Virus record (IMG/VR): IMGVR_UViG_3300049489_000283
Span: 1-64,000 of that record
Length of the DNA stretch: 64,000 bases
From: a virus
Reading direction: 5' to 3' (one strand)
Under the pieces are notes generated by a model. The model ran no database searches and was not told the DNA's origin. It was given only the letters and a program-made list of their open reading frames with translations. Each line of letters starts with the position of its first letter. Position 1 is the first letter of the stretch. Made by a program: the position numbers and the translations under genes. Shown here one piece after another: positions 1-64,000 of the stretch.

Positions 1-1176
1 TCGTATGGACAGCAGCCGGGAGCGATGCCAGGGATGCCAGGGGTGCCTGGGGCTCCGCCTGCGCCTGGTGCTCCAGCAATGCCGCCCATGGCCGCTGGTC
101 CCAAGCCGCCGGGTTCACCGCCTGCGCCAGCGGCTGCGAAGCCGCCCGCTGCGCCCAAGCAACCGTCGCCAGCGTCTCCAGAGTCTGAAGAGAAGGCGTT
201 CCCGACGCTTCTCCGGCGTGGTGCCCGAGCGACACAGCCGCAGGCCAAGTCGTTTGCGATTGGAGATCAGGCCGCGATGCTCATGCCGCCGGTGATCGCG
301 TTCGACCTGGACGGCACGCTGGCGCAGGACTACGGCGATGAGTTCGATCCGATGTTGATTGGCGAGCCGAGGCCCGAGATTGTTTCCATCCTGCGGACGC
401 TGAAGGCTGTCGGCTGCGTGGTGGTGCTCTACACGGTGCGTGGCCCCGAGAGCTACCCAGCGATTGTCGAGTGGCTGACGCGAAACGACATCCCCTGGGA
501 TGGGATCAATGAGAATCCGCTGTTTGGCCAGAATCTCGAAAGCAAGATGATGTTCGACGTGTTGATCGACGATCGCGCAGTGAACTCCAGGACTCCAGAG
601 GGCGTGATTCTCCAGTCGGTGATCACTCAGATCGATCCGATGTTTGGTGAGATGATTCGCCAGGAGATGATGTCCCAGCGTACGAGCCGGTATGGATTTC
701 TGATGGCCCCGCTGGCTGGCAGGATGGCAGACGAGATCAGGCCGCTTCAGAAGCTGATCGATCCTGCGGATCTCGCTGGTGATGGTCTGGTGCGTGATCT
801 GCATATCACGATCCTTGCCAACATCATGGACCGGGACCGCGATTCGATCGCCAGAGTGATGTCGTCAGTGGCTCGCGCGCCGTTCAGGATGGCCAAGGGT
901 GTCACTGTGTTTGACGAGGTATCGCCGGGCGTGTCCGCGTTGGTCGTTGAGATCCAGGGCGATGCAGTGCCGGTGCTCCATGAGGTCGCAGCGAGGTCGT
1001 TCTCGCACCTGGAGACGTTCAAGACTTATCGGCCCCACGTCACGCTTGGTTACGTGAAGAGTGAGGCAGTAGACCGGTATGTCACGATGCAGATCCCGAA
1101 CATTGGATCAACCGTCGAGACGCTTTCGTTCGTGGCCCCCGGCGAACCTGAATTGATCATTCCGCTGAGAGGGTAG
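1..1176 (+). CDS. 3' part of a large protein (possibly a portal C-terminal extension): Pro-rich linker, HAD-family phosphatase and Acb1/T4 gp57B-like 2H phosphodiesterase
   Basis: Frame is open from base 1. HAD motifs IAFDLDGTLA, LYTVR and LIDDRA. Two 2H motifs, LHITIL and RPHVTLGY. Portal identity is inference only. Confidence 0.75.
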   Translation, partial: SYGQQPGAMPGMPGVPGAPPAPGAPAMPPMAAGPKPPGSPPAPAAAKPPAAPKQPSPASPESEEKAFPTLLRRGARATQPQAKSFAIGDQAAMLMPPVIAFDLDGTLAQDYGDEFDPMLIGEPRPEIVSILRTLKAVGCVVVLYTVRGPESYPAIVEWLTRNDIPWDGINENPLFGQNLESKMMFDVLIDDRAVNSRTPEGVILQSVITQIDPMFGEMIRQEMMSQRTSRYGFLMAPLAGRMADEIRPLQKLIDPADLAGDGLVRDLHITILANIMDRDRDSIARVMSSVARAPFRMAKGVTVFDEVSPGVSALVVEIQGDAVPVLHEVAARSFSHLETFKTYRPHVTLGYVKSEAVDRYVTMQIPNIGSTVETLSFVAPGEPELIIPLRG

Positions 1177-1180
1177 CAAC

Positions 1181-1522
1181 GTGCTGGTAGTGAGAAGGAA
1201 GAGCGGTCAGTCGGTCTCCATTGTCCATCGCGGAGAGACGCTGCGCATCAAGGTGAGCGCTTCAGAAGCCCGCAACGTGACGCTGGTTGTGGACGGACCA
1301 GAGACGTTCCGCGTACATCGGACGGAGACGCTTGACCCAGATGGCGAGTCTGGTGTGGACTGCTTCGTGGAGGGCCAGGGGAGCCGGTTTCGCCGCGCGG
1401 TGATCGTCCGCTTCCTGGGCGAAGAGATGGTGGTCAGGTACGACGATGGTGTGGTTGAGACGGTTCCAAAAAAAACTGTGACAATCGTCAAAAAAGAGCG
1501 CCCTGAGCCTGTCTCCGATTGA
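1181..1522 (+). CDS. csrA: CsrA/RsmA-family RNA-binding protein with a C-terminal SH3/Tudor-like extension
   Basis: MLVVRRKSGQSVSI...IKV...VTLVVDGPETFRVHRTE matches the CsrA pattern MLvLtRKxgesI...P..v.vhReE. Confidence 0.8.
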   Translation: MLVVRRKSGQSVSIVHRGETLRIKVSASEARNVTLVVDGPETFRVHRTETLDPDGESGVDCFVEGQGSRFRRAVIVRFLGEEMVVRYDDGVVETVPKKTVTIVKKERPEPVSD

Positions 1523-1525
1523 GCC
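1498..1525 (+). promoter_or_regulatory. Conserved bipartite promoter-like motif (N15 variant)
   Basis: GCGCCCTG-N15-GAGCC, followed by a hairpin and CGGGAG before ATG 1582. Confidence 0.7.
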
Positions 1526-1581
1526 TGTTCTGTTGCGGGGATGGTTCCCGCAAGCAACGAACACGATCGGGAGAGTCTGAG

Positions 1582-1902
1582 ATGCACAAAATCACCGTGA
1601 CCATGAACGGGCGCCGAGCCTCCTTCATGTCGGTCAGCTCCAAGGTTGCCTACGCGGCTGCCAAGGAGTGGATGGAAGCCGGGTTCAAGAACATGCCCAA
1701 GGGTGGCGTCTACGCTTGGTCGTTCGCTCACCGGGTTCGCACCGAGGTCATCGCAATGGTCGGGATTCCCGGCTGCGGCCTGTGGCGGATGAACGTGCCC
1801 ACGTCGCTGGAGTCTGCGGTGGCGAGCTGGACCGCAATGACGGTCAGCTATGGGATCGATAAGGGCGGAGCCATGATGGCCCTGGAAAATCTTTCTGGTT
1901 AG
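1582..1902 (+). CDS. Hypothetical early protein
   Basis: ORF with CGGGAG RBS downstream of the motif. Confidence 0.65.
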   Translation: MHKITVTMNGRRASFMSVSSKVAYAAAKEWMEAGFKNMPKGGVYAWSFAHRVRTEVIAMVGIPGCGLWRMNVPTSLESAVASWTAMTVSYGIDKGGAMMALENLSG

Positions 1903-1903
1903 C

Positions 1904-1930
1904 GCGCCCTGAAGGCGACCGGACGGGGCC
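1904..1930 (+). promoter_or_regulatory. Conserved bipartite promoter-like motif
   Basis: GCGCCCTG-N14-GGGCC. Confidence 0.75.
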
Positions 1931-1988
1931 AGTATCTACGGGGCGGCAGTTGTGTCGCCCGGAGCAACACGCAAAAACGGGAAACGAT

Positions 1989-2342
1989 ATGTCAAATTCA
2001 GTGTCTCGATCAGTTGATCCGGTTCATGCCTGCATGTTGGAGATGCGACGGTTCTTCGAGCCTCGCTACTTGGGGATGTTGGGCAAGGATCGGCTTGCCC
2101 CATTCAGCGGCAAGGAGTGGGCGATCCGGATGGAAGGTTGCGAGACGATCGCGACTTACGCTGGGGACATGATGGACGTGGTGGTCTACTTCTTCGATTC
2201 GGGTGAATACTCGGTTCGGTTCGAGTCTCCATACGGGACGCATGAGACCAGGAAGAAGTTGCTGCCGGAAAACGCCGGAGCGATCGCGCACGAGATCGCC
2301 AAGCTGTACGCCGATGCGATCGAAGTGGATGCGATCCGATAA
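1989..2342 (+). CDS. Hypothetical early protein
   Basis: ORF with AACGGGA RBS. Confidence 0.65.
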   Translation: MSNSVSRSVDPVHACMLEMRRFFEPRYLGMLGKDRLAPFSGKEWAIRMEGCETIATYAGDMMDVVVYFFDSGEYSVRFESPYGTHETRKKLLPENAGAIAHEIAKLYADAIEVDAIR

Positions 2343-2355
2343 ATTCGAAAATAGC

Positions 2356-2382
2356 GCGCCCTGAAAGATCGGGCGTTGGGCC
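2356..2382 (+). promoter_or_regulatory. Conserved bipartite promoter-like motif
   Basis: GCGCCCTG-N14-GGGCC. Confidence 0.75.
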
Positions 2383-2441
2383 TAGTTAAGTGGGGCGGTG
2401 AGCAAAGCCGCCCGACACGCAACACAAATGGGAGATCAGAA

Positions 2442-2660
2442 ATGGCCAAATCGTTTCACTTGCGTTTCCTTGAGAACGAAGACGAAGCGCAGCACACTGG
2501 CTACGAGTTCGAGCCACGGGACGGAAATGTGTTCGTCGCTCGGACGTATCATCATCCGGAGTATTCGGAGCACGACCCAGGCAATGTGATGCCTGTGGAC
2601 TTCGCTAGATTGCTGTGGAAGAAGCTGGTTGATTCTGGCCGGTATATTCCGGTCGCGTAA
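2442..2660 (+). CDS. Hypothetical early protein
   Basis: ORF with TGGGAG RBS. Confidence 0.6.
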   Translation: MAKSFHLRFLENEDEAQHTGYEFEPRDGNVFVARTYHHPEYSEHDPGNVMPVDFARLLWKKLVDSGRYIPVA

Positions 2661-2737
2661 GAATTTTAGGACTTGCAAAACGAGCAAGTCGGCCAAGAAT
2701 GAGCATCAGAGCTTGGCAGGAATAATTTTGAGAATCA

Positions 2738-2764
2738 GCGCCCTGTGCTGATTTTGATTGAGCC
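2738..2764 (+). promoter_or_regulatory. Conserved bipartite promoter-like motif
   Basis: GCGCCCTG-N14-GAGCC, then the hairpin GGGAGAGG-TCGCAAC-CCTCTCCC. Confidence 0.75.
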
Positions 2765-2834
2765 TGTGATTAAGGGGAGAGGTCGCAACCCTCTCCCGGA
2801 CAATTCTAAGTTTCTCAAACGGGAGTATCTGCAA

Positions 2835-3986
2835 ATGGCACATGAACTATCTTCGTCCGACGCAAGCCGATTGGTTCTTCGCAGCAAGCGAGCATGGCAC
2901 GGTCTTGGGAGCGTGATCGATGGCGACCTGAGCGCCGTGGAGGCTGGCGAGCAGTTCGGCTTCTTTGATCCGATTCACGGATGGGGTCTGGCAGCCCACA
3001 ACCACAACGCCATCTTGGCGCTGAACGAACTGGAGAAGGCGCTCAACCTGGGGTCTGTTGGCGAGGCACGAAACGCATTGAATCGATTCTTGGCCAACCG
3101 GCTGGATGTCGATTCCCACAAGGCCAACGTGATGGTGAGCAATCACGACGGGATTGAGGCGTTCGACCTGCTGGGCGTGGTGGGATCTGGATACCAGACC
3201 TGCCAGAACCGTGAGCTTGCGGAGTTCACCGACGCGCTGGCTCAGACCGGCAAGGTGGTGATCGAGACCGCTGGAACGATCCAGAACGGCAAGCGGATTT
3301 GGTTCCTGGCTCGTGGCGAGAGCTTCGAGGTTGGGAGTGGTGATGAGGTTTTCAGTTACGTGATGGTCAGCAACGCACACGACGGGAGCAGCGCGATTCG
3401 AGTGACTCCTACCACGGTTCGAGTGGTTTGCTCCAACACGTTCCACATGGTGGTGCCTCGTGTTGAAGATGGATCGACTCGGGTTGAGTCGGCGGCACTG
3501 GCGCTGCGTCACAGCGGCGACCTGATGAGCAAGCTGGCTGAAGCGCGTAACGCGATTCGCCACTACGGTGAGATCCTGTCGATCAACAAGTCGCTGTTCA
3601 ATCGACTGCAAGAGCAGAAGATCAGCCGCGACAAGGCGCTGGAGTTCTTCGCTGGTCAGTACACTCAGCTCGGCTGGGCGATCCCGACCAAGGAAGAGCT
3701 GGGTAGCAGCGATAAGGATGTCCAGAAGCTGGCTGAGCGACGTGAGCGAAAGATGAAGAGGGCTGCGGCTGACTTCCTGAAGCGGTACGACGCTGAGAAG
3801 GAGCTGGCTGGAGGCGAGTCGGCATGGTTGGCGTTCAATGCGATGACTGGCGTGCTACAGCACGACATTGCATCGACTGGTGCCGACGATGAGGCTCGAA
3901 TCGAAAACCGAATCAAGAGCAATCTGTTCGGGGTTGGTGCTGATCGTGCTCAGAACGTCTTCGAGGCGGCTCTGGCGATCGCGTAA
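2835..3986 (+). CDS. DUF932/DUF945-family phage/plasmid protein
   Basis: AWHGLG, ETAGTIQNGKRIWFLA and NAHDGSSAIRVTPTTVRVVCSNT motifs. Confidence 0.85.
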   Translation: MAHELSSSDASRLVLRSKRAWHGLGSVIDGDLSAVEAGEQFGFFDPIHGWGLAAHNHNAILALNELEKALNLGSVGEARNALNRFLANRLDVDSHKANVMVSNHDGIEAFDLLGVVGSGYQTCQNRELAEFTDALAQTGKVVIETAGTIQNGKRIWFLARGESFEVGSGDEVFSYVMVSNAHDGSSAIRVTPTTVRVVCSNTFHMVVPRVEDGSTRVESAALALRHSGDLMSKLAEARNAIRHYGEILSINKSLFNRLQEQKISRDKALEFFAGQYTQLGWAIPTKEELGSSDKDVQKLAERRERKMKRAAADFLKRYDAEKELAGGESAWLAFNAMTGVLQHDIASTGADDEARIENRIKSNLFGVGADRAQNVFEAALAIA

Positions 3987-4076
3987 CGAGATGGCTTGTG
4001 GTGACTCCGGGGAAGCCCGCTTTCCCGGAGTGGGTCTTGTCGCCAGCTTTTAGTCTTGGGAGTTGGCGACATGGTT

Positions 4077-4141
4077 TCCACTGACGGGTTCGAGCTCGGG
4101 GTTCATGCCCCCTTGCGGCTGGTTCAATTCCAGACGGTGGA
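4077..4141 (+). tRNA. Degenerate tRNA-like element, anticodon CAT, shrunken D-arm
   Basis: Acceptor TCCACTG/CGGTGGA. Anticodon arm GGGG-TTCATGC-CCCC. T-arm CTGG-TTCAATT-CCAG. No encoded CCA. Confidence 0.5.
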
Positions 4142-4185
4142 ACTTTTGGTGTTGGTTGTGCGTGTTTCAAACGGGAGATGAGAAG

Positions 4186-4803
4186 ATGGCAATCGTCAAA
4201 GAAGGCAAGATTGCACTCGACCTATTCGAGTGCGAAGAGATCCACGGCGAAGAGGGAGAGGATCAGGAGGCAGCGATCGAGCTGCTGGAGAAGATCGGGA
4301 TGGAGGGACAGCTCTCGATGGTCAAGGAGATCGAGGGCGAGCGCAAGCGTCAGAACTTCCGTGAGATGACGGCTGACGAGCGTTTTGTCTTCGAGGTGCT
4401 GTGCCCGCAGAAGATCAAGCTGGAGGACTACAAGCGGTGTCCGGTGCCGCTTCGGGTGCTTCGGCGGATACAGGAAGCGGTTGCGTCCGGGATGTTCGAG
4501 AAGATCGAGATCTGGGACAAGACCGACCAGTCGGTCAAAGACCCGGTCGTCGTTGGGATCACGTCGGTTCCCGGCAGTAGCTGGAACAAGACGTATCACC
4601 CGATCGCACGATGGGGCGCCGAGCTGGATGAGATGCCAGCGATGATCAAGGACTCGGTTCGGATTGTTCGGGAGCGTCTTGCTGGTCAGGCTGCGTCGGC
4701 TGAGTGCAAGGCAAGGGCGTTCCGCGAAGAGGTCAAGCTGATGAGCGCCGAGCAGGTTATGGCCAAGGGAGCTGGCTCTTCGGTTTCGCTCTACGGAGTG
4801 TAG
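4186..4803 (+). CDS. Hypothetical phage protein
   Basis: 205-aa ORF with AACGGGAG RBS. Confidence 0.7.
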   Translation: MAIVKEGKIALDLFECEEIHGEEGEDQEAAIELLEKIGMEGQLSMVKEIEGERKRQNFREMTADERFVFEVLCPQKIKLEDYKRCPVPLRVLRRIQEAVASGMFEKIEIWDKTDQSVKDPVVVGITSVPGSSWNKTYHPIARWGAELDEMPAMIKDSVRIVRERLAGQAASAECKARAFREEVKLMSAEQVMAKGAGSSVSLYGV

Positions 4804-4869
4804 GGCTTCGGATGCTGCTATTGATTCGTCGTTCCTCTGTGGGATGATCTTCGAAACGGAGGAACGGCG

Positions 4870-5121
4870 ATGAGATTCTTGGTGACGAAGCGGATGCGTA
4901 AGCGAGTCAGGAGTGTGGCTCGCGAACGGTACATGGGATTTGGCTCGACGGTCGCGATCGAGGGAATGGAGGAGGCGATTCGGGAGGAGTTCTCGAATCC
5001 GATCTACGTGTTTCTGATTGACTTCTTGGTGAAGCTGGCTGTGGAGTTGATTCTCCACTGGCTGAACGAAGGGGTCGGCTCTCCGGATCTTGAGTACCAA
5101 GAGGGCGAGCCTGGGTTTTGA
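4870..5121 (+). CDS. Hypothetical protein
   Basis: ORF preceded by GGAGG. Confidence 0.55.
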   Translation: MRFLVTKRMRKRVRSVARERYMGFGSTVAIEGMEEAIREEFSNPIYVFLIDFLVKLAVELILHWLNEGVGSPDLEYQEGEPGF

Positions 5122-5172
5122 TCGTTACCAGAGCCACCGCAACTGGCTTTTGTTTTCTACGGGAGTGGTTTT

Positions 5173-6102
5173 ATGAGTGCTGTTATTGAGCGGGAGACCG
5201 CTGTTTCTGTCCCCCTGCCTCTGTCGGTAGCGGGGTCTGGCAATGTGGTCCCGTCTTGGGCGCACGATCTTTCAGTGACACTGGAGTACATCACTCCAGA
5301 GGTCGCGGAGAAGTACCTGCTGCGCAACACGGGGAACTATCGCAAGATCAGGAAGAAGCCGGTCGCCATGATGGTGAACGACTTGATCAAGGGTCACTTC
5401 GATTTCCTTGGCGACACGATCGGGTTCGATACTGATGGTGTGCTAACGGATGGTCAGCACAGGCTGAGCGCTGTCGTGAAGTCGGAGGTTGGGATTTGGG
5501 TGCTGGTCGTCCGTGGGCTTTCTCCGGATGTTCGCAAGAGCGCTGCAAAGGATACGGGTGGCCGTCGCAGCACGTTCGAGCATCTGACGAGCCTGGGGTA
5601 TGTGTCGGCGAATCTGGTCTCGGCAGTCATTCGGCTGGCCTATCGGGTACGAGAAGGGGACATCTACGGCGGCACGGATCGAGCAACCGATTCGGTGGTC
5701 GTGGAGATCGCCAAGAAGTTTCCTGGGCTCGTGGAGTCGGCTTACTTTGCTCAGAAGGTCAGGGACGGCGGCGTGTCTCACACGGCGCTCGGTGTCTGGC
5801 ACTGGCTGGCTGGCTTTGAGGGACAGACGGAGATCCTTGACGAGTGCATGGGCGTTTTGGCTGGCAAGCTGGACGTGAGCACGTTCCATCCTTTCGCCAG
5901 GGTTCGAGAGACGCTGCTGAAACAGCGTCAGGAGACCGCAGCGAAGCGCGGGACAGTGAGCACGGAGCATCACCTGCGATTGCTGTTTGCAGCGTGGGAG
6001 AAGGCCAAGGCTGGTGAGCAGGCAAAGAATCTCCGTGGAGCGAACAAGCTGCGTCTTTGTGATGCAGCGGTGGCGGCGACTGAGGCGATTCGTCGGGTTT
6101 AA
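5173..6102 (+). CDS. ParB/Srx-like DGQHR-domain protein
   Basis: ITPEVAEKYL..N..NYR...IGFDTDGVLTDGQHRLSAVV. Confidence 0.7.
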   Translation: MSAVIERETAVSVPLPLSVAGSGNVVPSWAHDLSVTLEYITPEVAEKYLLRNTGNYRKIRKKPVAMMVNDLIKGHFDFLGDTIGFDTDGVLTDGQHRLSAVVKSEVGIWVLVVRGLSPDVRKSAAKDTGGRRSTFEHLTSLGYVSANLVSAVIRLAYRVREGDIYGGTDRATDSVVVEIAKKFPGLVESAYFAQKVRDGGVSHTALGVWHWLAGFEGQTEILDECMGVLAGKLDVSTFHPFARVRETLLKQRQETAAKRGTVSTEHHLRLLFAAWEKAKAGEQAKNLRGANKLRLCDAAVAATEAIRRV

Positions 6103-6338
6103 TGGCGCTTGATGATTCGACTCGGCTGGACCCCCTCATCAGTGATCACAAGTGGATGCTGATGAGGGTGGTCCGCGCCGATTCGCTCAAGGATCTTGAT
6201 GGTGTTGAGATCGACCTGGAGAACGACATCTTTGAGAACCAGGAGTACGCCAGGGATAAGGTGAAGGTCAGCCAGATCCGTTATCGACTGGAACAGAAGC
6301 GAAAGGAATTGCTGAGTGATACCGAATCTGCTGTATGA
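6102..6338 (+). CDS. Hypothetical protein
   Basis: TAATG coupling to the upstream gene. Confidence 0.55.
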   Translation: MALDDSTRLDPLISDHKWMLMRVVRADSLKDLDGVEIDLENDIFENQEYARDKVKVSQIRYRLEQKRKELLSDTESAV

Positions 6339-6516
6339 CATCTGCCGGTGCCACGACACCGGCTGTCCGGAGAGGGAGACGTGTCTTCGGTTTTTGAGGC
6401 GGGACGATCTCGGCTGGCGAGTTGCCAGCGCGGCGACGTTCCGCGAGGCCGATGGAAAGTGCAACAACAAAATACCGTACGACCCAAAGCGGTCGGAGCA
6501 TGTGAGGAAAGGATGA
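6316..6516 (+). CDS. Small Cys-rich phage protein
   Basis: DICRC...CPERETCLRF pattern. Confidence 0.55.
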   Translation: MIPNLLYDICRCHDTGCPERETCLRFLRRDDLGWRVASAATFREADGKCNNKIPYDPKRSEHVRKG

Positions 6517-6615
6517 TCGGCAAGGGACTGCTGCTGCTTGGTTTTCTTTTGGTCTGTACGGCGATCGTGTCTTACCTGTTTGAAACGTGCCCCGAGTGGG
6601 ATGAGGAGGATGGTG

Positions 6616-6816
6616 ATGGATGTTGAAGAAGCTGCGTTTCCGATTCGTCAGGCGGCATACATTTCATACGGCTTGACGAAGAGGGATTACTTCGCTGGCC
6701 AGGCGCTGGCCGGTTTGACGGCGAAGATCTCTCTTGAAGATTGGCGGTACAGGGATCTGGCTGCGATGTGCTATTTGGTCGCTGACGCGATGTTAAGTGA
6801 GCGAGAGAAGGGTTGA
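6616..6816 (+). CDS. Conserved small phage protein
   Basis: AFP...GLTKRDYFAGQALAGL...Y.VADAML.ER, a pattern common in phages. Confidence 0.7.
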   Translation: MDVEEAAFPIRQAAYISYGLTKRDYFAGQALAGLTAKISLEDWRYRDLAAMCYLVADAMLSEREKG

Positions 6817-6959
6817 GCTGAGGTTTGCGTTTGATCTAATCCGGGTGTCTGCTTGTGGTGTCACTTACCAAGGAGTTGCCCGGATGTTGTGAATGTAGAC
6901 CGCCGCCTCGTTCGTCCCGCCATCTTGTTGATTGCTTCTTAGTCTTTTACGTGGGATGA

Positions 6960-7433
6960 ATGAAAATGAATGTCGAGCAAAAGCGTTGTCGAATGTTTCT
7001 CAAGGTGAACCTGAAGAGCCTTGCGAACGAAGCCAAAGAGATCAGGAAGGCCGAGAGGCTGCTGAAGCTGGCTCGTAGGTCAAAGGCCGAGCGTCAGAAG
7101 AAACGAGTCTGTGAGATGGACCCTGTGGTCGCTGGCCAGTACGACGGATCGATCTCGCTGCTTCGGAATCACCGGGTGTTGCGTGTTCGACAAGAGAGCC
7201 GATCGACTCAGTTGGCCTACGCGGCGATCCGTGGGGTGCCATACCGAGAGGTCGAAGGGTTCGCGAAAACCGAACCAGACTGGGAGCGGATTCGAGAGAA
7301 GATTTGCAGGATGCTGTGGGGCGCTGCCGACCGGGCTCAGGTTTCGGAGTGGCTCATTCAGGGGCGTCTTCACTTTGGATCGACGAAGCTGAATCGTGAA
7401 TTGTTGGGTGAAGCGTTTGCTCAGCCCGAATAA
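6960..7433 (+). CDS. Basic hypothetical phage protein
   Basis: LKVNLKSLANEAKEIR...LAYAAIRGVPYREVE. Confidence 0.6.
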   Translation: MKMNVEQKRCRMFLKVNLKSLANEAKEIRKAERLLKLARRSKAERQKKRVCEMDPVVAGQYDGSISLLRNHRVLRVRQESRSTQLAYAAIRGVPYREVEGFAKTEPDWERIREKICRMLWGAADRAQVSEWLIQGRLHFGSTKLNRELLGEAFAQPE

Positions 7434-7464
7434 TGGCCAGCCGGGGCCATAAATCCCGGCAACC

Positions 7465-7538
7465 GCGAGCAATAGCTGGGTGGTCCAGCGACGGGCTTTC
7501 AATCCCGTGACAGAGGCGTTCGACTCGCCTTGCTCGCT
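7465..7538 (+). tRNA. tRNA-like gene with an 8-nt anticodon loop (CTTTCAAT; TTC/Glu or TCA reading)
   Basis: Acceptor GCGAGCA/TGCTCGC. D stem GCTGG/CCAGC. Anticodon stem ACGGG/CCCGT. T-arm AGGCG-TTCGACT-CGCCT. Confidence 0.7.
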
Positions 7539-7582
7539 CTTCCCGTGGTGGGGTGGTGGTTACTCTTGTGATGGATCTAAAA

Positions 7583-8731
7583 ATGAATCGGAAGATTGGA
7601 ATTCAAAAGCTGGAAGATCGGCAGATGTTCGCCGGTGACGTGGTGCAGTTGGCTGGTAGTCAGTTATCGATCTGTGGGACCAATGGAGACGACGTGATCC
7701 AGGTCGATCAGATCAAAGGCACGAATACCGTGAGCGTGGTGGTCAATGGCGGCGATTCCCAGGTGTATGCCGGGGTCAAGTCGCTGCTGATTGTTGGCGG
7801 GAACGGGAATGATGACATCGCCGTGAACACTTACGACGATGCGGACTTCCTGATTTCTTCGCTGATCGCAGGCGGAAACGGAGATGACACGATCCAGGGC
7901 GGTGGTGGCTCGGATGTGTTGGATGGAGGCAATGGGGATGACATCCTCACGAATTTCGTCACCGACGAGAACTACAATCCGGTTGGACGCGGCAGCTTGG
8001 ATGTCCTGCTGGGCGGCAACGGCAACGACACGCTGTGGGGCGGCTGGGGCATCCAGGACACGCTGGACGGCGGCAATGGCGATGACTCGATCTACGACAT
8101 CGTGGGCGGGCGAAACGTCGTCAGCGGTGGCAGGGGCGACGACTTCATTATCGCGCGTAGTGGCGCCGGTCTGCCGACAGATCCGCTGAATAATCCTGGT
8201 GCTCTGGTGTCTGACTTCGTGACCACTGATCGAAGCGATTCGAGCGTGGTTCTGTTCGATGCAGCGACCCAGGCTGGTGGCCCGATTGTCATTGGCAAGA
8301 CGCTGTACGTGCTGAACCTGGGAACTGGCAACATCCAGATCGACCAGGACGGCAACACGCTGACGCTGAACTACAACGGGCAGATCTCGACCTATGACGC
8401 TCGCGACATCACAGCGATCGCTGGGCTGGGTGGAAACGGCAACGACACCTTCACCAACAACACCAGTATCGCTGGCGTGTTCTATGGCCAGGGGGGGAAC
8501 GATGTTCTTCTTGGTGGTGATGGTCGCGATGTGCTCAAGGGCGGCAATGGGAACGACGTGATCGATGGCCGAGGTGGCGAGGACGACATCACCGGTGACG
8601 CTGGCGCGGACACGCTGCTGTCTGCTGGCGACAAGAAGTCGGACATCGTTCGCTTTGATGCGCTCGACACGATCTTCACCGACATTGGTCGAGATCGACG
8701 GGTGAAGAAGACGAACCTTTCGTTTGCATAA
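7583..8731 (+). CDS. RTX/hemolysin-type Ca-binding repeat protein with a planctomycete LEPR-XLL-type N-terminal motif
   Basis: Many GGNG(D/N)D.L nonapeptides. N-terminus IQKLEDRQMFAGD. Confidence 0.85.
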   Translation: MNRKIGIQKLEDRQMFAGDVVQLAGSQLSICGTNGDDVIQVDQIKGTNTVSVVVNGGDSQVYAGVKSLLIVGGNGNDDIAVNTYDDADFLISSLIAGGNGDDTIQGGGGSDVLDGGNGDDILTNFVTDENYNPVGRGSLDVLLGGNGNDTLWGGWGIQDTLDGGNGDDSIYDIVGGRNVVSGGRGDDFIIARSGAGLPTDPLNNPGALVSDFVTTDRSDSSVVLFDAATQAGGPIVIGKTLYVLNLGTGNIQIDQDGNTLTLNYNGQISTYDARDITAIAGLGGNGNDTFTNNTSIAGVFYGQGGNDVLLGGDGRDVLKGGNGNDVIDGRGGEDDITGDAGADTLLSAGDKKSDIVRFDALDTIFTDIGRDRRVKKTNLSFA

Positions 8732-8770
8732 TTGATCGCAGACTGATCCGCCAAGAGTGGACGCAGATCG

Positions 8771-8808
8771 AGCGCCGTCTGGATTATTCTGGGCGGCGCT
8801 TGTTTTTT
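8771..8808 (+). terminator. Intrinsic terminator
   Basis: AGCGCCGTCTGGA...TCTGGGCGGCGCT followed by TGTTTTTT. Confidence 0.65.
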
Positions 8809-8898
8809 GAGATGATGTTTATAGGATTTGGAAGTCGATCAGCGTGGGCACCCGCAACGTGTCTCGCTGGCGTTCTTGCCTGAAGAAACGGGGGTGTT

Positions 8899-9222
8899 AT
8901 GCACGATAGGCAAATTGTTTTTGACTTCGACCGCGCTAGGCTGGCTCGGGAGTATTCGCTCTCAGGAGTGGAAGAAGGGAATGAGTCCGCCACGATCTTG
9001 TTTCGGCGATGCGCCGAGATTGTCGCGGCTGAGGGCAAGCCATTCACCACGGACGACGTTTTATTGCGGTTCCCGTCGCTGGAAGACGTTCGCGAAAAAC
9101 GATGCTTCGGTGCTGTGATGATGAAAATGAGCAGAGATGGAATCATTCGGCCTGTTGGATACAGCGGATCGTCTCGGGTGGTCAGTCATGCTCGACCAAA
9201 GATGGTATGGGTGAAAGCGTGA
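8899..9222 (+). CDS. Hypothetical protein, possibly winged-helix-like
   Basis: FTTDDV...FGAVM..MSRDGII.PVGY...HARP. Confidence 0.6.
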   Translation: MHDRQIVFDFDRARLAREYSLSGVEEGNESATILFRRCAEIVAAEGKPFTTDDVLLRFPSLEDVREKRCFGAVMMKMSRDGIIRPVGYSGSSRVVSHARPKMVWVKA

Positions 9223-9231
9223 CGCGCACGC

Positions 9232-9334
9232 GGGCCAGTGTCCGACAGTACACAGCGATAGTCGAAACGCGGAACGGTACCAAGTGCGCCACTGTGGGCG
9301 CATGGATTTGCGGGTTCGAGTCCCGTCTGGCCCT
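9232..9334 (+). tRNA. Non-canonical tRNA-like element with an enlarged D-region, possible GTG (His) anticodon
   Basis: Acceptor GGGCCAG/CTGGCCC. T-arm GCGGG-TTCGAGT-CCCGT. Hairpin TGCGCC-ACTGTG-GGCGCA. Confidence 0.45.
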
Positions 9335-9351
9335 TTAGTGGAGTTCATCGC

Positions 9352-9741
9352 ATGAGTGACGTGAATTGGAAGTCAGATGGCTCGTTGGTCTGTATCGAGG
9401 ATTGTTCCTGGGTGTTCTTTCCACGGAGAAGCGGGTTTCTGACGGCCCATCAGCTTCGAGAGATCGCGGACGAGCTGGATCAACGAAACACCTGCGTGGC
9501 AGAAAAGATTGAGAAGGCCCTGGGTCCAGAAGATGGAGTCGAGGGCTCGGTGGACTCGGTCGCCAGGATGCTCGCGCTAACTGGCAAGCAGAAGGAGATG
9601 ATGATGCTTCACGGGACACCAGCGGAGTTCGCCAAGGGCGTCTACGAGATTGTCCCGAAGTTTATCAGCATGGGCGAGGCTGAAGCAGCAATCAGGATTT
9701 ACCAGGGAGAGTGGGAAAGGGCAGGTAAAGATGTCGAGTGA
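9352..9741 (+). CDS. Hypothetical protein
   Basis: ORF with GGAG RBS. Confidence 0.6.
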   Translation: MSDVNWKSDGSLVCIEDCSWVFFPRRSGFLTAHQLREIADELDQRNTCVAEKIEKALGPEDGVEGSVDSVARMLALTGKQKEMMMLHGTPAEFAKGVYEIVPKFISMGEAEAAIRIYQGEWERAGKDVE

Positions 9742-10174
9742 CTACCTGGAAGACTTTAAGCAGCGGCTGCTTGAAGAAAAGCAGCAGATTGAGCAGCGGA
9801 TCATTGATCTGAAGAAGTGGCTTGCAAGAGTGTCGGGCTCGGATGACGAGCGAGTCCCTCTCGATGATGCGAACCTGATTGTTCTCCAGATCAAGTTCAT
9901 GGAGGGCTACGTGAACGCGCTGGAGGGGCGAGTGGCGAAGATCTCGATGGAGATCGCGCTGCGTGGCGGTGTTGTGCCTTTGTACAAGAGCAAGACGTTC
10001 TGTGATTCGTCGCACCTGTGCGCGAACCAGGGTTGTCGGCTGCGGCTCACCGACGAGGAGCGGCTTGAGGCCAGGATTCAGGCAAAGTGGATCTGCTGGG
10101 ATGACTTTCGTTCTGATCCAGCGATGTGTGTCGGGTTTGTTTCGTTTCCTACTATTGATGACATAAGTCGATGA
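9731..10174 (+). CDS. crAss001_48-like coiled-coil protein with a C-terminal Cys-rich segment
   Basis: FKQRLLEEKQQIEQRI..LKKWL...LQIKFMEGYVNALEGRV, similar to 15422-15670. Confidence 0.55.
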   Translation: MSSDYLEDFKQRLLEEKQQIEQRIIDLKKWLARVSGSDDERVPLDDANLIVLQIKFMEGYVNALEGRVAKISMEIALRGGVVPLYKSKTFCDSSHLCANQGCRLRLTDEERLEARIQAKWICWDDFRSDPAMCVGFVSFPTIDDISR

Positions 10175-10632
10175 GAACGCCAGACGAGTATTTAGTGGTT
10201 ACGCTCCGAGTGACAGCACAGAATATCGAGAGTTTTGATGGTGTGATCAACGCGGCGCTCGATGAAGCTGCGGACAGGATCGAGCTGCTGGGCGATTCGA
10301 TTCACATGATCCGAGACGCGGTTCTCAACCAGTATTACCAGTTGTCCGGGATGGGCGTGGGGCGTGACGTGATCAACGCGGTCCTGGGGATCATCGACGA
10401 CTTCGACGCGAGGGTACTCTCTGGTTTCGAAGATCCTCCTCGCACGCGGGACACGAGCTGCGACCTGAAGGAAGGCGACATCGTCGAGCCTGGGGATGAG
10501 CTTTTGGATCTGGAGCTGCTGCGACGGGCGCACCGCTGGCAGCCATGTAGCTTCACGATTGGCGAGCCGGTCACGAGCGAGATGCTGGCTAGACATCGTT
10601 ACCGCAGACCGAGGAATGTGGCCGAGCAATGA
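10171..10632 (+). CDS. Hypothetical protein carrying a module shared with 57630-58388
   Basis: DLKEGDIVEPGDE...WQP...TIG...RHRYRR. Confidence 0.6.
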   Translation: MRTPDEYLVVTLRVTAQNIESFDGVINAALDEAADRIELLGDSIHMIRDAVLNQYYQLSGMGVGRDVINAVLGIIDDFDARVLSGFEDPPRTRDTSCDLKEGDIVEPGDELLDLELLRRAHRWQPCSFTIGEPVTSEMLARHRYRRPRNVAEQ

Positions 10633-11003
10633 GCGATCAGGCTGAGCAAGAGAAGAAGTACCCAGACATTTGGTACTTCGACCAGAACCGTCGTATCTAT
10701 CCGCGCGATGCGAATGGCAGGCCGTTTGGTTCTCCTATCTGGCGTGAGCACTGGGTGAAGCTCCAGATCGTTGGCGAGACATCGCGAAGCTGGGTTCCTC
10801 GTTTCGGCAAGAAGATCCCCAAGAGCGAGGCGGTTAGGAAGGAGAACAGAATGTCACAGTATGCGTTCTCCGAAGAAGAGATTGATCGCTTGGCTTTCAT
10901 TCAGAATCGACACCGGATCGCAACGAAGGTTTCGAACTGCCAGGACTACGAGACGCTCCGGAAGGTGGCAGAGTTGATTGGATTTAAGGAGGAGGTTCTA
11001 TGA
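10629..11003 (+). CDS. Hypothetical protein
   Basis: ATGA coupling on both sides. Confidence 0.6.
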   Translation: MSDQAEQEKKYPDIWYFDQNRRIYPRDANGRPFGSPIWREHWVKLQIVGETSRSWVPRFGKKIPKSEAVRKENRMSQYAFSEEEIDRLAFIQNRHRIATKVSNCQDYETLRKVAELIGFKEEVL

Positions 11004-11197
11004 TCGATTGGCAAGATTTCATCGGCGGGTTCGCGGGCGGTTTGTTTGTGGGAAGCCTGATCCAGTGGATCACGCTGAGGATGTGGTCGCGGACGCTTAG
11101 CGACTGGGAGGATTCGATCGCCAACCGGCCAGAGTGGCCGTGCCTTCATCAGCACGACTGCTGCCAGACGGATGACGAAGAGGATGACGACGAGTGA
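11000..11197 (+). CDS. Small membrane protein
   Basis: Hydrophobic N-terminus, GGAGG RBS. Confidence 0.5.
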   Translation: MIDWQDFIGGFAGGLFVGSLIQWITLRMWSRTLSDWEDSIANRPEWPCLHQHDCCQTDDEEDDDE

Positions 11198-11292
11198 TCA
11201 GCGCCGAAGCGATGGTCTGGATTTTGCTGGCGTGGAACGCGGTGGTCACGCTGGTTGTTTTGTTTCGACCGAACAGATGAGGAATCGAGGCG

Positions 11293-11514
11293 GTGATAAG
11301 TGGCCTGAAGAAATCCGACAAGGTGCCACTGATGCAGTGCATCCAGCATGTCGAGCAGTGGATGCGTCAGAGCACGTTTGCGGGTGGCGACAGCGATCCG
11401 CTGGCTCGTGACTTGACATCCGTGCTGGAGGCCGCGAAAGCGCTGGCCCTTATGGAACAAAACGAGCAAACGCTACGAGAACTTGGTTACGAAGGAGATG
11501 ATCAGTATGAGTGA
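11293..11514 (+). CDS. Hypothetical protein
   Basis: ORF within a coupled gene run. Confidence 0.5.
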   Translation: MISGLKKSDKVPLMQCIQHVEQWMRQSTFAGGDSDPLARDLTSVLEAAKALALMEQNEQTLRELGYEGDDQYE

Positions 11515-12586
11515 GTGGATGAGTCCCGATGACAGATTGCCGACAGATGCTGACTCGGATAGTGATCGCAATGTGTGGGTTTCAAGTAAAGGACAGGTGT
11601 ACAAACTGTTCTGGGGACTTGCCGCGATCAACAAGCATGTCTGGATGCCGATTACAAAGCCCGCTGCTTACGTGGGACCGGAGCCAGGGCCGGACACGAG
11701 TTTGGCGGCTAGCATTGAACGGTTAGAGGGGCACGACTGGCTCAAAAAGCATGCGTGTCGGCAGATATTGGACGACATTGCAAAACTTATCGAAGCCGCA
11801 CGTAATTGGGACGAGCAAGTACGGCAAATGAAAGCGGATTTCGATGCAATGACCGAACTGGGATTTAACGAGTGTGTGGACGGGAAAGCAAGCAACGACC
11901 CCGACGGAGTTGGTGAGGGGTGGGAGTCGATGAAGGCTGGTGAGATGAGGCACATTGGCGGATACGAGTTCAAAGATAGGTGCGACAAAGAGTGGAAGTC
12001 AGGGACATGCAACGGACCTATAGAGCCGTGCGAGCTTGATTTCAATCAGTACCGTCGCCGCATCGAAACGCCGGAGCCGACAAGCCCTGCGGTGAGTCAC
12101 GAATCCGATCTTCGTGAGAGACTTGGTAAGCGAGTGCGTCAGGTGTGGGTTGATTGGGCTAAGAGACACCCTAATCCAAAGCCTAGCTGGCTGATCGACT
12201 GGGATGACCTGCCAGAGGATATGAAGGAAGTAGATAGGTGCATCGGGGCAGCCATCTACGGCGATTGCTTTGCCGAGCATCAGGAAGCGATTGCATCACA
12301 CGCAATCCAGCAGTCGCTGAAGCGAACCGACGAGCCACCGGGTAAGCCGCGTGAGTTCTGGCTAGACCTTCAGTGTGGTGCCGTCATTGAGATCGACGAC
12401 ACCAGCGATTGCGGCGATGCTGTCGATATGGTGCGTGTCCGTGAAGTCAACGACGAGCACGACGAATGGACGGCGAAGCTGATTGAGTTGTGCGAAGCAA
12501 TCGTCGGGTACACAGGAAGCCATACAAAGTCTGAGGCTGTTTTGATCAATGATATGTGCGAGCACATGGAAGCGAGGCCGCAATGA
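11507..12586 (+). CDS. Modular hypothetical protein (paralog of 57630-58388) with a C-terminal VREVN-EHD-W module
   Basis: Shared blocks DTSLAASIERLE, AARNWD, DGVGEGW. Confidence 0.7.
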   Translation: MSEWMSPDDRLPTDADSDSDRNVWVSSKGQVYKLFWGLAAINKHVWMPITKPAAYVGPEPGPDTSLAASIERLEGHDWLKKHACRQILDDIAKLIEAARNWDEQVRQMKADFDAMTELGFNECVDGKASNDPDGVGEGWESMKAGEMRHIGGYEFKDRCDKEWKSGTCNGPIEPCELDFNQYRRRIETPEPTSPAVSHESDLRERLGKRVRQVWVDWAKRHPNPKPSWLIDWDDLPEDMKEVDRCIGAAIYGDCFAEHQEAIASHAIQQSLKRTDEPPGKPREFWLDLQCGAVIEIDDTSDCGDAVDMVRVREVNDEHDEWTAKLIELCEAIVGYTGSHTKSEAVLINDMCEHMEARPQ

Positions 12587-12798
12587 GTGAGCCGAGGGAG
12601 TACACACTGCGATGGTCGATGCGTGAGGGGTGCTATCACGTTGACCCGACAAACCAGATAGTTAGTGACGAAATCCATCTCCGCGAAGTCAACGCCGCAC
12701 ACGATGCCTGGGTGGAGAGGCTGATTGAGTTGTGCGCAGACAAATGCAGACTTCTGCGTCATGACATTCGAGAACACATGGAAGCGAGGCCGCAATGA
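12583..12798 (+). CDS. Small paralog with the VREVN-HD-W module
   Basis: LREVNAAHDAWVERLIELC...EHMEARPQ. Confidence 0.65.
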   Translation: MSEPREYTLRWSMREGCYHVDPTNQIVSDEIHLREVNAAHDAWVERLIELCADKCRLLRHDIREHMEARPQ

Positions 12799-13034
12799 GT
12801 CAGCGTGAGTGGTGGATCGACACGTTCCTAGATAAGCCAGCTATCTATAGCAGTCGCAAAGAGAGCATTGTCCACGTCCGCGAAGTCAACGCCGAACACG
12901 ATGCGTGGGTCGAGAGGCTGATTGAGTTCGCCGACACGTTTGAGCGGTACCTGCGGGCAGTCGAAACAGGCGAGGATGAACGAGGGATTTGGTACCACGT
13001 AGTGGCTGCGTGGCACAGGTCGAAATCGAGGTAG
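12795..13034 (+). CDS. Small paralog with the VREVN-EHD-W module
   Basis: REWWID...VREVNAEHDAWVERLIEF. Confidence 0.65.
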   Translation: MSQREWWIDTFLDKPAIYSSRKESIVHVREVNAEHDAWVERLIEFADTFERYLRAVETGEDERGIWYHVVAAWHRSKSR

Positions 13035-13038
13035 CAAA

Positions 13039-13266
13039 ATGGAAGTCGTGTTCTGGATCGTGCTTGCTGGTGGCATTGCCTGGATGGTCAGCAAGTACCT
13101 CAAGCAAAAGAAGTCAACGAAGGAGCATCGCACCGACATGGTCCAGTTGGCTTACCGTGACGGGGTCAGCGCCAAGATGTCTGGGTGGCCAATTGAGTCG
13201 AATCCCTATGTGCCACTGACTGATCGGTGGACGGCGTATCGTGAAGGGTGGAACAATGGAAAGTAA
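13039..13266 (+). CDS. Small membrane-anchored protein with an Rmf/CrpP-like C-terminal pattern
   Basis: N-terminal TM segment, then AYRDGVSA...NPY...W..YREGW. Confidence 0.55.
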   Translation: MEVVFWIVLAGGIAWMVSKYLKQKKSTKEHRTDMVQLAYRDGVSAKMSGWPIESNPYVPLTDRWTAYREGWNNGK

Positions 13267-14421
13267 AGTGAAGCCGACCAGTAAGATCATCAAGGATCTT
13301 CGCAGTTGCCTCACACATGACGTGGGCGCTCCTGGGGAGTATCCGATCGAAACTTTCGCCAGGGAGGCTGCCGATAGGCTGGAAGAGATCATGAAGCTCT
13401 GGCTGGAAATCGATCTCGTTGAGTATTTTGACGAACTAGCGGATAAAGGTGAGGTCGGCTGAAATGGCAAAGGTTGTCCTTGTTCGCTTTGAAAACGATA
13501 TGGCGACGGAACTGAGTCCATCGCAGGAAGTGAGAAGCTGGGAGTTTGAAAGCGAGGTGAACTTGTCCCAACTGGAAATGAAGTGTCCAGAGTGTGGTCA
13601 CATTGCCAGTCTGGCTGACCGTTGTTTTGAAGTTTGCGAGCACGAGTTTCCGGGTTTTCATAAGTCGTTCGCGGTGGACGGTGTGCCACAAGCAGTTCGT
13701 GATGGATTCAACAGGCGAATCCGTTGGATCAATGTGGTTGGTGAGCGATGAGCGAAAGGGAGTCTTTAACGATGAAGAACATGAAAGACATGAAGCAGCA
13801 GGACTTGAAAGAGTATCTCGATCCGCTGATGCGTGTGATCGATAGCTACAAGACGCCAGACACTCTTGGCTATCTGCTGGTCTACCGGCTTGAAAACGGG
13901 TTTGTCCAGTACGCATCGACAATGCCGCAAAGCGAGGTAATCGAAGCGATGCGAAGCGTTGCCGACATGGTGGAATCAGGGAACGTCGTAGACTATGAAC
14001 GACAGGCTTAGCGATTCAGGCCTTCGGGCACTGGCAAAGTTTCGAGGATCGCTCGTGATCGTGGAGTGTGGTCCACCAGCCGGGGACACCGGAGCATGTC
14101 CGCTGTGCGGTTGCCGGATCTTCTTTGACGACAGTGGATGGGACACCTGCTACGACTGCCTGGACTATTCGGTGCTGGCGAGTGACAGGGAGCGAATTGA
14201 GAATGAGATCCGAAAAGGAAGATCTAATGACGACGCATCACGCAAGGATGGAGCGGATGAAGAAGGTGCTCCCATCGTCGATCAAGATGCCAAGGAAGAC
14301 CAAGAAGGCATGGAAGAAGCGGATGATCCGCAACACCGAGAGGATGTATCCTGAGTTCCACTACCTGATGACGTTCCGGTGGGACGCGGGGCGTGGGTGG
14401 ACGGTTTGGTTCTTGAATTAG
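13256..14421 (+). other. Run of five small overlapping hypothetical ORFs (about 13256-13462, 13464-13751, 13748-14011, 13995-14354, 14227-14421)
   Basis: Closely packed or overlapping starts and stops. Two carry CxxC motifs. Confidence 0.5.
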
Positions 14422-14472
14422 GGCTGTTCGGTGATACGTTTTGTTGGTCTTCTCCAACGACACGAGGTCACA

Positions 14473-15429
14473 ATGACGGCAGCTTTTCAGGAAAGAATGA
14501 CTTTCTATGTAGCGGGTCCAATGCGTGGTCGCCCGTTCTTCAATTTTCCAGCCTTCGACAAGGCAAGGGACTATCTTGAGGCTCTCGGGTGCAGCGTGAT
14601 CTCACCGGCGGATCTCGATCGAGAGAGTGGTTTTGATCCCGCTGGATTGCCAGCAGACCACGACTGGAGCTTCATTCCCAACGGATTTGATCTCCATGCC
14701 GCGATCGACCGCGACATCGCGGCGCTAAAGAGGTGCGACGGGATCTATCTGCTGGAGGGCTGGGAGAACTCACGCGGCGCTCTGGCCGAAAAGGCGATGG
14801 CCGAGTGGCTGGGGCTGTGGATCATGTACCAGCGAGGTCAACACCACGGTCCCTTCGAAACACGGAAGGACTCACCGCCGATCGTGATTGGAATCCGTGG
14901 ACCCATTGGCTCTGGCAAGAGTTCGATCGCGAAGCGACTTGCCGCTACGCAGGAGAACTGCGAGGTGATCTCGCTGGCTTCTCCGCTGAAGAAGATGCTC
15001 CGCGCCGCCGGTGTTCCGCAGGAGAATCTCTACGGCACGACAGCCGAGAAGGACGCGCCGCTTCCGATGCTCTGTGGCCGCAATGGCCGGTACGCCATGC
15101 AGACCCTGGGGACCGAGTGGGGCAGGCAGCTCATCGGTCCAAGGATTTGGCTCAACCTGTGGCGTCACGAGGTTTTGAAGTCGGGTGCCGATCTGGTTGT
15201 CTGCGACGACATCCGGTTCGCCGACGAGGCCGACGAGATCCGGGACATGGGCGGGATCGTGTTCGAGCTGACTGGTCGCGGGATGCACCGCAACGACGAC
15301 CACATCAGTGAGTCGGACAAGGTGGTGCCCGACCTGCTGATCGACAACTCTGGATCGATCGAGGCGACCTGCCAAGCGATCTGCGATGTGGTGTTTGGCT
15401 CTGCGCTAACGAGGTGTCTGCTTGTTTGA
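14473..15429 (+). CDS. Fusion of DUF4406 (nucleoside 2-deoxyribosyltransferase-like) and deoxynucleoside monophosphate kinase
   Basis: YVAGPMRGRPFFNFPAF...SPAD...CDGIYLLEGWENSRGALAE, then P-loop GPIGSGKSS, SLASPLKK, RYAMQTLGTEWGR, DDIRFADEA. Confidence 0.85.
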   Translation: MTAAFQERMTFYVAGPMRGRPFFNFPAFDKARDYLEALGCSVISPADLDRESGFDPAGLPADHDWSFIPNGFDLHAAIDRDIAALKRCDGIYLLEGWENSRGALAEKAMAEWLGLWIMYQRGQHHGPFETRKDSPPIVIGIRGPIGSGKSSIAKRLAATQENCEVISLASPLKKMLRAAGVPQENLYGTTAEKDAPLPMLCGRNGRYAMQTLGTEWGRQLIGPRIWLNLWRHEVLKSGADLVVCDDIRFADEADEIRDMGGIVFELTGRGMHRNDDHISESDKVVPDLLIDNSGSIEATCQAICDVVFGSALTRCLLV

Positions 15430-15670
15430 TCCCCTATTTGAATTTGATTTCGACGGTGTCGAGTTGGCGCCATGGGCCAAGCGGGTCGTGGGAGAACACC
15501 AGGATCTGGTCGAGAAGATCAAAAAACTCTCGGCATACATCAGCTCAGACAGTCGCTATGGCGATCTCCATGAATCACATCAGTCGCTGCTGGAAGAGCA
15601 GCTCATGGCGATGAAGGTGTACAAGTCGGTCTTGGACGAGCGGATTCGGTTGATCATCGCCGAATCGTGA
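15422..15670 (+). CDS. crAss001_48-like small protein
   Basis: WAKRVVGEHQDLVEKIKKL..YI...LLEEQLMAMKVY..VLDERI. Confidence 0.65.
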   Translation: MFDPLFEFDFDGVELAPWAKRVVGEHQDLVEKIKKLSAYISSDSRYGDLHESHQSLLEEQLMAMKVYKSVLDERIRLIIAES

Positions 15671-15685
15671 TCGATAACGGGCGAC

Positions 15686-16354
15686 ATGGCTGACATCGAT
15701 CAACGGCTGGACAACGAAGAGAAGCTGATTCTTTTGCTGCTTCTCCTGTGGAGATCCCAAGCGATCCCGTGGTGGTTCAATGCGCCGCCGTCGATGAAGC
15801 TCTTCGAGCAGAAGATCAAACAGTCAGGGGTTCCCGGTCTGGTCAATCAGATCACGACGAAACAGCTCAACCTGTTTCTCGACGAGGTGGGCTGGCAGGG
15901 TGATCGCTCTGAGTTCTACCGCCGCCTCCGTTTGGTCAACGACTCTGTCCTGTCAAACATGGCCAGGAAGATGGCCGATCGACATGCGAGCTGGCAGATC
16001 GACCCGGCCAGTCGGCTCGCGCAGGAGGTGGTTCCCGAGTGGGAGATTCGACGCGATGTGATCACGGATCTGAGCGGCGTGGCGTCGAAAGTCGAGCTGG
16101 GAACCAGGGAGTATTTGGCCAATCGTCATCAGATCGTGGTCGAGACCTACTGGAAGCTCGATCCTCTATCCAACTGGTGCGATACGTGTCTGAGTCTCGC
16201 CAACACGCATCAGTCCATCTGGTCCAGGCAGTTCCCTGGAGGTCCACCGGCGCATCCGAATTGCCGGTGCTACCTGGGTCATCACCGCGTTCTTTCGTCG
16301 GTTGATTGGACATCGCCCATGGGGCTCGCTGGTCTCGCAGCATCGCGCAGATAG
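15686..16354 (+). CDS. MuF/SPP1 gp7-like minor head protein (short, no toxin extension)
   Basis: CDTC...PPAHPNCRC at the C-terminus. Lies upstream of the protease and capsid genes. Confidence 0.8.
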   Translation: MADIDQRLDNEEKLILLLLLLWRSQAIPWWFNAPPSMKLFEQKIKQSGVPGLVNQITTKQLNLFLDEVGWQGDRSEFYRRLRLVNDSVLSNMARKMADRHASWQIDPASRLAQEVVPEWEIRRDVITDLSGVASKVELGTREYLANRHQIVVETYWKLDPLSNWCDTCLSLANTHQSIWSRQFPGGPPAHPNCRCYLGHHRVLSSVDWTSPMGLAGLAASRR

Positions 16355-16363
16355 CCCAGTCGG

Positions 16364-16609
16364 TTGAAAGTGGCCGAAATGGCGTTCACGCTCAGCGGCG
16401 GAATGGATTTGTCCACGTCTGGGAGTGAATCAAGGGTGTCAGCACAGAAGCGTCATACCCCACAGGAAGTCAGAGATCGGGTCAGAAAGCTCTTGGATCA
16501 GGGCTTGCCGATCTCGCTGATTTGCCAACGGATCAACATCACGCAATCAAGCGCGAAGCGAATCAGGAAGAGCTGGGAAGCCGAGCGGAGCGAAAACAAG
16601 GAAGAGTAA
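16364..16609 (+). CDS. Small HTH protein
   Basis: VRKLLDQGLPISLICQRINITQSSAKRIRK. Confidence 0.55.
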   Translation: MKVAEMAFTLSGGMDLSTSGSESRVSAQKRHTPQEVRDRVRKLLDQGLPISLICQRINITQSSAKRIRKSWEAERSENKEE

Positions 16610-16612
16610 CCG

Positions 16613-18385
16613 ATGCGATTGAGCCACTTGGTTCAGGGTCTGACAAGGACCGCGTCCAGCGCGACATCGCGACGGAAATCCTTGAGTCTGGTTGAGGAAC
16701 CGGCTGTTGATCGTGGCGCCATGAGCGCCACGGCAACCATCTGCACGGACATTGTCGATCACCAGCGAGAGGTGATCCTAGCGTCCGGGGTGCGACAAGA
16801 TCATTACATGAACAACCCCGTGGTTCTGTACGAGCACGGGGAGAACATCACGTTCGATCATCCGCTGGCGTATGCCGAGGATGAGCAGGGCAACTACACG
16901 GTCTGGCTCGACGGCGATCTCGTCATGGAAGGCACAGCTCACTTCAAGAAAGTGGGCTCCGTGTTCCCGATCGTCTACCAGTATTTCGGCTTGATCGACC
17001 TGGGCGTGCTTCGCGCCGTATCGATCCACGTTCAGCCGCTTCCGGGCGGTCTGGCTGTTTACCGAGACAGCGACGGCCAGAAGTATCAGGTGACCGAGAA
17101 GAGCGACCTGATCGAGTGGTCGTGGTGCAAGATTGGGGTCAACCCGGAAGCACTCCGGAAGGCCAAGCGGTTTGGCTCGAAACTCAACCCGGTCTTCTCT
17201 GATCCGATGATCCGCGCTGCGACGTTGCAAGCGGACCTCGCGGCTGCTGTTCTAAGACGAGATTCGATTGGCAACGAAAAGCTGCTGGAGCCAATCAGGA
17301 AAAGTCTCCTAGCAATGACGAGGACTGGTTCCTCCCTAACACTCAAGGATTCTGTAATGGCACGGAAGGCATTGACCACCAACCAGATTCGGTCTCTCTC
17401 GAAGGAAGAGCTGCGAGACATCGTCTCCAACAAGATGGGTCTCTACGACGCCCGGACGTGCCGTCAGCTCAAGTCGATGTACGCCAAAGTCCAGAAGGAC
17501 AATGGCGAGGACGTTGAGGACGAAGAGAGCGAAGATGAATTCCATCACGGCGCTGGCCCTGAAAAGGAAAGCGACCAGGAGGTTCCCGAGAAGAAGGTTC
17601 CTCCCAAGAAGAAGCCAGCCGCTCCTGTAGAGGGCGAGGAGGTCGAAGGCGAGGCAGTCGAGGGAGTTCCGCCCAAGAAGCCAGCAGTCCCGGCAGCTCC
17701 CGCTGTTCCTCCGGCACCTGGGGCGCCAGTGCCTCCCGATCAGAAAGCGAAACAAACACCGGCACCGGCGGCAGCTCCTGCGGCTCCCGCCGCCCCGGCC
17801 AAGCCAGTGATGGATTTTGGTGGCGAGCAGCCGCTGGGATCGAACATTCTTTCTCAGCTCTACGAAGCGCTGACCTACCTGCTTGACAACGCCGAAGGCG
17901 CCATGAAGCCGGTTGAGAATCCGGACGTGAAGGGCGGCATGGGTGAAATCATGACCCAGGCCCGCGCGATCCAGTCGGCGGTTGATGGTCTGCACCAGTC
18001 GGCTTACGGGACGAGTTTCGCCCAACCGGCCCAGGAAGAGCAAGACGAGGAGAAGCTGATCTTCGGGAAGCTGAAGAGCTTCTTGTCGAGCCGTGAGAAC
18101 CAAGTCGAAGGTTTCCAGGTGCTTGGCTATGAGGGGCAGCTCCGCCGGTTCTCGCAGCGCAAGGACGTGCCTGAGCCAGTCCGCAAATCACTCAGCTCGA
18201 TGTCCACCGGTTTGTCTGCGATTCGAAAGAGCGCGATGAGCGAGTCTTTCAGCCAGATCAGCAAGTCGGACTACGACGCTGTCGTTGCTCAGCGGAACGC
18301 CGCTGTTGCTGAACGTGACGCTGTGGCCAAGAAGCTGAGCGTTGCGATGGACTGGTTGGAGAAAGTTACTCCAGCCAGTGAATGA
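16613..18385 (+). CDS. HK97-type prohead protease fused to a scaffold-like C-terminal region
   Basis: VDHQREVI, YMNNPVVLYEH, LRAVSI, LIEWSWCKIGVNPEAL. Acidic/Pro-rich linker and coiled coil. Directly upstream of the capsid gene. Confidence 0.85.
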   Translation: MRLSHLVQGLTRTASSATSRRKSLSLVEEPAVDRGAMSATATICTDIVDHQREVILASGVRQDHYMNNPVVLYEHGENITFDHPLAYAEDEQGNYTVWLDGDLVMEGTAHFKKVGSVFPIVYQYFGLIDLGVLRAVSIHVQPLPGGLAVYRDSDGQKYQVTEKSDLIEWSWCKIGVNPEALRKAKRFGSKLNPVFSDPMIRAATLQADLAAAVLRRDSIGNEKLLEPIRKSLLAMTRTGSSLTLKDSVMARKALTTNQIRSLSKEELRDIVSNKMGLYDARTCRQLKSMYAKVQKDNGEDVEDEESEDEFHHGAGPEKESDQEVPEKKVPPKKKPAAPVEGEEVEGEAVEGVPPKKPAVPAAPAVPPAPGAPVPPDQKAKQTPAPAAAPAAPAAPAKPVMDFGGEQPLGSNILSQLYEALTYLLDNAEGAMKPVENPDVKGGMGEIMTQARAIQSAVDGLHQSAYGTSFAQPAQEEQDEEKLIFGKLKSFLSSRENQVEGFQVLGYEGQLRRFSQRKDVPEPVRKSLSSMSTGLSAIRKSAMSESFSQISKSDYDAVVAQRNAAVAERDAVAKKLSVAMDWLEKVTPASE

Positions 18386-18478
18386 GCCTGTTGCGAGTGG
18401 ACTTGCTCGCGACGAATTTTCAGAAACCAACACGTTGGGCCTTTAAGGAAAGTCTTCTAAGACAAGGACGTTTGACAG

Positions 18479-19825
18479 ATGAGCCAAGTACCTGTAGCGG
18501 AACGATTCGAGAAGCTCGTGGAGCGACTGGAGAGTCTCGAAAACACTCACCTCACTCGACAGCCAAAGTCGTACAGCTCGCTCAGCTACTTCGAAGGTGG
18601 CGAGACGATTCATGTCGATCCTTCGAACGTCCGTCGATCTCGACGCGATTCGGAACGACGCGGCAGCGCGTTGCTCCGTATGAGTGATCTGGTTGAAGGC
18701 GGCTACGATTCGAAGTTCAAGAGCTACTCTTCGGCTCGCGCGAACTTCGGTGAGTTCCTTTCCGGGATCGCTGCGGTTGGTAACAACCCAAACAGCGAAG
18801 CTGCTCGTCGGTTCACCGAGCGATACGATGCTTCCAAGAAGTCCTTGCTGGGTGCTCTGAAGAGCCAAGTGAAGGCCATTGGTTTGAACACCTTCGAAGC
18901 CGATTCCGCTGGCTCGCTGGTGCTTCCCGAATTCAGCTCGACGCTGATGCAGCGAGACTACACCAACGACATTTGGGGCCGCACCGACAACTACACGGTG
19001 ACCGGCAACCGGATGACGTTCCCCAAGAGCAAAGATGAAGACCGACGCGACGGCAAGCGTGCTGGTGGTCTCCGGGCTTTCTGGAAGGGTGAAGAGCAGT
19101 TGCTCGAATCGAGCCGACCCGGCGTCGATAGCGTCGAACTCAAGTTGAACAAACTTGCGGTTGTCGTCTACGTCACCGAAGAGCTGCTGGATGACTCCAG
19201 CTACGCTTTGGTCGAATACGTTTCGAACAAGGTCCGCGAGGAGCTTGACTTCGCGACGGGTGACGCCGTGTTCCGTGGCGATGGCATTGGCAAGCCGACC
19301 GGCTTCCTGAAGAGCCCCGCCCGTGTGACTGTCTCCAAGGAAGGCGGTCAAGCCGCTGCGACCTTGACCGGCAAGAACATCCTTGAGATGTACCGCCGAC
19401 GTGTGGCCAACCGCACGAAGGAGTACGTTTGGTTCACCAACCAGAACATCGAAACCCAGTTGCACACCATGCAGCTCGGGACAGGTGAAGCCAGTGTCTT
19501 GGCTTACCATCCATCCAACGGCTTGTCGGCGGCTCCGTATGGCACGCTGCTTGGCCTGCCTGTGATTCCAACGGAGTTCTGTGAGACGCTGGGCACCGAA
19601 GGCGACATCTGCTTGGTTGACCTGGGCAAGTACCTTTCGATCAGCAAGGGTGGCGTCACCGAGGACAACGACACGAGCGTTGAGTGGCTGCGGGATCAGG
19701 TGGCCTACAAGTTCACCATGCGTCTCGATGGCCGTCCTTGCGACGATTCGCCGATCATCCCCTACAAGGGACATGCGGTGAACGACACTCAAAGCGCTTT
19801 CATCACGCTGGAAACCCGAGCCTAA
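18479..19825 (+). CDS. Major capsid protein, HK97 fold
   Basis: AGSLVLPEFS, W.GEEQ, KLAVVVYVTEELLDDS, GDGIGKPTGF, TLLGLPVI, DQVAYKF.MRLDG. Confidence 0.95.
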   Translation: MSQVPVAERFEKLVERLESLENTHLTRQPKSYSSLSYFEGGETIHVDPSNVRRSRRDSERRGSALLRMSDLVEGGYDSKFKSYSSARANFGEFLSGIAAVGNNPNSEAARRFTERYDASKKSLLGALKSQVKAIGLNTFEADSAGSLVLPEFSSTLMQRDYTNDIWGRTDNYTVTGNRMTFPKSKDEDRRDGKRAGGLRAFWKGEEQLLESSRPGVDSVELKLNKLAVVVYVTEELLDDSSYALVEYVSNKVREELDFATGDAVFRGDGIGKPTGFLKSPARVTVSKEGGQAAATLTGKNILEMYRRRVANRTKEYVWFTNQNIETQLHTMQLGTGEASVLAYHPSNGLSAAPYGTLLGLPVIPTEFCETLGTEGDICLVDLGKYLSISKGGVTEDNDTSVEWLRDQVAYKFTMRLDGRPCDDSPIIPYKGHAVNDTQSAFITLETRA

Positions 19826-19882
19826 TTCGGCTTGGGTCTGAACTGAACGGAAAACCAACTTCACAATTTTTGAGATAGAGAG

Positions 19883-20422
19883 ATGGCACACGACCCTCAT
19901 GATTTGGTAATTGGCGGCAGCGTGGTTCAAGCCATTCTGCCAATCGACTTCGACAATCAGGCGCGGAACGGCGTCTGGGCTGACATGGCTGCCACGGAAG
20001 CCTTGTCGGTGGTTGTCGTGCTGGCAGCTCCTGGATCGGCTGGAGTTGGCCCGATCATCACGCTGGAACAGGCCACTGATTCGGCGGGATCTGGCGCGAA
20101 GGCGCTGAGCATCGTTGATGCTCGGTACTTGAAGGCTGCGGACATCCAGGCTCCGTCGGCCAGCGAGCTGTGGGCTGAGATCACGGCAAGCCGGACTTCG
20201 CCGCTTGCATCGTGGGATGCGGACGACGTTGGTGGTGACATCGCTGAGCTGATGGTCGTGATCACGATTCGTCCGGCTGACCTCGACATCAACAACGGAT
20301 TCCGTTGGGTGCGAGTGAAGACGGTCAATGGCGACTCGGCGGCAGCCCGCTTGGGTCAAGCGATGTACATTGCGAAGGATCGCAAGTACCAAGGTGATGC
20401 CAAGCCAAACCTGCTTGGCTAA
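19883..20422 (+). CDS. Probable capsid decoration/cement protein
   Basis: Directly after the capsid gene. ITLEQATDSAGSGAKAL...DLDINNGFRWV. Confidence 0.6.
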   Translation: MAHDPHDLVIGGSVVQAILPIDFDNQARNGVWADMAATEALSVVVVLAAPGSAGVGPIITLEQATDSAGSGAKALSIVDARYLKAADIQAPSASELWAEITASRTSPLASWDADDVGGDIAELMVVITIRPADLDINNGFRWVRVKTVNGDSAAARLGQAMYIAKDRKYQGDAKPNLLG

Positions 20423-20462
20423 GCTGACAGTTGAACTTTTGATTGTGTGGTGTAAACAATTA

Positions 20463-20491
20463 GCCGGGGGAAGGGATGCCCCCGGCTTTTT
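20463..20491 (+). terminator. Intrinsic terminator
   Basis: GCCGGGGG-AAGGGATG-CCCCCGGC-TTTTT. Confidence 0.75.
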
Positions 20492-20511
20492 GCGTTTCAT
20501 GACTAAAGGGA

Positions 20512-21336
20512 ATGGGAATGAGCACGGCGCTAACGCTTTTGTCGGACTACCATGTGCGATCGTTGATCGCCAGCGGGACTTACGAGAAGTCCTATATCCT
20601 GACGCGACTGCTGACCTATGCGGACGCTGCTGATGCAATGCTTGAGCCGCTTCCGAGCGATGTCGCCAATATGGTGCTCGGCTGGCTTCCGCAGGATTTT
20701 GTCAGGAACGCATTGAGTGCGTCCACAGCCGAGAGTCGCGTTGGATACTTGATCGCGCAGGCGACTGACTGCTTGATCTGCTTGGAGGATTGTCGCTGTG
20801 CGCTGAATGAGCAGCACGAGCGAGAGGCGAATGAGCGAGCGGCTCATGAGGCTGAGTTGGCCCGTCAGGCCGAAGAGGCTGCGAGGATTGAGCGAGAGGC
20901 TCAGGAAGCAGCGGATCGACGACTTGAGGAAGCCAAGGCCGCTCAGGTTGAGGAGCGAAAGCGATTGGCCAGGGAGGCTGCTGAGCGAGCCAAGCGGATT
21001 GCAGATCAAGAGGCCGCACACCGCCGTCGCGCTCAGGAAGAGCTGAAGCGTAGCGATGACGTGATCGCTTCTTCGGAGCCGAGTGAGTTCGTTGGTGAGT
21101 TCGTTGGATACTCTGAGGCTGAAGCTCATGCGATGCCTATCGAGAAGAGTGGCCTGCCGGTCGGGGTGGTCAACACTCTCGCCAAGATGAACCTGAAGAC
21201 CGTTGGTCAGTTGATCCTTTATGGGGAGACAGCGAGCTTCACGTCGATCGCGGGGATCGGGGAGTCTTCTGCCCAGCGGATCAAGGCGCGAATCGACGAG
21301 ATTGTTTCCAGTATCAGAACGAGCGGTGATGCCTGA
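20512..21336 (+). CDS. Coiled-coil protein with a C-terminal RNA-polymerase alpha-CTD-like/HhH domain
   Basis: MPIEKSGLPVGVVNTLAKMNLKTVGQL....FTSIAGIGESSAQRIK. Confidence 0.65.
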   Translation: MGMSTALTLLSDYHVRSLIASGTYEKSYILTRLLTYADAADAMLEPLPSDVANMVLGWLPQDFVRNALSASTAESRVGYLIAQATDCLICLEDCRCALNEQHEREANERAAHEAELARQAEEAARIEREAQEAADRRLEEAKAAQVEERKRLAREAAERAKRIADQEAAHRRRAQEELKRSDDVIASSEPSEFVGEFVGYSEAEAHAMPIEKSGLPVGVVNTLAKMNLKTVGQLILYGETASFTSIAGIGESSAQRIKARIDEIVSSIRTSGDA

Positions 21337-22142
21337 TGTTCGTCAAACTCTCGGAAGCAAAGGCGGCGATCGGTGGCGATGTCTCTGACGAGAGCGCGAT
21401 CAGTATCGCTGCTGGCATCTCGGAGTCGCTGAGCAAGGCCTGCAATCGCGTATTCCCCAGGCTGGTTGAATCGATCGCAATCAGTGGTTCTCGGGCGGTA
21501 GTGACATCGTACTGGCACGGGCTGCACCCTGGTGATCGGATTCGTGTGAATACGATGGCCGGTGGGACTCCTCTGGATATTGGAGACGTGACGGTTGGCC
21601 CCGGTGGCTACAGCCGGGATACGTTCGAGATTGAGACCAATGCCTCTGCGTTTGACCCGGCGATTGCGGGCACGATCACGTTCCGCAAGGTTCGGATGCA
21701 GGTATTCAGGACTCGTGGCGAGCCAAGCGTCTTTGTTCCGTGGAGGCCGCTAGAGAGTGTGCTCAAGCTGGAAGTCCGGTCTTCCAGTGATGTATGGGAA
21801 GAGGTTCCGGCTGATGAGTTCGCGATCTCGGGCGAGCACGATGGATTGTCGCTGACCGGTGAGGTTGAGCGGATCGGCAAGGCGTTCCCGTGTGGTCGCG
21901 ACAACGCGGCTGTTCCGAACGGTGCGAGGGTGACTTATGTTGCGGGTGATCCATTTGTGAGCCCGGACATTCTCTACGCGACGATCAATCTGATCGCGGC
22001 GGCTACCGACCGTAACAAGCGAGCAGAGTTCCAGAGCCAAAGCTACGACTACTATTCGTACTCTCGAATGAGTTCGTCAGAGATCGGAAAGCTCTTTGGT
22101 GAAGCTGATCGAATCGTGATGGAATACAAGATCCCCGTCTGA
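21336..22142 (+). CDS. Head-tail adaptor/connector protein
   Basis: FVKLSEAKAAIG, RPLESV..LEV, VTYVAG...PDI..A; position after the capsid genes. Confidence 0.7.
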   Translation: MFVKLSEAKAAIGGDVSDESAISIAAGISESLSKACNRVFPRLVESIAISGSRAVVTSYWHGLHPGDRIRVNTMAGGTPLDIGDVTVGPGGYSRDTFEIETNASAFDPAIAGTITFRKVRMQVFRTRGEPSVFVPWRPLESVLKLEVRSSSDVWEEVPADEFAISGEHDGLSLTGEVERIGKAFPCGRDNAAVPNGARVTYVAGDPFVSPDILYATINLIAAATDRNKRAEFQSQSYDYYSYSRMSSSEIGKLFGEADRIVMEYKIPV

Positions 22143-22180
22143 ACCTAGAAAACGGACTAATTCTGGGTAATTCTTAGCGC

Positions 22181-24961
22181 TTGTCACAAGGAAGGACGGC
22201 GCGAGGTATCACGGTGGATAGGACGCAGCTTGAGGATCTGTACAAGATCCTTCCGGGGATCACGTCAGCGGCACTGTATCGCCGTGGTGAAAATGGCGAG
22301 TACGACCCTGCGCAGCCGTTCCTTGCATCTGCTGTTGAGCAGCGACCGATCGACATCAAAGAGGAGGGTCTCTTTGAGGGAGTCTCGGGTGAGGTTGAGC
22401 GATGTATCTGGCACGTTTGGGTGTCGAGTCTCACGGCGCCATGGCAGCCGACGTTCAGTCCAACTGGCGTGAAGATCGTGCGCCACTGGATCTTGAAGGA
22501 GAAAAGCGGGAAGGAGTGGGTCGTGGTGTCGTCCACGATCGAGATGTCCCGGACTCGCTGGAGACTGGTGTGCATCGAGTACCTGGGCGATCCGATCATC
22601 AACATCGTCAACGCTCCAGGGTCAGGGAAGAACAGTTCGGCGCCGTCAACTCCAGTGGTGGTGCCTCCTCCTCCGCCGGTGATTACCGATCAGCCAGACG
22701 ACGTGACGGTGGACCAGGGACAGACGGCGACGTTCACCGTGGTCGAGACTGGTGGCAGCAGCTACCAGTGGTTCGTGGATACCGGAAGTGGGTTCGTGGA
22801 GATCCCAGGTGCGACAAGTGTTTCGTACACGACGCCGCCGCTGGCTGTCGGCGACGATGGGAATCAGTACCGCCTTGTGGTCAACAGCTCTGGTGGGGCT
22901 GTGACCAGCGATCCGGCGACTCTCACCGTGGTCCCGATTGCTCCGCCGTGGATCAATGTTCACCCGAATGACCAGACTGCCGCTTCGGGCAACACCGCGA
23001 CATTCACGGTGGTGGCTACTGGCGCTGGTCCGCTGTCCTATCAGTGGCAGCTCGATAGTGGGAGCGGGTTCGCCAACATCGTTGGAGCAACCTCTGCCTC
23101 GTACACGACACCGGCTTTGGTCGAGTCAGAGGATGCTTGGTATTACCGGTGCGTAGTTAGCAATGTCGGCGGAAGCACGACCAGCAACCCTGCCAGCCTT
23201 GAGGTGTGGGCAGTGTTCGATCACTACATCACGAGCCAAGCAGAGCTGGATTCGTTCGGGGTGGGCGGAACTGGAGAGTCGATTGGGATCAGGCGAGGGC
23301 TGTCGCTTGTCGGCCAGCTCAATGCGAGAGGGAACGTGGGCGCGTTCGGCTCTGGCTCGCCTCCTGTGATCAGTGCGTTCAAGACGGCAACTGGACCATG
23401 GACGCAAAACGGCACCTACCCGGTGGTCTACCAAAGAGACTGGGATGTGTCGGCGCTGACGGTAGACATTTCGCGACTGAACCTGATTGTCAACGAGCAG
23501 TACATCACCCGCGTGACAAGCCTCGCGCTGTGCGCTTCGACTCCGGGCTCGTATTACAACGACAATGTCGGCCTCGCAACGGATGCGAATAACCTGCGGG
23601 AGATCTATTACCACCCAGCCGGAAGTACCAATCCAAATTCCGATGGCCGAGTGGTGCGGATCACGGCTTTCGATCACGCCATCGGCTTGGTCGGTCCTTA
23701 CACGATCACCGGGATCGAGGCGGACGGGAACACGCACGACAACGGGACGATCTTCACTACCCAGCAGAAGAACTTCGCTGGTGAATCTCCGTTGCCGCAG
23801 ACGCTTCAGCGGGTGCTGGCTCGTCGCGGGACGAAGCACACGGTCCTGATCGGATCAGGCGAGATCCTGGACTCCGTCTTCCACTTGCATGACAAGACGA
23901 CCACAGAGGAGCCAGCCAACGGGATCGTGGGGGTCTATGAGAATAATGTGACTGGTCTGTCTGCCGAGGTCCGAAACTCGCACATCGTCAGTTGGGAAGG
24001 GGCAACAACGCGATACCCAGGTGCAGCCCAGCAGGGCACGATGCACTCATCGGACCTGTCGGTCTACGACTCCTGGAAGTGCTACGGGAGTTCGATGCGT
24101 GGCTGCAACGGAGATACGTGGGGCGGTGGGCTTGATGCTTCCTGTGACGGCTTGTTCTTTGATCGGTGTTCTTCTGTGTCACCGATTGCGAACCAGTCGC
24201 CCACGAGCGTGGGTGATCAGTGCGTGATGGATCGTGTGCTTGCTCGGCACACTCTAGCGCTGAGCGAAATTTCCAACGGGATTGTGTACGGTCGGACCTA
24301 CTCGACCTGGAACAACTTCTGCGCGGCAATGGCTGCCGACTCCGGTGCGACGTTCCCGATGTTCATGTTCCTGCAAGAGGCGTACTGGACGTTCAACAAT
24401 GCGTGTCTGGTATCCACGACCTCTGGAACTGGCTGTGTGTTCTTTGCGGGCGGCGGCGCTGGAAACCGCGAAGTCACGTTGAACAACAGCTTCCTTTTCA
24501 CACGAGGATATAGAGCTGCCTACACACTGACTTCGATTGGAGGCACGCGAAACCTGATCATTACTCGGGACGCGAGTCCTCCGACGAACGTGGACAACTT
24601 CAACTACACCGTGAACCTGTGGGTGAATCAGACGAATGTGGCGAGCAAGCTGTCTACCTTGGGGCTGGTGACCAGCGGCAATGCAATCACGGATGTCTAC
24701 AACTTCGCCAACGCTTGCTTGCTGAATGGAATTGCCGGAGCATCGAACGGTGACTTCCGGCTCAATCCGCTGGTTGACAACCTTCAGTTCGGCGATGGCC
24801 AGTATCTCGGTGACCACAACGTCGGTGCGCAGAGCCACTGGGATTACAACGCTCAAGCGCCAGCATCAGGACCGCCGTCTCGCTGGCCGGTTCCGCCGGT
24901 CTCTCTGGCCGATGCGCGGGCGTTCATCAGCAGCCCGGCAAGCTGGAACTTCTACCCGTAA
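22181..24961 (+). CDS. Virion protein: probable head-closure-like N-domain, two Ig-like domains and a beta-rich C-terminal domain
   Basis: PVITDQPDDVTV..GQTATFTV...SYQW..D.G.GF..I.GATS.SYTTP occurs twice. Start codon uncertain (TTG 22181 or a nearby GTG). Confidence 0.7.
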   Translation: MSQGRTARGITVDRTQLEDLYKILPGITSAALYRRGENGEYDPAQPFLASAVEQRPIDIKEEGLFEGVSGEVERCIWHVWVSSLTAPWQPTFSPTGVKIVRHWILKEKSGKEWVVVSSTIEMSRTRWRLVCIEYLGDPIINIVNAPGSGKNSSAPSTPVVVPPPPPVITDQPDDVTVDQGQTATFTVVETGGSSYQWFVDTGSGFVEIPGATSVSYTTPPLAVGDDGNQYRLVVNSSGGAVTSDPATLTVVPIAPPWINVHPNDQTAASGNTATFTVVATGAGPLSYQWQLDSGSGFANIVGATSASYTTPALVESEDAWYYRCVVSNVGGSTTSNPASLEVWAVFDHYITSQAELDSFGVGGTGESIGIRRGLSLVGQLNARGNVGAFGSGSPPVISAFKTATGPWTQNGTYPVVYQRDWDVSALTVDISRLNLIVNEQYITRVTSLALCASTPGSYYNDNVGLATDANNLREIYYHPAGSTNPNSDGRVVRITAFDHAIGLVGPYTITGIEADGNTHDNGTIFTTQQKNFAGESPLPQTLQRVLARRGTKHTVLIGSGEILDSVFHLHDKTTTEEPANGIVGVYENNVTGLSAEVRNSHIVSWEGATTRYPGAAQQGTMHSSDLSVYDSWKCYGSSMRGCNGDTWGGGLDASCDGLFFDRCSSVSPIANQSPTSVGDQCVMDRVLARHTLALSEISNGIVYGRTYSTWNNFCAAMAADSGATFPMFMFLQEAYWTFNNACLVSTTSGTGCVFFAGGGAGNREVTLNNSFLFTRGYRAAYTLTSIGGTRNLIITRDASPPTNVDNFNYTVNLWVNQTNVASKLSTLGLVTSGNAITDVYNFANACLLNGIAGASNGDFRLNPLVDNLQFGDGQYLGDHNVGAQSHWDYNAQAPASGPPSRWPVPPVSLADARAFISSPASWNFYP

Positions 24962-24973
24962 CGGAGGCGTGAA

Positions 24974-27900
24974 ATGTCAGGGAATGATTGCGGGGCTAAC
25001 GCGCCTGGTGGTGGAGGATTTCAACCAGGGAACGACTGCGCTGGTGGAGGTGGATCGTTAGCGACATCCACGAAGACCGAGGGCGGCGTCACGTTCGAGA
25101 CTGGTAAGTCGGTCACGTTTGATTTCATGCGCAACACCGAGAAGTCACACAAGCCAGGGAAGACGGATCAGTTCCAGCAGAAGATTGAGCCAGCGGGGCG
25201 GTATCTGCTTCATGATTCGATCAAGAGTGGCAAAGAGGGGAAGCTGTCAGCCGGATGGGAATCTGGGAGCGTGACCTTCAAGAGTCCATTGGTGTTGAGG
25301 GTGAACACGAGTGACGACGCGATCTATGACGACAACTCTTGGAAGAAGCGTCTGAGCGCCCACTACGGCGGCAAGGTCGGCAAGAAGCTGAGCGAAGCGG
25401 TCGTTAAGGATGGTTACGACGGGATCGTGACTGTCGATAAGTACGGGACCAGCGAGATCGTTGACCTGACAGGGGTCAGTGTTTCGGGAAAGAAGAAGTC
25501 TGTTGGTTCAAGCTGTGGCGCCAATGCGCCCGGCGGTGGCGGCTTTCAGCCAGGGAACACCTGCGCTAGCGAGGGTGGTGGTGGATCGGATGGTAGCTAC
25601 ACCAAGCCGCACCGGGACGCTCGTGATCTGCCGACGGACGACGAATTTGAGAAGTACCTTCGGGACAACGCGGACCAGTGGCATCTGAGGCCGGACGGGA
25701 TCGACGACATCCTTCACAGATACCGTCGCAGCAGCGTGAAGGACAAACTGCGGACGCTGGACGCTTCCGAGTTCCCTATCAAGGAGAACAACGAGAAGCC
25801 TGAGACCGAGATCAAGGGCGACAAGAAGACCGAGAAGATGCGATTGCTCCCGAGCCGCGAGGATGTGGACCGGATCTCACGGGACGGCGCTGACGGGACG
25901 ATCAAGCCGGACGACACGATCTTCGTGCGTCATCAGACGACATCGAAATGGGAGAAGGAGTTCGTTGAGCACGGGATCGATACCCGATCAGCGCCGCCGG
26001 ATTCTCGGCTGGGGCGGTTGACCAATGTGGATGGGAATCTGGTTCAGTCGCGGATCAACGCGCCGGGGCTTTACGTGGAGCCATCGCAGGACGACCACAA
26101 CTACGGGGTGATCATTCAGGTCCAGGCGAAAGACATCAAGCCAAGCGTGGAGAGCAAAGGCCTTGGATACGAGACTGGTCTCGATGGTTTGTACCAAGTG
26201 AAAGACGCGGTCATCGAAGGCAGAGTGATCGCGCCCGAGGAGGTGGTTGGCGTTTACAAGTGGGACAGCTCTGCGAACAAGGCGGTCTGGGTTCCGAATC
26301 CAAGGAATCCGAACTCCGGGATGCTGGATGTTCAGGACGGTCGTCTTGCGCTGAAGGGCCACGAGCAGAAGAAAGCCTTCTCGATCAAGAAGCACTACCC
26401 AGGAGGTCAGGACCACGACCAGGGCAATCACGCTGGTGATGGTGGCAGCGCTACCGCTTCTGAGGGCAAACAGTCGGAGCATGTCCGACAGTGGGCGAAG
26501 AGCCGATTCGGAAGCGAGGAGACAGCGGAGCGATTCGCCTCATGGTTCGGTGAGTCGAAGGTGACGGACCAGGATAAGAATCCGATGGTTGTCTACCACT
26601 CTACGAGCGCGAAGGATGACTTCTCGGAGTTCAAGACGGACGGAGTCGGCGCTCACTTTGGGACGCTGGGGGCTGCGGATGCGCGTTCATCGCATGTGGA
26701 GAAGTTTGCCAAGAATCACCTGCTGCGCGAGCCTGGACCGGCAAGGCTGATGCCTGTTTATCTCAGCATTGAGAATCCGCTGGAGATGCCCGATCTGGCT
26801 GGCTTGTACAAGAACATGAAAGGCGAGCTGGTTCCAAAGGATGAGGTTGATGATCGGCTAGACGAGTTTTACCAGGAAGACAGGGATAATCCTCGTCGTC
26901 CGCAACCTATGGCATGGGAGAACGAGGGAGATTTCTCGACCTATCTGAGAGACAGAAACATCATCACGTCGAATGAACTGTGGGATGTCATGTACGACAA
27001 GGACAAGGCCGTTGAGCTACTGAAGGAGAAGGGCTACGACGGGATCGTTTATAAGAACGCTGTCGAGGACGCTGGCAGTGAGTCCTACATCGTGTTCGAT
27101 CCTGAGCAGGTCAAAAGTGCTGTCGGGAACGATGGAAAGTTTGACTCTGGCTCTGGCGACATCCGCAAGTCGTACCAGAAGAAGTCATCGAGCTGTGGAG
27201 CGAACGCACCGGGAGGTGGTGGATTTCAACCTGGGAACGACTGCGCTTCTGAATCTGGAGGCGGTAAATCGGGCGGCGGTAAATCCTCTGAGCGTGTTCG
27301 CGCGTGGGCAAAGGATCGGTTTGGAGACGACAGCAAAGCAGAGAACTTTGCTGTCTGGTTTGGCGAGTCGAAGGCGGTGGATGACGATGGCGACCCAGAG
27401 GAGACGGTCCCGATCGAGGTTTACCACGGGACGACGCACGACTTCGATGAGTTCGATCTGAGCAAGACCAACCCTGAATCTGACATGGGAGGCGGGTTCT
27501 ATTTCTCCAGCGATCGCGGTGACTCCCAGGGGAACTACGGCTCCGACGGACCCGACCTGACCCAGCGGATCGAGCTGATGGCGGAGCAGATCGAGTACGA
27601 CATCGATGCGGAGAACATGACAGCCGAAGATCTTGCTGATCAGTTCGAGATCACGGTCGAGCAGGCGGAGTCTGTGCTTGAAGAGGCTGAAGGCGACAAC
27701 CGTGAAGCAGCCAAGCTGGTCGCCACCGCGAAGCTGGATGGAGGCAACGAGAAGGTGCTGTCGGTCTTCCTAAAGATCGAGAAGCCTGTGTTTGTCGGTG
27801 ACCCGAAGTGGGGCAAGGGGTCACGCCGACCGGCCAGTGGCGAGACGTTCTTTGATGTGGAGTACAGCGAAGAGGATGCTGAGGGCCGGACTCCAGACGA

Positions 27901-30900
27901 CGACGACTTCGACCCAGACACTGCGGAGTTTGGTGAGCCAAAAGGAAAGCTCGTTGATTTCATGGAGGCGCTGAGAAGCGAAGCGTCCGATCGCGGCTAC
28001 GACGCGGATGACCGGATCGAAGAGTTAATGCAGATTGCGATGGAGAATGAAGGCATGAGGGCAGGGGAGATCCTGTCCAGGGTCAAATCGCTGGACGTGT
28101 TTATGGACTCGCAGCGAGATGACGGGAGGTTTGAAGGTGGCGACATCATGGCAGCGGCGCTGCGGCGCGCTGGATTCGATGGGCTTGTCTACATGGATGC
28201 TTCGGAGCATTTCCCGAATTTCGGAGTGCGCAGCGGGCAGCCGATACCAGAGGGGACGCGGCACTACGTGGTGTGGGACTCCAAGCAGATCAAGTCATCG
28301 GACGAGAATGAAGGGACGTTTGATCCAGAGAATCCGAGCATCAGGAAGGCGCTGCCAGCCAGGAAGAAGAGCAGCGATTGTGGCGCAAATGGTCCAGGTG
28401 GCGGCGGGTTCCAGCCAGGAAATGATTGCGCATCATCGGGTGGTTCTTCCGGCGGTGGCGTGGATCGCGACAAGTTCATCGATTTCATGAAGCATAAGAC
28501 GAGCTACGGTGACGAGCAGGTCGCCGAGGTGGTGAAGAATCCGTCAAAGCAAACCATGAAACGGTTTTATCTTGAGAGCAGCAGCCGGTACGGATCTGAG
28601 CCGCTGCGCGGTTTTGCTGGTCGCAACGGCGACCTGTACGTCTGGAGCGATCCGACGTTTCTTCATGACACCGCTGACTATGAGATCGGCGATATGGTCG
28701 GACCATACAAGAAGGTGCTGCTTTGGATGAACAAAGACGGAGCAGTAACTGGCTACTCGGGAGGGCAGGTTGAGGACGAAGGCGATGGCGACAGCTTGAA
28801 GAAACTGATGGAATCACACGCGGGCTATCAGGCGGTCAAGAAATCGATCAAGGGAAAACGCAAGAGTTCCGACTGCGGAGCCAATGCGCCGGGAGGTGGT
28901 GGATTTCAGACCGGTAACTCGTGCGCGTCGGGAGGTGGTGGAGGCGGCGCTACAGGCGACGGACGCCGAAGGCCAAAATTCGACAACCCGCGAATGAGGG
29001 AAGGTTACAACGAATTGCAGGAGGAGTTCCACAAGATCCCGGCGACCGCTCGCGCCAAGTTCTTCGAGGAGTACAAGAAGGGCGGCAAGGCAAGAGACAA
29101 GGCGATCGAGATCGCCAAGGAGAACGGCTTGGACGCTGAGAAGATCCATGCCTACATGAAGGCCGAAGACGAACTGGCCCGCAACGAGAAGGAGCGGAGA
29201 GCCTACGAGCGATCTGGTCCCGAGTATGCGCCGGACGTTGAGGGCAACAGGTCGAAGAATCCACAGGTCCAGTCGCCTGAGTTCAAGCAGTGGTTTGGCG
29301 ATTCGAAGATCGTCAACGAGGACGGATCGCCACGGGTTCTGTTCCACGGGACTCGCGCGGACTTCAATGAGTTCGAAGTGTCGGATGACGGATTGGTGAA
29401 TGAGACGATGGGTGTCCACGTCGCCAAAGATCCCAAACTGACCGATGCGTTTTCTGTCGGCACCTACGCGGCCAGTTCAGCGTGGAGTGAGGGGGAGGAC
29501 GCGGTCAAGACTCGGAGCAAGGATGGCCACCGAATACCCGACATGATCAAGCCTGGAGGCAATACCAAGCCGGTGTTCGTCAAGATGGAGAAGCCGTACA
29601 TCATGCCGAACTACGGCTCGATGGATCAGCACAACATCCGGATCGATGTCTTCGACAAGGTCTTCCGTGAAGACAAAAACGCTTTCATCCATTTTGCGAC
29701 TTCAACCCGCAACGTGAGTCCCGAAGAAGCCGAGGACGCTTACGAGCGACTCAGTAGGAATGAGCCGATCGAGAACGGAAACCTCTCGGTTCCACAGTCC
29801 TACATCGACGAGTATGGCAGCGGGTTCGCTGGCTTTGCTTCCAACTACAGCCCAGAGTTTGCTCCGGACTACAAGGGAAAAGACTGGAAGAACTGGGCCG
29901 GGAAGCGGTACAAGGAGATCATGGTCTCGCAGGGCTACGACGGGATCATCTACGAGAACACCAGCGGCAATGAGGTGGGCCACGACGGCAAGATCGATCA
30001 CACGTCCTACATCGTGTTCGATCCAAAGAACATCAAGAGCGCCACGGGGAACGAAGGGAAATTCAATCCCGAGTCGGCTGACATTCGCAAGTCGATGAGG
30101 CATCTGCTTTCGCCATCTCATCAGCGATGGCTGCGTGGCCAGATGAAGCGTTTCGTCGCTCAAGTCAAGGCGAGCGAATGTGGAGCCAATGCGCCGGGCG
30201 GGGGAGGATTCCAGCCGGGCAACACTTGCGCTGGCGAGGGCGGCGGCACAGCGACCGATGAGATGCCAGGGTTCATCAACAAGGAGACGCTGAAGAAGAA
30301 CAAGTCGCTGGTCGAGGATCTGTTTGGCCCGGACTTCTATGAGTTCGCGATAAAGCAGAAGGAAGGGACTCCATTCCTCAATGCCTGGGCTGCTTTCACG
30401 CTGAAGGATTCGGTGAAAGACAAGTCACCACGGCGGCGCATGGATGTCACCAAGAGCCCGGCTTTCAAGCGATGGTTTGCCGATTCGAAAGTGGTGAACG
30501 ACGACGGAAAGCCGCTGGTTGTCTACCACGGCAGCGGCAACTTGATTACCGAGTTCAAGACTGATTTGGACCTTGGCCCAGAGCGGGCCAACGCGGCGTT
30601 CTTCAGTAGTTCTCCATCTGTGAGTAGTGGGTACGCAACATACGAGACGACGGAGGAGAAGCTGCTTTCAAAGCAGGTTTCCGATATTTATGCCGATCAG
30701 TACAACGACTGGATGGAACTCGGATACAGCTCTCTCCCTGGTGAAGACGCTCGGGTCCGCATTGCCAACGATCTGCTTGATTCTGGAGAGATCACCAGAG
30801 AGACGTACGACCGCTTGGGTAGCTACGATGATCGGATGTACGACCTTGGACAAACAAAGATCAAGGATGGGACGCCGAACCTGACTCCCGTCTATTTGAG

Positions 30901-32374
30901 TCTCAAGAATCCGATGGTGGTCGATGCGAATGGCATGTCGTGGGATTTTGTTGTTGAACAGACGCTTCAGAGAGTGGATCGTTCTGTCCATGACGGAGTG
31001 ATCTTCAAGAACGTCAATGACAACGCCAATGATTCGAGCGAGTTGGCGACCACCTACGCAGTATTCGATCCTGAAAACATCAAGAGCGCAACGGGTAATT
31101 CTGGTGACTTTGATCGATCATCCAGGGACATCAAGAAGGCCATGCCTCCCATGATTAAATCGATGAACATCTATTCGCACGGTCTTCTGCTGGAGCTACA
31201 GGAGGAGATCGAGAACTTTGTGTTCGACACGGATCGCTCGTGCGGCGGCATGTGTGACCCGGTGGTTCGACACTGCATCGGCCACGTCTGCGATGACCTG
31301 TCAGACATGCTGGACGAGATAAACGACCTGACCGAGTTCGTTTACGGGAACAGCCCGAAGATGAAGTCGGCTGACTGTGGCGCTAACGCGCCAGGCGGCG
31401 GCGGCTTCCAGCCTGGGAATGATTGTGCGTCGGGCGGCGGCGGCGGTCGGTGGCGGCTTCCCACGAGCGACACCGAGCTGGTCAGCCTTGAAGGGGCTCC
31501 CGCTGAGGGCGACCAAGTCTATCTTGGCGAGGAAGAATACCGGGTCATGCGGGTCTACTCGGACGGCAAGATTGGTGTGCTCGGTCGCAAGAACGGTGAC
31601 GCCAAGAAGGTTGAAGCTGGCGACCTGAAGAAGCTGGTTGACAAGAAGAAGGGTTCTGGCTCCAGCAAGGCAGACGAGATCTTCGGGAAGAGCAAGCCGC
31701 CAACGGTCGCGATCGGCAAAGGGTTTGAGTCGGCGCGGGCCGGTGTTTTGACATCGTTGGGGATTCCCAGGAACACGACCAACGAAGAGCTGGCCAAGTT
31801 GTGCGGTTACCGGGACGACACCACCGAGGTGATGGTCTCGCACGAGAGTCGCCCATCCAAGCTGGTGATGTCGTCTTACGGCCCAGGGTACAGGAACATC
31901 CGGCAGCTAACCCGCGACGAGAACGGCGATCTGGTGCTCAAGAACGTGATCTTCACGGTGGACGAGGACTATCAGAAGAAGGGGATCGGCGCTGAAGTGT
32001 TCTCCCGTCAGGTCGAGCAGGCCAGGAAGATGGGGGTCAAGCGGATCGAGACCAACGCGCTGCGGGCCGACGACGAGGATGGGAAGCCCGGAGGGGAGGC
32101 CAATGGGTACGCGACTTGGCCGAAATTTGGCTACGACGCCCATATCAACATGAAGGACATGGCCGGGATCGAGGACACGCTGAAGAAAGGCCTCAAGAAG
32201 AATCCCGAGTACAAGAACGTCACTAAGATTTCCGAGATCATGAAGACGCCGGAGGGTCGTGAGTGGTGGACCAAGTACGGGATCACGTTCGACATGGAGT
32301 TCGATCTGAGTGATAACTCGCACTCCATGAAAATCTTCAATGCCTACATGGAGGCCAAAAGGAAGAAGAAATGA
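24974..32374 (+). CDS. Large polyvalent protein: multiple ADP-ribosyltransferase-fold (ART-PolyVal-like) domains, a C-terminal GNAT and seven CGANAPGGGGFQPGNxCA repeats
   Basis: Four copies of WF(G/A).SK....G.P...(Y/F)H(G/S)..PV(Y/F)L....P..G(Y/F)DG..Y..Y.VFD...IKS..N.G.F. GNAT motif YQKKGIG...NGY.TWPKFGY. Confidence 0.85.
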   Translation: MSGNDCGANAPGGGGFQPGNDCAGGGGSLATSTKTEGGVTFETGKSVTFDFMRNTEKSHKPGKTDQFQQKIEPAGRYLLHDSIKSGKEGKLSAGWESGSVTFKSPLVLRVNTSDDAIYDDNSWKKRLSAHYGGKVGKKLSEAVVKDGYDGIVTVDKYGTSEIVDLTGVSVSGKKKSVGSSCGANAPGGGGFQPGNTCASEGGGGSDGSYTKPHRDARDLPTDDEFEKYLRDNADQWHLRPDGIDDILHRYRRSSVKDKLRTLDASEFPIKENNEKPETEIKGDKKTEKMRLLPSREDVDRISRDGADGTIKPDDTIFVRHQTTSKWEKEFVEHGIDTRSAPPDSRLGRLTNVDGNLVQSRINAPGLYVEPSQDDHNYGVIIQVQAKDIKPSVESKGLGYETGLDGLYQVKDAVIEGRVIAPEEVVGVYKWDSSANKAVWVPNPRNPNSGMLDVQDGRLALKGHEQKKAFSIKKHYPGGQDHDQGNHAGDGGSATASEGKQSEHVRQWAKSRFGSEETAERFASWFGESKVTDQDKNPMVVYHSTSAKDDFSEFKTDGVGAHFGTLGAADARSSHVEKFAKNHLLREPGPARLMPVYLSIENPLEMPDLAGLYKNMKGELVPKDEVDDRLDEFYQEDRDNPRRPQPMAWENEGDFSTYLRDRNIITSNELWDVMYDKDKAVELLKEKGYDGIVYKNAVEDAGSESYIVFDPEQVKSAVGNDGKFDSGSGDIRKSYQKKSSSCGANAPGGGGFQPGNDCASESGGGKSGGGKSSERVRAWAKDRFGDDSKAENFAVWFGESKAVDDDGDPEETVPIEVYHGTTHDFDEFDLSKTNPESDMGGGFYFSSDRGDSQGNYGSDGPDLTQRIELMAEQIEYDIDAENMTAEDLADQFEITVEQAESVLEEAEGDNREAAKLVATAKLDGGNEKVLSVFLKIEKPVFVGDPKWGKGSRRPASGETFFDVEYSEEDAEGRTPDDDDFDPDTAEFGEPKGKLVDFMEALRSEASDRGYDADDRIEELMQIAMENEGMRAGEILSRVKSLDVFMDSQRDDGRFEGGDIMAAALRRAGFDGLVYMDASEHFPNFGVRSGQPIPEGTRHYVVWDSKQIKSSDENEGTFDPENPSIRKALPARKKSSDCGANGPGGGGFQPGNDCASSGGSSGGGVDRDKFIDFMKHKTSYGDEQVAEVVKNPSKQTMKRFYLESSSRYGSEPLRGFAGRNGDLYVWSDPTFLHDTADYEIGDMVGPYKKVLLWMNKDGAVTGYSGGQVEDEGDGDSLKKLMESHAGYQAVKKSIKGKRKSSDCGANAPGGGGFQTGNSCASGGGGGGATGDGRRRPKFDNPRMREGYNELQEEFHKIPATARAKFFEEYKKGGKARDKAIEIAKENGLDAEKIHAYMKAEDELARNEKERRAYERSGPEYAPDVEGNRSKNPQVQSPEFKQWFGDSKIVNEDGSPRVLFHGTRADFNEFEVSDDGLVNETMGVHVAKDPKLTDAFSVGTYAASSAWSEGEDAVKTRSKDGHRIPDMIKPGGNTKPVFVKMEKPYIMPNYGSMDQHNIRIDVFDKVFREDKNAFIHFATSTRNVSPEEAEDAYERLSRNEPIENGNLSVPQSYIDEYGSGFAGFASNYSPEFAPDYKGKDWKNWAGKRYKEIMVSQGYDGIIYENTSGNEVGHDGKIDHTSYIVFDPKNIKSATGNEGKFNPESADIRKSMRHLLSPSHQRWLRGQMKRFVAQVKASECGANAPGGGGFQPGNTCAGEGGGTATDEMPGFINKETLKKNKSLVEDLFGPDFYEFAIKQKEGTPFLNAWAAFTLKDSVKDKSPRRRMDVTKSPAFKRWFADSKVVNDDGKPLVVYHGSGNLITEFKTDLDLGPERANAAFFSSSPSVSSGYATYETTEEKLLSKQVSDIYADQYNDWMELGYSSLPGEDARVRIANDLLDSGEITRETYDRLGSYDDRMYDLGQTKIKDGTPNLTPVYLSLKNPMVVDANGMSWDFVVEQTLQRVDRSVHDGVIFKNVNDNANDSSELATTYAVFDPENIKSATGNSGDFDRSSRDIKKAMPPMIKSMNIYSHGLLLELQEEIENFVFDTDRSCGGMCDPVVRHCIGHVCDDLSDMLDEINDLTEFVYGNSPKMKSADCGANAPGGGGFQPGNDCASGGGGGRWRLPTSDTELVSLEGAPAEGDQVYLGEEEYRVMRVYSDGKIGVLGRKNGDAKKVEAGDLKKLVDKKKGSGSSKADEIFGKSKPPTVAIGKGFESARAGVLTSLGIPRNTTNEELAKLCGYRDDTTEVMVSHESRPSKLVMSSYGPGYRNIRQLTRDENGDLVLKNVIFTVDEDYQKKGIGAEVFSRQVEQARKMGVKRIETNALRADDEDGKPGGEANGYATWPKFGYDAHINMKDMAGIEDTLKKGLKKNPEYKNVTKISEIMKTPEGREWWTKYGITFDMEFDLSDNSHSMKIFNAYMEAKRKKK
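24989..31429 (+). repeat. Seven dispersed in-frame 54-nt repeats encoding CGANAPGGGGFQPGNxCA
   Basis: Copies start at 24989, 25514, 27194, 28379, 28874, 30179 and 31376. The peptide is nearly invariant while codons differ synonymously. Confidence 0.95.
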
Positions 32375-32490
32375 GCCGAGAAGAGACTGACCTGAGCGAT
32401 GAGGACGAAGAAGCCCTGGATGCGGCCTGGGAGTCTGTCTACGGGAGCGAAGCCAAGAAGGAAGACGAGGAGGATCAGGAAGATTCTTGA
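32371..32490 (+). CDS. 39-aa highly acidic peptide (below the ORF-track cutoff)
   Basis: ATGA overlap with the polyvalent gene stop. MSREETDLSDEDEEALDAAWESVYGSEAKKEDEEDQEDS. Confidence 0.6.
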   Translation: MSREETDLSDEDEEALDAAWESVYGSEAKKEDEEDQEDS

Positions 32491-32497
32491 GAATCCA

Positions 32498-32524
32498 GCG
32501 CCCTGGTTGCCCTCCGTCTGAGCC
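32498..32524 (+). promoter_or_regulatory. Conserved bipartite promoter-like motif inside the structural cluster
   Basis: GCGCCCTG-N14-GAGCC, with AACGGGAG before ATG 32572. Confidence 0.75.
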
Positions 32525-32571
32525 TGTTGGAGAGTGAGATCGTTCGCAACACGTCCAACGGGAGAACAGAG

Positions 32572-32931
32572 ATGGCAAAGAAGAGACAGGTAAGCGATGA
32601 GGTCAAGGCACTGGAGGCAAGGGTCGCCGAGCTGGAGAAAGAGCTTGCAGCGCATCGGGTTTATGCCCACGGTTTGCATTGCTTCATCGATGAAATCGTC
32701 AATTCCATGACAGTTCCGACCAAGGCAGCCTGGAGGGTCAATTCGCTTCGGAGAATCAGGCAGTTGCAGGCGATGAAGGGGCGAGATCTGAAGTACATCG
32801 ACGAGCGGATCGCGGAAGCTATTGAGGTGAGGGATAACCCAAATGAAGTCAAGGCGAGGGCCAATGAGGTCCGTGAAGATCTTAGTCGGCGTGCTTCTTT
32901 GCAGGCTGGGGATTCACCGCTGGTCGGATGA
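32572..32931 (+). CDS. Hypothetical coiled-coil protein (moron-like, own promoter motif)
   Basis: ORF downstream of the motif. Confidence 0.65.
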   Translation: MAKKRQVSDEVKALEARVAELEKELAAHRVYAHGLHCFIDEIVNSMTVPTKAAWRVNSLRRIRQLQAMKGRDLKYIDERIAEAIEVRDNPNEVKARANEVREDLSRRASLQAGDSPLVG

Positions 32932-33101
32932 GTACCTCCAGCCGCCGATGACCTACTACCGCCATTGCCATCGCTGCATGAAGAAGTGGATCACGCGGGT
33001 GTCGTGGGGGCACGATCACTTCAATCAGTGATCGGCCCTGGTGGAATCGGCCCAGCGATCAGGTAGCCTGGGGTCCAAACTCCTTCAATCAGGATGGACA
33101 G

Positions 33102-33827
33102 ATGGCCGAGATCGCTGTAGTGGACAACAAGGATGGCACGGGCGCGACGTTCACGATCACCAACGTGGTCGGGACGGCTTCGCTCTACACGGCTGGCTAT
33201 TTCGGCAATGTGGCGACCAACACGTTCGTGAAGCACTTTGACACGGCGTTGGATCGCGTCCAGTCGGTGTCGATCCCGGTCGGCTCCTACGCTGCGGTGG
33301 TCGTGGACGGCGCTGGCCCGGCGGCGCCTGTCGGCTTCCGGGTGACAGATGGAAATCTGGGGTTCCATGAGAAGTGTCTCCGGGAGATCCGGAATCACAT
33401 GATGGGGCTGAACCTCAGTTCGTTCCCTACCGATCCAGGGAAGTACAAGCTCCACAAGCGACCGGCCAACAGCTACCTGGAACTGAAGGATGTTTGCGGA
33501 AGCAATATCCTGGGCGTTCATTTCTGGAAGCGGCCCGAGCAGCGCCCCGTCATCGGGACAAACACTGAATGGGACATCTCCTACGTGATCGAGATGGTCC
33601 TGGTGAAGAGCAACCAGTTGAGCAACCTGTCGGATTCGAACTGGACGCTGGACCGGGAGCGGATCTTACGCAGCTTCGGTATCTGCCCGCTGCCAGCAAT
33701 CCCGGAGATCTTCCTGGTCGAGTTCTACCCAGGTGTTCTTTACAACGACGTGGCGGATGTCGGGGTCGATGCACAGGCGATCCAGTTCTATTGCCGGATG
33801 TACCAGCCAGTGACCTACGGGGTGTGA
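33102..33827 (+). CDS. Probable tail completion/terminator protein
   Basis: Position immediately before the tail tube gene. Confidence 0.45.
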   Translation: MAEIAVVDNKDGTGATFTITNVVGTASLYTAGYFGNVATNTFVKHFDTALDRVQSVSIPVGSYAAVVVDGAGPAAPVGFRVTDGNLGFHEKCLREIRNHMMGLNLSSFPTDPGKYKLHKRPANSYLELKDVCGSNILGVHFWKRPEQRPVIGTNTEWDISYVIEMVLVKSNQLSNLSDSNWTLDRERILRSFGICPLPAIPEIFLVEFYPGVLYNDVADVGVDAQAIQFYCRMYQPVTYGV

Positions 33828-33907
33828 CGGTCGCACTGGAACGTGACCCCTGTTGTCCTTCTGATGCGGTGGCGAAGTAGGCCACTTCTCAGAGAGAGAC
33901 ACAGTCA

Positions 33908-34849
33908 ATGGCATGTATTACCAACGTCCCACGTAGTCACAAGTTCGGCGTCACTGCCTTCGGTGACTTCAACGCCACCAACGGCACCGCCGTCAGCTCG
34001 GTTTTTCGCCAGATCAGCAACGGTCTTTCGACGACCCCCGTGTTCGAACAAGACGAAGGCCACAACGGCACGCCGTTCTACGCTTCCGAAGGTGTGGTGA
34101 AGACATCTGAAGCCGGTTCCGGCAGCGTGGTTCTCCAGCCTCGCGCCGACGAGCTGCGGGTGATCCTTCCGCTGTTGCTCGGTGGCACGTTTGCGGGGAA
34201 CATCATCGAGCCGGACATCAATGGCTACTGCCAATACTTCAAGGCGTCCCGCGACGTGAAGGTGGCGGTGTTCGAGTTCCTGAACTGCAAGACCAGCCAG
34301 TGGACGCTCTCCAGCAGCCGGAGCCAATCAAAGCTACAGCTTGACTGGGGTATTGAGGCTTGCGGCAGCGCACGGCAGGCGGCTGGCACGTTCCCGGTCC
34401 TGAACTTCAGCACGCAGCCTCCGTTTGTTCACACATCGTCCACGTTCACGATCGACGGTCGTGTGGTCCCGGTGGATGATGTCCAGCTTTCCGGCAACAA
34501 CAACTTGACCACCGATTTGTTCTACAACTCGGTGACCAGGACGGCGCTGCCAGCCGGTCGTCAGATGTTTACCTTGACGGCAACCAGCCCATTCGACACC
34601 AGCCTGGACTTGGCTTGGATGGACATTGCTTCGGCCAGCGTGGCTGCTAGCATCGTCTACACGACGGCGTCCGGTACGCTGAGCCTGACGATCAACATCC
34701 CGGCGATGCACCCCGTGATCCCGACGCCTCAGACGCCAGCCGGTGAGCAGCCGGTGAGGTTTGAGCAGATTGTCTGGACAGCGCGATCCAAGGGGACCGG
34801 CGGGTCGTATCAAGCGCCGATTCGGTTTACGATCGACGACATCGTCTAA
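33908..34849 (+). CDS. Major tail tube protein
   Basis: 313 aa, beta-rich, no long acidic or coiled-coil segments. Lies upstream of the chaperone and tape measure genes. Confidence 0.7.
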   Translation: MACITNVPRSHKFGVTAFGDFNATNGTAVSSVFRQISNGLSTTPVFEQDEGHNGTPFYASEGVVKTSEAGSGSVVLQPRADELRVILPLLLGGTFAGNIIEPDINGYCQYFKASRDVKVAVFEFLNCKTSQWTLSSSRSQSKLQLDWGIEACGSARQAAGTFPVLNFSTQPPFVHTSSTFTIDGRVVPVDDVQLSGNNNLTTDLFYNSVTRTALPAGRQMFTLTATSPFDTSLDLAWMDIASASVAASIVYTTASGTLSLTINIPAMHPVIPTPQTPAGEQPVRFEQIVWTARSKGTGGSYQAPIRFTIDDIV

Positions 34850-34883
34850 GCGGTGTTTTTTTGGTTTCTAAAAGGATGACCCT

Positions 34884-35153
34884 GTGTTGAAGATTGATTG
34901 CACGAAAGACGTGTCAAAGAGAGCCGAAGGATTCGATTCGATCGAGAATTTCCGGAGGCTGTTGATGTACTCCAACCGTCCGTTCGATGTGACGATCACA
35001 AAGGACGGAAATGGGCAGTCCGTGATGCAGGTCACGGCATATCCGGCGATCCCGGAGGCCCAGGTAGAGGACCAAGTGGATGAGAACCCGACAGAGGAAT
35101 CAGAGCCAGAACCGGTGACCTCTTCGAGCGCCAAACGAAAGCGAGATCTCTAA
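34884..35153 (+). CDS. Hypothetical protein
   Basis: AAGGA RBS; acidic tail. Confidence 0.5.
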   Translation: MLKIDCTKDVSKRAEGFDSIENFRRLLMYSNRPFDVTITKDGNGQSVMQVTAYPAIPEAQVEDQVDENPTEESEPEPVTSSSAKRKRDL

Positions 35154-35183
35154 CTCTTGATCGCAAGATCAGGGGCTCCCGAT

Positions 35184-35221
35184 CGGCTGGCCGGAGGTTG
35201 CGATTCCGGCCAGCCGTTTTT
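35184..35221 (+). terminator. Intrinsic terminator
   Basis: CGGCTGGCCGGA-loop-TCCGGCCAGCCG-TTTTT. Confidence 0.75.
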
Positions 35222-35234
35222 GTTTGGAGGGGCA

Positions 35235-35777
35235 GTGATTCGAGATACCTACGACCGGTTCGCCATCGTGGACCTGAAGCCGATCCATCTTCCTGACGTG
35301 ATGGAGATCGCAAGGCTGACCTATGGTGTTCAGCAGGAGAAGCGATTCTTCACCGGCAGGATCACCGCGATGAACTCCAAGAGTCTGGTTGCCCAGCAGG
35401 TGCTGACCGGAAGCCTGATGGGGTTCCTGATCTCGCATGTGTCTGGCAAGGACGTTCACATTTCGACGCTAGCGGTTCATCCATCGCACCGTAGGAGAGG
35501 CGTGGGCACGGCGATCTTGCAGCGCCTGATGGTGATGATTCCTGGGCAGGTAACCTGGACTGTGGCGAGAGAGTCGCGGCTGGAGTCGCATCGGTTTCTG
35601 GCTAGTGCTGGATTCCGAGCGGTGGCGGTTTCGCGTAGCCACTTCGATGACACTGGAGAAGACGGCTACCTGATGGTTCATAGTGCAAATGCAGAAGATA
35701 TGAGGTGGATTGATGGCGATCTGGGCCAGCGATTTCGCAAAGATGCTGCGACGGTTAAACGACGAAGCGATAGCTGA
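35235..35777 (+). CDS. RimI-like GNAT acetyltransferase
   Basis: ISTLAVHPSHRRRGVGTAIL...RES.L...RFL...GFRAV.V.R..F.DTGEDGYLM. Confidence 0.8.
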   Translation: MIRDTYDRFAIVDLKPIHLPDVMEIARLTYGVQQEKRFFTGRITAMNSKSLVAQQVLTGSLMGFLISHVSGKDVHISTLAVHPSHRRRGVGTAILQRLMVMIPGQVTWTVARESRLESHRFLASAGFRAVAVSRSHFDDTGEDGYLMVHSANAEDMRWIDGDLGQRFRKDAATVKRRSDS

Positions 35778-36180
35778 CGAGAAGCGTGAAGAGTCGAAGG
35801 AGATCGCGGCGCTTGTTCGCGATCAGGTGATCGAGAACTTCTACTCTGAGAGCGACAGCGATGGAAACTCGTGGCTCCCGAGAAAGGGCAATCCGGCGCA
35901 TCTGCCGCTCCGGCTGTCGTGGCGGATGTTTGCCGCCGGTACCGTGAAGGGGGCTCCGGGATCGATCGAGGAGATCACCAACGAAGAGATCCTGGTGGGG
36001 ATCAACGGGTCCGTGGTGAAGTACGCAGCCGTCCAGCAGTTCGGGACCAGGGACGGTCGAGTCCCGGCGCGGGAGTATTACTACGTGAAGATCGAGGACT
36101 TGGTGAAGCTGGAGCCGCCGATCCACGATGCACTCATGAGAATCCTTGATCATCAGGTCTCGCTGGTCCAAGCGGCTTGA
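35713..36180 (+). CDS. Phage virion morphogenesis protein (Mu gpG/P2 gpS-like)
   Basis: ENF.SE.D.DG.SW.P...YAAVQQFG...VPAREY. Confidence 0.75.
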   Translation: MAIWASDFAKMLRRLNDEAIADEKREESKEIAALVRDQVIENFYSESDSDGNSWLPRKGNPAHLPLRLSWRMFAAGTVKGAPGSIEEITNEEILVGINGSVVKYAAVQQFGTRDGRVPAREYYYVKIEDLVKLEPPIHDALMRILDHQVSLVQAA

Positions 36181-36247
36181 ATATGCCGAAATCCAGGTTT
36201 CAATGGGTTCTTCACTGGATTCGATTCACCGCGATCAAGGAATGATT

Positions 36248-36682
36248 ATGGCCATCTTGGGCTTCATCGACGACGGTCAAACCCTCACCCGATTCATCAA
36301 AGGACGGGCACGTCTCTGGAGCGACTGCCGGATCACGTTTCGCGCGACAGCGCCAAAGGATCATGCAATCGTCGAGCGAAAGGTGAAGGAGCTTTACGAT
36401 CGCGGCAAGCGAGCAGAGGCCGAGGAGATGGTTTACGAGACCATCGCGAAGCGGATTCTCAGGTGGGACTTCCTGGACGACAACGGAGTCCCGATCAACG
36501 GCGCCCCGGCGGTGTCCGCCGATGCGATCAAACGCACGGTGACCGGGCTACAGGATCGATTCATCGCGATCGTGTACAGCGGTGTCGATGGCGGTGATCC
36601 AGATCCAGCCGACGAGGAGCAATCGACTGAATCGGCCCGGACGCACATGGAGGAGACGGAAAAAAACTCAATGCAGCCTTGA
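36248..36682 (+). CDS. Tail assembly chaperone (lambda gpG analog)
   Basis: Two genes upstream of the tape measure. Ends near a slippery site; ILRWD motif. Confidence 0.75.
   Translation: MAILGFIDDGQTLTRFIKGRARLWSDCRITFRATAPKDHAIVERKVKELYDRGKRAEAEEMVYETIAKRILRWDFLDDNGVPINGAPAVSADAIKRTVTGLQDRFIAIVYSGVDGGDPDPADEEQSTESARTHMEETEKNSMQP
36661..36667 (+). other. Programmed -1 frameshift slippery heptamer A AAA AAC
   Basis: In frame GAA AAA AAC. The -1 frame is open into 36679-37101. Confidence 0.8.
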
Positions 36683-37101
36683 GGCTGCTGTTGAAATATC
36701 CGTTGCTTTCGAGCCTCCCGTGCGAGGAGTGTCACCGCCATATCTACAAGATCCCGACAGGTGTCCCGGATACTTATGAGGGAGAGAATGGCGAGGACGT
36801 TCTGATGAAGCGACCAGAGGGATCTCCGCCTCCTTGCGACATCTGTCCCAAAGGGATCAGGGTCGGAGAAGAGCATGTGCCTGACTGGGAAGGTCGCTAC
36901 ACGCTCCGCTGGGAGAACGTCCAGATTGTGGAGCTGTGGAATCGGCTTAAAGCTCCTGGATACCCGGTGCCTGAGCATCTCCTTGGCGATGGGTTGTTTG
37001 CCGATCGGTACGCGACGGTCGATGGGATCTTCAACGAGGTCCAGCGCGAGCGAGAGAACGAAATGCTGTCGTACGAGCTGGCCAAGCTGATCATTCGTTA
37101 A
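36679..37101 (+). CDS. Frameshift extension of the tail chaperone (gpT analog) with two CxxC motifs
   Basis: No good independent start (TTG). CEEC and CDIC. Confidence 0.7.
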   Translation: MRLLLKYPLLSSLPCEECHRHIYKIPTGVPDTYEGENGEDVLMKRPEGSPPPCDICPKGIRVGEEHVPDWEGRYTLRWENVQIVELWNRLKAPGYPVPEHLLGDGLFADRYATVDGIFNEVQRERENEMLSYELAKLIIR

Positions 37102-37163
37102 ATCGGTCGAAAGCGATCCAGTGAGCCTGTAGTCTTTGGCGATCCACCTGAAAGGATTACGAG

Positions 37164-40100
37164 ATGGCATCAGAAGATCGTGACGTACTGTTTCGCATTG
37201 GGTTCGCGGAACATCCGCAGGCCAGTGCAGCGCTTGAGAAGATGGCCGACGCTGTCGAAGGCGCCCAGGTCCAGATGTCTGGTTCGTCCAGCAAGCTGTC
37301 CAAGCAGGTCGTCTCCCAGGTCAGTGCCGTTAGCCAAGCTGTCCAAGCATCGACAGCAACGATCGATAAGCTGACCCAGAAGCTGGACACGATCGTCAAG
37401 CAGCGAATGAGCGTCCTGGACGCCGCCAACAAGGCGGCTGGATCTTCGAGGGGCTCTGGTGGATCTGGCCGATCCGGAGGCGGCGACAGCACGCAGGCGA
37501 TGCTTGGTATCGATCCGAAGTATCAGGCGATCCAGGATAAGTTCCTGGAAGACGTGCGGACGTTTGATGAGAAGCTGGCCAGCTTGACCCAGGAGCGAAT
37601 CGACTTCATCGATCAGTTCCATCGCAAGAGCACAGAGGACGAGCAGAAGTACGCGACCAGAATGAAGGATCTCTTCGGGGATCAGTACGAGAACGTGGTG
37701 AAGTACGTCGATCAGGTCAAGAAGCTGATCGAGTCGCATCGCGACCAGATGGAGGTGTTGGCGGACGCAGGGACTGGCCAGAAGCCCGGCGTCGATGACG
37801 ACCGAATGAAGGAGGCCAGGAACTCGATCGCGGAATTCCATGACTTCCTCGCTGGTGCCGGTGGTGAACTAGAGGAGGCAGTCTCGAAAAACCGCGAGAT
37901 GGCCGAGATGGCGGCAAAGGAGTGGATCAGCAGGTTCCGTGGCGTCGAGCAGTCGCTCACTGAGAATTTCCGGGCTGTCACTCGCTCCGAGAAGATGATG
38001 GAGCGGATGTTCAAGAAGGCGTCTGTTGGGATTGGCCAGCTTCTTCGCGCTGCCGCTGAATGGGACATCGCCAAGAACGGATTCACGGAGAAGATGATCC
38101 GTCAGCTTCTGGTCGTCCAGGCGACGATCGACACGGTCCATGGAGCCTGGGAAACCGTCGAAGCGGTGATGAAGGGCTGGGGTGCGTTCCAGCAGATGAT
38201 CGTCGCGTTTGATGGCATCCAGGCAGCCAGCGCAGCGTCAAGTCAGTTAGCGGCGGCGGGATCTGCCGAGGTCTCGACCGCGCTGAAAATGCAGGCATTG
38301 AGCGCGAGAGACGCCGCCGATGCGCACCGGATGCTGAATCGGGAGATGGGCGCTGGTCGTGGCCAGATTGGCGGCGCTGGGCGCCTCGTTGATGCGGCGA
38401 TGACTGGTTCGAGCGCGATGGATGTTTCCCGTGAGGATGCGATCAAGGAGCTGAGCGAAGAGCTGAAGCAGAACCAGAGTCTCTTCAAGCGGATCTCTGA
38501 AGTGATGAACTGGCTCGGTTCGAAGATGTCCAGCATGACCGATCGTCTGAAGGAGATGCTGACCAAGGGTCTGACGCTGTCCTACGGTGTCGGTGACGCC
38601 GCCGCGACAGGTGGGGCTCAGTTGTTTGAAACCAGACAGGCCAAGGACTTGCTGGCGAAACTGGAGAGGTTCGACATCAATGACGTGAAGGTGAAGCTGA
38701 AAGACTTCGGCAAGGCTCTTGGTCCCGCTGGCCAAGCGATTGGCAATTTCGCCAAGACGATTGGCGGGACGATCGTCACGATTGGTAAAGCGATCGGCTC
38801 TGCTGGGGCTGGCGCTTTGTCTGGCGTCGGGAGCGTGGTTGGATCAGCGATTGGCGGGAGGTTTGCCAGCGCCTCATCTGGTGCGTCTGGTGGCATGATC
38901 AGCACGGTCATGAAGACGATCACAACCACCCTGAAGCTCGCCTTGACTGGCCTTGCCAGTGTGATCTTTGCGGTGGTCGGCGGGATCGCGAAGGCAGCCG
39001 CTGCCCTATTTGCAGCGGGTTCGACGATCGGCGCCGCCGCCGCGCTTGCCGCTGGTGGATTGATCTTTGCGGGGAAGGTCATCTACGAAACAGGCCAGAG
39101 CATCTACAAGGATGGTCTGATGGCAGGCGCCGCTCTGGGCAGTTGGTCTGACAAGGTCGCCGACTCGGAGGTGAAGTTCGTCTCTTGGATCGGGAAGGTC
39201 ACTGGCCTGTTCGATCTGGTTGGCGATAGCGCGGTCGAGGATGCCGAGGCTCGGAGGAAGGAGCTGGCCGAGAAGCAGCGAGACATTGACGCGATGGAGC
39301 GTCAGATTCTCGAAATCCAGATGAAGGGGGCAAGAAGCCGACTACAGAACTCCCTGAGTTCTGAAGAGAAGATGTACGGTCTGATCTCGTCAAAGGAATC
39401 GGTCTCGCCAGCCCAAAAGATGGAGCTGCTTTCCAAGGGCGTGAACGATCTCAAGGTCAAGCTGACGGAATTTGGCGAAACTGGATTCGACGCGACCAAG
39501 AAGCTGCGGAACCACTACGACGAGCTGTCTCGCCAATTGGCGGAATCGAGCGCGAAGGTTTATCAGAACCCAGACACCGACGAACGTGACGACGACGAGA
39601 AACAGGCGGACCTAGAGGCCCATCAGCGGCTCATGGCTGAGCACTCAGAAGTGCGTGCCGCGTTCGAGCACGAGATGAACTCTGCAATCGAACATCGAAA
39701 CAGCCTCTACGAGACCCTGGAAGGCAGGCTGCGAGCACAGCGAGAAATCGTTGACAGCATGAAGAAGGATTCGGTTGAGCGGTTCCGGGAAGAGCTTAAT
39801 GGGATCGAGGAGGTTGTCCGCGCTCGCCAGAAAGAAATCGACAAGATCAAGGAATCTACCAAGGAGCTAATCGATCGTTACAAGGTCGAGAATGAACAGG
39901 AGTCGAAGGGGTCTGATCGTGACTTTGCTAACCTGAGCAAGTACGAGCAAAAGAAGTTTCTTGGGCTGATCAACCGCGCTAAGTCTGGCGAGAGCGACTT
40001 CAGCGATAAAGAGCTTGAGCTACTCGGTCGAGTCAGGACCGATTTCACGGAAAAGCTGGTCCAGGACTCTGCTAGCCGAGAGGCTCGCGCCGCCGGTTTC

Positions 40101-40511
40101 GATTCCAGCTCGCTGATCGATACCTCCGAGCAGCAGCGTGAGCTGGCTCAGAAGCAGCAAGAATACCAGAAGGAGCGAGCCGCCCAGGACGAACAGGCCA
40201 AGAAGCTGGCCCTTATGTTCAACATCCCGATCGAGGTCGCTCGCCAGAAGATTGATGAGATGACCAAGAAGGAGAAGGAGACCGGCAAGCAGGTCGATAT
40301 TGTGGACAAGCGAGCAGTCGAGCTGAAGCTGACATCCAATTTTGATGCCCAGATGTCGAAGCTCGAAGAGCGGCTGGTTGAGATCTTCAAGGCCCAAGAG
40401 GCCCAAGAAGACGCCAGGATTCAAGCGTCTGTTTACCGCGCGATGGAGGCGGCGAAGCTACAGAATCAGGCCAAGCGCCAGGGAGAAAAAGCAGCCTCGC
40501 AAGTCAAGTGA
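37164..40511 (+). CDS. Tape measure protein
   Basis: 1115 aa, helical, with an Ala/Gly-rich hydrophobic central segment. Follows the chaperone pair. Confidence 0.9.
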   Translation: MASEDRDVLFRIGFAEHPQASAALEKMADAVEGAQVQMSGSSSKLSKQVVSQVSAVSQAVQASTATIDKLTQKLDTIVKQRMSVLDAANKAAGSSRGSGGSGRSGGGDSTQAMLGIDPKYQAIQDKFLEDVRTFDEKLASLTQERIDFIDQFHRKSTEDEQKYATRMKDLFGDQYENVVKYVDQVKKLIESHRDQMEVLADAGTGQKPGVDDDRMKEARNSIAEFHDFLAGAGGELEEAVSKNREMAEMAAKEWISRFRGVEQSLTENFRAVTRSEKMMERMFKKASVGIGQLLRAAAEWDIAKNGFTEKMIRQLLVVQATIDTVHGAWETVEAVMKGWGAFQQMIVAFDGIQAASAASSQLAAAGSAEVSTALKMQALSARDAADAHRMLNREMGAGRGQIGGAGRLVDAAMTGSSAMDVSREDAIKELSEELKQNQSLFKRISEVMNWLGSKMSSMTDRLKEMLTKGLTLSYGVGDAAATGGAQLFETRQAKDLLAKLERFDINDVKVKLKDFGKALGPAGQAIGNFAKTIGGTIVTIGKAIGSAGAGALSGVGSVVGSAIGGRFASASSGASGGMISTVMKTITTTLKLALTGLASVIFAVVGGIAKAAAALFAAGSTIGAAAALAAGGLIFAGKVIYETGQSIYKDGLMAGAALGSWSDKVADSEVKFVSWIGKVTGLFDLVGDSAVEDAEARRKELAEKQRDIDAMERQILEIQMKGARSRLQNSLSSEEKMYGLISSKESVSPAQKMELLSKGVNDLKVKLTEFGETGFDATKKLRNHYDELSRQLAESSAKVYQNPDTDERDDDEKQADLEAHQRLMAEHSEVRAAFEHEMNSAIEHRNSLYETLEGRLRAQREIVDSMKKDSVERFREELNGIEEVVRARQKEIDKIKESTKELIDRYKVENEQESKGSDRDFANLSKYEQKKFLGLINRAKSGESDFSDKELELLGRVRTDFTEKLVQDSASREARAAGFDSSSLIDTSEQQRELAQKQQEYQKERAAQDEQAKKLALMFNIPIEVARQKIDEMTKKEKETGKQVDIVDKRAVELKLTSNFDAQMSKLEERLVEIFKAQEAQEDARIQASVYRAMEAAKLQNQAKRQGEKAASQVK

Positions 40512-40571
40512 TCGCTGGTGAAAAGAACATGAGGTCATCCTGACCTCCTGATCTCGTCTCAATTCGTTTCA

Positions 40572-41366
40572 CTATGGTCCGGGCAACTCGATCCCCATCG
40601 CGGCAAGATCCTCTGGCCAGAGCATGTCTGACGTTCCCTTGTTTCCGAACTCTGGTTCGCCGATCTTCCGCCGGAAGTTGTCCACCGATCGCTTTTGGGC
40701 GATGAGCATCCGGACGTGCCGTTGGTCGGCTTCGGAGAGAATCTTGAGATCGACCGTGATCTTCGTGTAGTCCGGCTTCATGATCGTGACTCGCTCGCCG
40801 TCCGACGAGTAGAACGCGCCGGTCAGCTTGCTCCCGTGGACCGCGTTCGTCCAGACTCGCTTGTAAGGGAGCGGCTTGGGTGGGAGCGAGTGGGTTGGCT
40901 TAGGAGGCTCGCCGCCCGGTCTTGCGACGAAGACCTTCTTGCTGCCACCGGCGACCGTTTCGTAGATCTCTGTGTCGAACACCTGAAGCATGACGCTACT
41001 AGGGAATCGGCTCTCGTCGGCGTACCTCCTGGTATCGAACTCGACCACCTTGATCTTGACGCCGGTTTTTTTGTTGATCACGTAGGCTTCCGTCTCGCTG
41101 ACGATCTGGTCGAACTCGCAGCCTGGGGCAGTTCCGAACGAGTCTATGGCCAGATGCTGGAATGACAGGGAAGGGGTGTTGTCGAACACGATCTCCTTGT
41201 GTTTCCCGCTCTTCATCAGCGAGTCGATTTCAAATTGGTTGTTCCATTCCCTAGACTCTCCTTTCCGGAGTCCGATGGGAAGTGGTGGAAGTTTCTTGGT
41301 CGGCACTTGGCCGACCGCTGTGGCCGCTAGGGCCAGGATCACGATCACTGTGATGTTGGTTCGCAT
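40572..41366 (-). CDS. Secreted protein with an SHD1 (SLA1 homology) domain, opposite-strand moron
   Basis: Signal peptide MRTNITVIVILALAATAVG. RVWT....SKLTGAF..SDGERVTI.K.D...I.V....LSEADQ..V. Confidence 0.75.
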   Translation of the reverse strand: MRTNITVIVILALAATAVGQVPTKKLPPLPIGLRKGESREWNNQFEIDSLMKSGKHKEIVFDNTPSLSFQHLAIDSFGTAPGCEFDQIVSETEAYVINKKTGVKIKVVEFDTRRYADESRFPSSVMLQVFDTEIYETVAGGSKKVFVARPGGEPPKPTHSLPPKPLPYKRVWTNAVHGSKLTGAFYSSDGERVTIMKPDYTKITVDLKILSEADQRHVRMLIAQKRSVDNFRRKIGEPEFGNKGTSDMLWPEDLAAMGIELPGP

Positions 41367-41440
41367 AAGTTCACTCCTATGCTTCTGGTGTTTCTGTAGC
41401 TCTACCTCGCTGGATTGGGAAGTTCCGCCCCTATTTGCAT

Positions 41441-41467
41441 TGCACTAAACCAGTGGTGTTAGGGCGC
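41441..41467 (-). promoter_or_regulatory. Variant of the bipartite motif upstream of the SHD1 gene
   Basis: GCGCCCTA-N14-GTGCA on the minus strand. Confidence 0.5.
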
Positions 41468-41548
41468 GCAATCTGGGCAGAATTCTCAAGATAGTCTGAA
41501 TCGCCGCTCCGTTCTGGAAAATGGCCCTGGTTTTTGCTCTCTATCGGC

Positions 41549-42283
41549 ATGAGCACATCCCAGGTCATTATCGGTTCCACGTTGCTCCGCGTCGGCTCCG
41601 TCGGGGTATCGATCAGCGGCGATTACGAGCTGGATGCCACCGGTGTCCCGTGGCTCAAGAATGAGGTCTGGGACATGGAGATCAAGCTCCTTGCCGAAGA
41701 GGGAAACCTCGACAACCAGATCCGGAACCTGGAGCTGGCTCTCATCAGCCTACCGGACAAGATCGGTGTCTTGAAAGACGGGAATCCCACGGCCCACTAC
41801 GTCCATATCTCCGAGACGCTGGGCGGGATCAGGCCGGTTCGGCCCCCGAGTTACAACCGGTTTCAGCAGGGCGAGCTAGTGACCTACAGGTCGGTAACCG
41901 CTTCGTTCATGCTCACCAAGCCGCTCTACGTGAGTCCCTACCAGATTGTCGAATTCAATGAAACGGTCCCGCAGGTCAGGGCAGCGAGGACTCTGGCTGT
42001 CTTGCAGCCGAACTTCGGTCGCGCGGTGGTCCAGCAGATTCGACAGTATCAGCACTCCAAGGTGACTCAGACCGGGACGGTTGTTTACGCCAGGGCTTAT
42101 GGTCCAATCCCTCCGCCGCTGTTCAATGTCGGTCAGGTTGGCCCACCGCAGATCACCCCGAGGTCTCCGAGAAAGATTGGGCACGGACAGTATGCTGCCG
42201 AGGTGGCGTTCCCGATCGACTACACCTACGAGTTCGTTTCCCCTTATTCACTGTCGGCGCTGCCGACCTATTGGATTAGCTGA
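41549..42283 (+). CDS. Probable distal tail protein
   Basis: First plus-strand gene after the tape measure. Confidence 0.55.
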   Translation: MSTSQVIIGSTLLRVGSVGVSISGDYELDATGVPWLKNEVWDMEIKLLAEEGNLDNQIRNLELALISLPDKIGVLKDGNPTAHYVHISETLGGIRPVRPPSYNRFQQGELVTYRSVTASFMLTKPLYVSPYQIVEFNETVPQVRAARTLAVLQPNFGRAVVQQIRQYQHSKVTQTGTVVYARAYGPIPPPLFNVGQVGPPQITPRSPRKIGHGQYAAEVAFPIDYTYEFVSPYSLSALPTYWIS

Positions 42284-44106
42284 TGAGCAGCGAATACGTG
42301 TCAGGGCAGTTCACGTTCCCTGGTATTCAGGGCGTGCTGTCCGCAAGCATGACGATCACCAACGGGATCGCTCCGAGTGTCATGCAGGTTTCGGTTCCCT
42401 ATGAGGACCGCTTGCTGACCGAGGTACCCAGAGTAGGCGTTGCCAACTGGTACTACGGTGGCCAGTTGATCAGGTCGTTCCCCTACAGCGCTGTCGGAGA
42501 CGTGAATGTCTCTCGGGCCGAGGGGGTTGTGTGGAACCTGTCGATCCTGGACCGCCGGTGGATGTGGAAGGGATACGTGATCTCTGGCGAATACAACGTC
42601 AAGATCAGCGATAAGCTGGCTGTTGTTCGCGAATTCCCTCGAACACCCAGGCAGCTTGCGACCCTATGCTTGCAAGCGATGGGCGAAGTCGGATTCAACG
42701 TCTTGGCGCTCCCAGGAGATGATTACCCCTATGTGAAGTGGGAGGTTGAAAATCCCGCGAACGCTCTAGCGAGCATCTGTGAGATGTATGGCTGCGAGGT
42801 GTCGCTCCAGATGGATAACACGGTCAAGATCGTTCGCAGGGGCGAGGGACGTGCGATCCCGTATCAACTTGGTCTGTCAAAGCAGTTGTCGATCGATCAT
42901 GTGTTCGATCCGGCTGAGTATCCCCAGAAGATTGTCTGCTTCAGTGCGCCGGTGGAGTGGGACGCTGATCTGCCGTTGATGCCGGTTGGGGTCGAGATTG
43001 ACGACACGATCAAGAAGCCGGAGGAGCTGTCGTACATCATTGCATCAGGCAAGACGTGGTACGAGATGCAGCCTGAATTCACTGACATTCCGGATAAGCG
43101 AGCAAGGAAGCTAGCCGTTGAGAATCTCGGTCGCTTGTGGCGAGTCGATGCTGAAAAACTCAAGCAATGGCAAATAGAGGCAGGCAGGGTGTATCTCGAT
43201 GGCGGATTGGTTCCAGTCGAGGATGTCAGACAGTTGCTTCCACTGATCCCTCGCCAAGTTCAAACGATTCTTGTTGACGGAGAAGTGAAGAACGCAGAGC
43301 CGTATGTTTGGGGCTACTTCTTTCGTGACAACGCCAGATTTGGAATAACGAAAGAATTCACAGAACAGGACATTGAAGACATGGAGGATCTTGGCAAGAT
43401 CCCCGTGGATTTTCGCCAGCTAGTCTATACGGGCAGCATCCAGATCGATGCTGAGAAAGGCACTGTGAAGTTTGATGAGCCAGTTTATGCGTGGGACGCC
43501 GGAGTCGGGGACGCCACCGAAAACATAGAACAGAGGTCAATAGAGTCAGCAAGGCTGTTCTTGAAATGCACGGTCAATCTCTACCACAAGGAAACGCGCG
43601 AGGTTCAGCGATATTACCGAGAGATGTCGATTGACCCGTCGAGTCCACTGACGGCGATGTACGAGGTTCGCGACGACGTTTCGATGTTCCGGTACAAGAA
43701 GAAGAAAGAGACAACGGAAGAAGAAACCGGAAAGAAGATGGTCGAGTGGGTCTGGGAGGACAATGCTCCGAAGGCTAGTGACAAGCTGGATTTCTATTTG
43801 TTTCAGATGGCGCAGGCATACCAGTCATTCCCAGCCGCCACGGCAAACTTCACCGGGTTCATCCCGATGGGGACCGACGGGGCGATTCGTCAGGTTGGGT
43901 ATTCGATCGATGCGTCCGGCGCCGCTACCAGCACGGTGGAGTACAACCGAGAAGACTCGCTCAAGACGCTGACGTTTGATGAAATGAGGCATCGCCAGAA
44001 GACGGCTGTGTACCGCAAGAGGAACGAACTCCTAGCCCAATCGAAGTCGCCAGATCCGAAGCAGCTCGCAGCATTGAACAAAGAGTACAGGAGGTTTGAC
44101 GACTAA
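42283..44106 (+). CDS. Probable tail hub/tip protein
   Basis: Position; D.RW.W...LA..CL...NALASICEMYGCEV pattern resembles gp27-like hubs. Confidence 0.55.
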   Translation: MSSEYVSGQFTFPGIQGVLSASMTITNGIAPSVMQVSVPYEDRLLTEVPRVGVANWYYGGQLIRSFPYSAVGDVNVSRAEGVVWNLSILDRRWMWKGYVISGEYNVKISDKLAVVREFPRTPRQLATLCLQAMGEVGFNVLALPGDDYPYVKWEVENPANALASICEMYGCEVSLQMDNTVKIVRRGEGRAIPYQLGLSKQLSIDHVFDPAEYPQKIVCFSAPVEWDADLPLMPVGVEIDDTIKKPEELSYIIASGKTWYEMQPEFTDIPDKRARKLAVENLGRLWRVDAEKLKQWQIEAGRVYLDGGLVPVEDVRQLLPLIPRQVQTILVDGEVKNAEPYVWGYFFRDNARFGITKEFTEQDIEDMEDLGKIPVDFRQLVYTGSIQIDAEKGTVKFDEPVYAWDAGVGDATENIEQRSIESARLFLKCTVNLYHKETREVQRYYREMSIDPSSPLTAMYEVRDDVSMFRYKKKKETTEEETGKKMVEWVWEDNAPKASDKLDFYLFQMAQAYQSFPAATANFTGFIPMGTDGAIRQVGYSIDASGAATSTVEYNREDSLKTLTFDEMRHRQKTAVYRKRNELLAQSKSPDPKQLAALNKEYRRFDD

Positions 44107-44837
44107 TGGCTCGCGACAATCTGTTCAGAAAGGATTTCCAACAGGGTCAGGCGGTCGTCAAGTTCAAGAACACGACGAACCTGTCTGTTCCTCCGTATGC
44201 TGCCATGATCATCACGTCATTCATAGATGACGAGGACACTGGCGAGCCGATCGCGCAGGTGCGCCAATGCACGAACGATGATGAGAAGATGCAGCTACCT
44301 TCAAGCCTGCTCTTCAATCAGCACTTCCCGATTCCGGCCAGTGGGACAGGATGGGGGTCACAGTCGATCCCTTGTTACACGATGCTTGGTGGTCCGGCGC
44401 TTTCGCCTCCGAGCGAGCCCGGTGGCGATGCGGTCCCGACGACCAACGAGTACGAGCCGGTTTTGTTTGACCATGTGGGTCCGATGGCCGGATCATGGCA
44501 GTTGTGGCCTGGAGGTCTAACGCACACGATCCAGCAGATCACCATCAACAAGACCAAGCGATACGCGGTCGTGACCGAGAGCCAGTCGTTCGGCGCGTTG
44601 ATTGAGCATCCGGCGTTTCCGGCGATGCCATCGACCAGCGTGGTGACTCCGGTCCAGTGCAAGGTTTGGATGATCCGCAAGAAGTCTGGCAAGGAAACCT
44701 TCATGGTCTCCAAGGGGATCTCCAGTCGTGCGGTTGCCGTCAACGTCTGGCATGTTGGCAGGAAGCCTGTGTCGGCTGGCAAGGGTCAGGCGAAGCTGTG
44801 CGGCAATAAGTGGTTGCTTGACGTTTCGTACTGCTAG
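44106..44837 (+). CDS. Minor tail protein
   Basis: TAATG coupling within the tail operon. Confidence 0.5.
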   Translation: MARDNLFRKDFQQGQAVVKFKNTTNLSVPPYAAMIITSFIDDEDTGEPIAQVRQCTNDDEKMQLPSSLLFNQHFPIPASGTGWGSQSIPCYTMLGGPALSPPSEPGGDAVPTTNEYEPVLFDHVGPMAGSWQLWPGGLTHTIQQITINKTKRYAVVTESQSFGALIEHPAFPAMPSTSVVTPVQCKVWMIRKKSGKETFMVSKGISSRAVAVNVWHVGRKPVSAGKGQAKLCGNKWLLDVSYC

Positions 44838-44848
44838 GGCTTATCTCG

Positions 44849-47800
44849 ATGTCGTTCAAGACCGGAAACCCTGGGTGCAAATGCTGTGGCTGCGCCGGGC
44901 AGTATTGGGACTTCTCGGTTGGGCAGTATTTCCCAACGGCCCATTGCCTTGTTCATACCAGAAGGGTCATTGATGTCAGTGCCGTCACTACCACGGTGAC
45001 GAAGGTGTATGTCGGAGGCGTCCTGAACTCTACGAACACGTCGAGCGCCCCGGCAGTGGAGTCTTCGGAGGAGATCGAGACCGACACGATCGACGACATC
45101 GCGGCTGCTGGTCGCTTCCGGTTTGTTCTCCATGATGTGATCGTCAATTCAAACCCGGTGACCACGGTGACGGCGGGGTCGGCAGAGAGTGGCAACTACA
45201 CGACCACAACGGTCTCGACCAAGACGACCACGGAGGAGACGGTCTACGTCGATCGGCGGCTGACTCTCCAGTTCCTGGTTGCCGATGAGTATCGGTTCGG
45301 AAAGAACTACCCAGATGGATCGGACGTGCTGAAGAAGGCGTTCGTGGACTTCACGGTGTCGAAGTTCTTCTATGGTCCGACCCAGAAGACAGATCCCAAT
45401 ACGCTCTCGGTGGATGGGTTCTACATTGCGGTTGATGCGGAGTTGCCAGCCGACATCGCTGAGTTCGATGCGCTGGTGGGCGACACGGCTGACTCGCATA
45501 CCTATGGATCTGGCTACCAATCGAAGGAGATGCTGCCGCTGATTCCGTCCGGGACAGTGTCTACGGTTTCAATTCTGTTTGACATCACGGACACGGATAC
45601 CGGCGCGCAGATCGACAATACCAACCTGTTGATCTCAGAGAGAAGTCTTCCGCTGCCGACACCGACCGGCACACTCAACTGGCGAGAGGCTCTCCGGAGA
45701 ACCAGCGACGGGGTCTATGAGACTCTCAGCGAGCTTCCGATCCAGGACTATCTGCTGGATTTCTTCCCGGCGTTCTACACCAATGCGCTCGGAGTCCAGG
45801 GTACCGAGATCACGTTTGAGTTCTTCACGAAGGACGAGGAGGGTGCGAACGAGATCCATTACGAACAGACGTGGTGGGCTGAGCCGACGGGAGTGGAGGC
45901 GCCAAAGTTCTCTCCGGCAGATCCGCCAAGGTATTACTGGGAGGTGAAGTCGGATGGCTCCGCTGGCGCATGGGTTCATGGGCGACCAGCGATCCCGCAG
46001 GCAACTTGGCCGGGTACGCCGCTCACTTTGGCGCTTGGTGTTCCGGTGGCGTCGTTCACGGTTCGAGACGAGGTGATCTCGATCCCAGGCGGTTATCAGA
46101 TTCGAGAGGGCGTGAAGTACAACTACGTCTCGATCCCGTATCACGTCCCGGACGATGAGGTTCCGCTCCCGGCGATGTTCATGCGGATCAGGGTCAGCTC
46201 ACCGGTGACGGATCTCGGGCTGGCGAGATGGACCGATGTTCAGCACAAGAAAGAAGAGCGGAACCTTGAGTGTCCTGAGTCGGTGGCTTGTCGGGACATC
46301 TCTCCGTACCATCATCCCGAGTTCAAGCTCAAGTCGATCTCGATTCCAGGCTTCACTCTCAAGCCGCTGGAGTCGGTGACGTACGCGGGATGCGGAACGG
46401 TGTTCCAAACCAAAACTCTCCAGGCCAATCCAGATCTCAAGTGGGTTCGCTTCGGTGAGTACACGGTGACCTACGCTCAGGAGTACAGGCCAACTTCGAG
46501 CCCTGTGTACTATGTCAGCCAGACTGTTGTCACGGGGAGTCGCCCAGCTCAGTGCGCCCCAGGTTGCGCTGCCGCCACTTGGCTCCCTGCCGTTGATATT
46601 TCTGAATATGACTACCACATCATTTGGGGTCCGCCTTCGTCAGCTCCCATCTACGAATCAGCAACGTCAGTGTCTGCGTACAAGTGTAACTCGCGGCCAT
46701 TCAAGTCGTTGGTGACAGTAAACCCTCCAGACGTAGGTAACGATCCGTTCTTCTTTCTTGCCTACTGCAACAATGACGGAACAGGGACTCGCTATATTTC
46801 TTCATACGCTCTTCCGTACAACGTCTACGAGGTGAACAACACTTGGCAATTTGAGACAGAGTACCAGCATTACGATGAGCCAACTGTCTGGGACTACGAG
46901 TCAACCGACGCATCGGCGACGATCACGGTTGGCGTAGCGATCCGCTACCCATTTGACGAGCAGACATTTCTTCCTCCAATCCCTCCTCCGTTCGCAACCA
47001 AAGGGATTCTTCTTCGTGGAGCGACTCACGGAGATGGTTTGCTGTTCATGCCGCTCGTGAGAAACGTGGCAGCAACGACATGGAAGTGCATCCATCAAGT
47101 CTTTGAACCTGACCAATCTGAGTTGCTGACGGTGGATCAGGTGACGGAGGTCCGTGGGTGGATGTCAACCACCGATACAGACATCAGATACTGGTACAAG
47201 GCAGAGAACCTCCACCAGTCATTCGATAGCACGCTGGAGTATGAGCCACAGGAAGAAACTGGGTTCGAGGCTCCTGAAGAAGAACTGACTGTTTCTGTCA
47301 CTGCTTCGATCACTTCGGTTGGATTTGCGGCGCCAAACCAGACAGACACAGAGTGGTGTGTCGGGCCGAGTTTCTTGCGTGGCTTCGGCACCACGATCAT
47401 CGCAGCGTGTGCGTTCACGAATTACCCGAACTCAGGGATTGAGATACCTCCGTACCCGTTCGATCAGGTCACCGATCCTTGTCAGTGTCCAGACTGGATC
47501 GTGAACAATGCGCCGCCGTTTCCATCGACGTTCGCCGACTCAAAGTTTTCTTTCCGAAAGTTTATTGTCGATGCAGGCACTGCGTTTGGTCACTACACAT
47601 GCTCTCCGACGCCGGTTCTTAATATCGCTACTTCGAGTTTTTCAAGCAACGAAGTTGTCGGATGGCCATCGACTTCGCCGCCAACATTCTCTCAGGGCGA
47701 TGCTGTTGATTTACGGTATGCGCCGACTGGTGGCGTTGGTGTCATCTTGAGTTCCCACATCCCAACTGGCACGCCTCCCGGCGCTGGTGAATGGGCTGGA

Positions 47801-48181
47801 ACATTTGAGGCGATCGGGTCAACTGTCATGTCGTGCTGTGGATCAATTCCAGGGTGCCCAGGCTCTGCTGGAGGATACGAAGGAGCTTATCTCTCTGATG
47901 GGTGCCCCTCTTACACTGGCGTGACGATCCGCTACACGAAGCACGTCCCGGCCTGGATTGGGAAGGATCTTCCGGAGATTACTTTCGGTTCCGCTGACAG
48001 AGATCGCCCAGACATCGACGTGATTGTCAACGCGGCCAAGAAGCTAACGCTTACCCCAAAGTATTCTGGGGCTGAGCTTGGTCTTGGTGGACCGAACGTG
48101 GGCGTCACTGCTGGGGTCGAGGCGTGCTATGAGATCGAGAAGAAAAGCGTCAGTGGGACCACGTTCACGATAGGGAAGTGA
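44849..48181 (+). CDS. Large Thr/Pro/Cys-rich tail tip or receptor-binding protein
   Basis: 1110 aa, N-terminal GNPGCKCCGC, tail-operon position. Confidence 0.55.
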   Translation: MSFKTGNPGCKCCGCAGQYWDFSVGQYFPTAHCLVHTRRVIDVSAVTTTVTKVYVGGVLNSTNTSSAPAVESSEEIETDTIDDIAAAGRFRFVLHDVIVNSNPVTTVTAGSAESGNYTTTTVSTKTTTEETVYVDRRLTLQFLVADEYRFGKNYPDGSDVLKKAFVDFTVSKFFYGPTQKTDPNTLSVDGFYIAVDAELPADIAEFDALVGDTADSHTYGSGYQSKEMLPLIPSGTVSTVSILFDITDTDTGAQIDNTNLLISERSLPLPTPTGTLNWREALRRTSDGVYETLSELPIQDYLLDFFPAFYTNALGVQGTEITFEFFTKDEEGANEIHYEQTWWAEPTGVEAPKFSPADPPRYYWEVKSDGSAGAWVHGRPAIPQATWPGTPLTLALGVPVASFTVRDEVISIPGGYQIREGVKYNYVSIPYHVPDDEVPLPAMFMRIRVSSPVTDLGLARWTDVQHKKEERNLECPESVACRDISPYHHPEFKLKSISIPGFTLKPLESVTYAGCGTVFQTKTLQANPDLKWVRFGEYTVTYAQEYRPTSSPVYYVSQTVVTGSRPAQCAPGCAAATWLPAVDISEYDYHIIWGPPSSAPIYESATSVSAYKCNSRPFKSLVTVNPPDVGNDPFFFLAYCNNDGTGTRYISSYALPYNVYEVNNTWQFETEYQHYDEPTVWDYESTDASATITVGVAIRYPFDEQTFLPPIPPPFATKGILLRGATHGDGLLFMPLVRNVAATTWKCIHQVFEPDQSELLTVDQVTEVRGWMSTTDTDIRYWYKAENLHQSFDSTLEYEPQEETGFEAPEEELTVSVTASITSVGFAAPNQTDTEWCVGPSFLRGFGTTIIAACAFTNYPNSGIEIPPYPFDQVTDPCQCPDWIVNNAPPFPSTFADSKFSFRKFIVDAGTAFGHYTCSPTPVLNIATSSFSSNEVVGWPSTSPPTFSQGDAVDLRYAPTGGVGVILSSHIPTGTPPGAGEWAGTFEAIGSTVMSCCGSIPGCPGSAGGYEGAYLSDGCPSYTGVTIRYTKHVPAWIGKDLPEITFGSADRDRPDIDVIVNAAKKLTLTPKYSGAELGLGGPNVGVTAGVEACYEIEKKSVSGTTFTIGK

Positions 48182-48546
48182 TGGACATCGAGAACCTCAC
48201 CTACGAGTGCTATCGCTGCGGCGCGATGGCGATGAATTGCATGTGCGAGACTGGACCCATGAAGCGAGTTGGCGTCGGGGACGCGGTCGCTGAGCAGATT
48301 CCAATGATCGTCAAAAGGGTGATGTTCCCGAACGGCGACTGCGGGTGCGAGGATCTGGCCAAGGAAATGAACGAGGCTGGTCCAGACGGCGTGGAGGCGA
48401 ACATGGACCACTACGTCGCTCAGATAGCCAGCAAGGGTCCAGCGCTAACCATGCCGCTTAACCAGATGGTGGCTGCGAACTGGATACAGAACGCGATCGG
48501 GATGGCCAGATGCGAACCATGTGCAAAAGGTGCGGAGCAGCAGTAG
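48181..48546 (+). CDS. Cys-rich hypothetical protein
   Basis: CYRC, CMC, DCGCE; GVGD.VA. Confidence 0.6.
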   Translation: MDIENLTYECYRCGAMAMNCMCETGPMKRVGVGDAVAEQIPMIVKRVMFPNGDCGCEDLAKEMNEAGPDGVEANMDHYVAQIASKGPALTMPLNQMVAANWIQNAIGMARCEPCAKGAEQQ

Positions 48547-48746
48547 ACCGGCTACCGTGTCCTCGCTGCGAAGAGCAGGAGGAGAAGGTTCTTTGTTTCC
48601 TGGAGATTTGCCGGGAGAATACTTGCCTTGCCCATGAACGCGAAGGGCCAAAAGATCGCTGCCTGAAGCTCGCTAACCCGTGCCAGCTTGTCCATCTGCT
48701 CGGCGGCAGTTGGCGGTGTCCGCTGGGTTTACACGACTACATCTGA
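48510..48746 (+). CDS. Cys-rich small protein
   Basis: CKRC, CPRC, CPLG. Confidence 0.5.
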   Translation: MRTMCKRCGAAVDRLPCPRCEEQEEKVLCFLEICRENTCLAHEREGPKDRCLKLANPCQLVHLLGGSWRCPLGLHDYI

Positions 48747-48761
48747 CCGAGGGACTCAATC

Positions 48762-50954
48762 GTGCCAATTTCCGTTCTGAATCGAGCCGGGTATTACGAC
48801 TACGGCAACGGCCTCGATCTCGCCAATCCATCTCCGTTCAACTACGGGGACAGCGATGGAGGCATCGACAACGAACAGTGCGTGATGGAGTTCGACATCA
48901 ATCCGAAGGCGATTGATACGTCCGTTCCAGTCACGATAAAGTTCAGGCATCAGGGTGGTTACGTTGGAACCAAGAAGCTCCGTCGATGGAAGAACGCCTT
49001 CCCGACTGACTTCGCCACGATGACTTCGACGACGGCGCTCGATAGTGCGACGAACGAACTGACGTTCACGGAGTCTGCCGCAGAGTCTGTGGTCACTCTG
49101 GACATCAAGAACCTTGTTGCCGACATGGCGACAAACAACCAGCCAAAGGTGATTCTTGGTATCCCGGAAGGCGCGGTGGTCGCTGGGGCTTCGATCTACA
49201 ACGACGCTGGTCGCAAGCCAACCCTGACCTACACGCTGAAAAGCGTTGCCCCGGACCATGGCTGGTCGCCATCTATCGACTTCGCCTCAAATCCAGCTCT
49301 GAACGACCTGATCGGCTCCGCTGATCTCACCGCCACAAGCATAACAAGGACCGCCGACAACACGCTCGGAGGCAGGTGGTACTGGTCGTTTAATGGGCTT
49401 ACATCGAAACTCGAAGGAGATGTTGATCAGTCGCTGTTTGCCGGGTCGTCGGCGAAGTTTAGCGGGGCGGCGTGGATCTACAGGCCGTCCGGCAGTATCT
49501 ACTCAATCATGAATTCCTATACCTCTTCCGGCAACCTCCGGCAGTGGTACTTCCAAACGACGACAGGGAACCAGATCTACCTTTTGGTTGCGGATGCAAC
49601 TCAGACGAACTGGTACACGTTTCAGTCGAACACGACGGCGCTGGTCAGCAATACGTGGTATCACGTTGCGTTCTCATATGATGCTTCGTTGAGCGGATCG
49701 GCCCGAGGGAAACTTTGGATCAATGGCATTAGCCAAGCGATCACCTTTAATTCGAGCGGTGTCCCAACGATCGCAAATGTCGCTGCGCAGTTCACTATCG
49801 GGATGAGAGATGGAGCGAATCCCTTCAATGGTCGAATGGACTCCATGTTTCTGTTCATGGATCACGTTCTGACGGAAAGCGAGGTTGTCATGCTGGCGTC
49901 CAGCAGGCAGGCTGGGCATAAGTGGCTCGGGGACAATTTCGAGTCGTACTCGGGAGGAGCGTCAGCGAGTACGTTTTATGGCTGGTCAACTGGGTCTGAT
50001 TCTCCACTGGTCACCCTGGAGACCACGAATCGCTGCGGGATCTATACCAATTCATCCAGCTCAACCAATGCCTGGATGGAACGCATTGCGGAGTTGACTG
50101 GCGAAATCGATTACGACTGGATGGCGGACACGTCCGGAGAGACCGTGTACGTCTCCGTCAATGGGTCGGTGGTGAATACTCACACCAATGGAGGCGCTGG
50201 GACACTGACAGCAGCGTCGGTTAGTGTGACTGCCGGTGACTTGGTTCGGTTCGCGTTTACGACCACGAGCAATGACGCCGCGATCGACAACATCAACTTC
50301 ACTGACGCCCCAAGCGCGTTTGATCTGTTTGTCAACAACGCAGACGTTCCCGTGGTGATCGACGGGTTCAAGGTCTCGGTGAATCTGACTGTCAATGGAG
50401 AGGACGTTCCGGTCCACGTTGGCGCAGGAAGCATGTGGGTTGAGACGTTCCCTGTGAATGGCATTGACATCCCTGTCGAGATCACTGCTGGGGTGCTTTC
50501 GACGAACAGGGTTCTGACGGTGTTCGGAATTGACGTGCCGATCACGATCTTCGGTCAGGTTGGTGCCAACTTGAGCCTGACGGTGAACGGGGTTGCTGTC
50601 CCCGTGGTTTTTGACAGCGTCCAGGTGATCGGGAATAACCGCCTGAACGTCAACAACATTGACGTGCCGGTGACGGTTGAGCAAGTCAACATGCCGTTTA
50701 ACCTGTACGTCAATGGGGTCGATGTCCCGATCACCATCTCCGGGCAGGTTTTGCGGTCAAACGATCTGCAAGTCAATGGCTTGGATGTGCCGATCACGAT
50801 CGGTCAGGTTCCTGTGGGAATCGAGCTGAGGGTTGATAATGTCCAGATTCCTGTAGAGATTGATGGCGTTAGGGTAACCAAAGGGGTCGTCGATCTTCTC
50901 GACCTGTTCGGTGACTCGCTGTTCAACGATGAATTGGTTGACACGATTTTTTAG
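48762..50954 (+). CDS. LamG/ConA-like domain virion protein with nine C-terminal beta repeats
   Basis: FSGAAWIY...NTWYHVAFSYD...KLWING...FTIG...FNGRMD. C-terminal L.VNG.DVP(V/I).I repeats. Confidence 0.75.
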   Translation: MPISVLNRAGYYDYGNGLDLANPSPFNYGDSDGGIDNEQCVMEFDINPKAIDTSVPVTIKFRHQGGYVGTKKLRRWKNAFPTDFATMTSTTALDSATNELTFTESAAESVVTLDIKNLVADMATNNQPKVILGIPEGAVVAGASIYNDAGRKPTLTYTLKSVAPDHGWSPSIDFASNPALNDLIGSADLTATSITRTADNTLGGRWYWSFNGLTSKLEGDVDQSLFAGSSAKFSGAAWIYRPSGSIYSIMNSYTSSGNLRQWYFQTTTGNQIYLLVADATQTNWYTFQSNTTALVSNTWYHVAFSYDASLSGSARGKLWINGISQAITFNSSGVPTIANVAAQFTIGMRDGANPFNGRMDSMFLFMDHVLTESEVVMLASSRQAGHKWLGDNFESYSGGASASTFYGWSTGSDSPLVTLETTNRCGIYTNSSSSTNAWMERIAELTGEIDYDWMADTSGETVYVSVNGSVVNTHTNGGAGTLTAASVSVTAGDLVRFAFTTTSNDAAIDNINFTDAPSAFDLFVNNADVPVVIDGFKVSVNLTVNGEDVPVHVGAGSMWVETFPVNGIDIPVEITAGVLSTNRVLTVFGIDVPITIFGQVGANLSLTVNGVAVPVVFDSVQVIGNNRLNVNNIDVPVTVEQVNMPFNLYVNGVDVPITISGQVLRSNDLQVNGLDVPITIGQVPVGIELRVDNVQIPVEIDGVRVTKGVVDLLDLFGDSLFNDELVDTIF

Positions 50955-50963
50955 GATTCACGG

Positions 50964-51371
50964 ATGGCTTACTTCGTATCCCAAGACGTTCGCAATGAAG
51001 CGCTTCAGTTCATCAAGGATGAGACTGACCAGATGGTCGTCCTCCAGGGTGCTCCGGCGAACTACACGGAGGCGAGTACGGCGCTCGGCACCGGCAGCGG
51101 CAAGAAGATGGCCCAGGTGACGCTGGTGTCAGGCGACTTCACTCTGGCAGACAGCGTGGACGGTGGCCGCAAGGTGACGGTCGCGGCCAAGAACAACGTC
51201 ACGATCGATGTGGGCGGCAATGCGGACCATATTGCTTGGCTGGACACGTCCAACAGCCGGATCATCGCCTACACGCAGCTCACGGTCACCCAGAGCGGCC
51301 TGATTGCCGCCAACACGGTCAACATCCCGGCACATGCTGTGACCCTGAAGGTCGCGGTCGTCGCTACCTAA
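50964..51371 (+). CDS. Probable virion structural protein
   Basis: DFTLADS.DGGRKVTVAAK...G.ADHIAW.D. Confidence 0.6.
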   Translation: MAYFVSQDVRNEALQFIKDETDQMVVLQGAPANYTEASTALGTGSGKKMAQVTLVSGDFTLADSVDGGRKVTVAAKNNVTIDVGGNADHIAWLDTSNSRIIAYTQLTVTQSGLIAANTVNIPAHAVTLKVAVVAT

Positions 51372-51388
51372 GATCCAGAGAACCACCG

Positions 51389-52279
51389 GTGCCAATTCAA
51401 CTCGATCGTCTGGCGACGAATTTCCGGGCTCGTGTGCGTCTGCTCGATGCGGGCCGCAATCCGGTCACTGGGATTGCGTGGAACGCCGCCGGGATTCAGG
51501 TTCAGGTGCTATCAGAGGCGGGGACTGGGTTTGCCAACCAGACGCTCTTCAGCGGAACGGTTGGAACCTACCTGTCCAACTCGTGGGCTGAGATTGGCGA
51601 CGGATGGTATCAATACTGCCTCCCCAATAGCTACATCGTCCCGGACACCCAGGTGCTGATCCGCGCGAGAGGCGTGGGCACAGATCCATGGTGCTACGGG
51701 GTCGTGATGATGACCGGGGCCAAGGATCTGATCATGGGTCAGAAAACTCCGGCAGACAACACAGTCGGCGGTCAGCTCGACAAGATCGTCTCGGATTCGA
51801 TCGATACGGAGTTCACTGGTCCATCGAACGCGACCCGTCAGTTCCCGACAGCGACCACGTTTGCAGAGGATGCGGACGAGGTGTTGTACGCCGGATCGGA
51901 CTGGATCATGACGTTCAAGGACGTTGGAGAGGTGACGATCACCGACAAGATCGAGTTCGCGGTCAAGTCGGATCTGGAGGACACGGACGACGAGTCGGTG
52001 CTGACGATCAAGCTCGATATGTCAACGCAGATCGCCACAGTGACTCGCCTGAACTCCGCGCTGGTCAACTACGTCTCAGGGGTCGCGATGAGTTACCGCG
52101 ACTACCTGGACCCCGACGACAGCCTTTGGAAGAAGGAGGTGATGGTCTTCATTCGGGACTCGATCACTTCCGAGATCTCTCCGGCGACTTACCACCGTGG
52201 GCTCAAGGTGGTCGGGAACAGCCGCGTGCTGTCTCAGGACACAATCGAGGTCAAACGGCCAGTAGTCCGCTCGTTCTGA
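51389..52279 (+). CDS. Probable virion/baseplate-associated protein
   Basis: PVTG...WAEIGDGWY; GTG start inferred. Confidence 0.55.
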   Translation: MPIQLDRLATNFRARVRLLDAGRNPVTGIAWNAAGIQVQVLSEAGTGFANQTLFSGTVGTYLSNSWAEIGDGWYQYCLPNSYIVPDTQVLIRARGVGTDPWCYGVVMMTGAKDLIMGQKTPADNTVGGQLDKIVSDSIDTEFTGPSNATRQFPTATTFAEDADEVLYAGSDWIMTFKDVGEVTITDKIEFAVKSDLEDTDDESVLTIKLDMSTQIATVTRLNSALVNYVSGVAMSYRDYLDPDDSLWKKEVMVFIRDSITSEISPATYHRGLKVVGNSRVLSQDTIEVKRPVVRSF

Positions 52280-52292
52280 TCGGAGCCATGGA

Positions 52293-52805
52293 ATGGCGAT
52301 GATTCTTGCTCTCTTGCTTGCGCTGGGCGGCGATCGCTCCGGCGCACCGGCTGAGGATTTTGTTGATCTCATCGAGGTCAACGTCGTCTGCAATGAGTAC
52401 GGGAACCCCGTGCTTGCCCAATTGATTTTCTGGGACTGGAGCAAGACCAGAGACACGTTCGTGGTGGTGGATTTCCAGATGCTGAGCAACGTCTGAGACA
52501 TGAGCGACCAGGAGGACAAGAGAGCGTTCGAGGAGCGTCGTGAAGAGTACCTGAAGGCTCACAAAGAGATGGACCGGATTGACCTGCGAGCGTCGAAGGC
52601 GATGGAGTACAGGGGCAAGCTGGATCTCGGTCGTCACCAGCCGATTCTAGTGAACGGGCTTTGGCGAGTCTCGTTTAACGACGGCGATGTGCTTCGGATC
52701 GTGAAAGCCAGGTCGATGCGAGAGACGTGGACGGTTTCCGATCCAGAGCGGCTAAACCGTAGGGTACTTCGAGAGGATCGCCGACGTGGGCTGAGCGACC
52801 GTTGA
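52293..52805 (+). pseudogene. Secreted-type protein gene interrupted by one in-frame TGA (52494-52496)
   Basis: ORFs 52293-52496 and 52500-52805 are in the same frame. Joined, they give VDLIEVN...QLIFWDW...DGDVLRIV.A.S.RETWT.SDPER. Confidence 0.55.
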
Positions 52806-52869
52806 AATCGGACTGAGCAGCGAATCGAATCCCTGATGTTCAAACAACACTTGAATTCAGGGAAGAGAA

Positions 52870-53244
52870 ATGGCTTTCACGGTACGAGTCACCAAGGGTG
52901 CATCTGAAGGAACCACTTCAATTTCGAGCACGGTGGACCATACGGTCGAGACCGTGACGAAGATGCAAGAGGTGTTCGCCGACGGCGTCACCAACGGGCA
53001 GGTGCTGGTCGCGATCGACGTGAGCCAGCTCAAGGCTTTCGCGATGGTTAGCAATGTGGCGCTGACCGTCAAAACGAACAGCTCCGGTTCTCCCCAGGAA
53101 ACATTCGCGCTGGTAGCCAACAAGCCGGTGGTGTGGCAAGAAGGCGAGGCAGCCATCTTTGCTGGTGACGTGACTCAGATCTTCGTTACGAACGCCAGCG
53201 GCTCGTCGGCTACCCTCCAGGTCATGATCGGCTTGAACGCCTAG
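52870..53244 (+). CDS. Hypothetical beta-rich protein
   Basis: Clean ORF with RBS. Confidence 0.6.
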   Translation: MAFTVRVTKGASEGTTSISSTVDHTVETVTKMQEVFADGVTNGQVLVAIDVSQLKAFAMVSNVALTVKTNSSGSPQETFALVANKPVVWQEGEAAIFAGDVTQIFVTNASGSSATLQVMIGLNA

Positions 53245-53350
53245 TCAATGCTGGCGATCGCCATCTCACGATGGCTCTTTGCTCACGAATCGCCAGCGGG
53301 GCGTCTCCACTGGCTTCTTGGTTTTTGTGGTCCCAGGAGTTGCATCCAAA

Positions 53351-53902
53351 ATGCGTTCGATCCGAAGTTTCGTTGTTGGCTTGTTCTTGCTTGCTACATC
53401 GAGCCTAGCCGTTGGTCAGGGGCCGCTCTGCCCTCAGTCGGAGTCAGAACGGCAGTCAATGGCGGTCGCGAAGAACGTAGCGATTACTGCTAGCAATTAC
53501 GCGATCGCTCAGGCGATTGCAACGACGCCGAAAATGAACGAAGTGTATGGGCTTTTGGCGCAGGCTTCCGCCTGTCCAGGCATCAACTCGGCAGATCTGA
53601 ATTTTCCGTTCTACGACATGGGAACCATACAGAGTCTGTGGGATGAGGCAAACGATGACATGGACGCCGGGAGCGACGATCTGGGGGCTGGCCAAATAGA
53701 TGAGTCAGCCGGGAATCAGGCGAGATTGAACGGCGACTGCGGCACAGCAACGGTGAAATTCTACGACGCGAGGATGGACTACCAGAAAGCGAAGCTGCAT
53801 TACAACAACGCCTACAACAAGCGAGTGGGCGTAGAAAAGTCGCTAGCGGAGCTGAAGCTCAGGCTGCTCCTTCTTCTCGATCAAGGCGGCTGCGGAGCCT
53901 GA
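53351..53902 (+). CDS. Secreted helical Cys-containing protein (paralog A)
   Basis: Signal peptide; shares Cys spacing with the next gene. Confidence 0.65.
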   Translation: MRSIRSFVVGLFLLATSSLAVGQGPLCPQSESERQSMAVAKNVAITASNYAIAQAIATTPKMNEVYGLLAQASACPGINSADLNFPFYDMGTIQSLWDEANDDMDAGSDDLGAGQIDESAGNQARLNGDCGTATVKFYDARMDYQKAKLHYNNAYNKRVGVEKSLAELKLRLLLLLDQGGCGA

Positions 53903-53998
53903 TCTGAACTCGATCCAGAACCTCATGCAGAAGCTGCATGAGGACGAGTTCGTTTAACAGTCGTTGTTTTGGTTCTGCGTACTTTCGAGAGAGAGACT

Positions 53999-54559
53999 AT
54001 GAAGAGTTGGGTTTTGTGCTTGTGCGCGTTGGCTGTCGGTGTGTTTGTTTGCCTACCGGCCCAGAAAGCTAGTGCTCAAGGCTGCTACATTACCGAGCAG
54101 TGGAAACAGCAAGCGTGGCAGGCGATGGACCAAGTGGAGCAACTCAAGAACGCGACGAGTGCCGCCGCTGCTGAGTGTAACACGCTTCGGTCACAGGTCA
54201 TGATACTGCTCAACCGAGCGGGCGGCTGTCCTGCCCTCGCTGGCAACATGGCAGGATATGAAGCAGATCTAGCCGCCGCCGATCAGGATGACTCTGATGC
54301 GGAGGCTTACTATATCGCTGGAGCCACACCGCGAGCGGCTGCCATCGCTCACTACGACTCGGGACTTGCATGGTATTACGGCTGGAATAGGTCACCCAGT
54401 TGCCCGCTCGCGACCGCTGAGTTTCAGGCCTGCGTCAGTGACGCCAATGCTGCGGCGATCCATTACACGAACGCTAAGAACAAGCAGCTAGCTTGCAAAG
54501 GCAAGCTCCAGGCATTGAAGCTCTTGCTCGAAACGGCGTTGCAGTGGTCCAACTGCTAG
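53999..54559 (+). CDS. Secreted helical Cys-containing protein (paralog B)
   Basis: Signal peptide ending ASA-Q; C..AT.(K/E)F...D...A..HY.NA.NK...L..LKL.L. Confidence 0.65.
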   Translation: MKSWVLCLCALAVGVFVCLPAQKASAQGCYITEQWKQQAWQAMDQVEQLKNATSAAAAECNTLRSQVMILLNRAGGCPALAGNMAGYEADLAAADQDDSDAEAYYIAGATPRAAAIAHYDSGLAWYYGWNRSPSCPLATAEFQACVSDANAAAIHYTNAKNKQLACKGKLQALKLLLETALQWSNC

Positions 54560-54577
54560 CGATGCCATAAAATAGCG

Positions 54578-54609
54578 AAGCCCGCTGGAGAGTATCCAGC
54601 GGGTTTTTT
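54578..54609 (+). terminator. Intrinsic terminator
   Basis: CCCGCTGGA-GAGTA-TCCAGCGGG-TTTTTT. Confidence 0.8.
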
Positions 54610-54626
54610 ACTTCACGAGGATTGTC

Positions 54627-54815
54627 ATGAGAGTTTTTAATTCCGTCCAGTTGACAGCGATGTTTGCTGGGTTTCCGTTCCTGCTGAATTGGCTTGGCAG
54701 TGCCGAATTTAAGCTAGCTGAAGTCGGATTCTATGTCGGCTGTTTGGCCTACGTTTGGATGTTCGGCGCGATGTCAAGCATCGTTTACGATCAGCTTGGA
54801 AAAGAACAGAACTAG
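54627..54815 (+). CDS. Small two-TM membrane protein
   Basis: GAGGA RBS; two hydrophobic segments. Confidence 0.55.
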   Translation: MRVFNSVQLTAMFAGFPFLLNWLGSAEFKLAEVGFYVGCLAYVWMFGAMSSIVYDQLGKEQN

Positions 54816-55201
54816 ACCGCGTGGATCTTGCCGTCGTCACCGACATAGAGATCCACGTTTCCCCAAGACTTGCAGGCTTCGGTGAGCCGCTCACCAGCCT
54901 CATCTGGCCAGTCTCCGTCCCAAAAGCCAGCGCCATGGCCGTTCCTGGTAAGCCAAAAGTCATGGGCAGCCATCTCTAGGCAGCGGCTCAGATCGCTGGA
55001 GTACGTTTCGATGTCTTTCATGTTGTCGAGCATGAAGGCTCGGCAGTCAGCGAGCATGACTTTGAGCGTATCTGGGTGGATGTCGTCAGGGCCGTAGAGG
55101 CTGTCGAGTGGAGTATCGTCGGAGTCGCAGGACGACCACAGGGCCGTCTCGATGTAGGAGCGAAGGAACGTCTCGGTGGAGTGGGATAGCTTGGTGGACA
55201 T
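54812..55201 (-). CDS. Conserved phage early-type protein
   Basis: YIETALWSS...HDFWLTRNGHGAGFWDGDW...YVGDDG. Confidence 0.75.
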   Translation of the reverse strand: MSTKLSHSTETFLRSYIETALWSSCDSDDTPLDSLYGPDDIHPDTLKVMLADCRAFMLDNMKDIETYSSDLSRCLEMAAHDFWLTRNGHGAGFWDGDWPDEAGERLTEACKSWGNVDLYVGDDGKIHAV

Positions 55202-55224
55202 GGCTTGTTGGCTCTCCGGGGTGG

Positions 55225-55554
55225 TTAGACGTAGTTGGGCATGTTGTGGATCAGCGACACAGTAGATCCGCCAAAACTGTTGATCAGGTCAGCGATCGCC
55301 ACGGCCTTGTCTCTGTCTTTCCGCAGTCCATCGATGTTGACATCCATGAGCTTGATGAAAGCGTATCGCTCCCACCGTGATCTCTCGTAATTCCAGCGAG
55401 CCACTTCGCAGTAGCAGGACTCCGAACCGGAAAACTCGGCGCGAGCCAGGATCGATCCGCGATCCATATTTGCCAGCAACAAAAGTTCTTCCAGTGTGAT
55501 GGTGTGTCCGTGTCCGTACAGCGTGAGGATTTGGTTTTCGATGATTCTTGACAT
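55225..55554 (-). CDS. Hypothetical protein
   Basis: ORF in the minus-strand array. Confidence 0.6.
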   Translation of the reverse strand: MSRIIENQILTLYGHGHTITLEELLLLANMDRGSILARAEFSGSESCYCEVARWNYERSRWERYAFIKLMDVNIDGLRKDRDKAVAIADLINSFGGSTVSLIHNMPNYV

Positions 55555-55565
55555 GAGGAGATCCC

Positions 55566-55847
55566 TTAGACGTAGTGAGGCAGTTTGCGGACAAAGCTGT
55601 CACGGTGGCGGTTGACGTGCGACACGATCTTGAATCGATCGCGGTTCTCGGAATATCCGATCGCGTTCAGGAACCGAGGAGCATCGCAGTCCTCTTCCAG
55701 ATAGGCGAACTTGCCGTCGCGCGAGCGGTACGAGTAGCCAGTGATCTGGTTGTCGATCTTTGCGGCCACGAGGTCGGCCACGGCGACCTTCAGCCAGCCG
55801 TGACCAGGGTCTGAGTAGAAAGCGTAAGACTTGACTTTGGCGGACAT
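55566..55847 (-). CDS. Conserved small phage protein
   Basis: SDPGHGWLKV...YSY....YLEEDCD; AACGGGAG RBS. Confidence 0.75.
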   Translation of the reverse strand: MSAKVKSYAFYSDPGHGWLKVAVADLVAAKIDNQITGYSYRSRDGKFAYLEEDCDAPRFLNAIGYSENRDRFKIVSHVNRHRDSFVRKLPHYV

Positions 55848-55916
55848 TTGTGACTCCCGTTGTGGTTTGCTGAAATGGGCGACTGAGTTGCGGTCAGTCA
55901 TTCCCACAATAGAACA

Positions 55917-55943
55917 GGCCCAGATCCAGTTGGATCAGGGCGC
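55917..55943 (-). promoter_or_regulatory. Conserved bipartite promoter-like motif
   Basis: GCGCCCTG-N14-GGGCC. Confidence 0.75.
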
Positions 55944-55949
55944 TGATTC

Positions 55950-56489
55950 TCAGAAGGATTTTGCACAGACCGGGCCGAGCCCACGAGCGACTGACTCCGG
56001 GTCTTCCAGTGGGCGACCGCACTTGGCGCAGGTGCCAGTGATGTCGCCGAATTCCTTCATCCGGGCCGCCGGGTTGGCCGCGATCGCGTTGGCGATCTCT
56101 TCTCCCAGGTTGTCCGGTCTTGAGATCCGTCCGTCAGGTCGAACCATCAGGAGCGTCTTGCGATCGTTGTACTCCGACCCGGTCGCGAAGAAGGTCCATT
56201 CGGCCCACTTGCCTTCCTTGGGGCGAGAGACCTTGTAACGCTTGCCCTTGTAGCCGTAGGAGGCGACAGGGACTTCGTTCAGCGGGATCGGCTTGATCCA
56301 CAGGGTCTCGATCTCGCCATCCAGGGCGTTGATCAGCGAGACCGCCTTTACTCGGTCCTTGTATTCCTTCCATAGCTTGCGGGCCAGCGCCAGCGCGTCG
56401 TCGCGGCTGTTGAGGACAGCGTCTGATTCGATGGGCGACGCGCCTTCCAGGGCGATGTCAACGATCCAGTTGGTGGTTGCGGTTGTCAT
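55950..56489 (-). CDS. DUF6011-like zinc-ribbon protein
   Basis: FG..TG.CAKCGRPLEDPESVARGLGPVCA. Confidence 0.75.
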   Translation of the reverse strand: MTTATTNWIVDIALEGASPIESDAVLNSRDDALALARKLWKEYKDRVKAVSLINALDGEIETLWIKPIPLNEVPVASYGYKGKRYKVSRPKEGKWAEWTFFATGSEYNDRKTLLMVRPDGRISRPDNLGEEIANAIAANPAARMKEFGDITGTCAKCGRPLEDPESVARGLGPVCAKSF

Positions 56490-56494
56490 GTTTG

Positions 56495-56770
56495 TTACTC
56501 CCATCCGTATTCCGAAGAAACTGAGTCCATGATCTCTTCCAGCGTGCTGCCGGTGATGACTTCACGGGGAGAGCCGTATCGCCAGACCTCAGCGCGAAAC
56601 AGATCGTTCGAAAACCAGACCATCGCGTAAAAGTTCCATCCCGTGTATTCCGAGAACACTTCACCAGCACGATCGCGGAGCGAGTCGGCCAGCCCAGGAG
56701 CGATCGAATGATCGAAGTTCGTCATGCCGACGCCAAGCGACTCCATCGACGTGTTGATTTCTGATTTCAT
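56495..56770 (-). CDS. Hypothetical protein
   Basis: ORF in the array. Confidence 0.6.
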   Translation of the reverse strand: MKSEINTSMESLGVGMTNFDHSIAPGLADSLRDRAGEVFSEYTGWNFYAMVWFSNDLFRAEVWRYGSPREVITGSTLEEIMDSVSSEYGWE

Positions 56771-56841
56771 GCTTGTCACCGCTTTGTTGGTTGGAAAGAA
56801 GAAAGATGCCGCTCGTTTCGGGGAGCGGCGACCCGTGGACG

Positions 56842-57027
56842 CTAAAGCGAAATTCCTTCCGCTTTGAGCATCCGACGCAACAGACCTTCCAAGATCTTGG
56901 CCTTGTAATCCATCTGGGACACGATCCGGTATCCGGTCGGTCGCAGGCGGTTGGCTCGTTCCTTGAGTTCGGCGACTTCCCTGGCCAGCTTGATCACTCG
57001 TTCAGACGCTTCAGGTGCTTTGGACAT
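56842..57027 (-). CDS. Hypothetical protein
   Basis: TGGGAG RBS after the motif. Confidence 0.6.
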   Translation of the reverse strand: MSKAPEASERVIKLAREVAELKERANRLRPTGYRIVSQMDYKAKILEGLLRRMLKAEGISL

Positions 57028-57095
57028 CAGAGACTCCCATTTTTGCTTGAGGATTGCTGGGAGGAGCTTTGCGTGCTCCTCCCCACAATTAAACA

Positions 57096-57122
57096 GGCTC
57101 AGTCCCGGCGGAAACCGGGCGC
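57096..57122 (-). promoter_or_regulatory. Conserved bipartite promoter-like motif
   Basis: GCGCCCGG-N14-GAGCC. Confidence 0.7.
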
Positions 57123-57150
57123 GCAATCCGAAAGTTTTTTTCGGACTGCG

Positions 57151-57597
57151 TTACTTTGCCGAATCGAACCCGACGTATCGGGCGTAGCTGTATCCCTGTG
57201 GATCGACGTACAGGGTCGATTTCCCTACGCACTGGACAGCGATGACCAGCGAGTAAGACCCAGACTTCCAGGCTGCTTTCTCGACATCGGAGAGGTCGAA
57301 GTAGCTCTTGTCGCCAACGTCATAGGTCGAGTCGGTGCCACCCTTGCCAGAGAGCCACGGCTGGTCGTCCAGCAGGTTGTTAGCGAATTCGTCATACAGC
57401 TTGGCGTCCAGTTCCACCACTTCGGTCACTCTGACGCGACTGACGTGGTAGTTGTCTGGATTGGCCAACTGGGACTCGTAGTCACCGATGAAGTCCTGTT
57501 TGTTGAGCCGAGGAAACCGAACCCCATCGACGAAGACGGGGAACTGTAGGACGACCGGCTTGACCTTGTTTAGCTTGCTCAGTTTATTCACTTTCAT
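57151..57597 (-). CDS. DUF6329-like protein
   Basis: FANNLLDDQPWL.GKGG...VDPQGYSYARYVG. Confidence 0.7.
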   Translation of the reverse strand: MKVNKLSKLNKVKPVVLQFPVFVDGVRFPRLNKQDFIGDYESQLANPDNYHVSRVRVTEVVELDAKLYDEFANNLLDDQPWLSGKGGTDSTYDVGDKSYFDLSDVEKAAWKSGSYSLVIAVQCVGKSTLYVDPQGYSYARYVGFDSAK

Positions 57598-57629
57598 CTC
57601 CCGAGTTTGACTGCTTGCTTGCCCCTCTA

Positions 57630-58388
57630 TTACTCTGGCCCGATCTCTGGCGATTCAGGGCGCGCTGTTTTCTGTGATTTCTTGATGCGGCGACGGTGCC
57701 GCGTGTGCCACTTGCGTTGGAATCGCTGTCCAACTGTAAGTCTCGCTGGTGCCCAATGCTCGTCCCCTGGCGAGCAGTCTTCGTCAATACACCAATCGCC
57801 TTCCTTCACCACTTCGCCATCGTTCAGGTCTCTCCAAGACTCACCGAGCAAGTTTCTGGGGCTCGGACTGCGAGTCTCGGCCTCGATGCGGATGCGATAC
57901 TCACACGCAATCGCATCATTCAGGCTGATCTTTTCGCCTACTAAATCTCCCTGGCCAGCACTCCACGAGATCCTGTTTCTGTGGCGGTATTCATATCCAT
58001 CGGGTCGTCTGTCTCCGGCTTCAAGGAGTCTCCATTCCGCGCCCACGTCGTCCTGGTCGCTGCTCTCGCCCTCAGCAGAAAATGAAATCACGGACGCTTC
58101 CACTGCCTGACGCAGATCCCACTTGCGAGCGGCTACGAGGCATCGCCTGCTATCGCACTGTTCGCAATCGCAGTTCTTTCCATACGGATGCAGGCTGCTG
58201 TACTGCCGTTCTTCCATCCGCTCAATACTCGCCAGCAAGCTCGTGTCCTTCGAAGTAGGTGCGGTGTATGGAATCCAAGGGAGTCCACCCGTCTTATCCC
58301 ACTCCACCGTAGCCACCTCTTCATTCCAGCCAACAATCACCAAAGGACCGTCTGCCGCTGTTGGCGACCTTTCAGTTATCCAGTTCAC
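57630..58388 (-). CDS. Modular hypothetical protein, paralog of 11507-12586
   Basis: DTSLLASIERME, AARKWD, DDVGAEWRLLEAGD, WRDLNDGEVVKEGD. Confidence 0.7.
   Translation of the reverse strand: MNWITERSPTAADGPLVIVGWNEEVATVEWDKTGGLPWIPYTAPTSKDTSLLASIERMEERQYSSLHPYGKNCDCEQCDSRRCLVAARKWDLRQAVEASVISFSAEGESSDQDDVGAEWRLLEAGDRRPDGYEYRHRNRISWSAGQGDLVGEKISLNDAIACEYRIRIEAETRSPSPRNLLGESWRDLNDGEVVKEGDWCIDEDCSPGDEHWAPARLTVGQRFQRKWHTRHRRRIKKSQKTARPESPEIGPE
57637..57663 (-). promoter_or_regulatory. Conserved bipartite promoter-like motif
   Basis: GCGCCCTG-N14-GGGCC. Confidence 0.75.
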
Positions 58389-58600
58389 GTTTCACCTCGC
58401 TTCAATCTGTCAACTTCATCGAACAACATCTCAATCGCTGCTTCAGCTTGCGGTATGGTGAATACCAGCATGTGAAGTTTCTGCTTGGAGAACGGTGCCG
58501 TCACTTCGTCATAGCACTCCTGTGGGGCGCCGATCCAAACCTTGTTGTCGCCAGTGGAGCCAGCTTTCAGGGTGACTTGGCGTATGTTTTTCGCTTTCAT
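58385..58600 (-). CDS. Hypothetical protein
   Basis: Coupled ORF. Confidence 0.55.
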   Translation of the reverse strand: MKAKNIRQVTLKAGSTGDNKVWIGAPQECYDEVTAPFSKQKLHMLVFTIPQAEAAIEMLFDEVDRLKRGET

Positions 58601-58827
58601 TTCAGTCCCTCAAGTCGCTTGTTTGCCCATGCAACTGGGCAGTCTTTGTGGTGTGGAACATCGTGCGGCCACGTCAATTGGCGGCCCTGCTTCCATTTCA
58701 TTGCCACCGACTCGTGGCACACTGGACAGTAGATCCGTCCAGGTCCGTTCGGGTCGTGTTCGTCGATCATGTAGGTTTCTGCCAGCATTTTCAGAACGGC
58801 AGTTGGAATTGGTGGGTTGATGATCAT
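58597..58827 (-). CDS. Small Cys/His protein
   Basis: YCPVC...HHKDCPV. Confidence 0.6.
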   Translation of the reverse strand: MIINPPIPTAVLKMLAETYMIDEHDPNGPGRIYCPVCHESVAMKWKQGRQLTWPHDVPHHKDCPVAWANKRLEGLK

Positions 58828-59141
58828 GGTTTTCCAATCGCCTTTTCGATTGCGGATCTCGCTCGCTTGACGGTTTCATCAGTCAGGTAAATCAGGGTTC
58901 CTTCTCGGCGACAAGCATTGGCCGACGAGAGCAGGCTATTGAGCGCCGAAAGCAGTTCCGGCGCGGCGGCAATCAAGTTGGCGTTCGATAGACCGCACGG
59001 GCTATCTATTCCACCGAACACATTGCAGATCCTTCGCGGAGGATTCTCGGTCGTCATGACATCGTCGGTCGAGTAGTCGCCATTATCTCTTGGCTTGCTG
59101 ACAGCCCATGGACCTGGGGTGAATTGTGATTTGCTTGTCAT
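58824..59141 (-). CDS. Conserved small phage protein
   Basis: FTPGPW...NANLIAAAPELL.AL...ARSAIEKA. Confidence 0.75.
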   Translation of the reverse strand: MTSKSQFTPGPWAVSKPRDNGDYSTDDVMTTENPPRRICNVFGGIDSPCGLSNANLIAAAPELLSALNSLLSSANACRREGTLIYLTDETVKRARSAIEKAIGKP

Positions 59142-59296
59142 TTCTTCCTCGCTGGAGCTTCGTGGAACGAAGTGGAATCGACGACGACTTCAATGATCGC
59201 TTCGATCAGCTTTGCCGCGCCTTCTGGATCGCCTTCCTTGATCGACTGTTCAGCGCCAATCGCCAGCGCCCAGATGACGAGTTCTTTCTTGTTCAC
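59138..59296 (-). CDS. 52-aa hypothetical protein (not in ORF track)
   Basis: AAGGAG RBS, GTG start, ATGA overlap with the next gene. Confidence 0.5.
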   Translation of the reverse strand: MNKKELVIWALAIGAEQSIKEGDPEGAAKLIEAIIEVVVDSTSFHEAPARKK

Positions 59297-59491
59297 GCTT
59301 TTTGGCTCCTTGGGTTGTGGTGGTTGGTATATTCGCGCTGGCTTTTGGTTTTGGAGTGCCAGTCAACTCCACCCCTGGGGATGCAGGCCCGTCACTGGGG
59401 GCCGTGCTGATCTGCTGGATTTTCCATTGTTCTATCCTCCTCTGCTCTTTGCTTTTGGGCCGACCGGAGCTGCATCATCCAGTCGGGCGTG

Positions 59492-59989
59492 TTATTGATG
59501 CACTTTGCTGCTGCGGATCGCTGAGTAGGCGACCCGGTTCTCTTTCTCGATGTAGGCGTGAACGATCTCTTGGTTGAGAGCGTAGTGGACCGTCTCAAGC
59601 AGGTACTCCAGCGTTGAGCTTTGGACAAACTCGCTGGCGTCGTACTCTTCGCCGGTCTCTTCGTCGAACCTCGTGTGAGTCGCCTCGTCCGTGAGTTCGG
59701 AATCGATGTCGAATCCTTGGAACGTCGGGGTGATCGTCAGCTTCCAGGTTGACCAGCCATCATAGAAGCCGTTGTCGTCCATGTGGTGATACGGAACGAC
59801 CAGCACGATCTTGTGCTCGGTGGACTCTTCGAGATCGATCGTGATCCCTTGGTCGATTCCAGATCCAGAAGGAAGGATCGCCTCAAGGTCGTGGATCGAT
59901 GCGGCTGAAGCCCAATCGCCATTCTGGAGATCGCGTCGAACTGACTCCGAGATCGCCTGAATCATCTTGACGTTTCGTGAACGTGACAT
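59492..59989 (-). CDS. Conserved phage early-type protein
   Basis: LPSGSGID.G..ID...YHHMDDNGFYDGW. Confidence 0.7.
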   Translation of the reverse strand: MSRSRNVKMIQAISESVRRDLQNGDWASAASIHDLEAILPSGSGIDQGITIDLEESTEHKIVLVVPYHHMDDNGFYDGWSTWKLTITPTFQGFDIDSELTDEATHTRFDEETGEEYDASEFVQSSTLEYLLETVHYALNQEIVHAYIEKENRVAYSAIRSSKVHQ

Positions 59990-60102
59990 AGCTGTTTCTC
60001 CCATTGATTGTTGCGTGAATCAAAAGCGGGGGCTGGCTGTTGCGTAGACAGCCCCCGCGCTCCCGAAGCGATGGTTGCGTCATCGCTCTCCCGTACCTTG
60101 TT

Positions 60103-60261
60103 CTACTTGCCTTCCCTCAGATCCTTCGTCATCTCCATCGCGCAGTCGCCGTGGTAGATCCTCAAGATCGGGTCCGGCTTCATCGGATGCTTGAACGATC
60201 CACCGCAGTGCGGACACGTATGGTCATAAAGCACCTCGACCGGCTTGCTGTTCTTGTTCAT
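60103..60261 (-). CDS. Small zinc-ribbon-like protein
   Basis: CPHCG...HGDC; AACGGGA RBS. Confidence 0.55.
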   Translation of the reverse strand: MNKNSKPVEVLYDHTCPHCGGSFKHPMKPDPILRIYHGDCAMEMTKDLREGK

Positions 60262-60318
60262 CAGAGATCCCGTTTCATGCTGTCTTTCGTAAGGGCTTGC
60301 TTCCCTCACACTAGACTA

Positions 60319-60345
60319 GGCTCAGTTGGTCGCCGTTCAGGGCGC
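60319..60345 (-). promoter_or_regulatory. Conserved bipartite promoter-like motif
   Basis: GCGCCCTG-N14-GAGCC. Confidence 0.75.
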
Positions 60346-60450
60346 GCCATTTTCAGAAAAACCTCTTCGGTAGTTTGGGCAGGTTGATTCCCGTGGTTCC
60401 AGTGGGACAATGCGGCCACTTCATTACTCGTGACGAAAGGAGTCAACCCG

Positions 60451-60726
60451 ATGAAGTCGTTTGCTTTGGTTTGCGTGATCCTGTTCTCGATGCTGTTCGC
60501 CAGTGACGCCAGCGCCCAGTGCGCCAACGGGGTCTGTGGTCCAGTGTTCCCCGTGGCTAACCGGGTCGTGAACGGCGTCCGCTACACAGTCTCGCCAGCT
60601 TTTCGCCAGCAGTTCTACTCGGCGCCGCGATTCTATGCAGCGCCTGTCTATCGTCGTCCCGTCTTCTACGCCCCCAGGGTCGTATTCTTCGGCGGACGAA
60701 ACTGCGCTAACGGTCAGTGCCGCTAG
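60451..60726 (+). CDS. Small secreted Cys-flanked peptide inserted against the direction of the array
   Basis: AAGGAG RBS, signal peptide ending ASA-Q, CANGVC...CANGQCR. Confidence 0.7.
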   Translation: MKSFALVCVILFSMLFASDASAQCANGVCGPVFPVANRVVNGVRYTVSPAFRQQFYSAPRFYAAPVYRRPVFYAPRVVFFGGRNCANGQCR

Positions 60727-61079
60727 TCGCCTGACATCAGCTTGGCGATCGAGAGCTTGGGGCACTCGAACACTTGGACCTGGAGGCTCTCCAGGTCGTG
60801 CGGTCGGCAGTCGTTTCCGACGTAATTGATCGCACCCTCGTCATAATCGTCCGCTTCCTCATCGCTCAACGCGAACCGCTCCAGCTTCCCGTGGTCGGCT
60901 GCGATGTCTAGGGCTTCTTGCAGTGATTCCGCGAACACGACAGCCAGTGCAAAGCCGTGGTCGTGGAACAAGAAGCCGCGAACGTGGTGAGGGTTGTAGT
61001 CCCCGGCGAAGATGCAGTCTTCATGGTTGAGGACATCGTCGTCACTGAACTGGATCTCAGAAATCTTGGCTGTTGCCAT
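60723..61079 (-). CDS. Hypothetical acidic early protein
   Basis: VVFAESLQEALD.A.D...VGND; AACGGGAG RBS. Confidence 0.65.
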   Translation of the reverse strand: MATAKISEIQFSDDDVLNHEDCIFAGDYNPHHVRGFLFHDHGFALAVVFAESLQEALDIAADHGKLERFALSDEEADDYDEGAINYVGNDCRPHDLESLQVQVFECPKLSIAKLMSGD

Positions 61080-61139
61080 GGTGAACTCCCGTTTTGATGA
61101 AGAAAGGTTTGGGGCTTGCGGACCCCGGTCACTAACACT

Positions 61140-61166
61140 GGCCCAGATCGCCGCCGATCAGGGCGC
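61140..61166 (-). promoter_or_regulatory. Conserved bipartite promoter-like motif
   Basis: GCGCCCTG-N14-GGGCC. Confidence 0.75.
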
Positions 61167-62517
61167 TGGATCTTCGTGGTCCTCGTATTCTCGGATCACT
61201 TTCTCTTCCCATGGCGATGATTCGCCAGCGCATCTCGGTGCGACATGCGGAAGCTCGTTCTCTGGCTTCGGGTCGCAGTCCTCGCAGAGCGATCGCATCT
61301 TGATGTAGGTGGCCCAGGTCACTCGCATCGGAGCATCGCAGTTCACGCAGTAGTCGCGGTAATACTTTGATCCTGGGATCTGTTTGCCTCGTCGTTCCAT
61401 AGTCTCCTCTCGGTATTTGGTTCAGATGATGTAATGGACGCGGACCAGCTCGTAGTCGTCGTGCTCGATCTCTGCGGCGTCCTCATTGCTGAAGACCAGC
61501 CGCTCGTTTTTCTTGTCCCACCCGAACGCGGTGTCACGATCGACGCCGATCTTTGCGTTGTTCATGTACGCCAGGAGGCACTTGGCTTCCTGTGCGAATC
61601 GATCGTTGGCTCGGATGTGGGAGTAGATGTTGCAAGACTCGACGTTCTGGGTTCGAGTCTCACATCCTTCTTCGTGAATGATCGTGATCACTGCTGTGAA
61701 ACCTCTCTTTGCATGGCCATGAATTGCGCTTGGTCGCACGAATACAGATCGACGTACCAAGACGGGTTATTGTTTCCGTCCATTCGGCAATTCAGCTCGG
61801 TCCAGTAAGCGTCGTCGCCGGTGTTCAGTACCTCAGCCAGCGCTGCCTCAAATCCGTCGCAAAAGGCAAATGCAGCCTCGTGCTGACTTCCGTTGAATTT
61901 CTTGATTGTCTTCTTGAAGTGGTTCATTGTTTGCTCCTCTAGCTGAGCGGGATGGATAGGGAAGGAGAGTCTGTGTATAGCCCGACCTTGCGGGCGAGGC
62001 TTTCGGCTGATCGTTCCAGGTTGGCCAGTTGGAGCGGGTGAAGGCAATCCGCCCTACAGCCAGCCAAGTAGGTCGATCCTTCGACTGCGTCTTCAAGGAC
62101 GAGGTCGGTGAGGATCGGATACTCACGACGCGCCGTGTCGTACTGTTCTGCAATCAGCAGCTTGCACACTTCCTCGATCTCAAATAACGGGAAGTGATCA
62201 ATAACGTCCGCGATCGCGTCCGGAACTTCGAGCCGGTGGTGGAGGATCTTCTTCTCGGTGGGGGTCAGTTTCAGTGTCATGGCTTGTTGCTCTGCTGGTG
62301 ATTAGGTGGATGCTTTGACGAACGCGGCGACCGCGTCGTCACGGGATTCGAATCCTTCGATCGGCTCTCGGTCGTTGTTGAAGATGATGAACCACTTTCC
62401 GCTGACGATGGCCGAGTCAATGATTCCGCCTTCGCCTTGAGGATTGCAGATCAAACCGCCTGGGATGCACTCGGACCAGCCTTCGATGACTGAATTGAGG
62501 GTTTCGATTGCTGACAT
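61158..62517 (-). other. Run of small ORFs (61158-61400 with CxxC x2, 61422-61760, 61688-61927, 61939-62280, 62302-62517)
   Basis: Co-oriented ORFs, most with an RBS, downstream of the 62574-62600 motif. Confidence 0.6.
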
Positions 62518-62573
62518 CTGTGTTCCTTTGAATGACTGGTGGGTGACGGAGAACATCTCCCTCTGTAACTACT

Positions 62574-62600
62574 GGCCCATTCCCGGACGGTTCAGGGCGC
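62574..62600 (-). promoter_or_regulatory. Conserved bipartite promoter-like motif
   Basis: GCGCCCTG-N14-GGGCC. Confidence 0.75.
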
Positions 62601-62616
62601 GCTATCCAGAAAAATC

Positions 62617-63199
62617 TCAGAACCAATCCGGTTCGCAGGTGCCGGACTTGGCTAGCTCGGAGCGTGTCAGGCCGCTGTATGGCCCTCGCTTTCGATCGTG
62701 TGGCTCCGAGCGGCGCAGGCTGGCCAGACGTGCCAGCGCTCGCCCGAGGATGCTGTGGACCCGGTCGTCGTCATCCCAGAGCCTGGGGTCGCGGCGGAGG
62801 CGGCGGACAAGTCGCTCGTATTCTTTGATTCGATTCATGGCTGGGTTATCGCTTGGTGGTTGGGTTGGTGGGTTTGGTGGGGTTGTTTGTTCCCGCTGGC
62901 GATTCGGTCTCGTGTGTCGCAGCGGTCCCACGGGTCTTGATGTTGAAGTAAATCGATGGCTTGTCGATCGAGATCTCCCGACCGATCGGAGTGAAGTCGA
63001 TCTACTCAACCTCCTTGATCGACCATTCGCGGCGATCTGGCTTGAGGGCTCCGAAGCGTTGCCGGACGAACTTTGTCCAGGCGCTGTCCGCGCTTTTGGC
63101 CCAGTATCGATACCCATCGACATCGATGATCGGCCAATTGGTTTTGATCTCGAACAGCTTGAGCCCGAGCGACTTGGGTGATGATGGCTTGGCGGTCAT
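62617..63199 (-). other. Two small ORFs (62617-62838, 63002-63199)
   Basis: A/C-rich leaders; AACGGGAG before 63199. Confidence 0.55.
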
Positions 63200-63267
63200 G
63201 AAAGAACTCCCGTTGTTGGTTGGACGTGACAGGAAAGCCGTTGCGTGGCTCTCCTCCCATAAGACTA

Positions 63268-63294
63268 GGCACAGTTCCCGGAAATCCAGGGCGC
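63268..63294 (-). promoter_or_regulatory. Conserved bipartite promoter-like motif
   Basis: GCGCCCTG-N14-GTGCC. Confidence 0.7.
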
Positions 63295-63437
63295 TGGATC
63301 TCAGGAGAACTCTTTGACGGCCTTCCTGGTGGCCGCTGAGCGAGTTTTGGCTCGCTTGGTCCGGCTATCCGAGTGGACGCCGGAGCCGGATCGGTGATTG
63401 CTGTGCCCGGTAGCCGGGCGTTTCCGGTCTAGTACGA

Positions 63438-63483
63438 TCGTGAAAGATCGTGATTGATCGTGACGTTTCGTGATTGATCGTGA
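63438..63483. repeat. Five TCGTGA hexamers at an exact 10-bp period
   Basis: Copies start at 63438, 63448, 63458, 63468 and 63478. Confidence 0.8.
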
Positions 63484-63501
63484 CATGGTTGATTCCTTGG
63501 G

Positions 63502-63729
63502 TTAGCCGATGCTACCGAGAAGGTAGCCTCGAAGTAGGTACTTGCATCGCCCGGACTTGGCTTCTCCGAGATTCCTGGGGGCGATGAATACAGTGCATCC
63601 GTCGCGATACGAGTGTTCGAAATCCCCATCGGTCTCGGCGGCGAATCGCAATTCTCGCTTCAGAACATCAAGGGTGGAACCTTCCAGGATCGCACCGAAA
63701 TAGAACTCAGACTTTGCTTTTGCTGACAT
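63502..63729 (-). CDS. Hypothetical early protein
   Basis: AACGGGAG RBS after the motif. Confidence 0.6.
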   Translation of the reverse strand: MSAKAKSEFYFGAILEGSTLDVLKRELRFAAETDGDFEHSYRDGCTVFIAPRNLGEAKSGRCKYLLRGYLLGSIG

Positions 63730-63768
63730 CGTTGACTCCCGTTGATTTGCTTGCCCCACAACTAACTA

Positions 63769-63834
63769 GGCTCGATCTGGTCGGAAAGAGGGCGCGCAAA
63801 ATTTTCTGCGCCCCGTCTCAGCCGTTATTGAGCC
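63769..63834. promoter_or_regulatory. Back-to-back divergent pair of the bipartite motif
   Basis: Minus strand GCGCCCTC-N14-GAGCC (63769-63795). Plus strand GCGCCCCG-N14-GAGCC (63808-63834). Confidence 0.7.
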
Positions 63835-63894
63835 TGGACTATTGAGGCGGTCAGTATGGCCGTCGTCATGCAACGCCTATCGGGAGATACTCCA

Positions 63895-64000
63895 ATGTCC
63901 AAGTTCACGACCGACGTTTACATCCTTCCATCGCACTGGTCTACATACCTCCTCAACGGAGATGGATCGGGACTTACCGATGCTGAAATCGAAGAGGTCG
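63895..64000 (+). CDS. 5' part of a conserved small phage protein (truncated by window end)
   Basis: CGGGAG RBS; YILPSHW..YLLNGDGSGL.D.E. Confidence 0.6.
   Translation, partial: MSKFTTDVYILPSHWSTYLLNGDGSGLTDAEIEEV

Follow-up and report, generated by a model that had tools for sequence, protein, structure and literature searches.

The open reading frame P0001 (24974-32374, stop-free, 2466 aa; plus strand, as are all features given below) of an IMG/VR virus record is best explained as a polyvalent effector polyprotein made up of four ART-PolyVal modules, one probable ART-fold module, two modules without a family and a terminal GNAT module. We propose, with about an even chance of being right, that it is carried in the capsid and that each module is headed by a two-part junction, consisting of a cut site for the head protease and a cysteine loop that is retained. 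The first part would be a basic site, a lysine followed by serine or alanine, 2-8 residues before the first cysteine, and may be cut by the phage's own S78-type prohead protease. The second part would be the near-invariant loop C-G-A-N-x-P-G-G-G-G-F-Q-x-G-N-x-C-A with the Gly/Ser/Asp-rich linker behind it. The polyprotein would be packaged into the prohead, cleaved after the lysine and ejected into the host, and every module set free would keep the loop at its N-terminus. There it could dock in the prohead, order the cargo or lead its exit, or bind a metal.

Seven copies of a tag under selection as a peptide

The window analysed here is the whole 64,000-nucleotide stretch. A regular expression (CGAN[AG]PGGGGFQ[PT]GNxCA) matches the 2466-aa ORF seven times, at aa 6, 181, 741, 1136, 1301, 1736 and 2135, and the nucleotide starts are exactly those of the 18-aa repeats in the first-pass annotation. 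Tag 1 (CGANAPGGGGFQPGNDCA, 24989-25042) lies 5 residues after the start codon. The other copies are tag 2 (25514-25567, with KKKSVGSS just before it), tag 3 (27194-27247, QKKSSS), tag 4 (28379-28432, CGANGPGG..., RKKSSD), tag 5 (28874-28927, ..FQTGNSCA, KRKSSD), tag 6 (30179-30232, QVKASE) and tag 7 (31376-31429, KMKSAD). In each case a Gly/Ser/Asp-rich linker follows the loop. An eighth boundary had been said to carry a different leader, and it does: direct reading gives HYPGGQDHDQGNHAG at 26393-26437, with KKH just before. This sequence reads as a decayed tag from which both cysteines have been lost; at the corresponding boundary of the homologue P0061, behind an M2-like module, the tag is canonical. 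Histidines lie near both former cysteine positions in the decayed copy. The tag profile has no further match in the rest of the 91.5-kb virus record.

Over the 21 pairs of tag copies, 219 codon differences are synonymous and 26 non-synonymous. The nucleotide identity of the copies is 75.4%, in line with the 76.2 +/- 1.0% that random synonymous codons would give. Since the codons are randomised at synonymous sites, selection acts on the tag peptide, as was first read. The same data make it very improbable that the repeat serves mainly in DNA recombination, as a handle for cassette swapping, with no role as a peptide, since the tags in the window share a median of only 10 identical bases while the peptide is kept. 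In its favor, blocks of homology between two related genomes (G001 and G002) begin at tags, and the tags in these two genomes have exact words of 20-44 bases in common. A role as a handle, which the first-pass annotation had raised, is not supported at the DNA level in the window but is possible in G001 and G002. The swapping of modules itself is borne out by these homology blocks and by the varying content and order of the modules.

Effector domains behind the tags

The ART-PolyVal family (PF18760) matches six stretches of P0001 (E 2.5e-64). Four modules are confirmed as ART-PolyVal by their profile scores, all above the Pfam gathering cut-off of 31.2 bits, and the original reading of these four stands. 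They are M3 (26438-27193, E 8.1e-19, 69 bits), M4 (27248-28378, E 1.7e-16, 62 bits), which has a large insert, M6 (28928-30178, E 3.4e-14, 54 bits), in which a helical N-terminal part precedes the ART-PolyVal domain, and M7 (30233-31375, E 1.2e-18, 69 bits), in which a Cys-rich tail follows it.

M2 (25568-26392) is possibly of TNT-like ART fold. Its AF2 model has a mean pLDDT of 63 and its top Foldseek matches are almost all ADP-ribosyltransferase toxins (E 5e-3 to 0.5). In the ESM Atlas there is a lead to TNT, scored 0.91 on a low feature count. M2 has no Pfam family and is negative against the ART-PolyVal profile in hhalign. The structural signal, weak but consistent, points to an ART fold, and the ART-like label first given to M2 is weakly supported.

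The same label finds no support for M1 (25043-25513), a small module without a Pfam family, as the hhalign comparison with the ART-PolyVal profile was negative (probability 18%, confined to the GYDGIV stretch). M1 does have tblastn homologues at 43-45% identity in Gordonia phage Skog and in an uncultured Caudoviricetes record. M5 (28433-28873, 147 aa), between tags 4 and 5, also lacks a Pfam family and is negative against the ART-PolyVal profile in hhalign. It has no homologue beyond its own cluster among 150 tag-bearing proteins.

M8 (31430-32371) has a low-confidence N-terminal part and a C-terminal domain (about 31703-32371) that is, on its model, of GNAT fold. The AF2 model reaches pLDDT 85-95 over the C-terminal 220 residues, and the top Foldseek matches are all GNAT acetyltransferases (E 5e-5, probability 1.0). 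The Pfam match to Acetyltransf_1 covers motif A alone and, at 17.9 bits, falls under the cut-off of 20.7. An AF2 model of tag 7 together with M8 stays under a pLDDT of 50 over the tag, the linker and the supposed SH3 part, and of the proposed combination of SH3-like and GNAT domains only the latter is confidently modelled. Homologues of this GNAT domain lie at the C-terminal end of at least nine tag-bearing proteins, and it is typically the last module of such arrays.

A gene between head and tail functions

The polyprotein gene is flanked by head and tail genes in all three genomes compared (G000, G001 and G002). The gene directly upstream (22181-24961) encodes a 926-aa Ig-domain structural protein (Pfam Ig_3 E 2.7e-12; PHROG tail and Hoc-like families) and is preceded by a head-tail adaptor-like gene (21336-22142, phrog_442, E 1.8e-5). 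On the other side lies a tail-tube-like gene (33908-34849, Pfam Phage_tube_2 E 2.4e-14) that is syntenic in G001 and G002 by blastp. The head-completion context first described is roughly right for this arrangement.

The major capsid protein (18479-19825) has an HK97 fold, with a phmmer match to the RcGTA capsid in the PDB (6tba/6tb9, E 6e-9). Its N-terminal, delta-like region is rich in K-S (6 observed, 2.2 expected). The gene directly upstream of it (16613-18385) encodes a probable prohead protease of the S78 type (about aa 25-215), to which a long, K-S-rich and scaffold-like tail is fused. This assignment is based on grouping with Peptidase_S78 clusters in the ESM Atlas (0.95) and on a 47-bit match to L113, itself connected by jackhmmer with S78 proteases verified by Pfam; the His and Ser are invariant in the alignment. 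Pfam S78 was not detected in the window's own genome or in the protease domain, and a PDB sequence search with the candidate gave no match. An S78-like ORF is present at 59 of 127 tag loci.

P0001 itself contains no portal, MuF or peptidase domain, and no HExxH motif or peptidase family was found in it, unlike its relatives P0003 and P0006, which have HExxH. The lack of such a domain as a route into the prohead speaks against the cut-and-tag model.

The tag family in other phages

The tag has the family core C-G-x(5-9)-G-F-x-x-G-N-x-C and is found in 294 protein clusters at E<=1e-3 (among 1.84 billion representatives). In IMG/VR, the short form is carried by more than 120 stretches among the matches listed. 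Both cysteines, G-F and G-N are invariant in over 300 tag instances. A Cys-free form (GGFQPGN without the following x-Cys) gives only chance matches in IMG/VR (DnaB helicases or wrong reading frames, for example), and the cysteines are, as far as these sequences go, obligatory in the family. A tblastn search for the tag in cultured phages, with tag peptides of 24-25 aa and 50,697 phage records, gave no match, which the low-complexity filter and the short query may explain. One tag locus (L025) belongs to a Pirellulaceae MAG. Pseudomonas phage F116 has ART-PolyVal in common with P0001 and lacks the tag.

Of 150 tag-bearing proteins, 90 have their first tag no more than 70 aa from the N-terminus. 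Successive tags are at least 128 aa apart, and the stretch behind the last tag has a median length of 275 aa. Across the family the tag almost always stands in front of a domain-sized module, in agreement with the claim of one tag per module. Domains on family members are MuF, ART, Zeta, TopoIB, NUDIX, RelA/SpoT and ParB, and by these matches the modules behind the tags are the known polyvalent-protein repertoire.

The part of the protein before an internal tag is a portal, from one of three portal families, in 61 of 82 uncultured-virus proteins, and an S78 head protease in four of the 82. For proteins with an N-terminal tag, the upstream neighbour gene encodes a portal (9/28), an S78 protease (4/28) or MuF (1/28). 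The tag of other phages, a search for which had been suggested, stands in front of effector modules and is tied to these head proteins. Its fusion behind portal, MuF and S78 protease in those phages gives it a virion-interior context. Tagged modules are fused in some phages and separate genes in others. The tag is retained even though the structural proteins, including capsid proteins, have diverged to 25-37% identity by blastp. Since it links cargo with portal and head-protease proteins in hundreds of other uncultured phages, the tag probably serves as a cut-and-tag junction of capsid-carried proteins.

The portal fusions bear on two other explanations. In the manner of the T4 capsid targeting sequence or an encapsulin cargo peptide, the loop could be purely a capsid-targeting (cargo-loading) peptide whose docking surface would be the scaffold, the delta domain or the inside of the shell, with the several copies adding avidity. 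This agrees with the N-terminal position of the tag in many stand-alone proteins (it lies 5 residues from the Met in P0001 and P0006) and with the lack of any other recognisable anchor in P0001. However, most internal tags lie directly behind a portal or head protease that is incorporated anyway, and a phage-specific receptor surface is hard to picture for a tag that is invariant over three portal families and capsid proteins so diverged. The portal fusions, which are frequent and need no targeting, argue against the tag being simply a capsid-targeting signal, and we consider this explanation unlikely. Alternatively, P0001 may be a giant multi-enzyme that is never cut, like the N4 vRNAP, which is packaged unprocessed, with the tag as a structured spacer or hinge. 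Uncleaved packaging is known for some polyvalent proteins (Iyer 2017, PMC5512222), the ORF has no peptidase domain, and a Gly-rich linker follows each tag. A spacer leaves unexplained an invariant 17-residue loop with two obligatory cysteines and the copy next to the N-terminus; moreover, portal-fused cargo must be released to exit the capsid, and the modules also occur as separate genes. We regard an uncut polyprotein as improbable.

A basic site ahead of the loop

K-S or K-A occurs within 8 residues upstream of all six internal tags (P0001 background 10.3%), for which the chance by background is about 1e-6, and the basic K-S/K-A noted before the internal leaders is confirmed, with KKH ahead of the decayed tag. 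In the whole family, K[SANTG] lies within 8 residues upstream of 60% of tags, compared with a background of 17.5%. K-S is also over-represented in the N-terminal region of the capsid protein, in the protease/scaffold protein and in the polyproteins of all three genomes. 'QVK-AIGL' in the capsid protein and 'VMK-AVQG' in G002 fall where the delta/mature boundary is expected, and 'AQVKASE' is the leader of one tag. Co-folding of the S78-like protease domain with a tag peptide scored 0.29 against a mark of 0.32.

The idea that N-terminal tags lack the upstream lysine, which would have supported a cut site, was rejected, as N-terminal and internal tags have the same K frequency. Because N-terminal tags have the lysine equally often, it may belong to the tag and not to a cut site. 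In favor of a cut site, each protein keeps to its own class of upstream residue (K, E or N) while the loop is constant (0.88, compared with 0.67 when shuffled; 0/5000 shuffles reach the observed value). This within-protein consistency could reflect common descent of the repeats. It also speaks against a cut site that the conserved element is the loop rather than the K site, with K/R at positions -5 to -2 in only 70% of the IMG/VR tags (43% background).

The loop may also have a chemistry of its own and bind a metal (two cysteines per tag, pairs of tags sharing one Zn), close a disulfide inside the capsid or drive self-cleavage. Cargo would then be tethered or released without a dedicated receptor. 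The invariance of both cysteines, G-F and G-N, the conservation across very different phages and the histidines of the decayed copy are consistent with this, but the loop matches no known metal-binding or self-cleaving motif and has no confident AF2 fold, and we think such a chemistry improbable. A related reading, somewhat doubtful in our judgment, is that the loop is an autonomous, portable cargo address that is kept on the enzymes once the head protease has cut ahead of it, and organises or leads their exit or tethers them by a shared metal. This reading covers very different tailed phages, with three portal families, in which the exit route would be the portal and tail.

Relation to known systems

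Polyvalent proteins combine two to 15 unrelated effector domains in one phage or plasmid polypeptide, frequently but not obligatorily processing themselves by means of a peptidase hub, a zincin-like MPTase or another (Iyer, Burroughs, Anand, de Souza, Aravind 2017, PMC5512222). These proteins and the MuF polymorphic toxins (Jamet et al. 2017, PMC5576092) are associated with the head genes for portal and MuF, and presumably are packaged along with the DNA and enter the host with it. The system described here resembles them in joining unrelated conflict domains in one polypeptide, and ART-PolyVal, GNAT, Zeta, RelA/SpoT, ParB, NUDIX and TopoIB are common to both. P0001 likewise has multiple effector domains, and the link to virion and packaging genes is seen in its head-tail gene context and in the fusions of the family to portal, MuF and S78. 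It differs in having no zincin or other peptidase hub and no MuF domain, and in the conserved Cys-loop that heads every module. The main texts of both papers (PMC5512222, PMC5576092) make no mention of cysteine, glycine(-rich) or 'linker'. No published description or Pfam model of the tag was found, and the motif strings are absent from the literature searched.

In T4, the internal proteins IPI-III and Alt carry a capsid targeting sequence, directed to the scaffold core, that is removed by the prohead protease gp21, an S77 protease that cuts after Glu (LxE); there is one tag per gene. The two systems would have in common a short signal at the N-terminus, a protease site and the packaging and injection of enzymes that include an ADP-ribosyltransferase. 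The T4 signal has no sequence similarity to the tag, however. Here one polyprotein contains repeated tags, an S78-like protease would act at the candidate Lys-Ser/Ala site, and the cargo would keep the loop.

Zhang and colleagues reportedly described, in 2012, pre-toxin boundary motifs of polymorphic toxins, such as VENN in CdiA and DPxGL in Rhs. As with the tag, a short conserved motif opens swappable toxin cassettes, and in Rhs it coincides with a processing site. Those motifs are unrelated to the tag in sequence and belong to secreted bacterial toxins with a single C-terminal cassette, whereas here the motif stands before each of many modules of what would be a virion protein. Encapsulins offer a further likeness, in that a short Gly-rich peptide and a flexible linker direct enzymes into an HK97-fold shell. 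Their cargo-loading peptides are usually C-terminal, without Cys, and have no association with a portal or protease.

Implications for injected phage proteins

Phages are known to inject enzymes along with their DNA. To our knowledge, it is only in T4 and a few giant phages that one understands by what means dozens of unrelated enzymes reach the capsid, are cut apart and are set free. If the tag marks cargo modules, it would provide a sequence handle for injected effectors in metagenomes, most of them without a known family, and a model with which to test how head proteases process proteins in HK97-like phages, and it may serve as a tool for loading chosen proteins into phage heads. Should the loop be a portable address, it would be a general signal for loading and delivering foreign proteins via phage capsids.

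The tag in the polyprotein

The polyprotein (P0001; 24974-32374, +) is an open frame over 2466 codons in a linear IMG/VR virus record of 91.5 kb, estimated as ~85% complete, whose initial 64 kb form the window. A regular-expression search of the polyprotein locates seven copies of the two-Cys, Gly-rich tag CGAN[AG]PGGGGFQ[PT]GNxCA, at residues 6, 181, 741, 1136, 1301, 1736 and 2135, matching the nucleotide coordinates of the first-pass annotation, and a tag profile run against the whole virus record gives no further match. The earlier view that the copies have diverged synonymously under selection on the peptide agrees with the codon counts (219 synonymous and 26 non-synonymous differences across the 21 pairs) and with a simulation in which synonymous codons were sampled randomly according to the codon usage of the ORF: mean nucleotide identity is 75.4%, versus 76.2 +/- 1.0% in the simulated copies. 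Since this identity equals the random synonymous expectation, the copies are old and have escaped homogenisation by gene conversion. The tag is conserved at the peptide level, not as DNA. The proposed role as a DNA recombination handle would suit the tags of the related phages G001 and G002, which have identical words of 20-44 bases in common, but is contradicted in the window by the randomised codons.

The eighth module boundary, between M2 and M3 (26393-26437, HYPGGQDHDQGNHAG), does differ from the tag, as first noted, and is without both Cys. In the homologue P0061 a canonical tag comes after the M2-like module, and the boundary looks like a decayed tag.

That phages have polyvalent proteins, and capsid cargo processed by a protease, is already known biology; the tag itself appears new to description. 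Its motif strings were not found across ~8.4 million papers and preprints, and the words cysteine, glycine(-rich) and 'linker' are absent from the texts of Iyer 2017 (PMC5512222) on polyvalent proteins and Jamet 2017 (PMC5576092) on MuF polymorphic toxins. A Pfam search of the polyprotein gives no model covering the tag.

Spread and form of the tag family

Two complete marine phages, G001 (57 kb) and G002 (52 kb), were recovered by back-translated pattern scans and have 6-7 tag copies apiece; the scans also hit 2 MAG contigs along with 11 stretches of metagenome. The window's virus is only 25-37% identical to G001 and G002 in the few structural proteins that can be recognised, yet the tag is nearly identical. 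A profile built from 31 instances matches 294 clusters at E<=1e-3 among 1.84 billion protein representatives; 69 of these clusters reach E<=1e-10. A long form, C-G-A-N-x-P-G-G-G-G-F-Q-x-G-N-x-C (17 residues Cys to Cys), and a short form, C-G-T-G-x-G-G-F-Q-x-G-N-x-C (14 residues), have in common the core C-G-x(5-9)-G-F-x-x-G-N-x-C-[AG], with a Gly-rich linker after it. Taken by itself, the short form is present in >120 IMG/VR stretches among the matches listed.

The second Cys is present in 304/304 loosely anchored instances, and the IMG/VR occurrences of GGFQPGN that lack a following x-Cys are all unrelated chance matches. Judged by this conservation, both Cys are obligatory. Reading the tag as a mere spacer leaves the invariant Cys loop unaccounted for. 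The loop may have an intrinsic chemistry, such as metal binding or a disulfide.

In 90 of 150 proteins the first tag lies <=70 residues from the N-terminus; the stretch behind the last tag has a median length of 275 residues in this set, and the distance between tags is never <128 residues. This placement indicates that the tag heads a module. In L025, a large bacterial contig from a Pirellulaceae MAG (CAYPXY010000001.1, 400 kb), a 709-aa ORF contains one long-form tag, preceded by a 2'-5' RNA ligase-like (2H) domain; the locus may represent a prophage and give a hint of the host.

Module identities

M3, M4, M6 and M7 are ART-PolyVal modules, as the first-pass annotation had them, scoring 54-69 bits where the cut-off is 31. 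The end of M7 (31235-31330) has a Cys/His-rich stretch, CGGMCDPVVRHCIGHVCDD, that is absent from the other ART-PolyVal modules and may be a small metal-binding insert.

M8 was described as SH3-like plus GNAT, and the GNAT part holds: besides a weak Pfam GNAT match, its final ~220 residues give a confident AF2 model (pLDDT 85-95) whose best Foldseek matches are exclusively GNAT acetyltransferases (E 5e-5). The supposed SH3 part, like the tag and linker, has pLDDT <50. The M8-type GNAT domain (31703-32371) is almost always the final domain in tag-bearing proteins (homologues in P0020, P0109, P0140, P0062, P0096, P0045, P0032 and L018), and could be an anchor or the terminal enzyme of the array.

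M2, also described as ART-like, matches no Pfam family. Its mediocre AF2 model (pLDDT 63) has ADP-ribosyltransferase toxins as leading Foldseek matches (E 5e-3 and weaker), and ESM Atlas points to TNT with a high score; an ART/TNT-type module is a lead from these models. M1 and M5 are given no family. Profile comparison found no relation of either to ART-PolyVal, which leaves the ART-like assignment of M1 unsupported.

Head genes and carriers of the tag

The HK97-fold major capsid protein (18479-19825, +) matches the RcGTA capsid 6tba (E 6e-9). A 731-aa ORF on the opposite strand (18443-20638, -), longer than the capsid gene it covers and without a family match, was rejected as a shadow ORF, typical for a 57% GC genome. 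Directly upstream of the capsid gene lies a candidate prohead protease/scaffold gene (16613-18385, +), whose product has a ~190-residue N-terminal domain and then a long scaffold-like tail. Pfam gives no match for this domain. ESM Atlas groups it with Peptidase_S78 clusters with a very high score, and it has a 47-bit match to the pre-tag domain of the tag-bearing locus L113, which jackhmmer joins to Pfam-verified S78 proteases; one His and one Ser are invariant in the joint alignment. It is probably an S78 prohead protease. Further downstream follow an adaptor-like gene, a 926-aa Ig-domain protein, the polyprotein, two small genes and a tail-tube-like gene, an order shared with G001 and G002. 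An untagged stand-alone GNAT acetyltransferase gene (35157-35777, +; Pfam E 1.8e-9) lies among the tail genes. A single gene at 14431-15429 (+) combines nucleoside 2-deoxyribosyltransferase-like and deoxynucleoside monophosphate kinase parts (PHROG matches), and may be linked to modified-nucleotide metabolism.

Across the family, tags lie ahead of modules and often behind a portal or protease, in line with the expected association with head genes. Among 82 IMG/VR proteins with an internal first tag, a portal protein precedes the tag in 61 (lambda-type 30, Phage_portal 28, Mu-type 3) and an S78 prohead protease in 4. For N-terminal tags the upstream neighbour gene encodes a portal (9/28), an S78 protease (4/28), a trypsin-like protease (2/28) or MuF (1/28). 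Because portal, MuF and prohead protease are all inside the procapsid, the tag marks the point at which cargo is joined to a protein of the head interior. A purely capsid-targeting peptide fits in part: it accounts for the N-terminal tags, but portal fusions do not fit it.

The cargo is varied. The 68 post-tag modules of internal-first-tag proteins, mostly portal fusions, give 12 Pfam matches to ADP-ribosyltransferase families and single matches that include Zeta toxin, MuF, an XkdF-type protease, a lethal-factor-like peptidase and LPD1; for the large majority no Pfam family was found. A further 89 members carry ART-PolyVal (17), MuF (6), Zeta (4), exotoxin ART (4), TopoIB (3), GNAT (3), NUDIX, RelA/SpoT, ParB, RadC and others, which is the classical polyvalent repertoire.

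The G001 array consists of three overlapping genes, each beginning with a leader and tag. Its portal homologue (L171; G001:7798-10572, -) has 924 aa; in it a tag at ~residue 546 precedes a 360-aa module, and the 635-aa portal homologue of G002 is without a tagged extension. Module content and order differ between the two phages and homology blocks start <=30 residues before a tag, bearing out the anticipated shuffling of modules.

Three genes directly after an S78 protease (L035:1932-3509, -; L104:2975-5287, -; L138:5191-6822, +) encode a helix, a tag, a long Lys/Ala/Glu-rich coiled coil and an enzyme-like end domain (with HExxH in L035), and look like scaffold-like cargo carriers. In L036:1653-4124(+), a small conserved domain (residues 517-647) separates portal and tag; it matches proteins from tailed viruses of haloarchaea and from Vibrio and Roseobacter phages, variously annotated as prohead protease, portal or DUF2945.

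A candidate cut site and a proposed loop-headed cargo

K-S or K-A occurs 2-8 residues before the first Cys in 6/6 internal tags of the polyprotein (protein background 10.3%, p ~1e-6). Family-wide, 60% of tags have K plus a small residue within 8 residues, versus a background of 17.5%, and 64% have D or N at position -1. The window's virus, G001 and G002 all show an excess of K-S in the polyproteins, in the protease/scaffold protein and in the capsid protein, where it falls mainly in the N-terminal delta-like region. A V-K-A or M-K-A lies in the capsid proteins ~18 residues ahead of a conserved 'PEF', roughly at the position of the HK97 cut after Lys103, and one tag leader reads AQVKASE. A motif and family search of the polyprotein ORF gives neither HExxH nor a peptidase family.

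The upstream residue class goes with the protein, not the loop. Most multi-tag proteins have K in every tag; a few have E-S/E-A throughout (P0018, P0021 and P0038) or N-A throughout (P0080 and P0112). The majority-class fraction is 0.88 versus 0.67 +/- 0.016 for shuffled labels, and 0/5000 shuffles reach 0.88. A lineage-specific protease site coupled to a universal loop would be expected to give such a pattern; common descent of the repeats could be another source. An S78-like ORF is present in 59/127 tag-bearing IMG/VR loci within the sequence stretch examined. K-S/K-A is a candidate protease cut site on these sequence patterns, against which count the modest K/R enrichment ahead of the tag in the IMG/VR set (70% vs 43%) and the upstream Lys, no rarer at N-terminal than at internal tags.

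The mature cargo would consist of loop, flexible linker and module. Stand-alone tagged proteins already begin with the loop, and a cut before each loop would release the same loop-headed product from portal, MuF and protease fusions and from arrays. We give an even chance to this unified picture, in which loop-linker-module cargo comes either from stand-alone genes or from the putative cutting of fusions and arrays.
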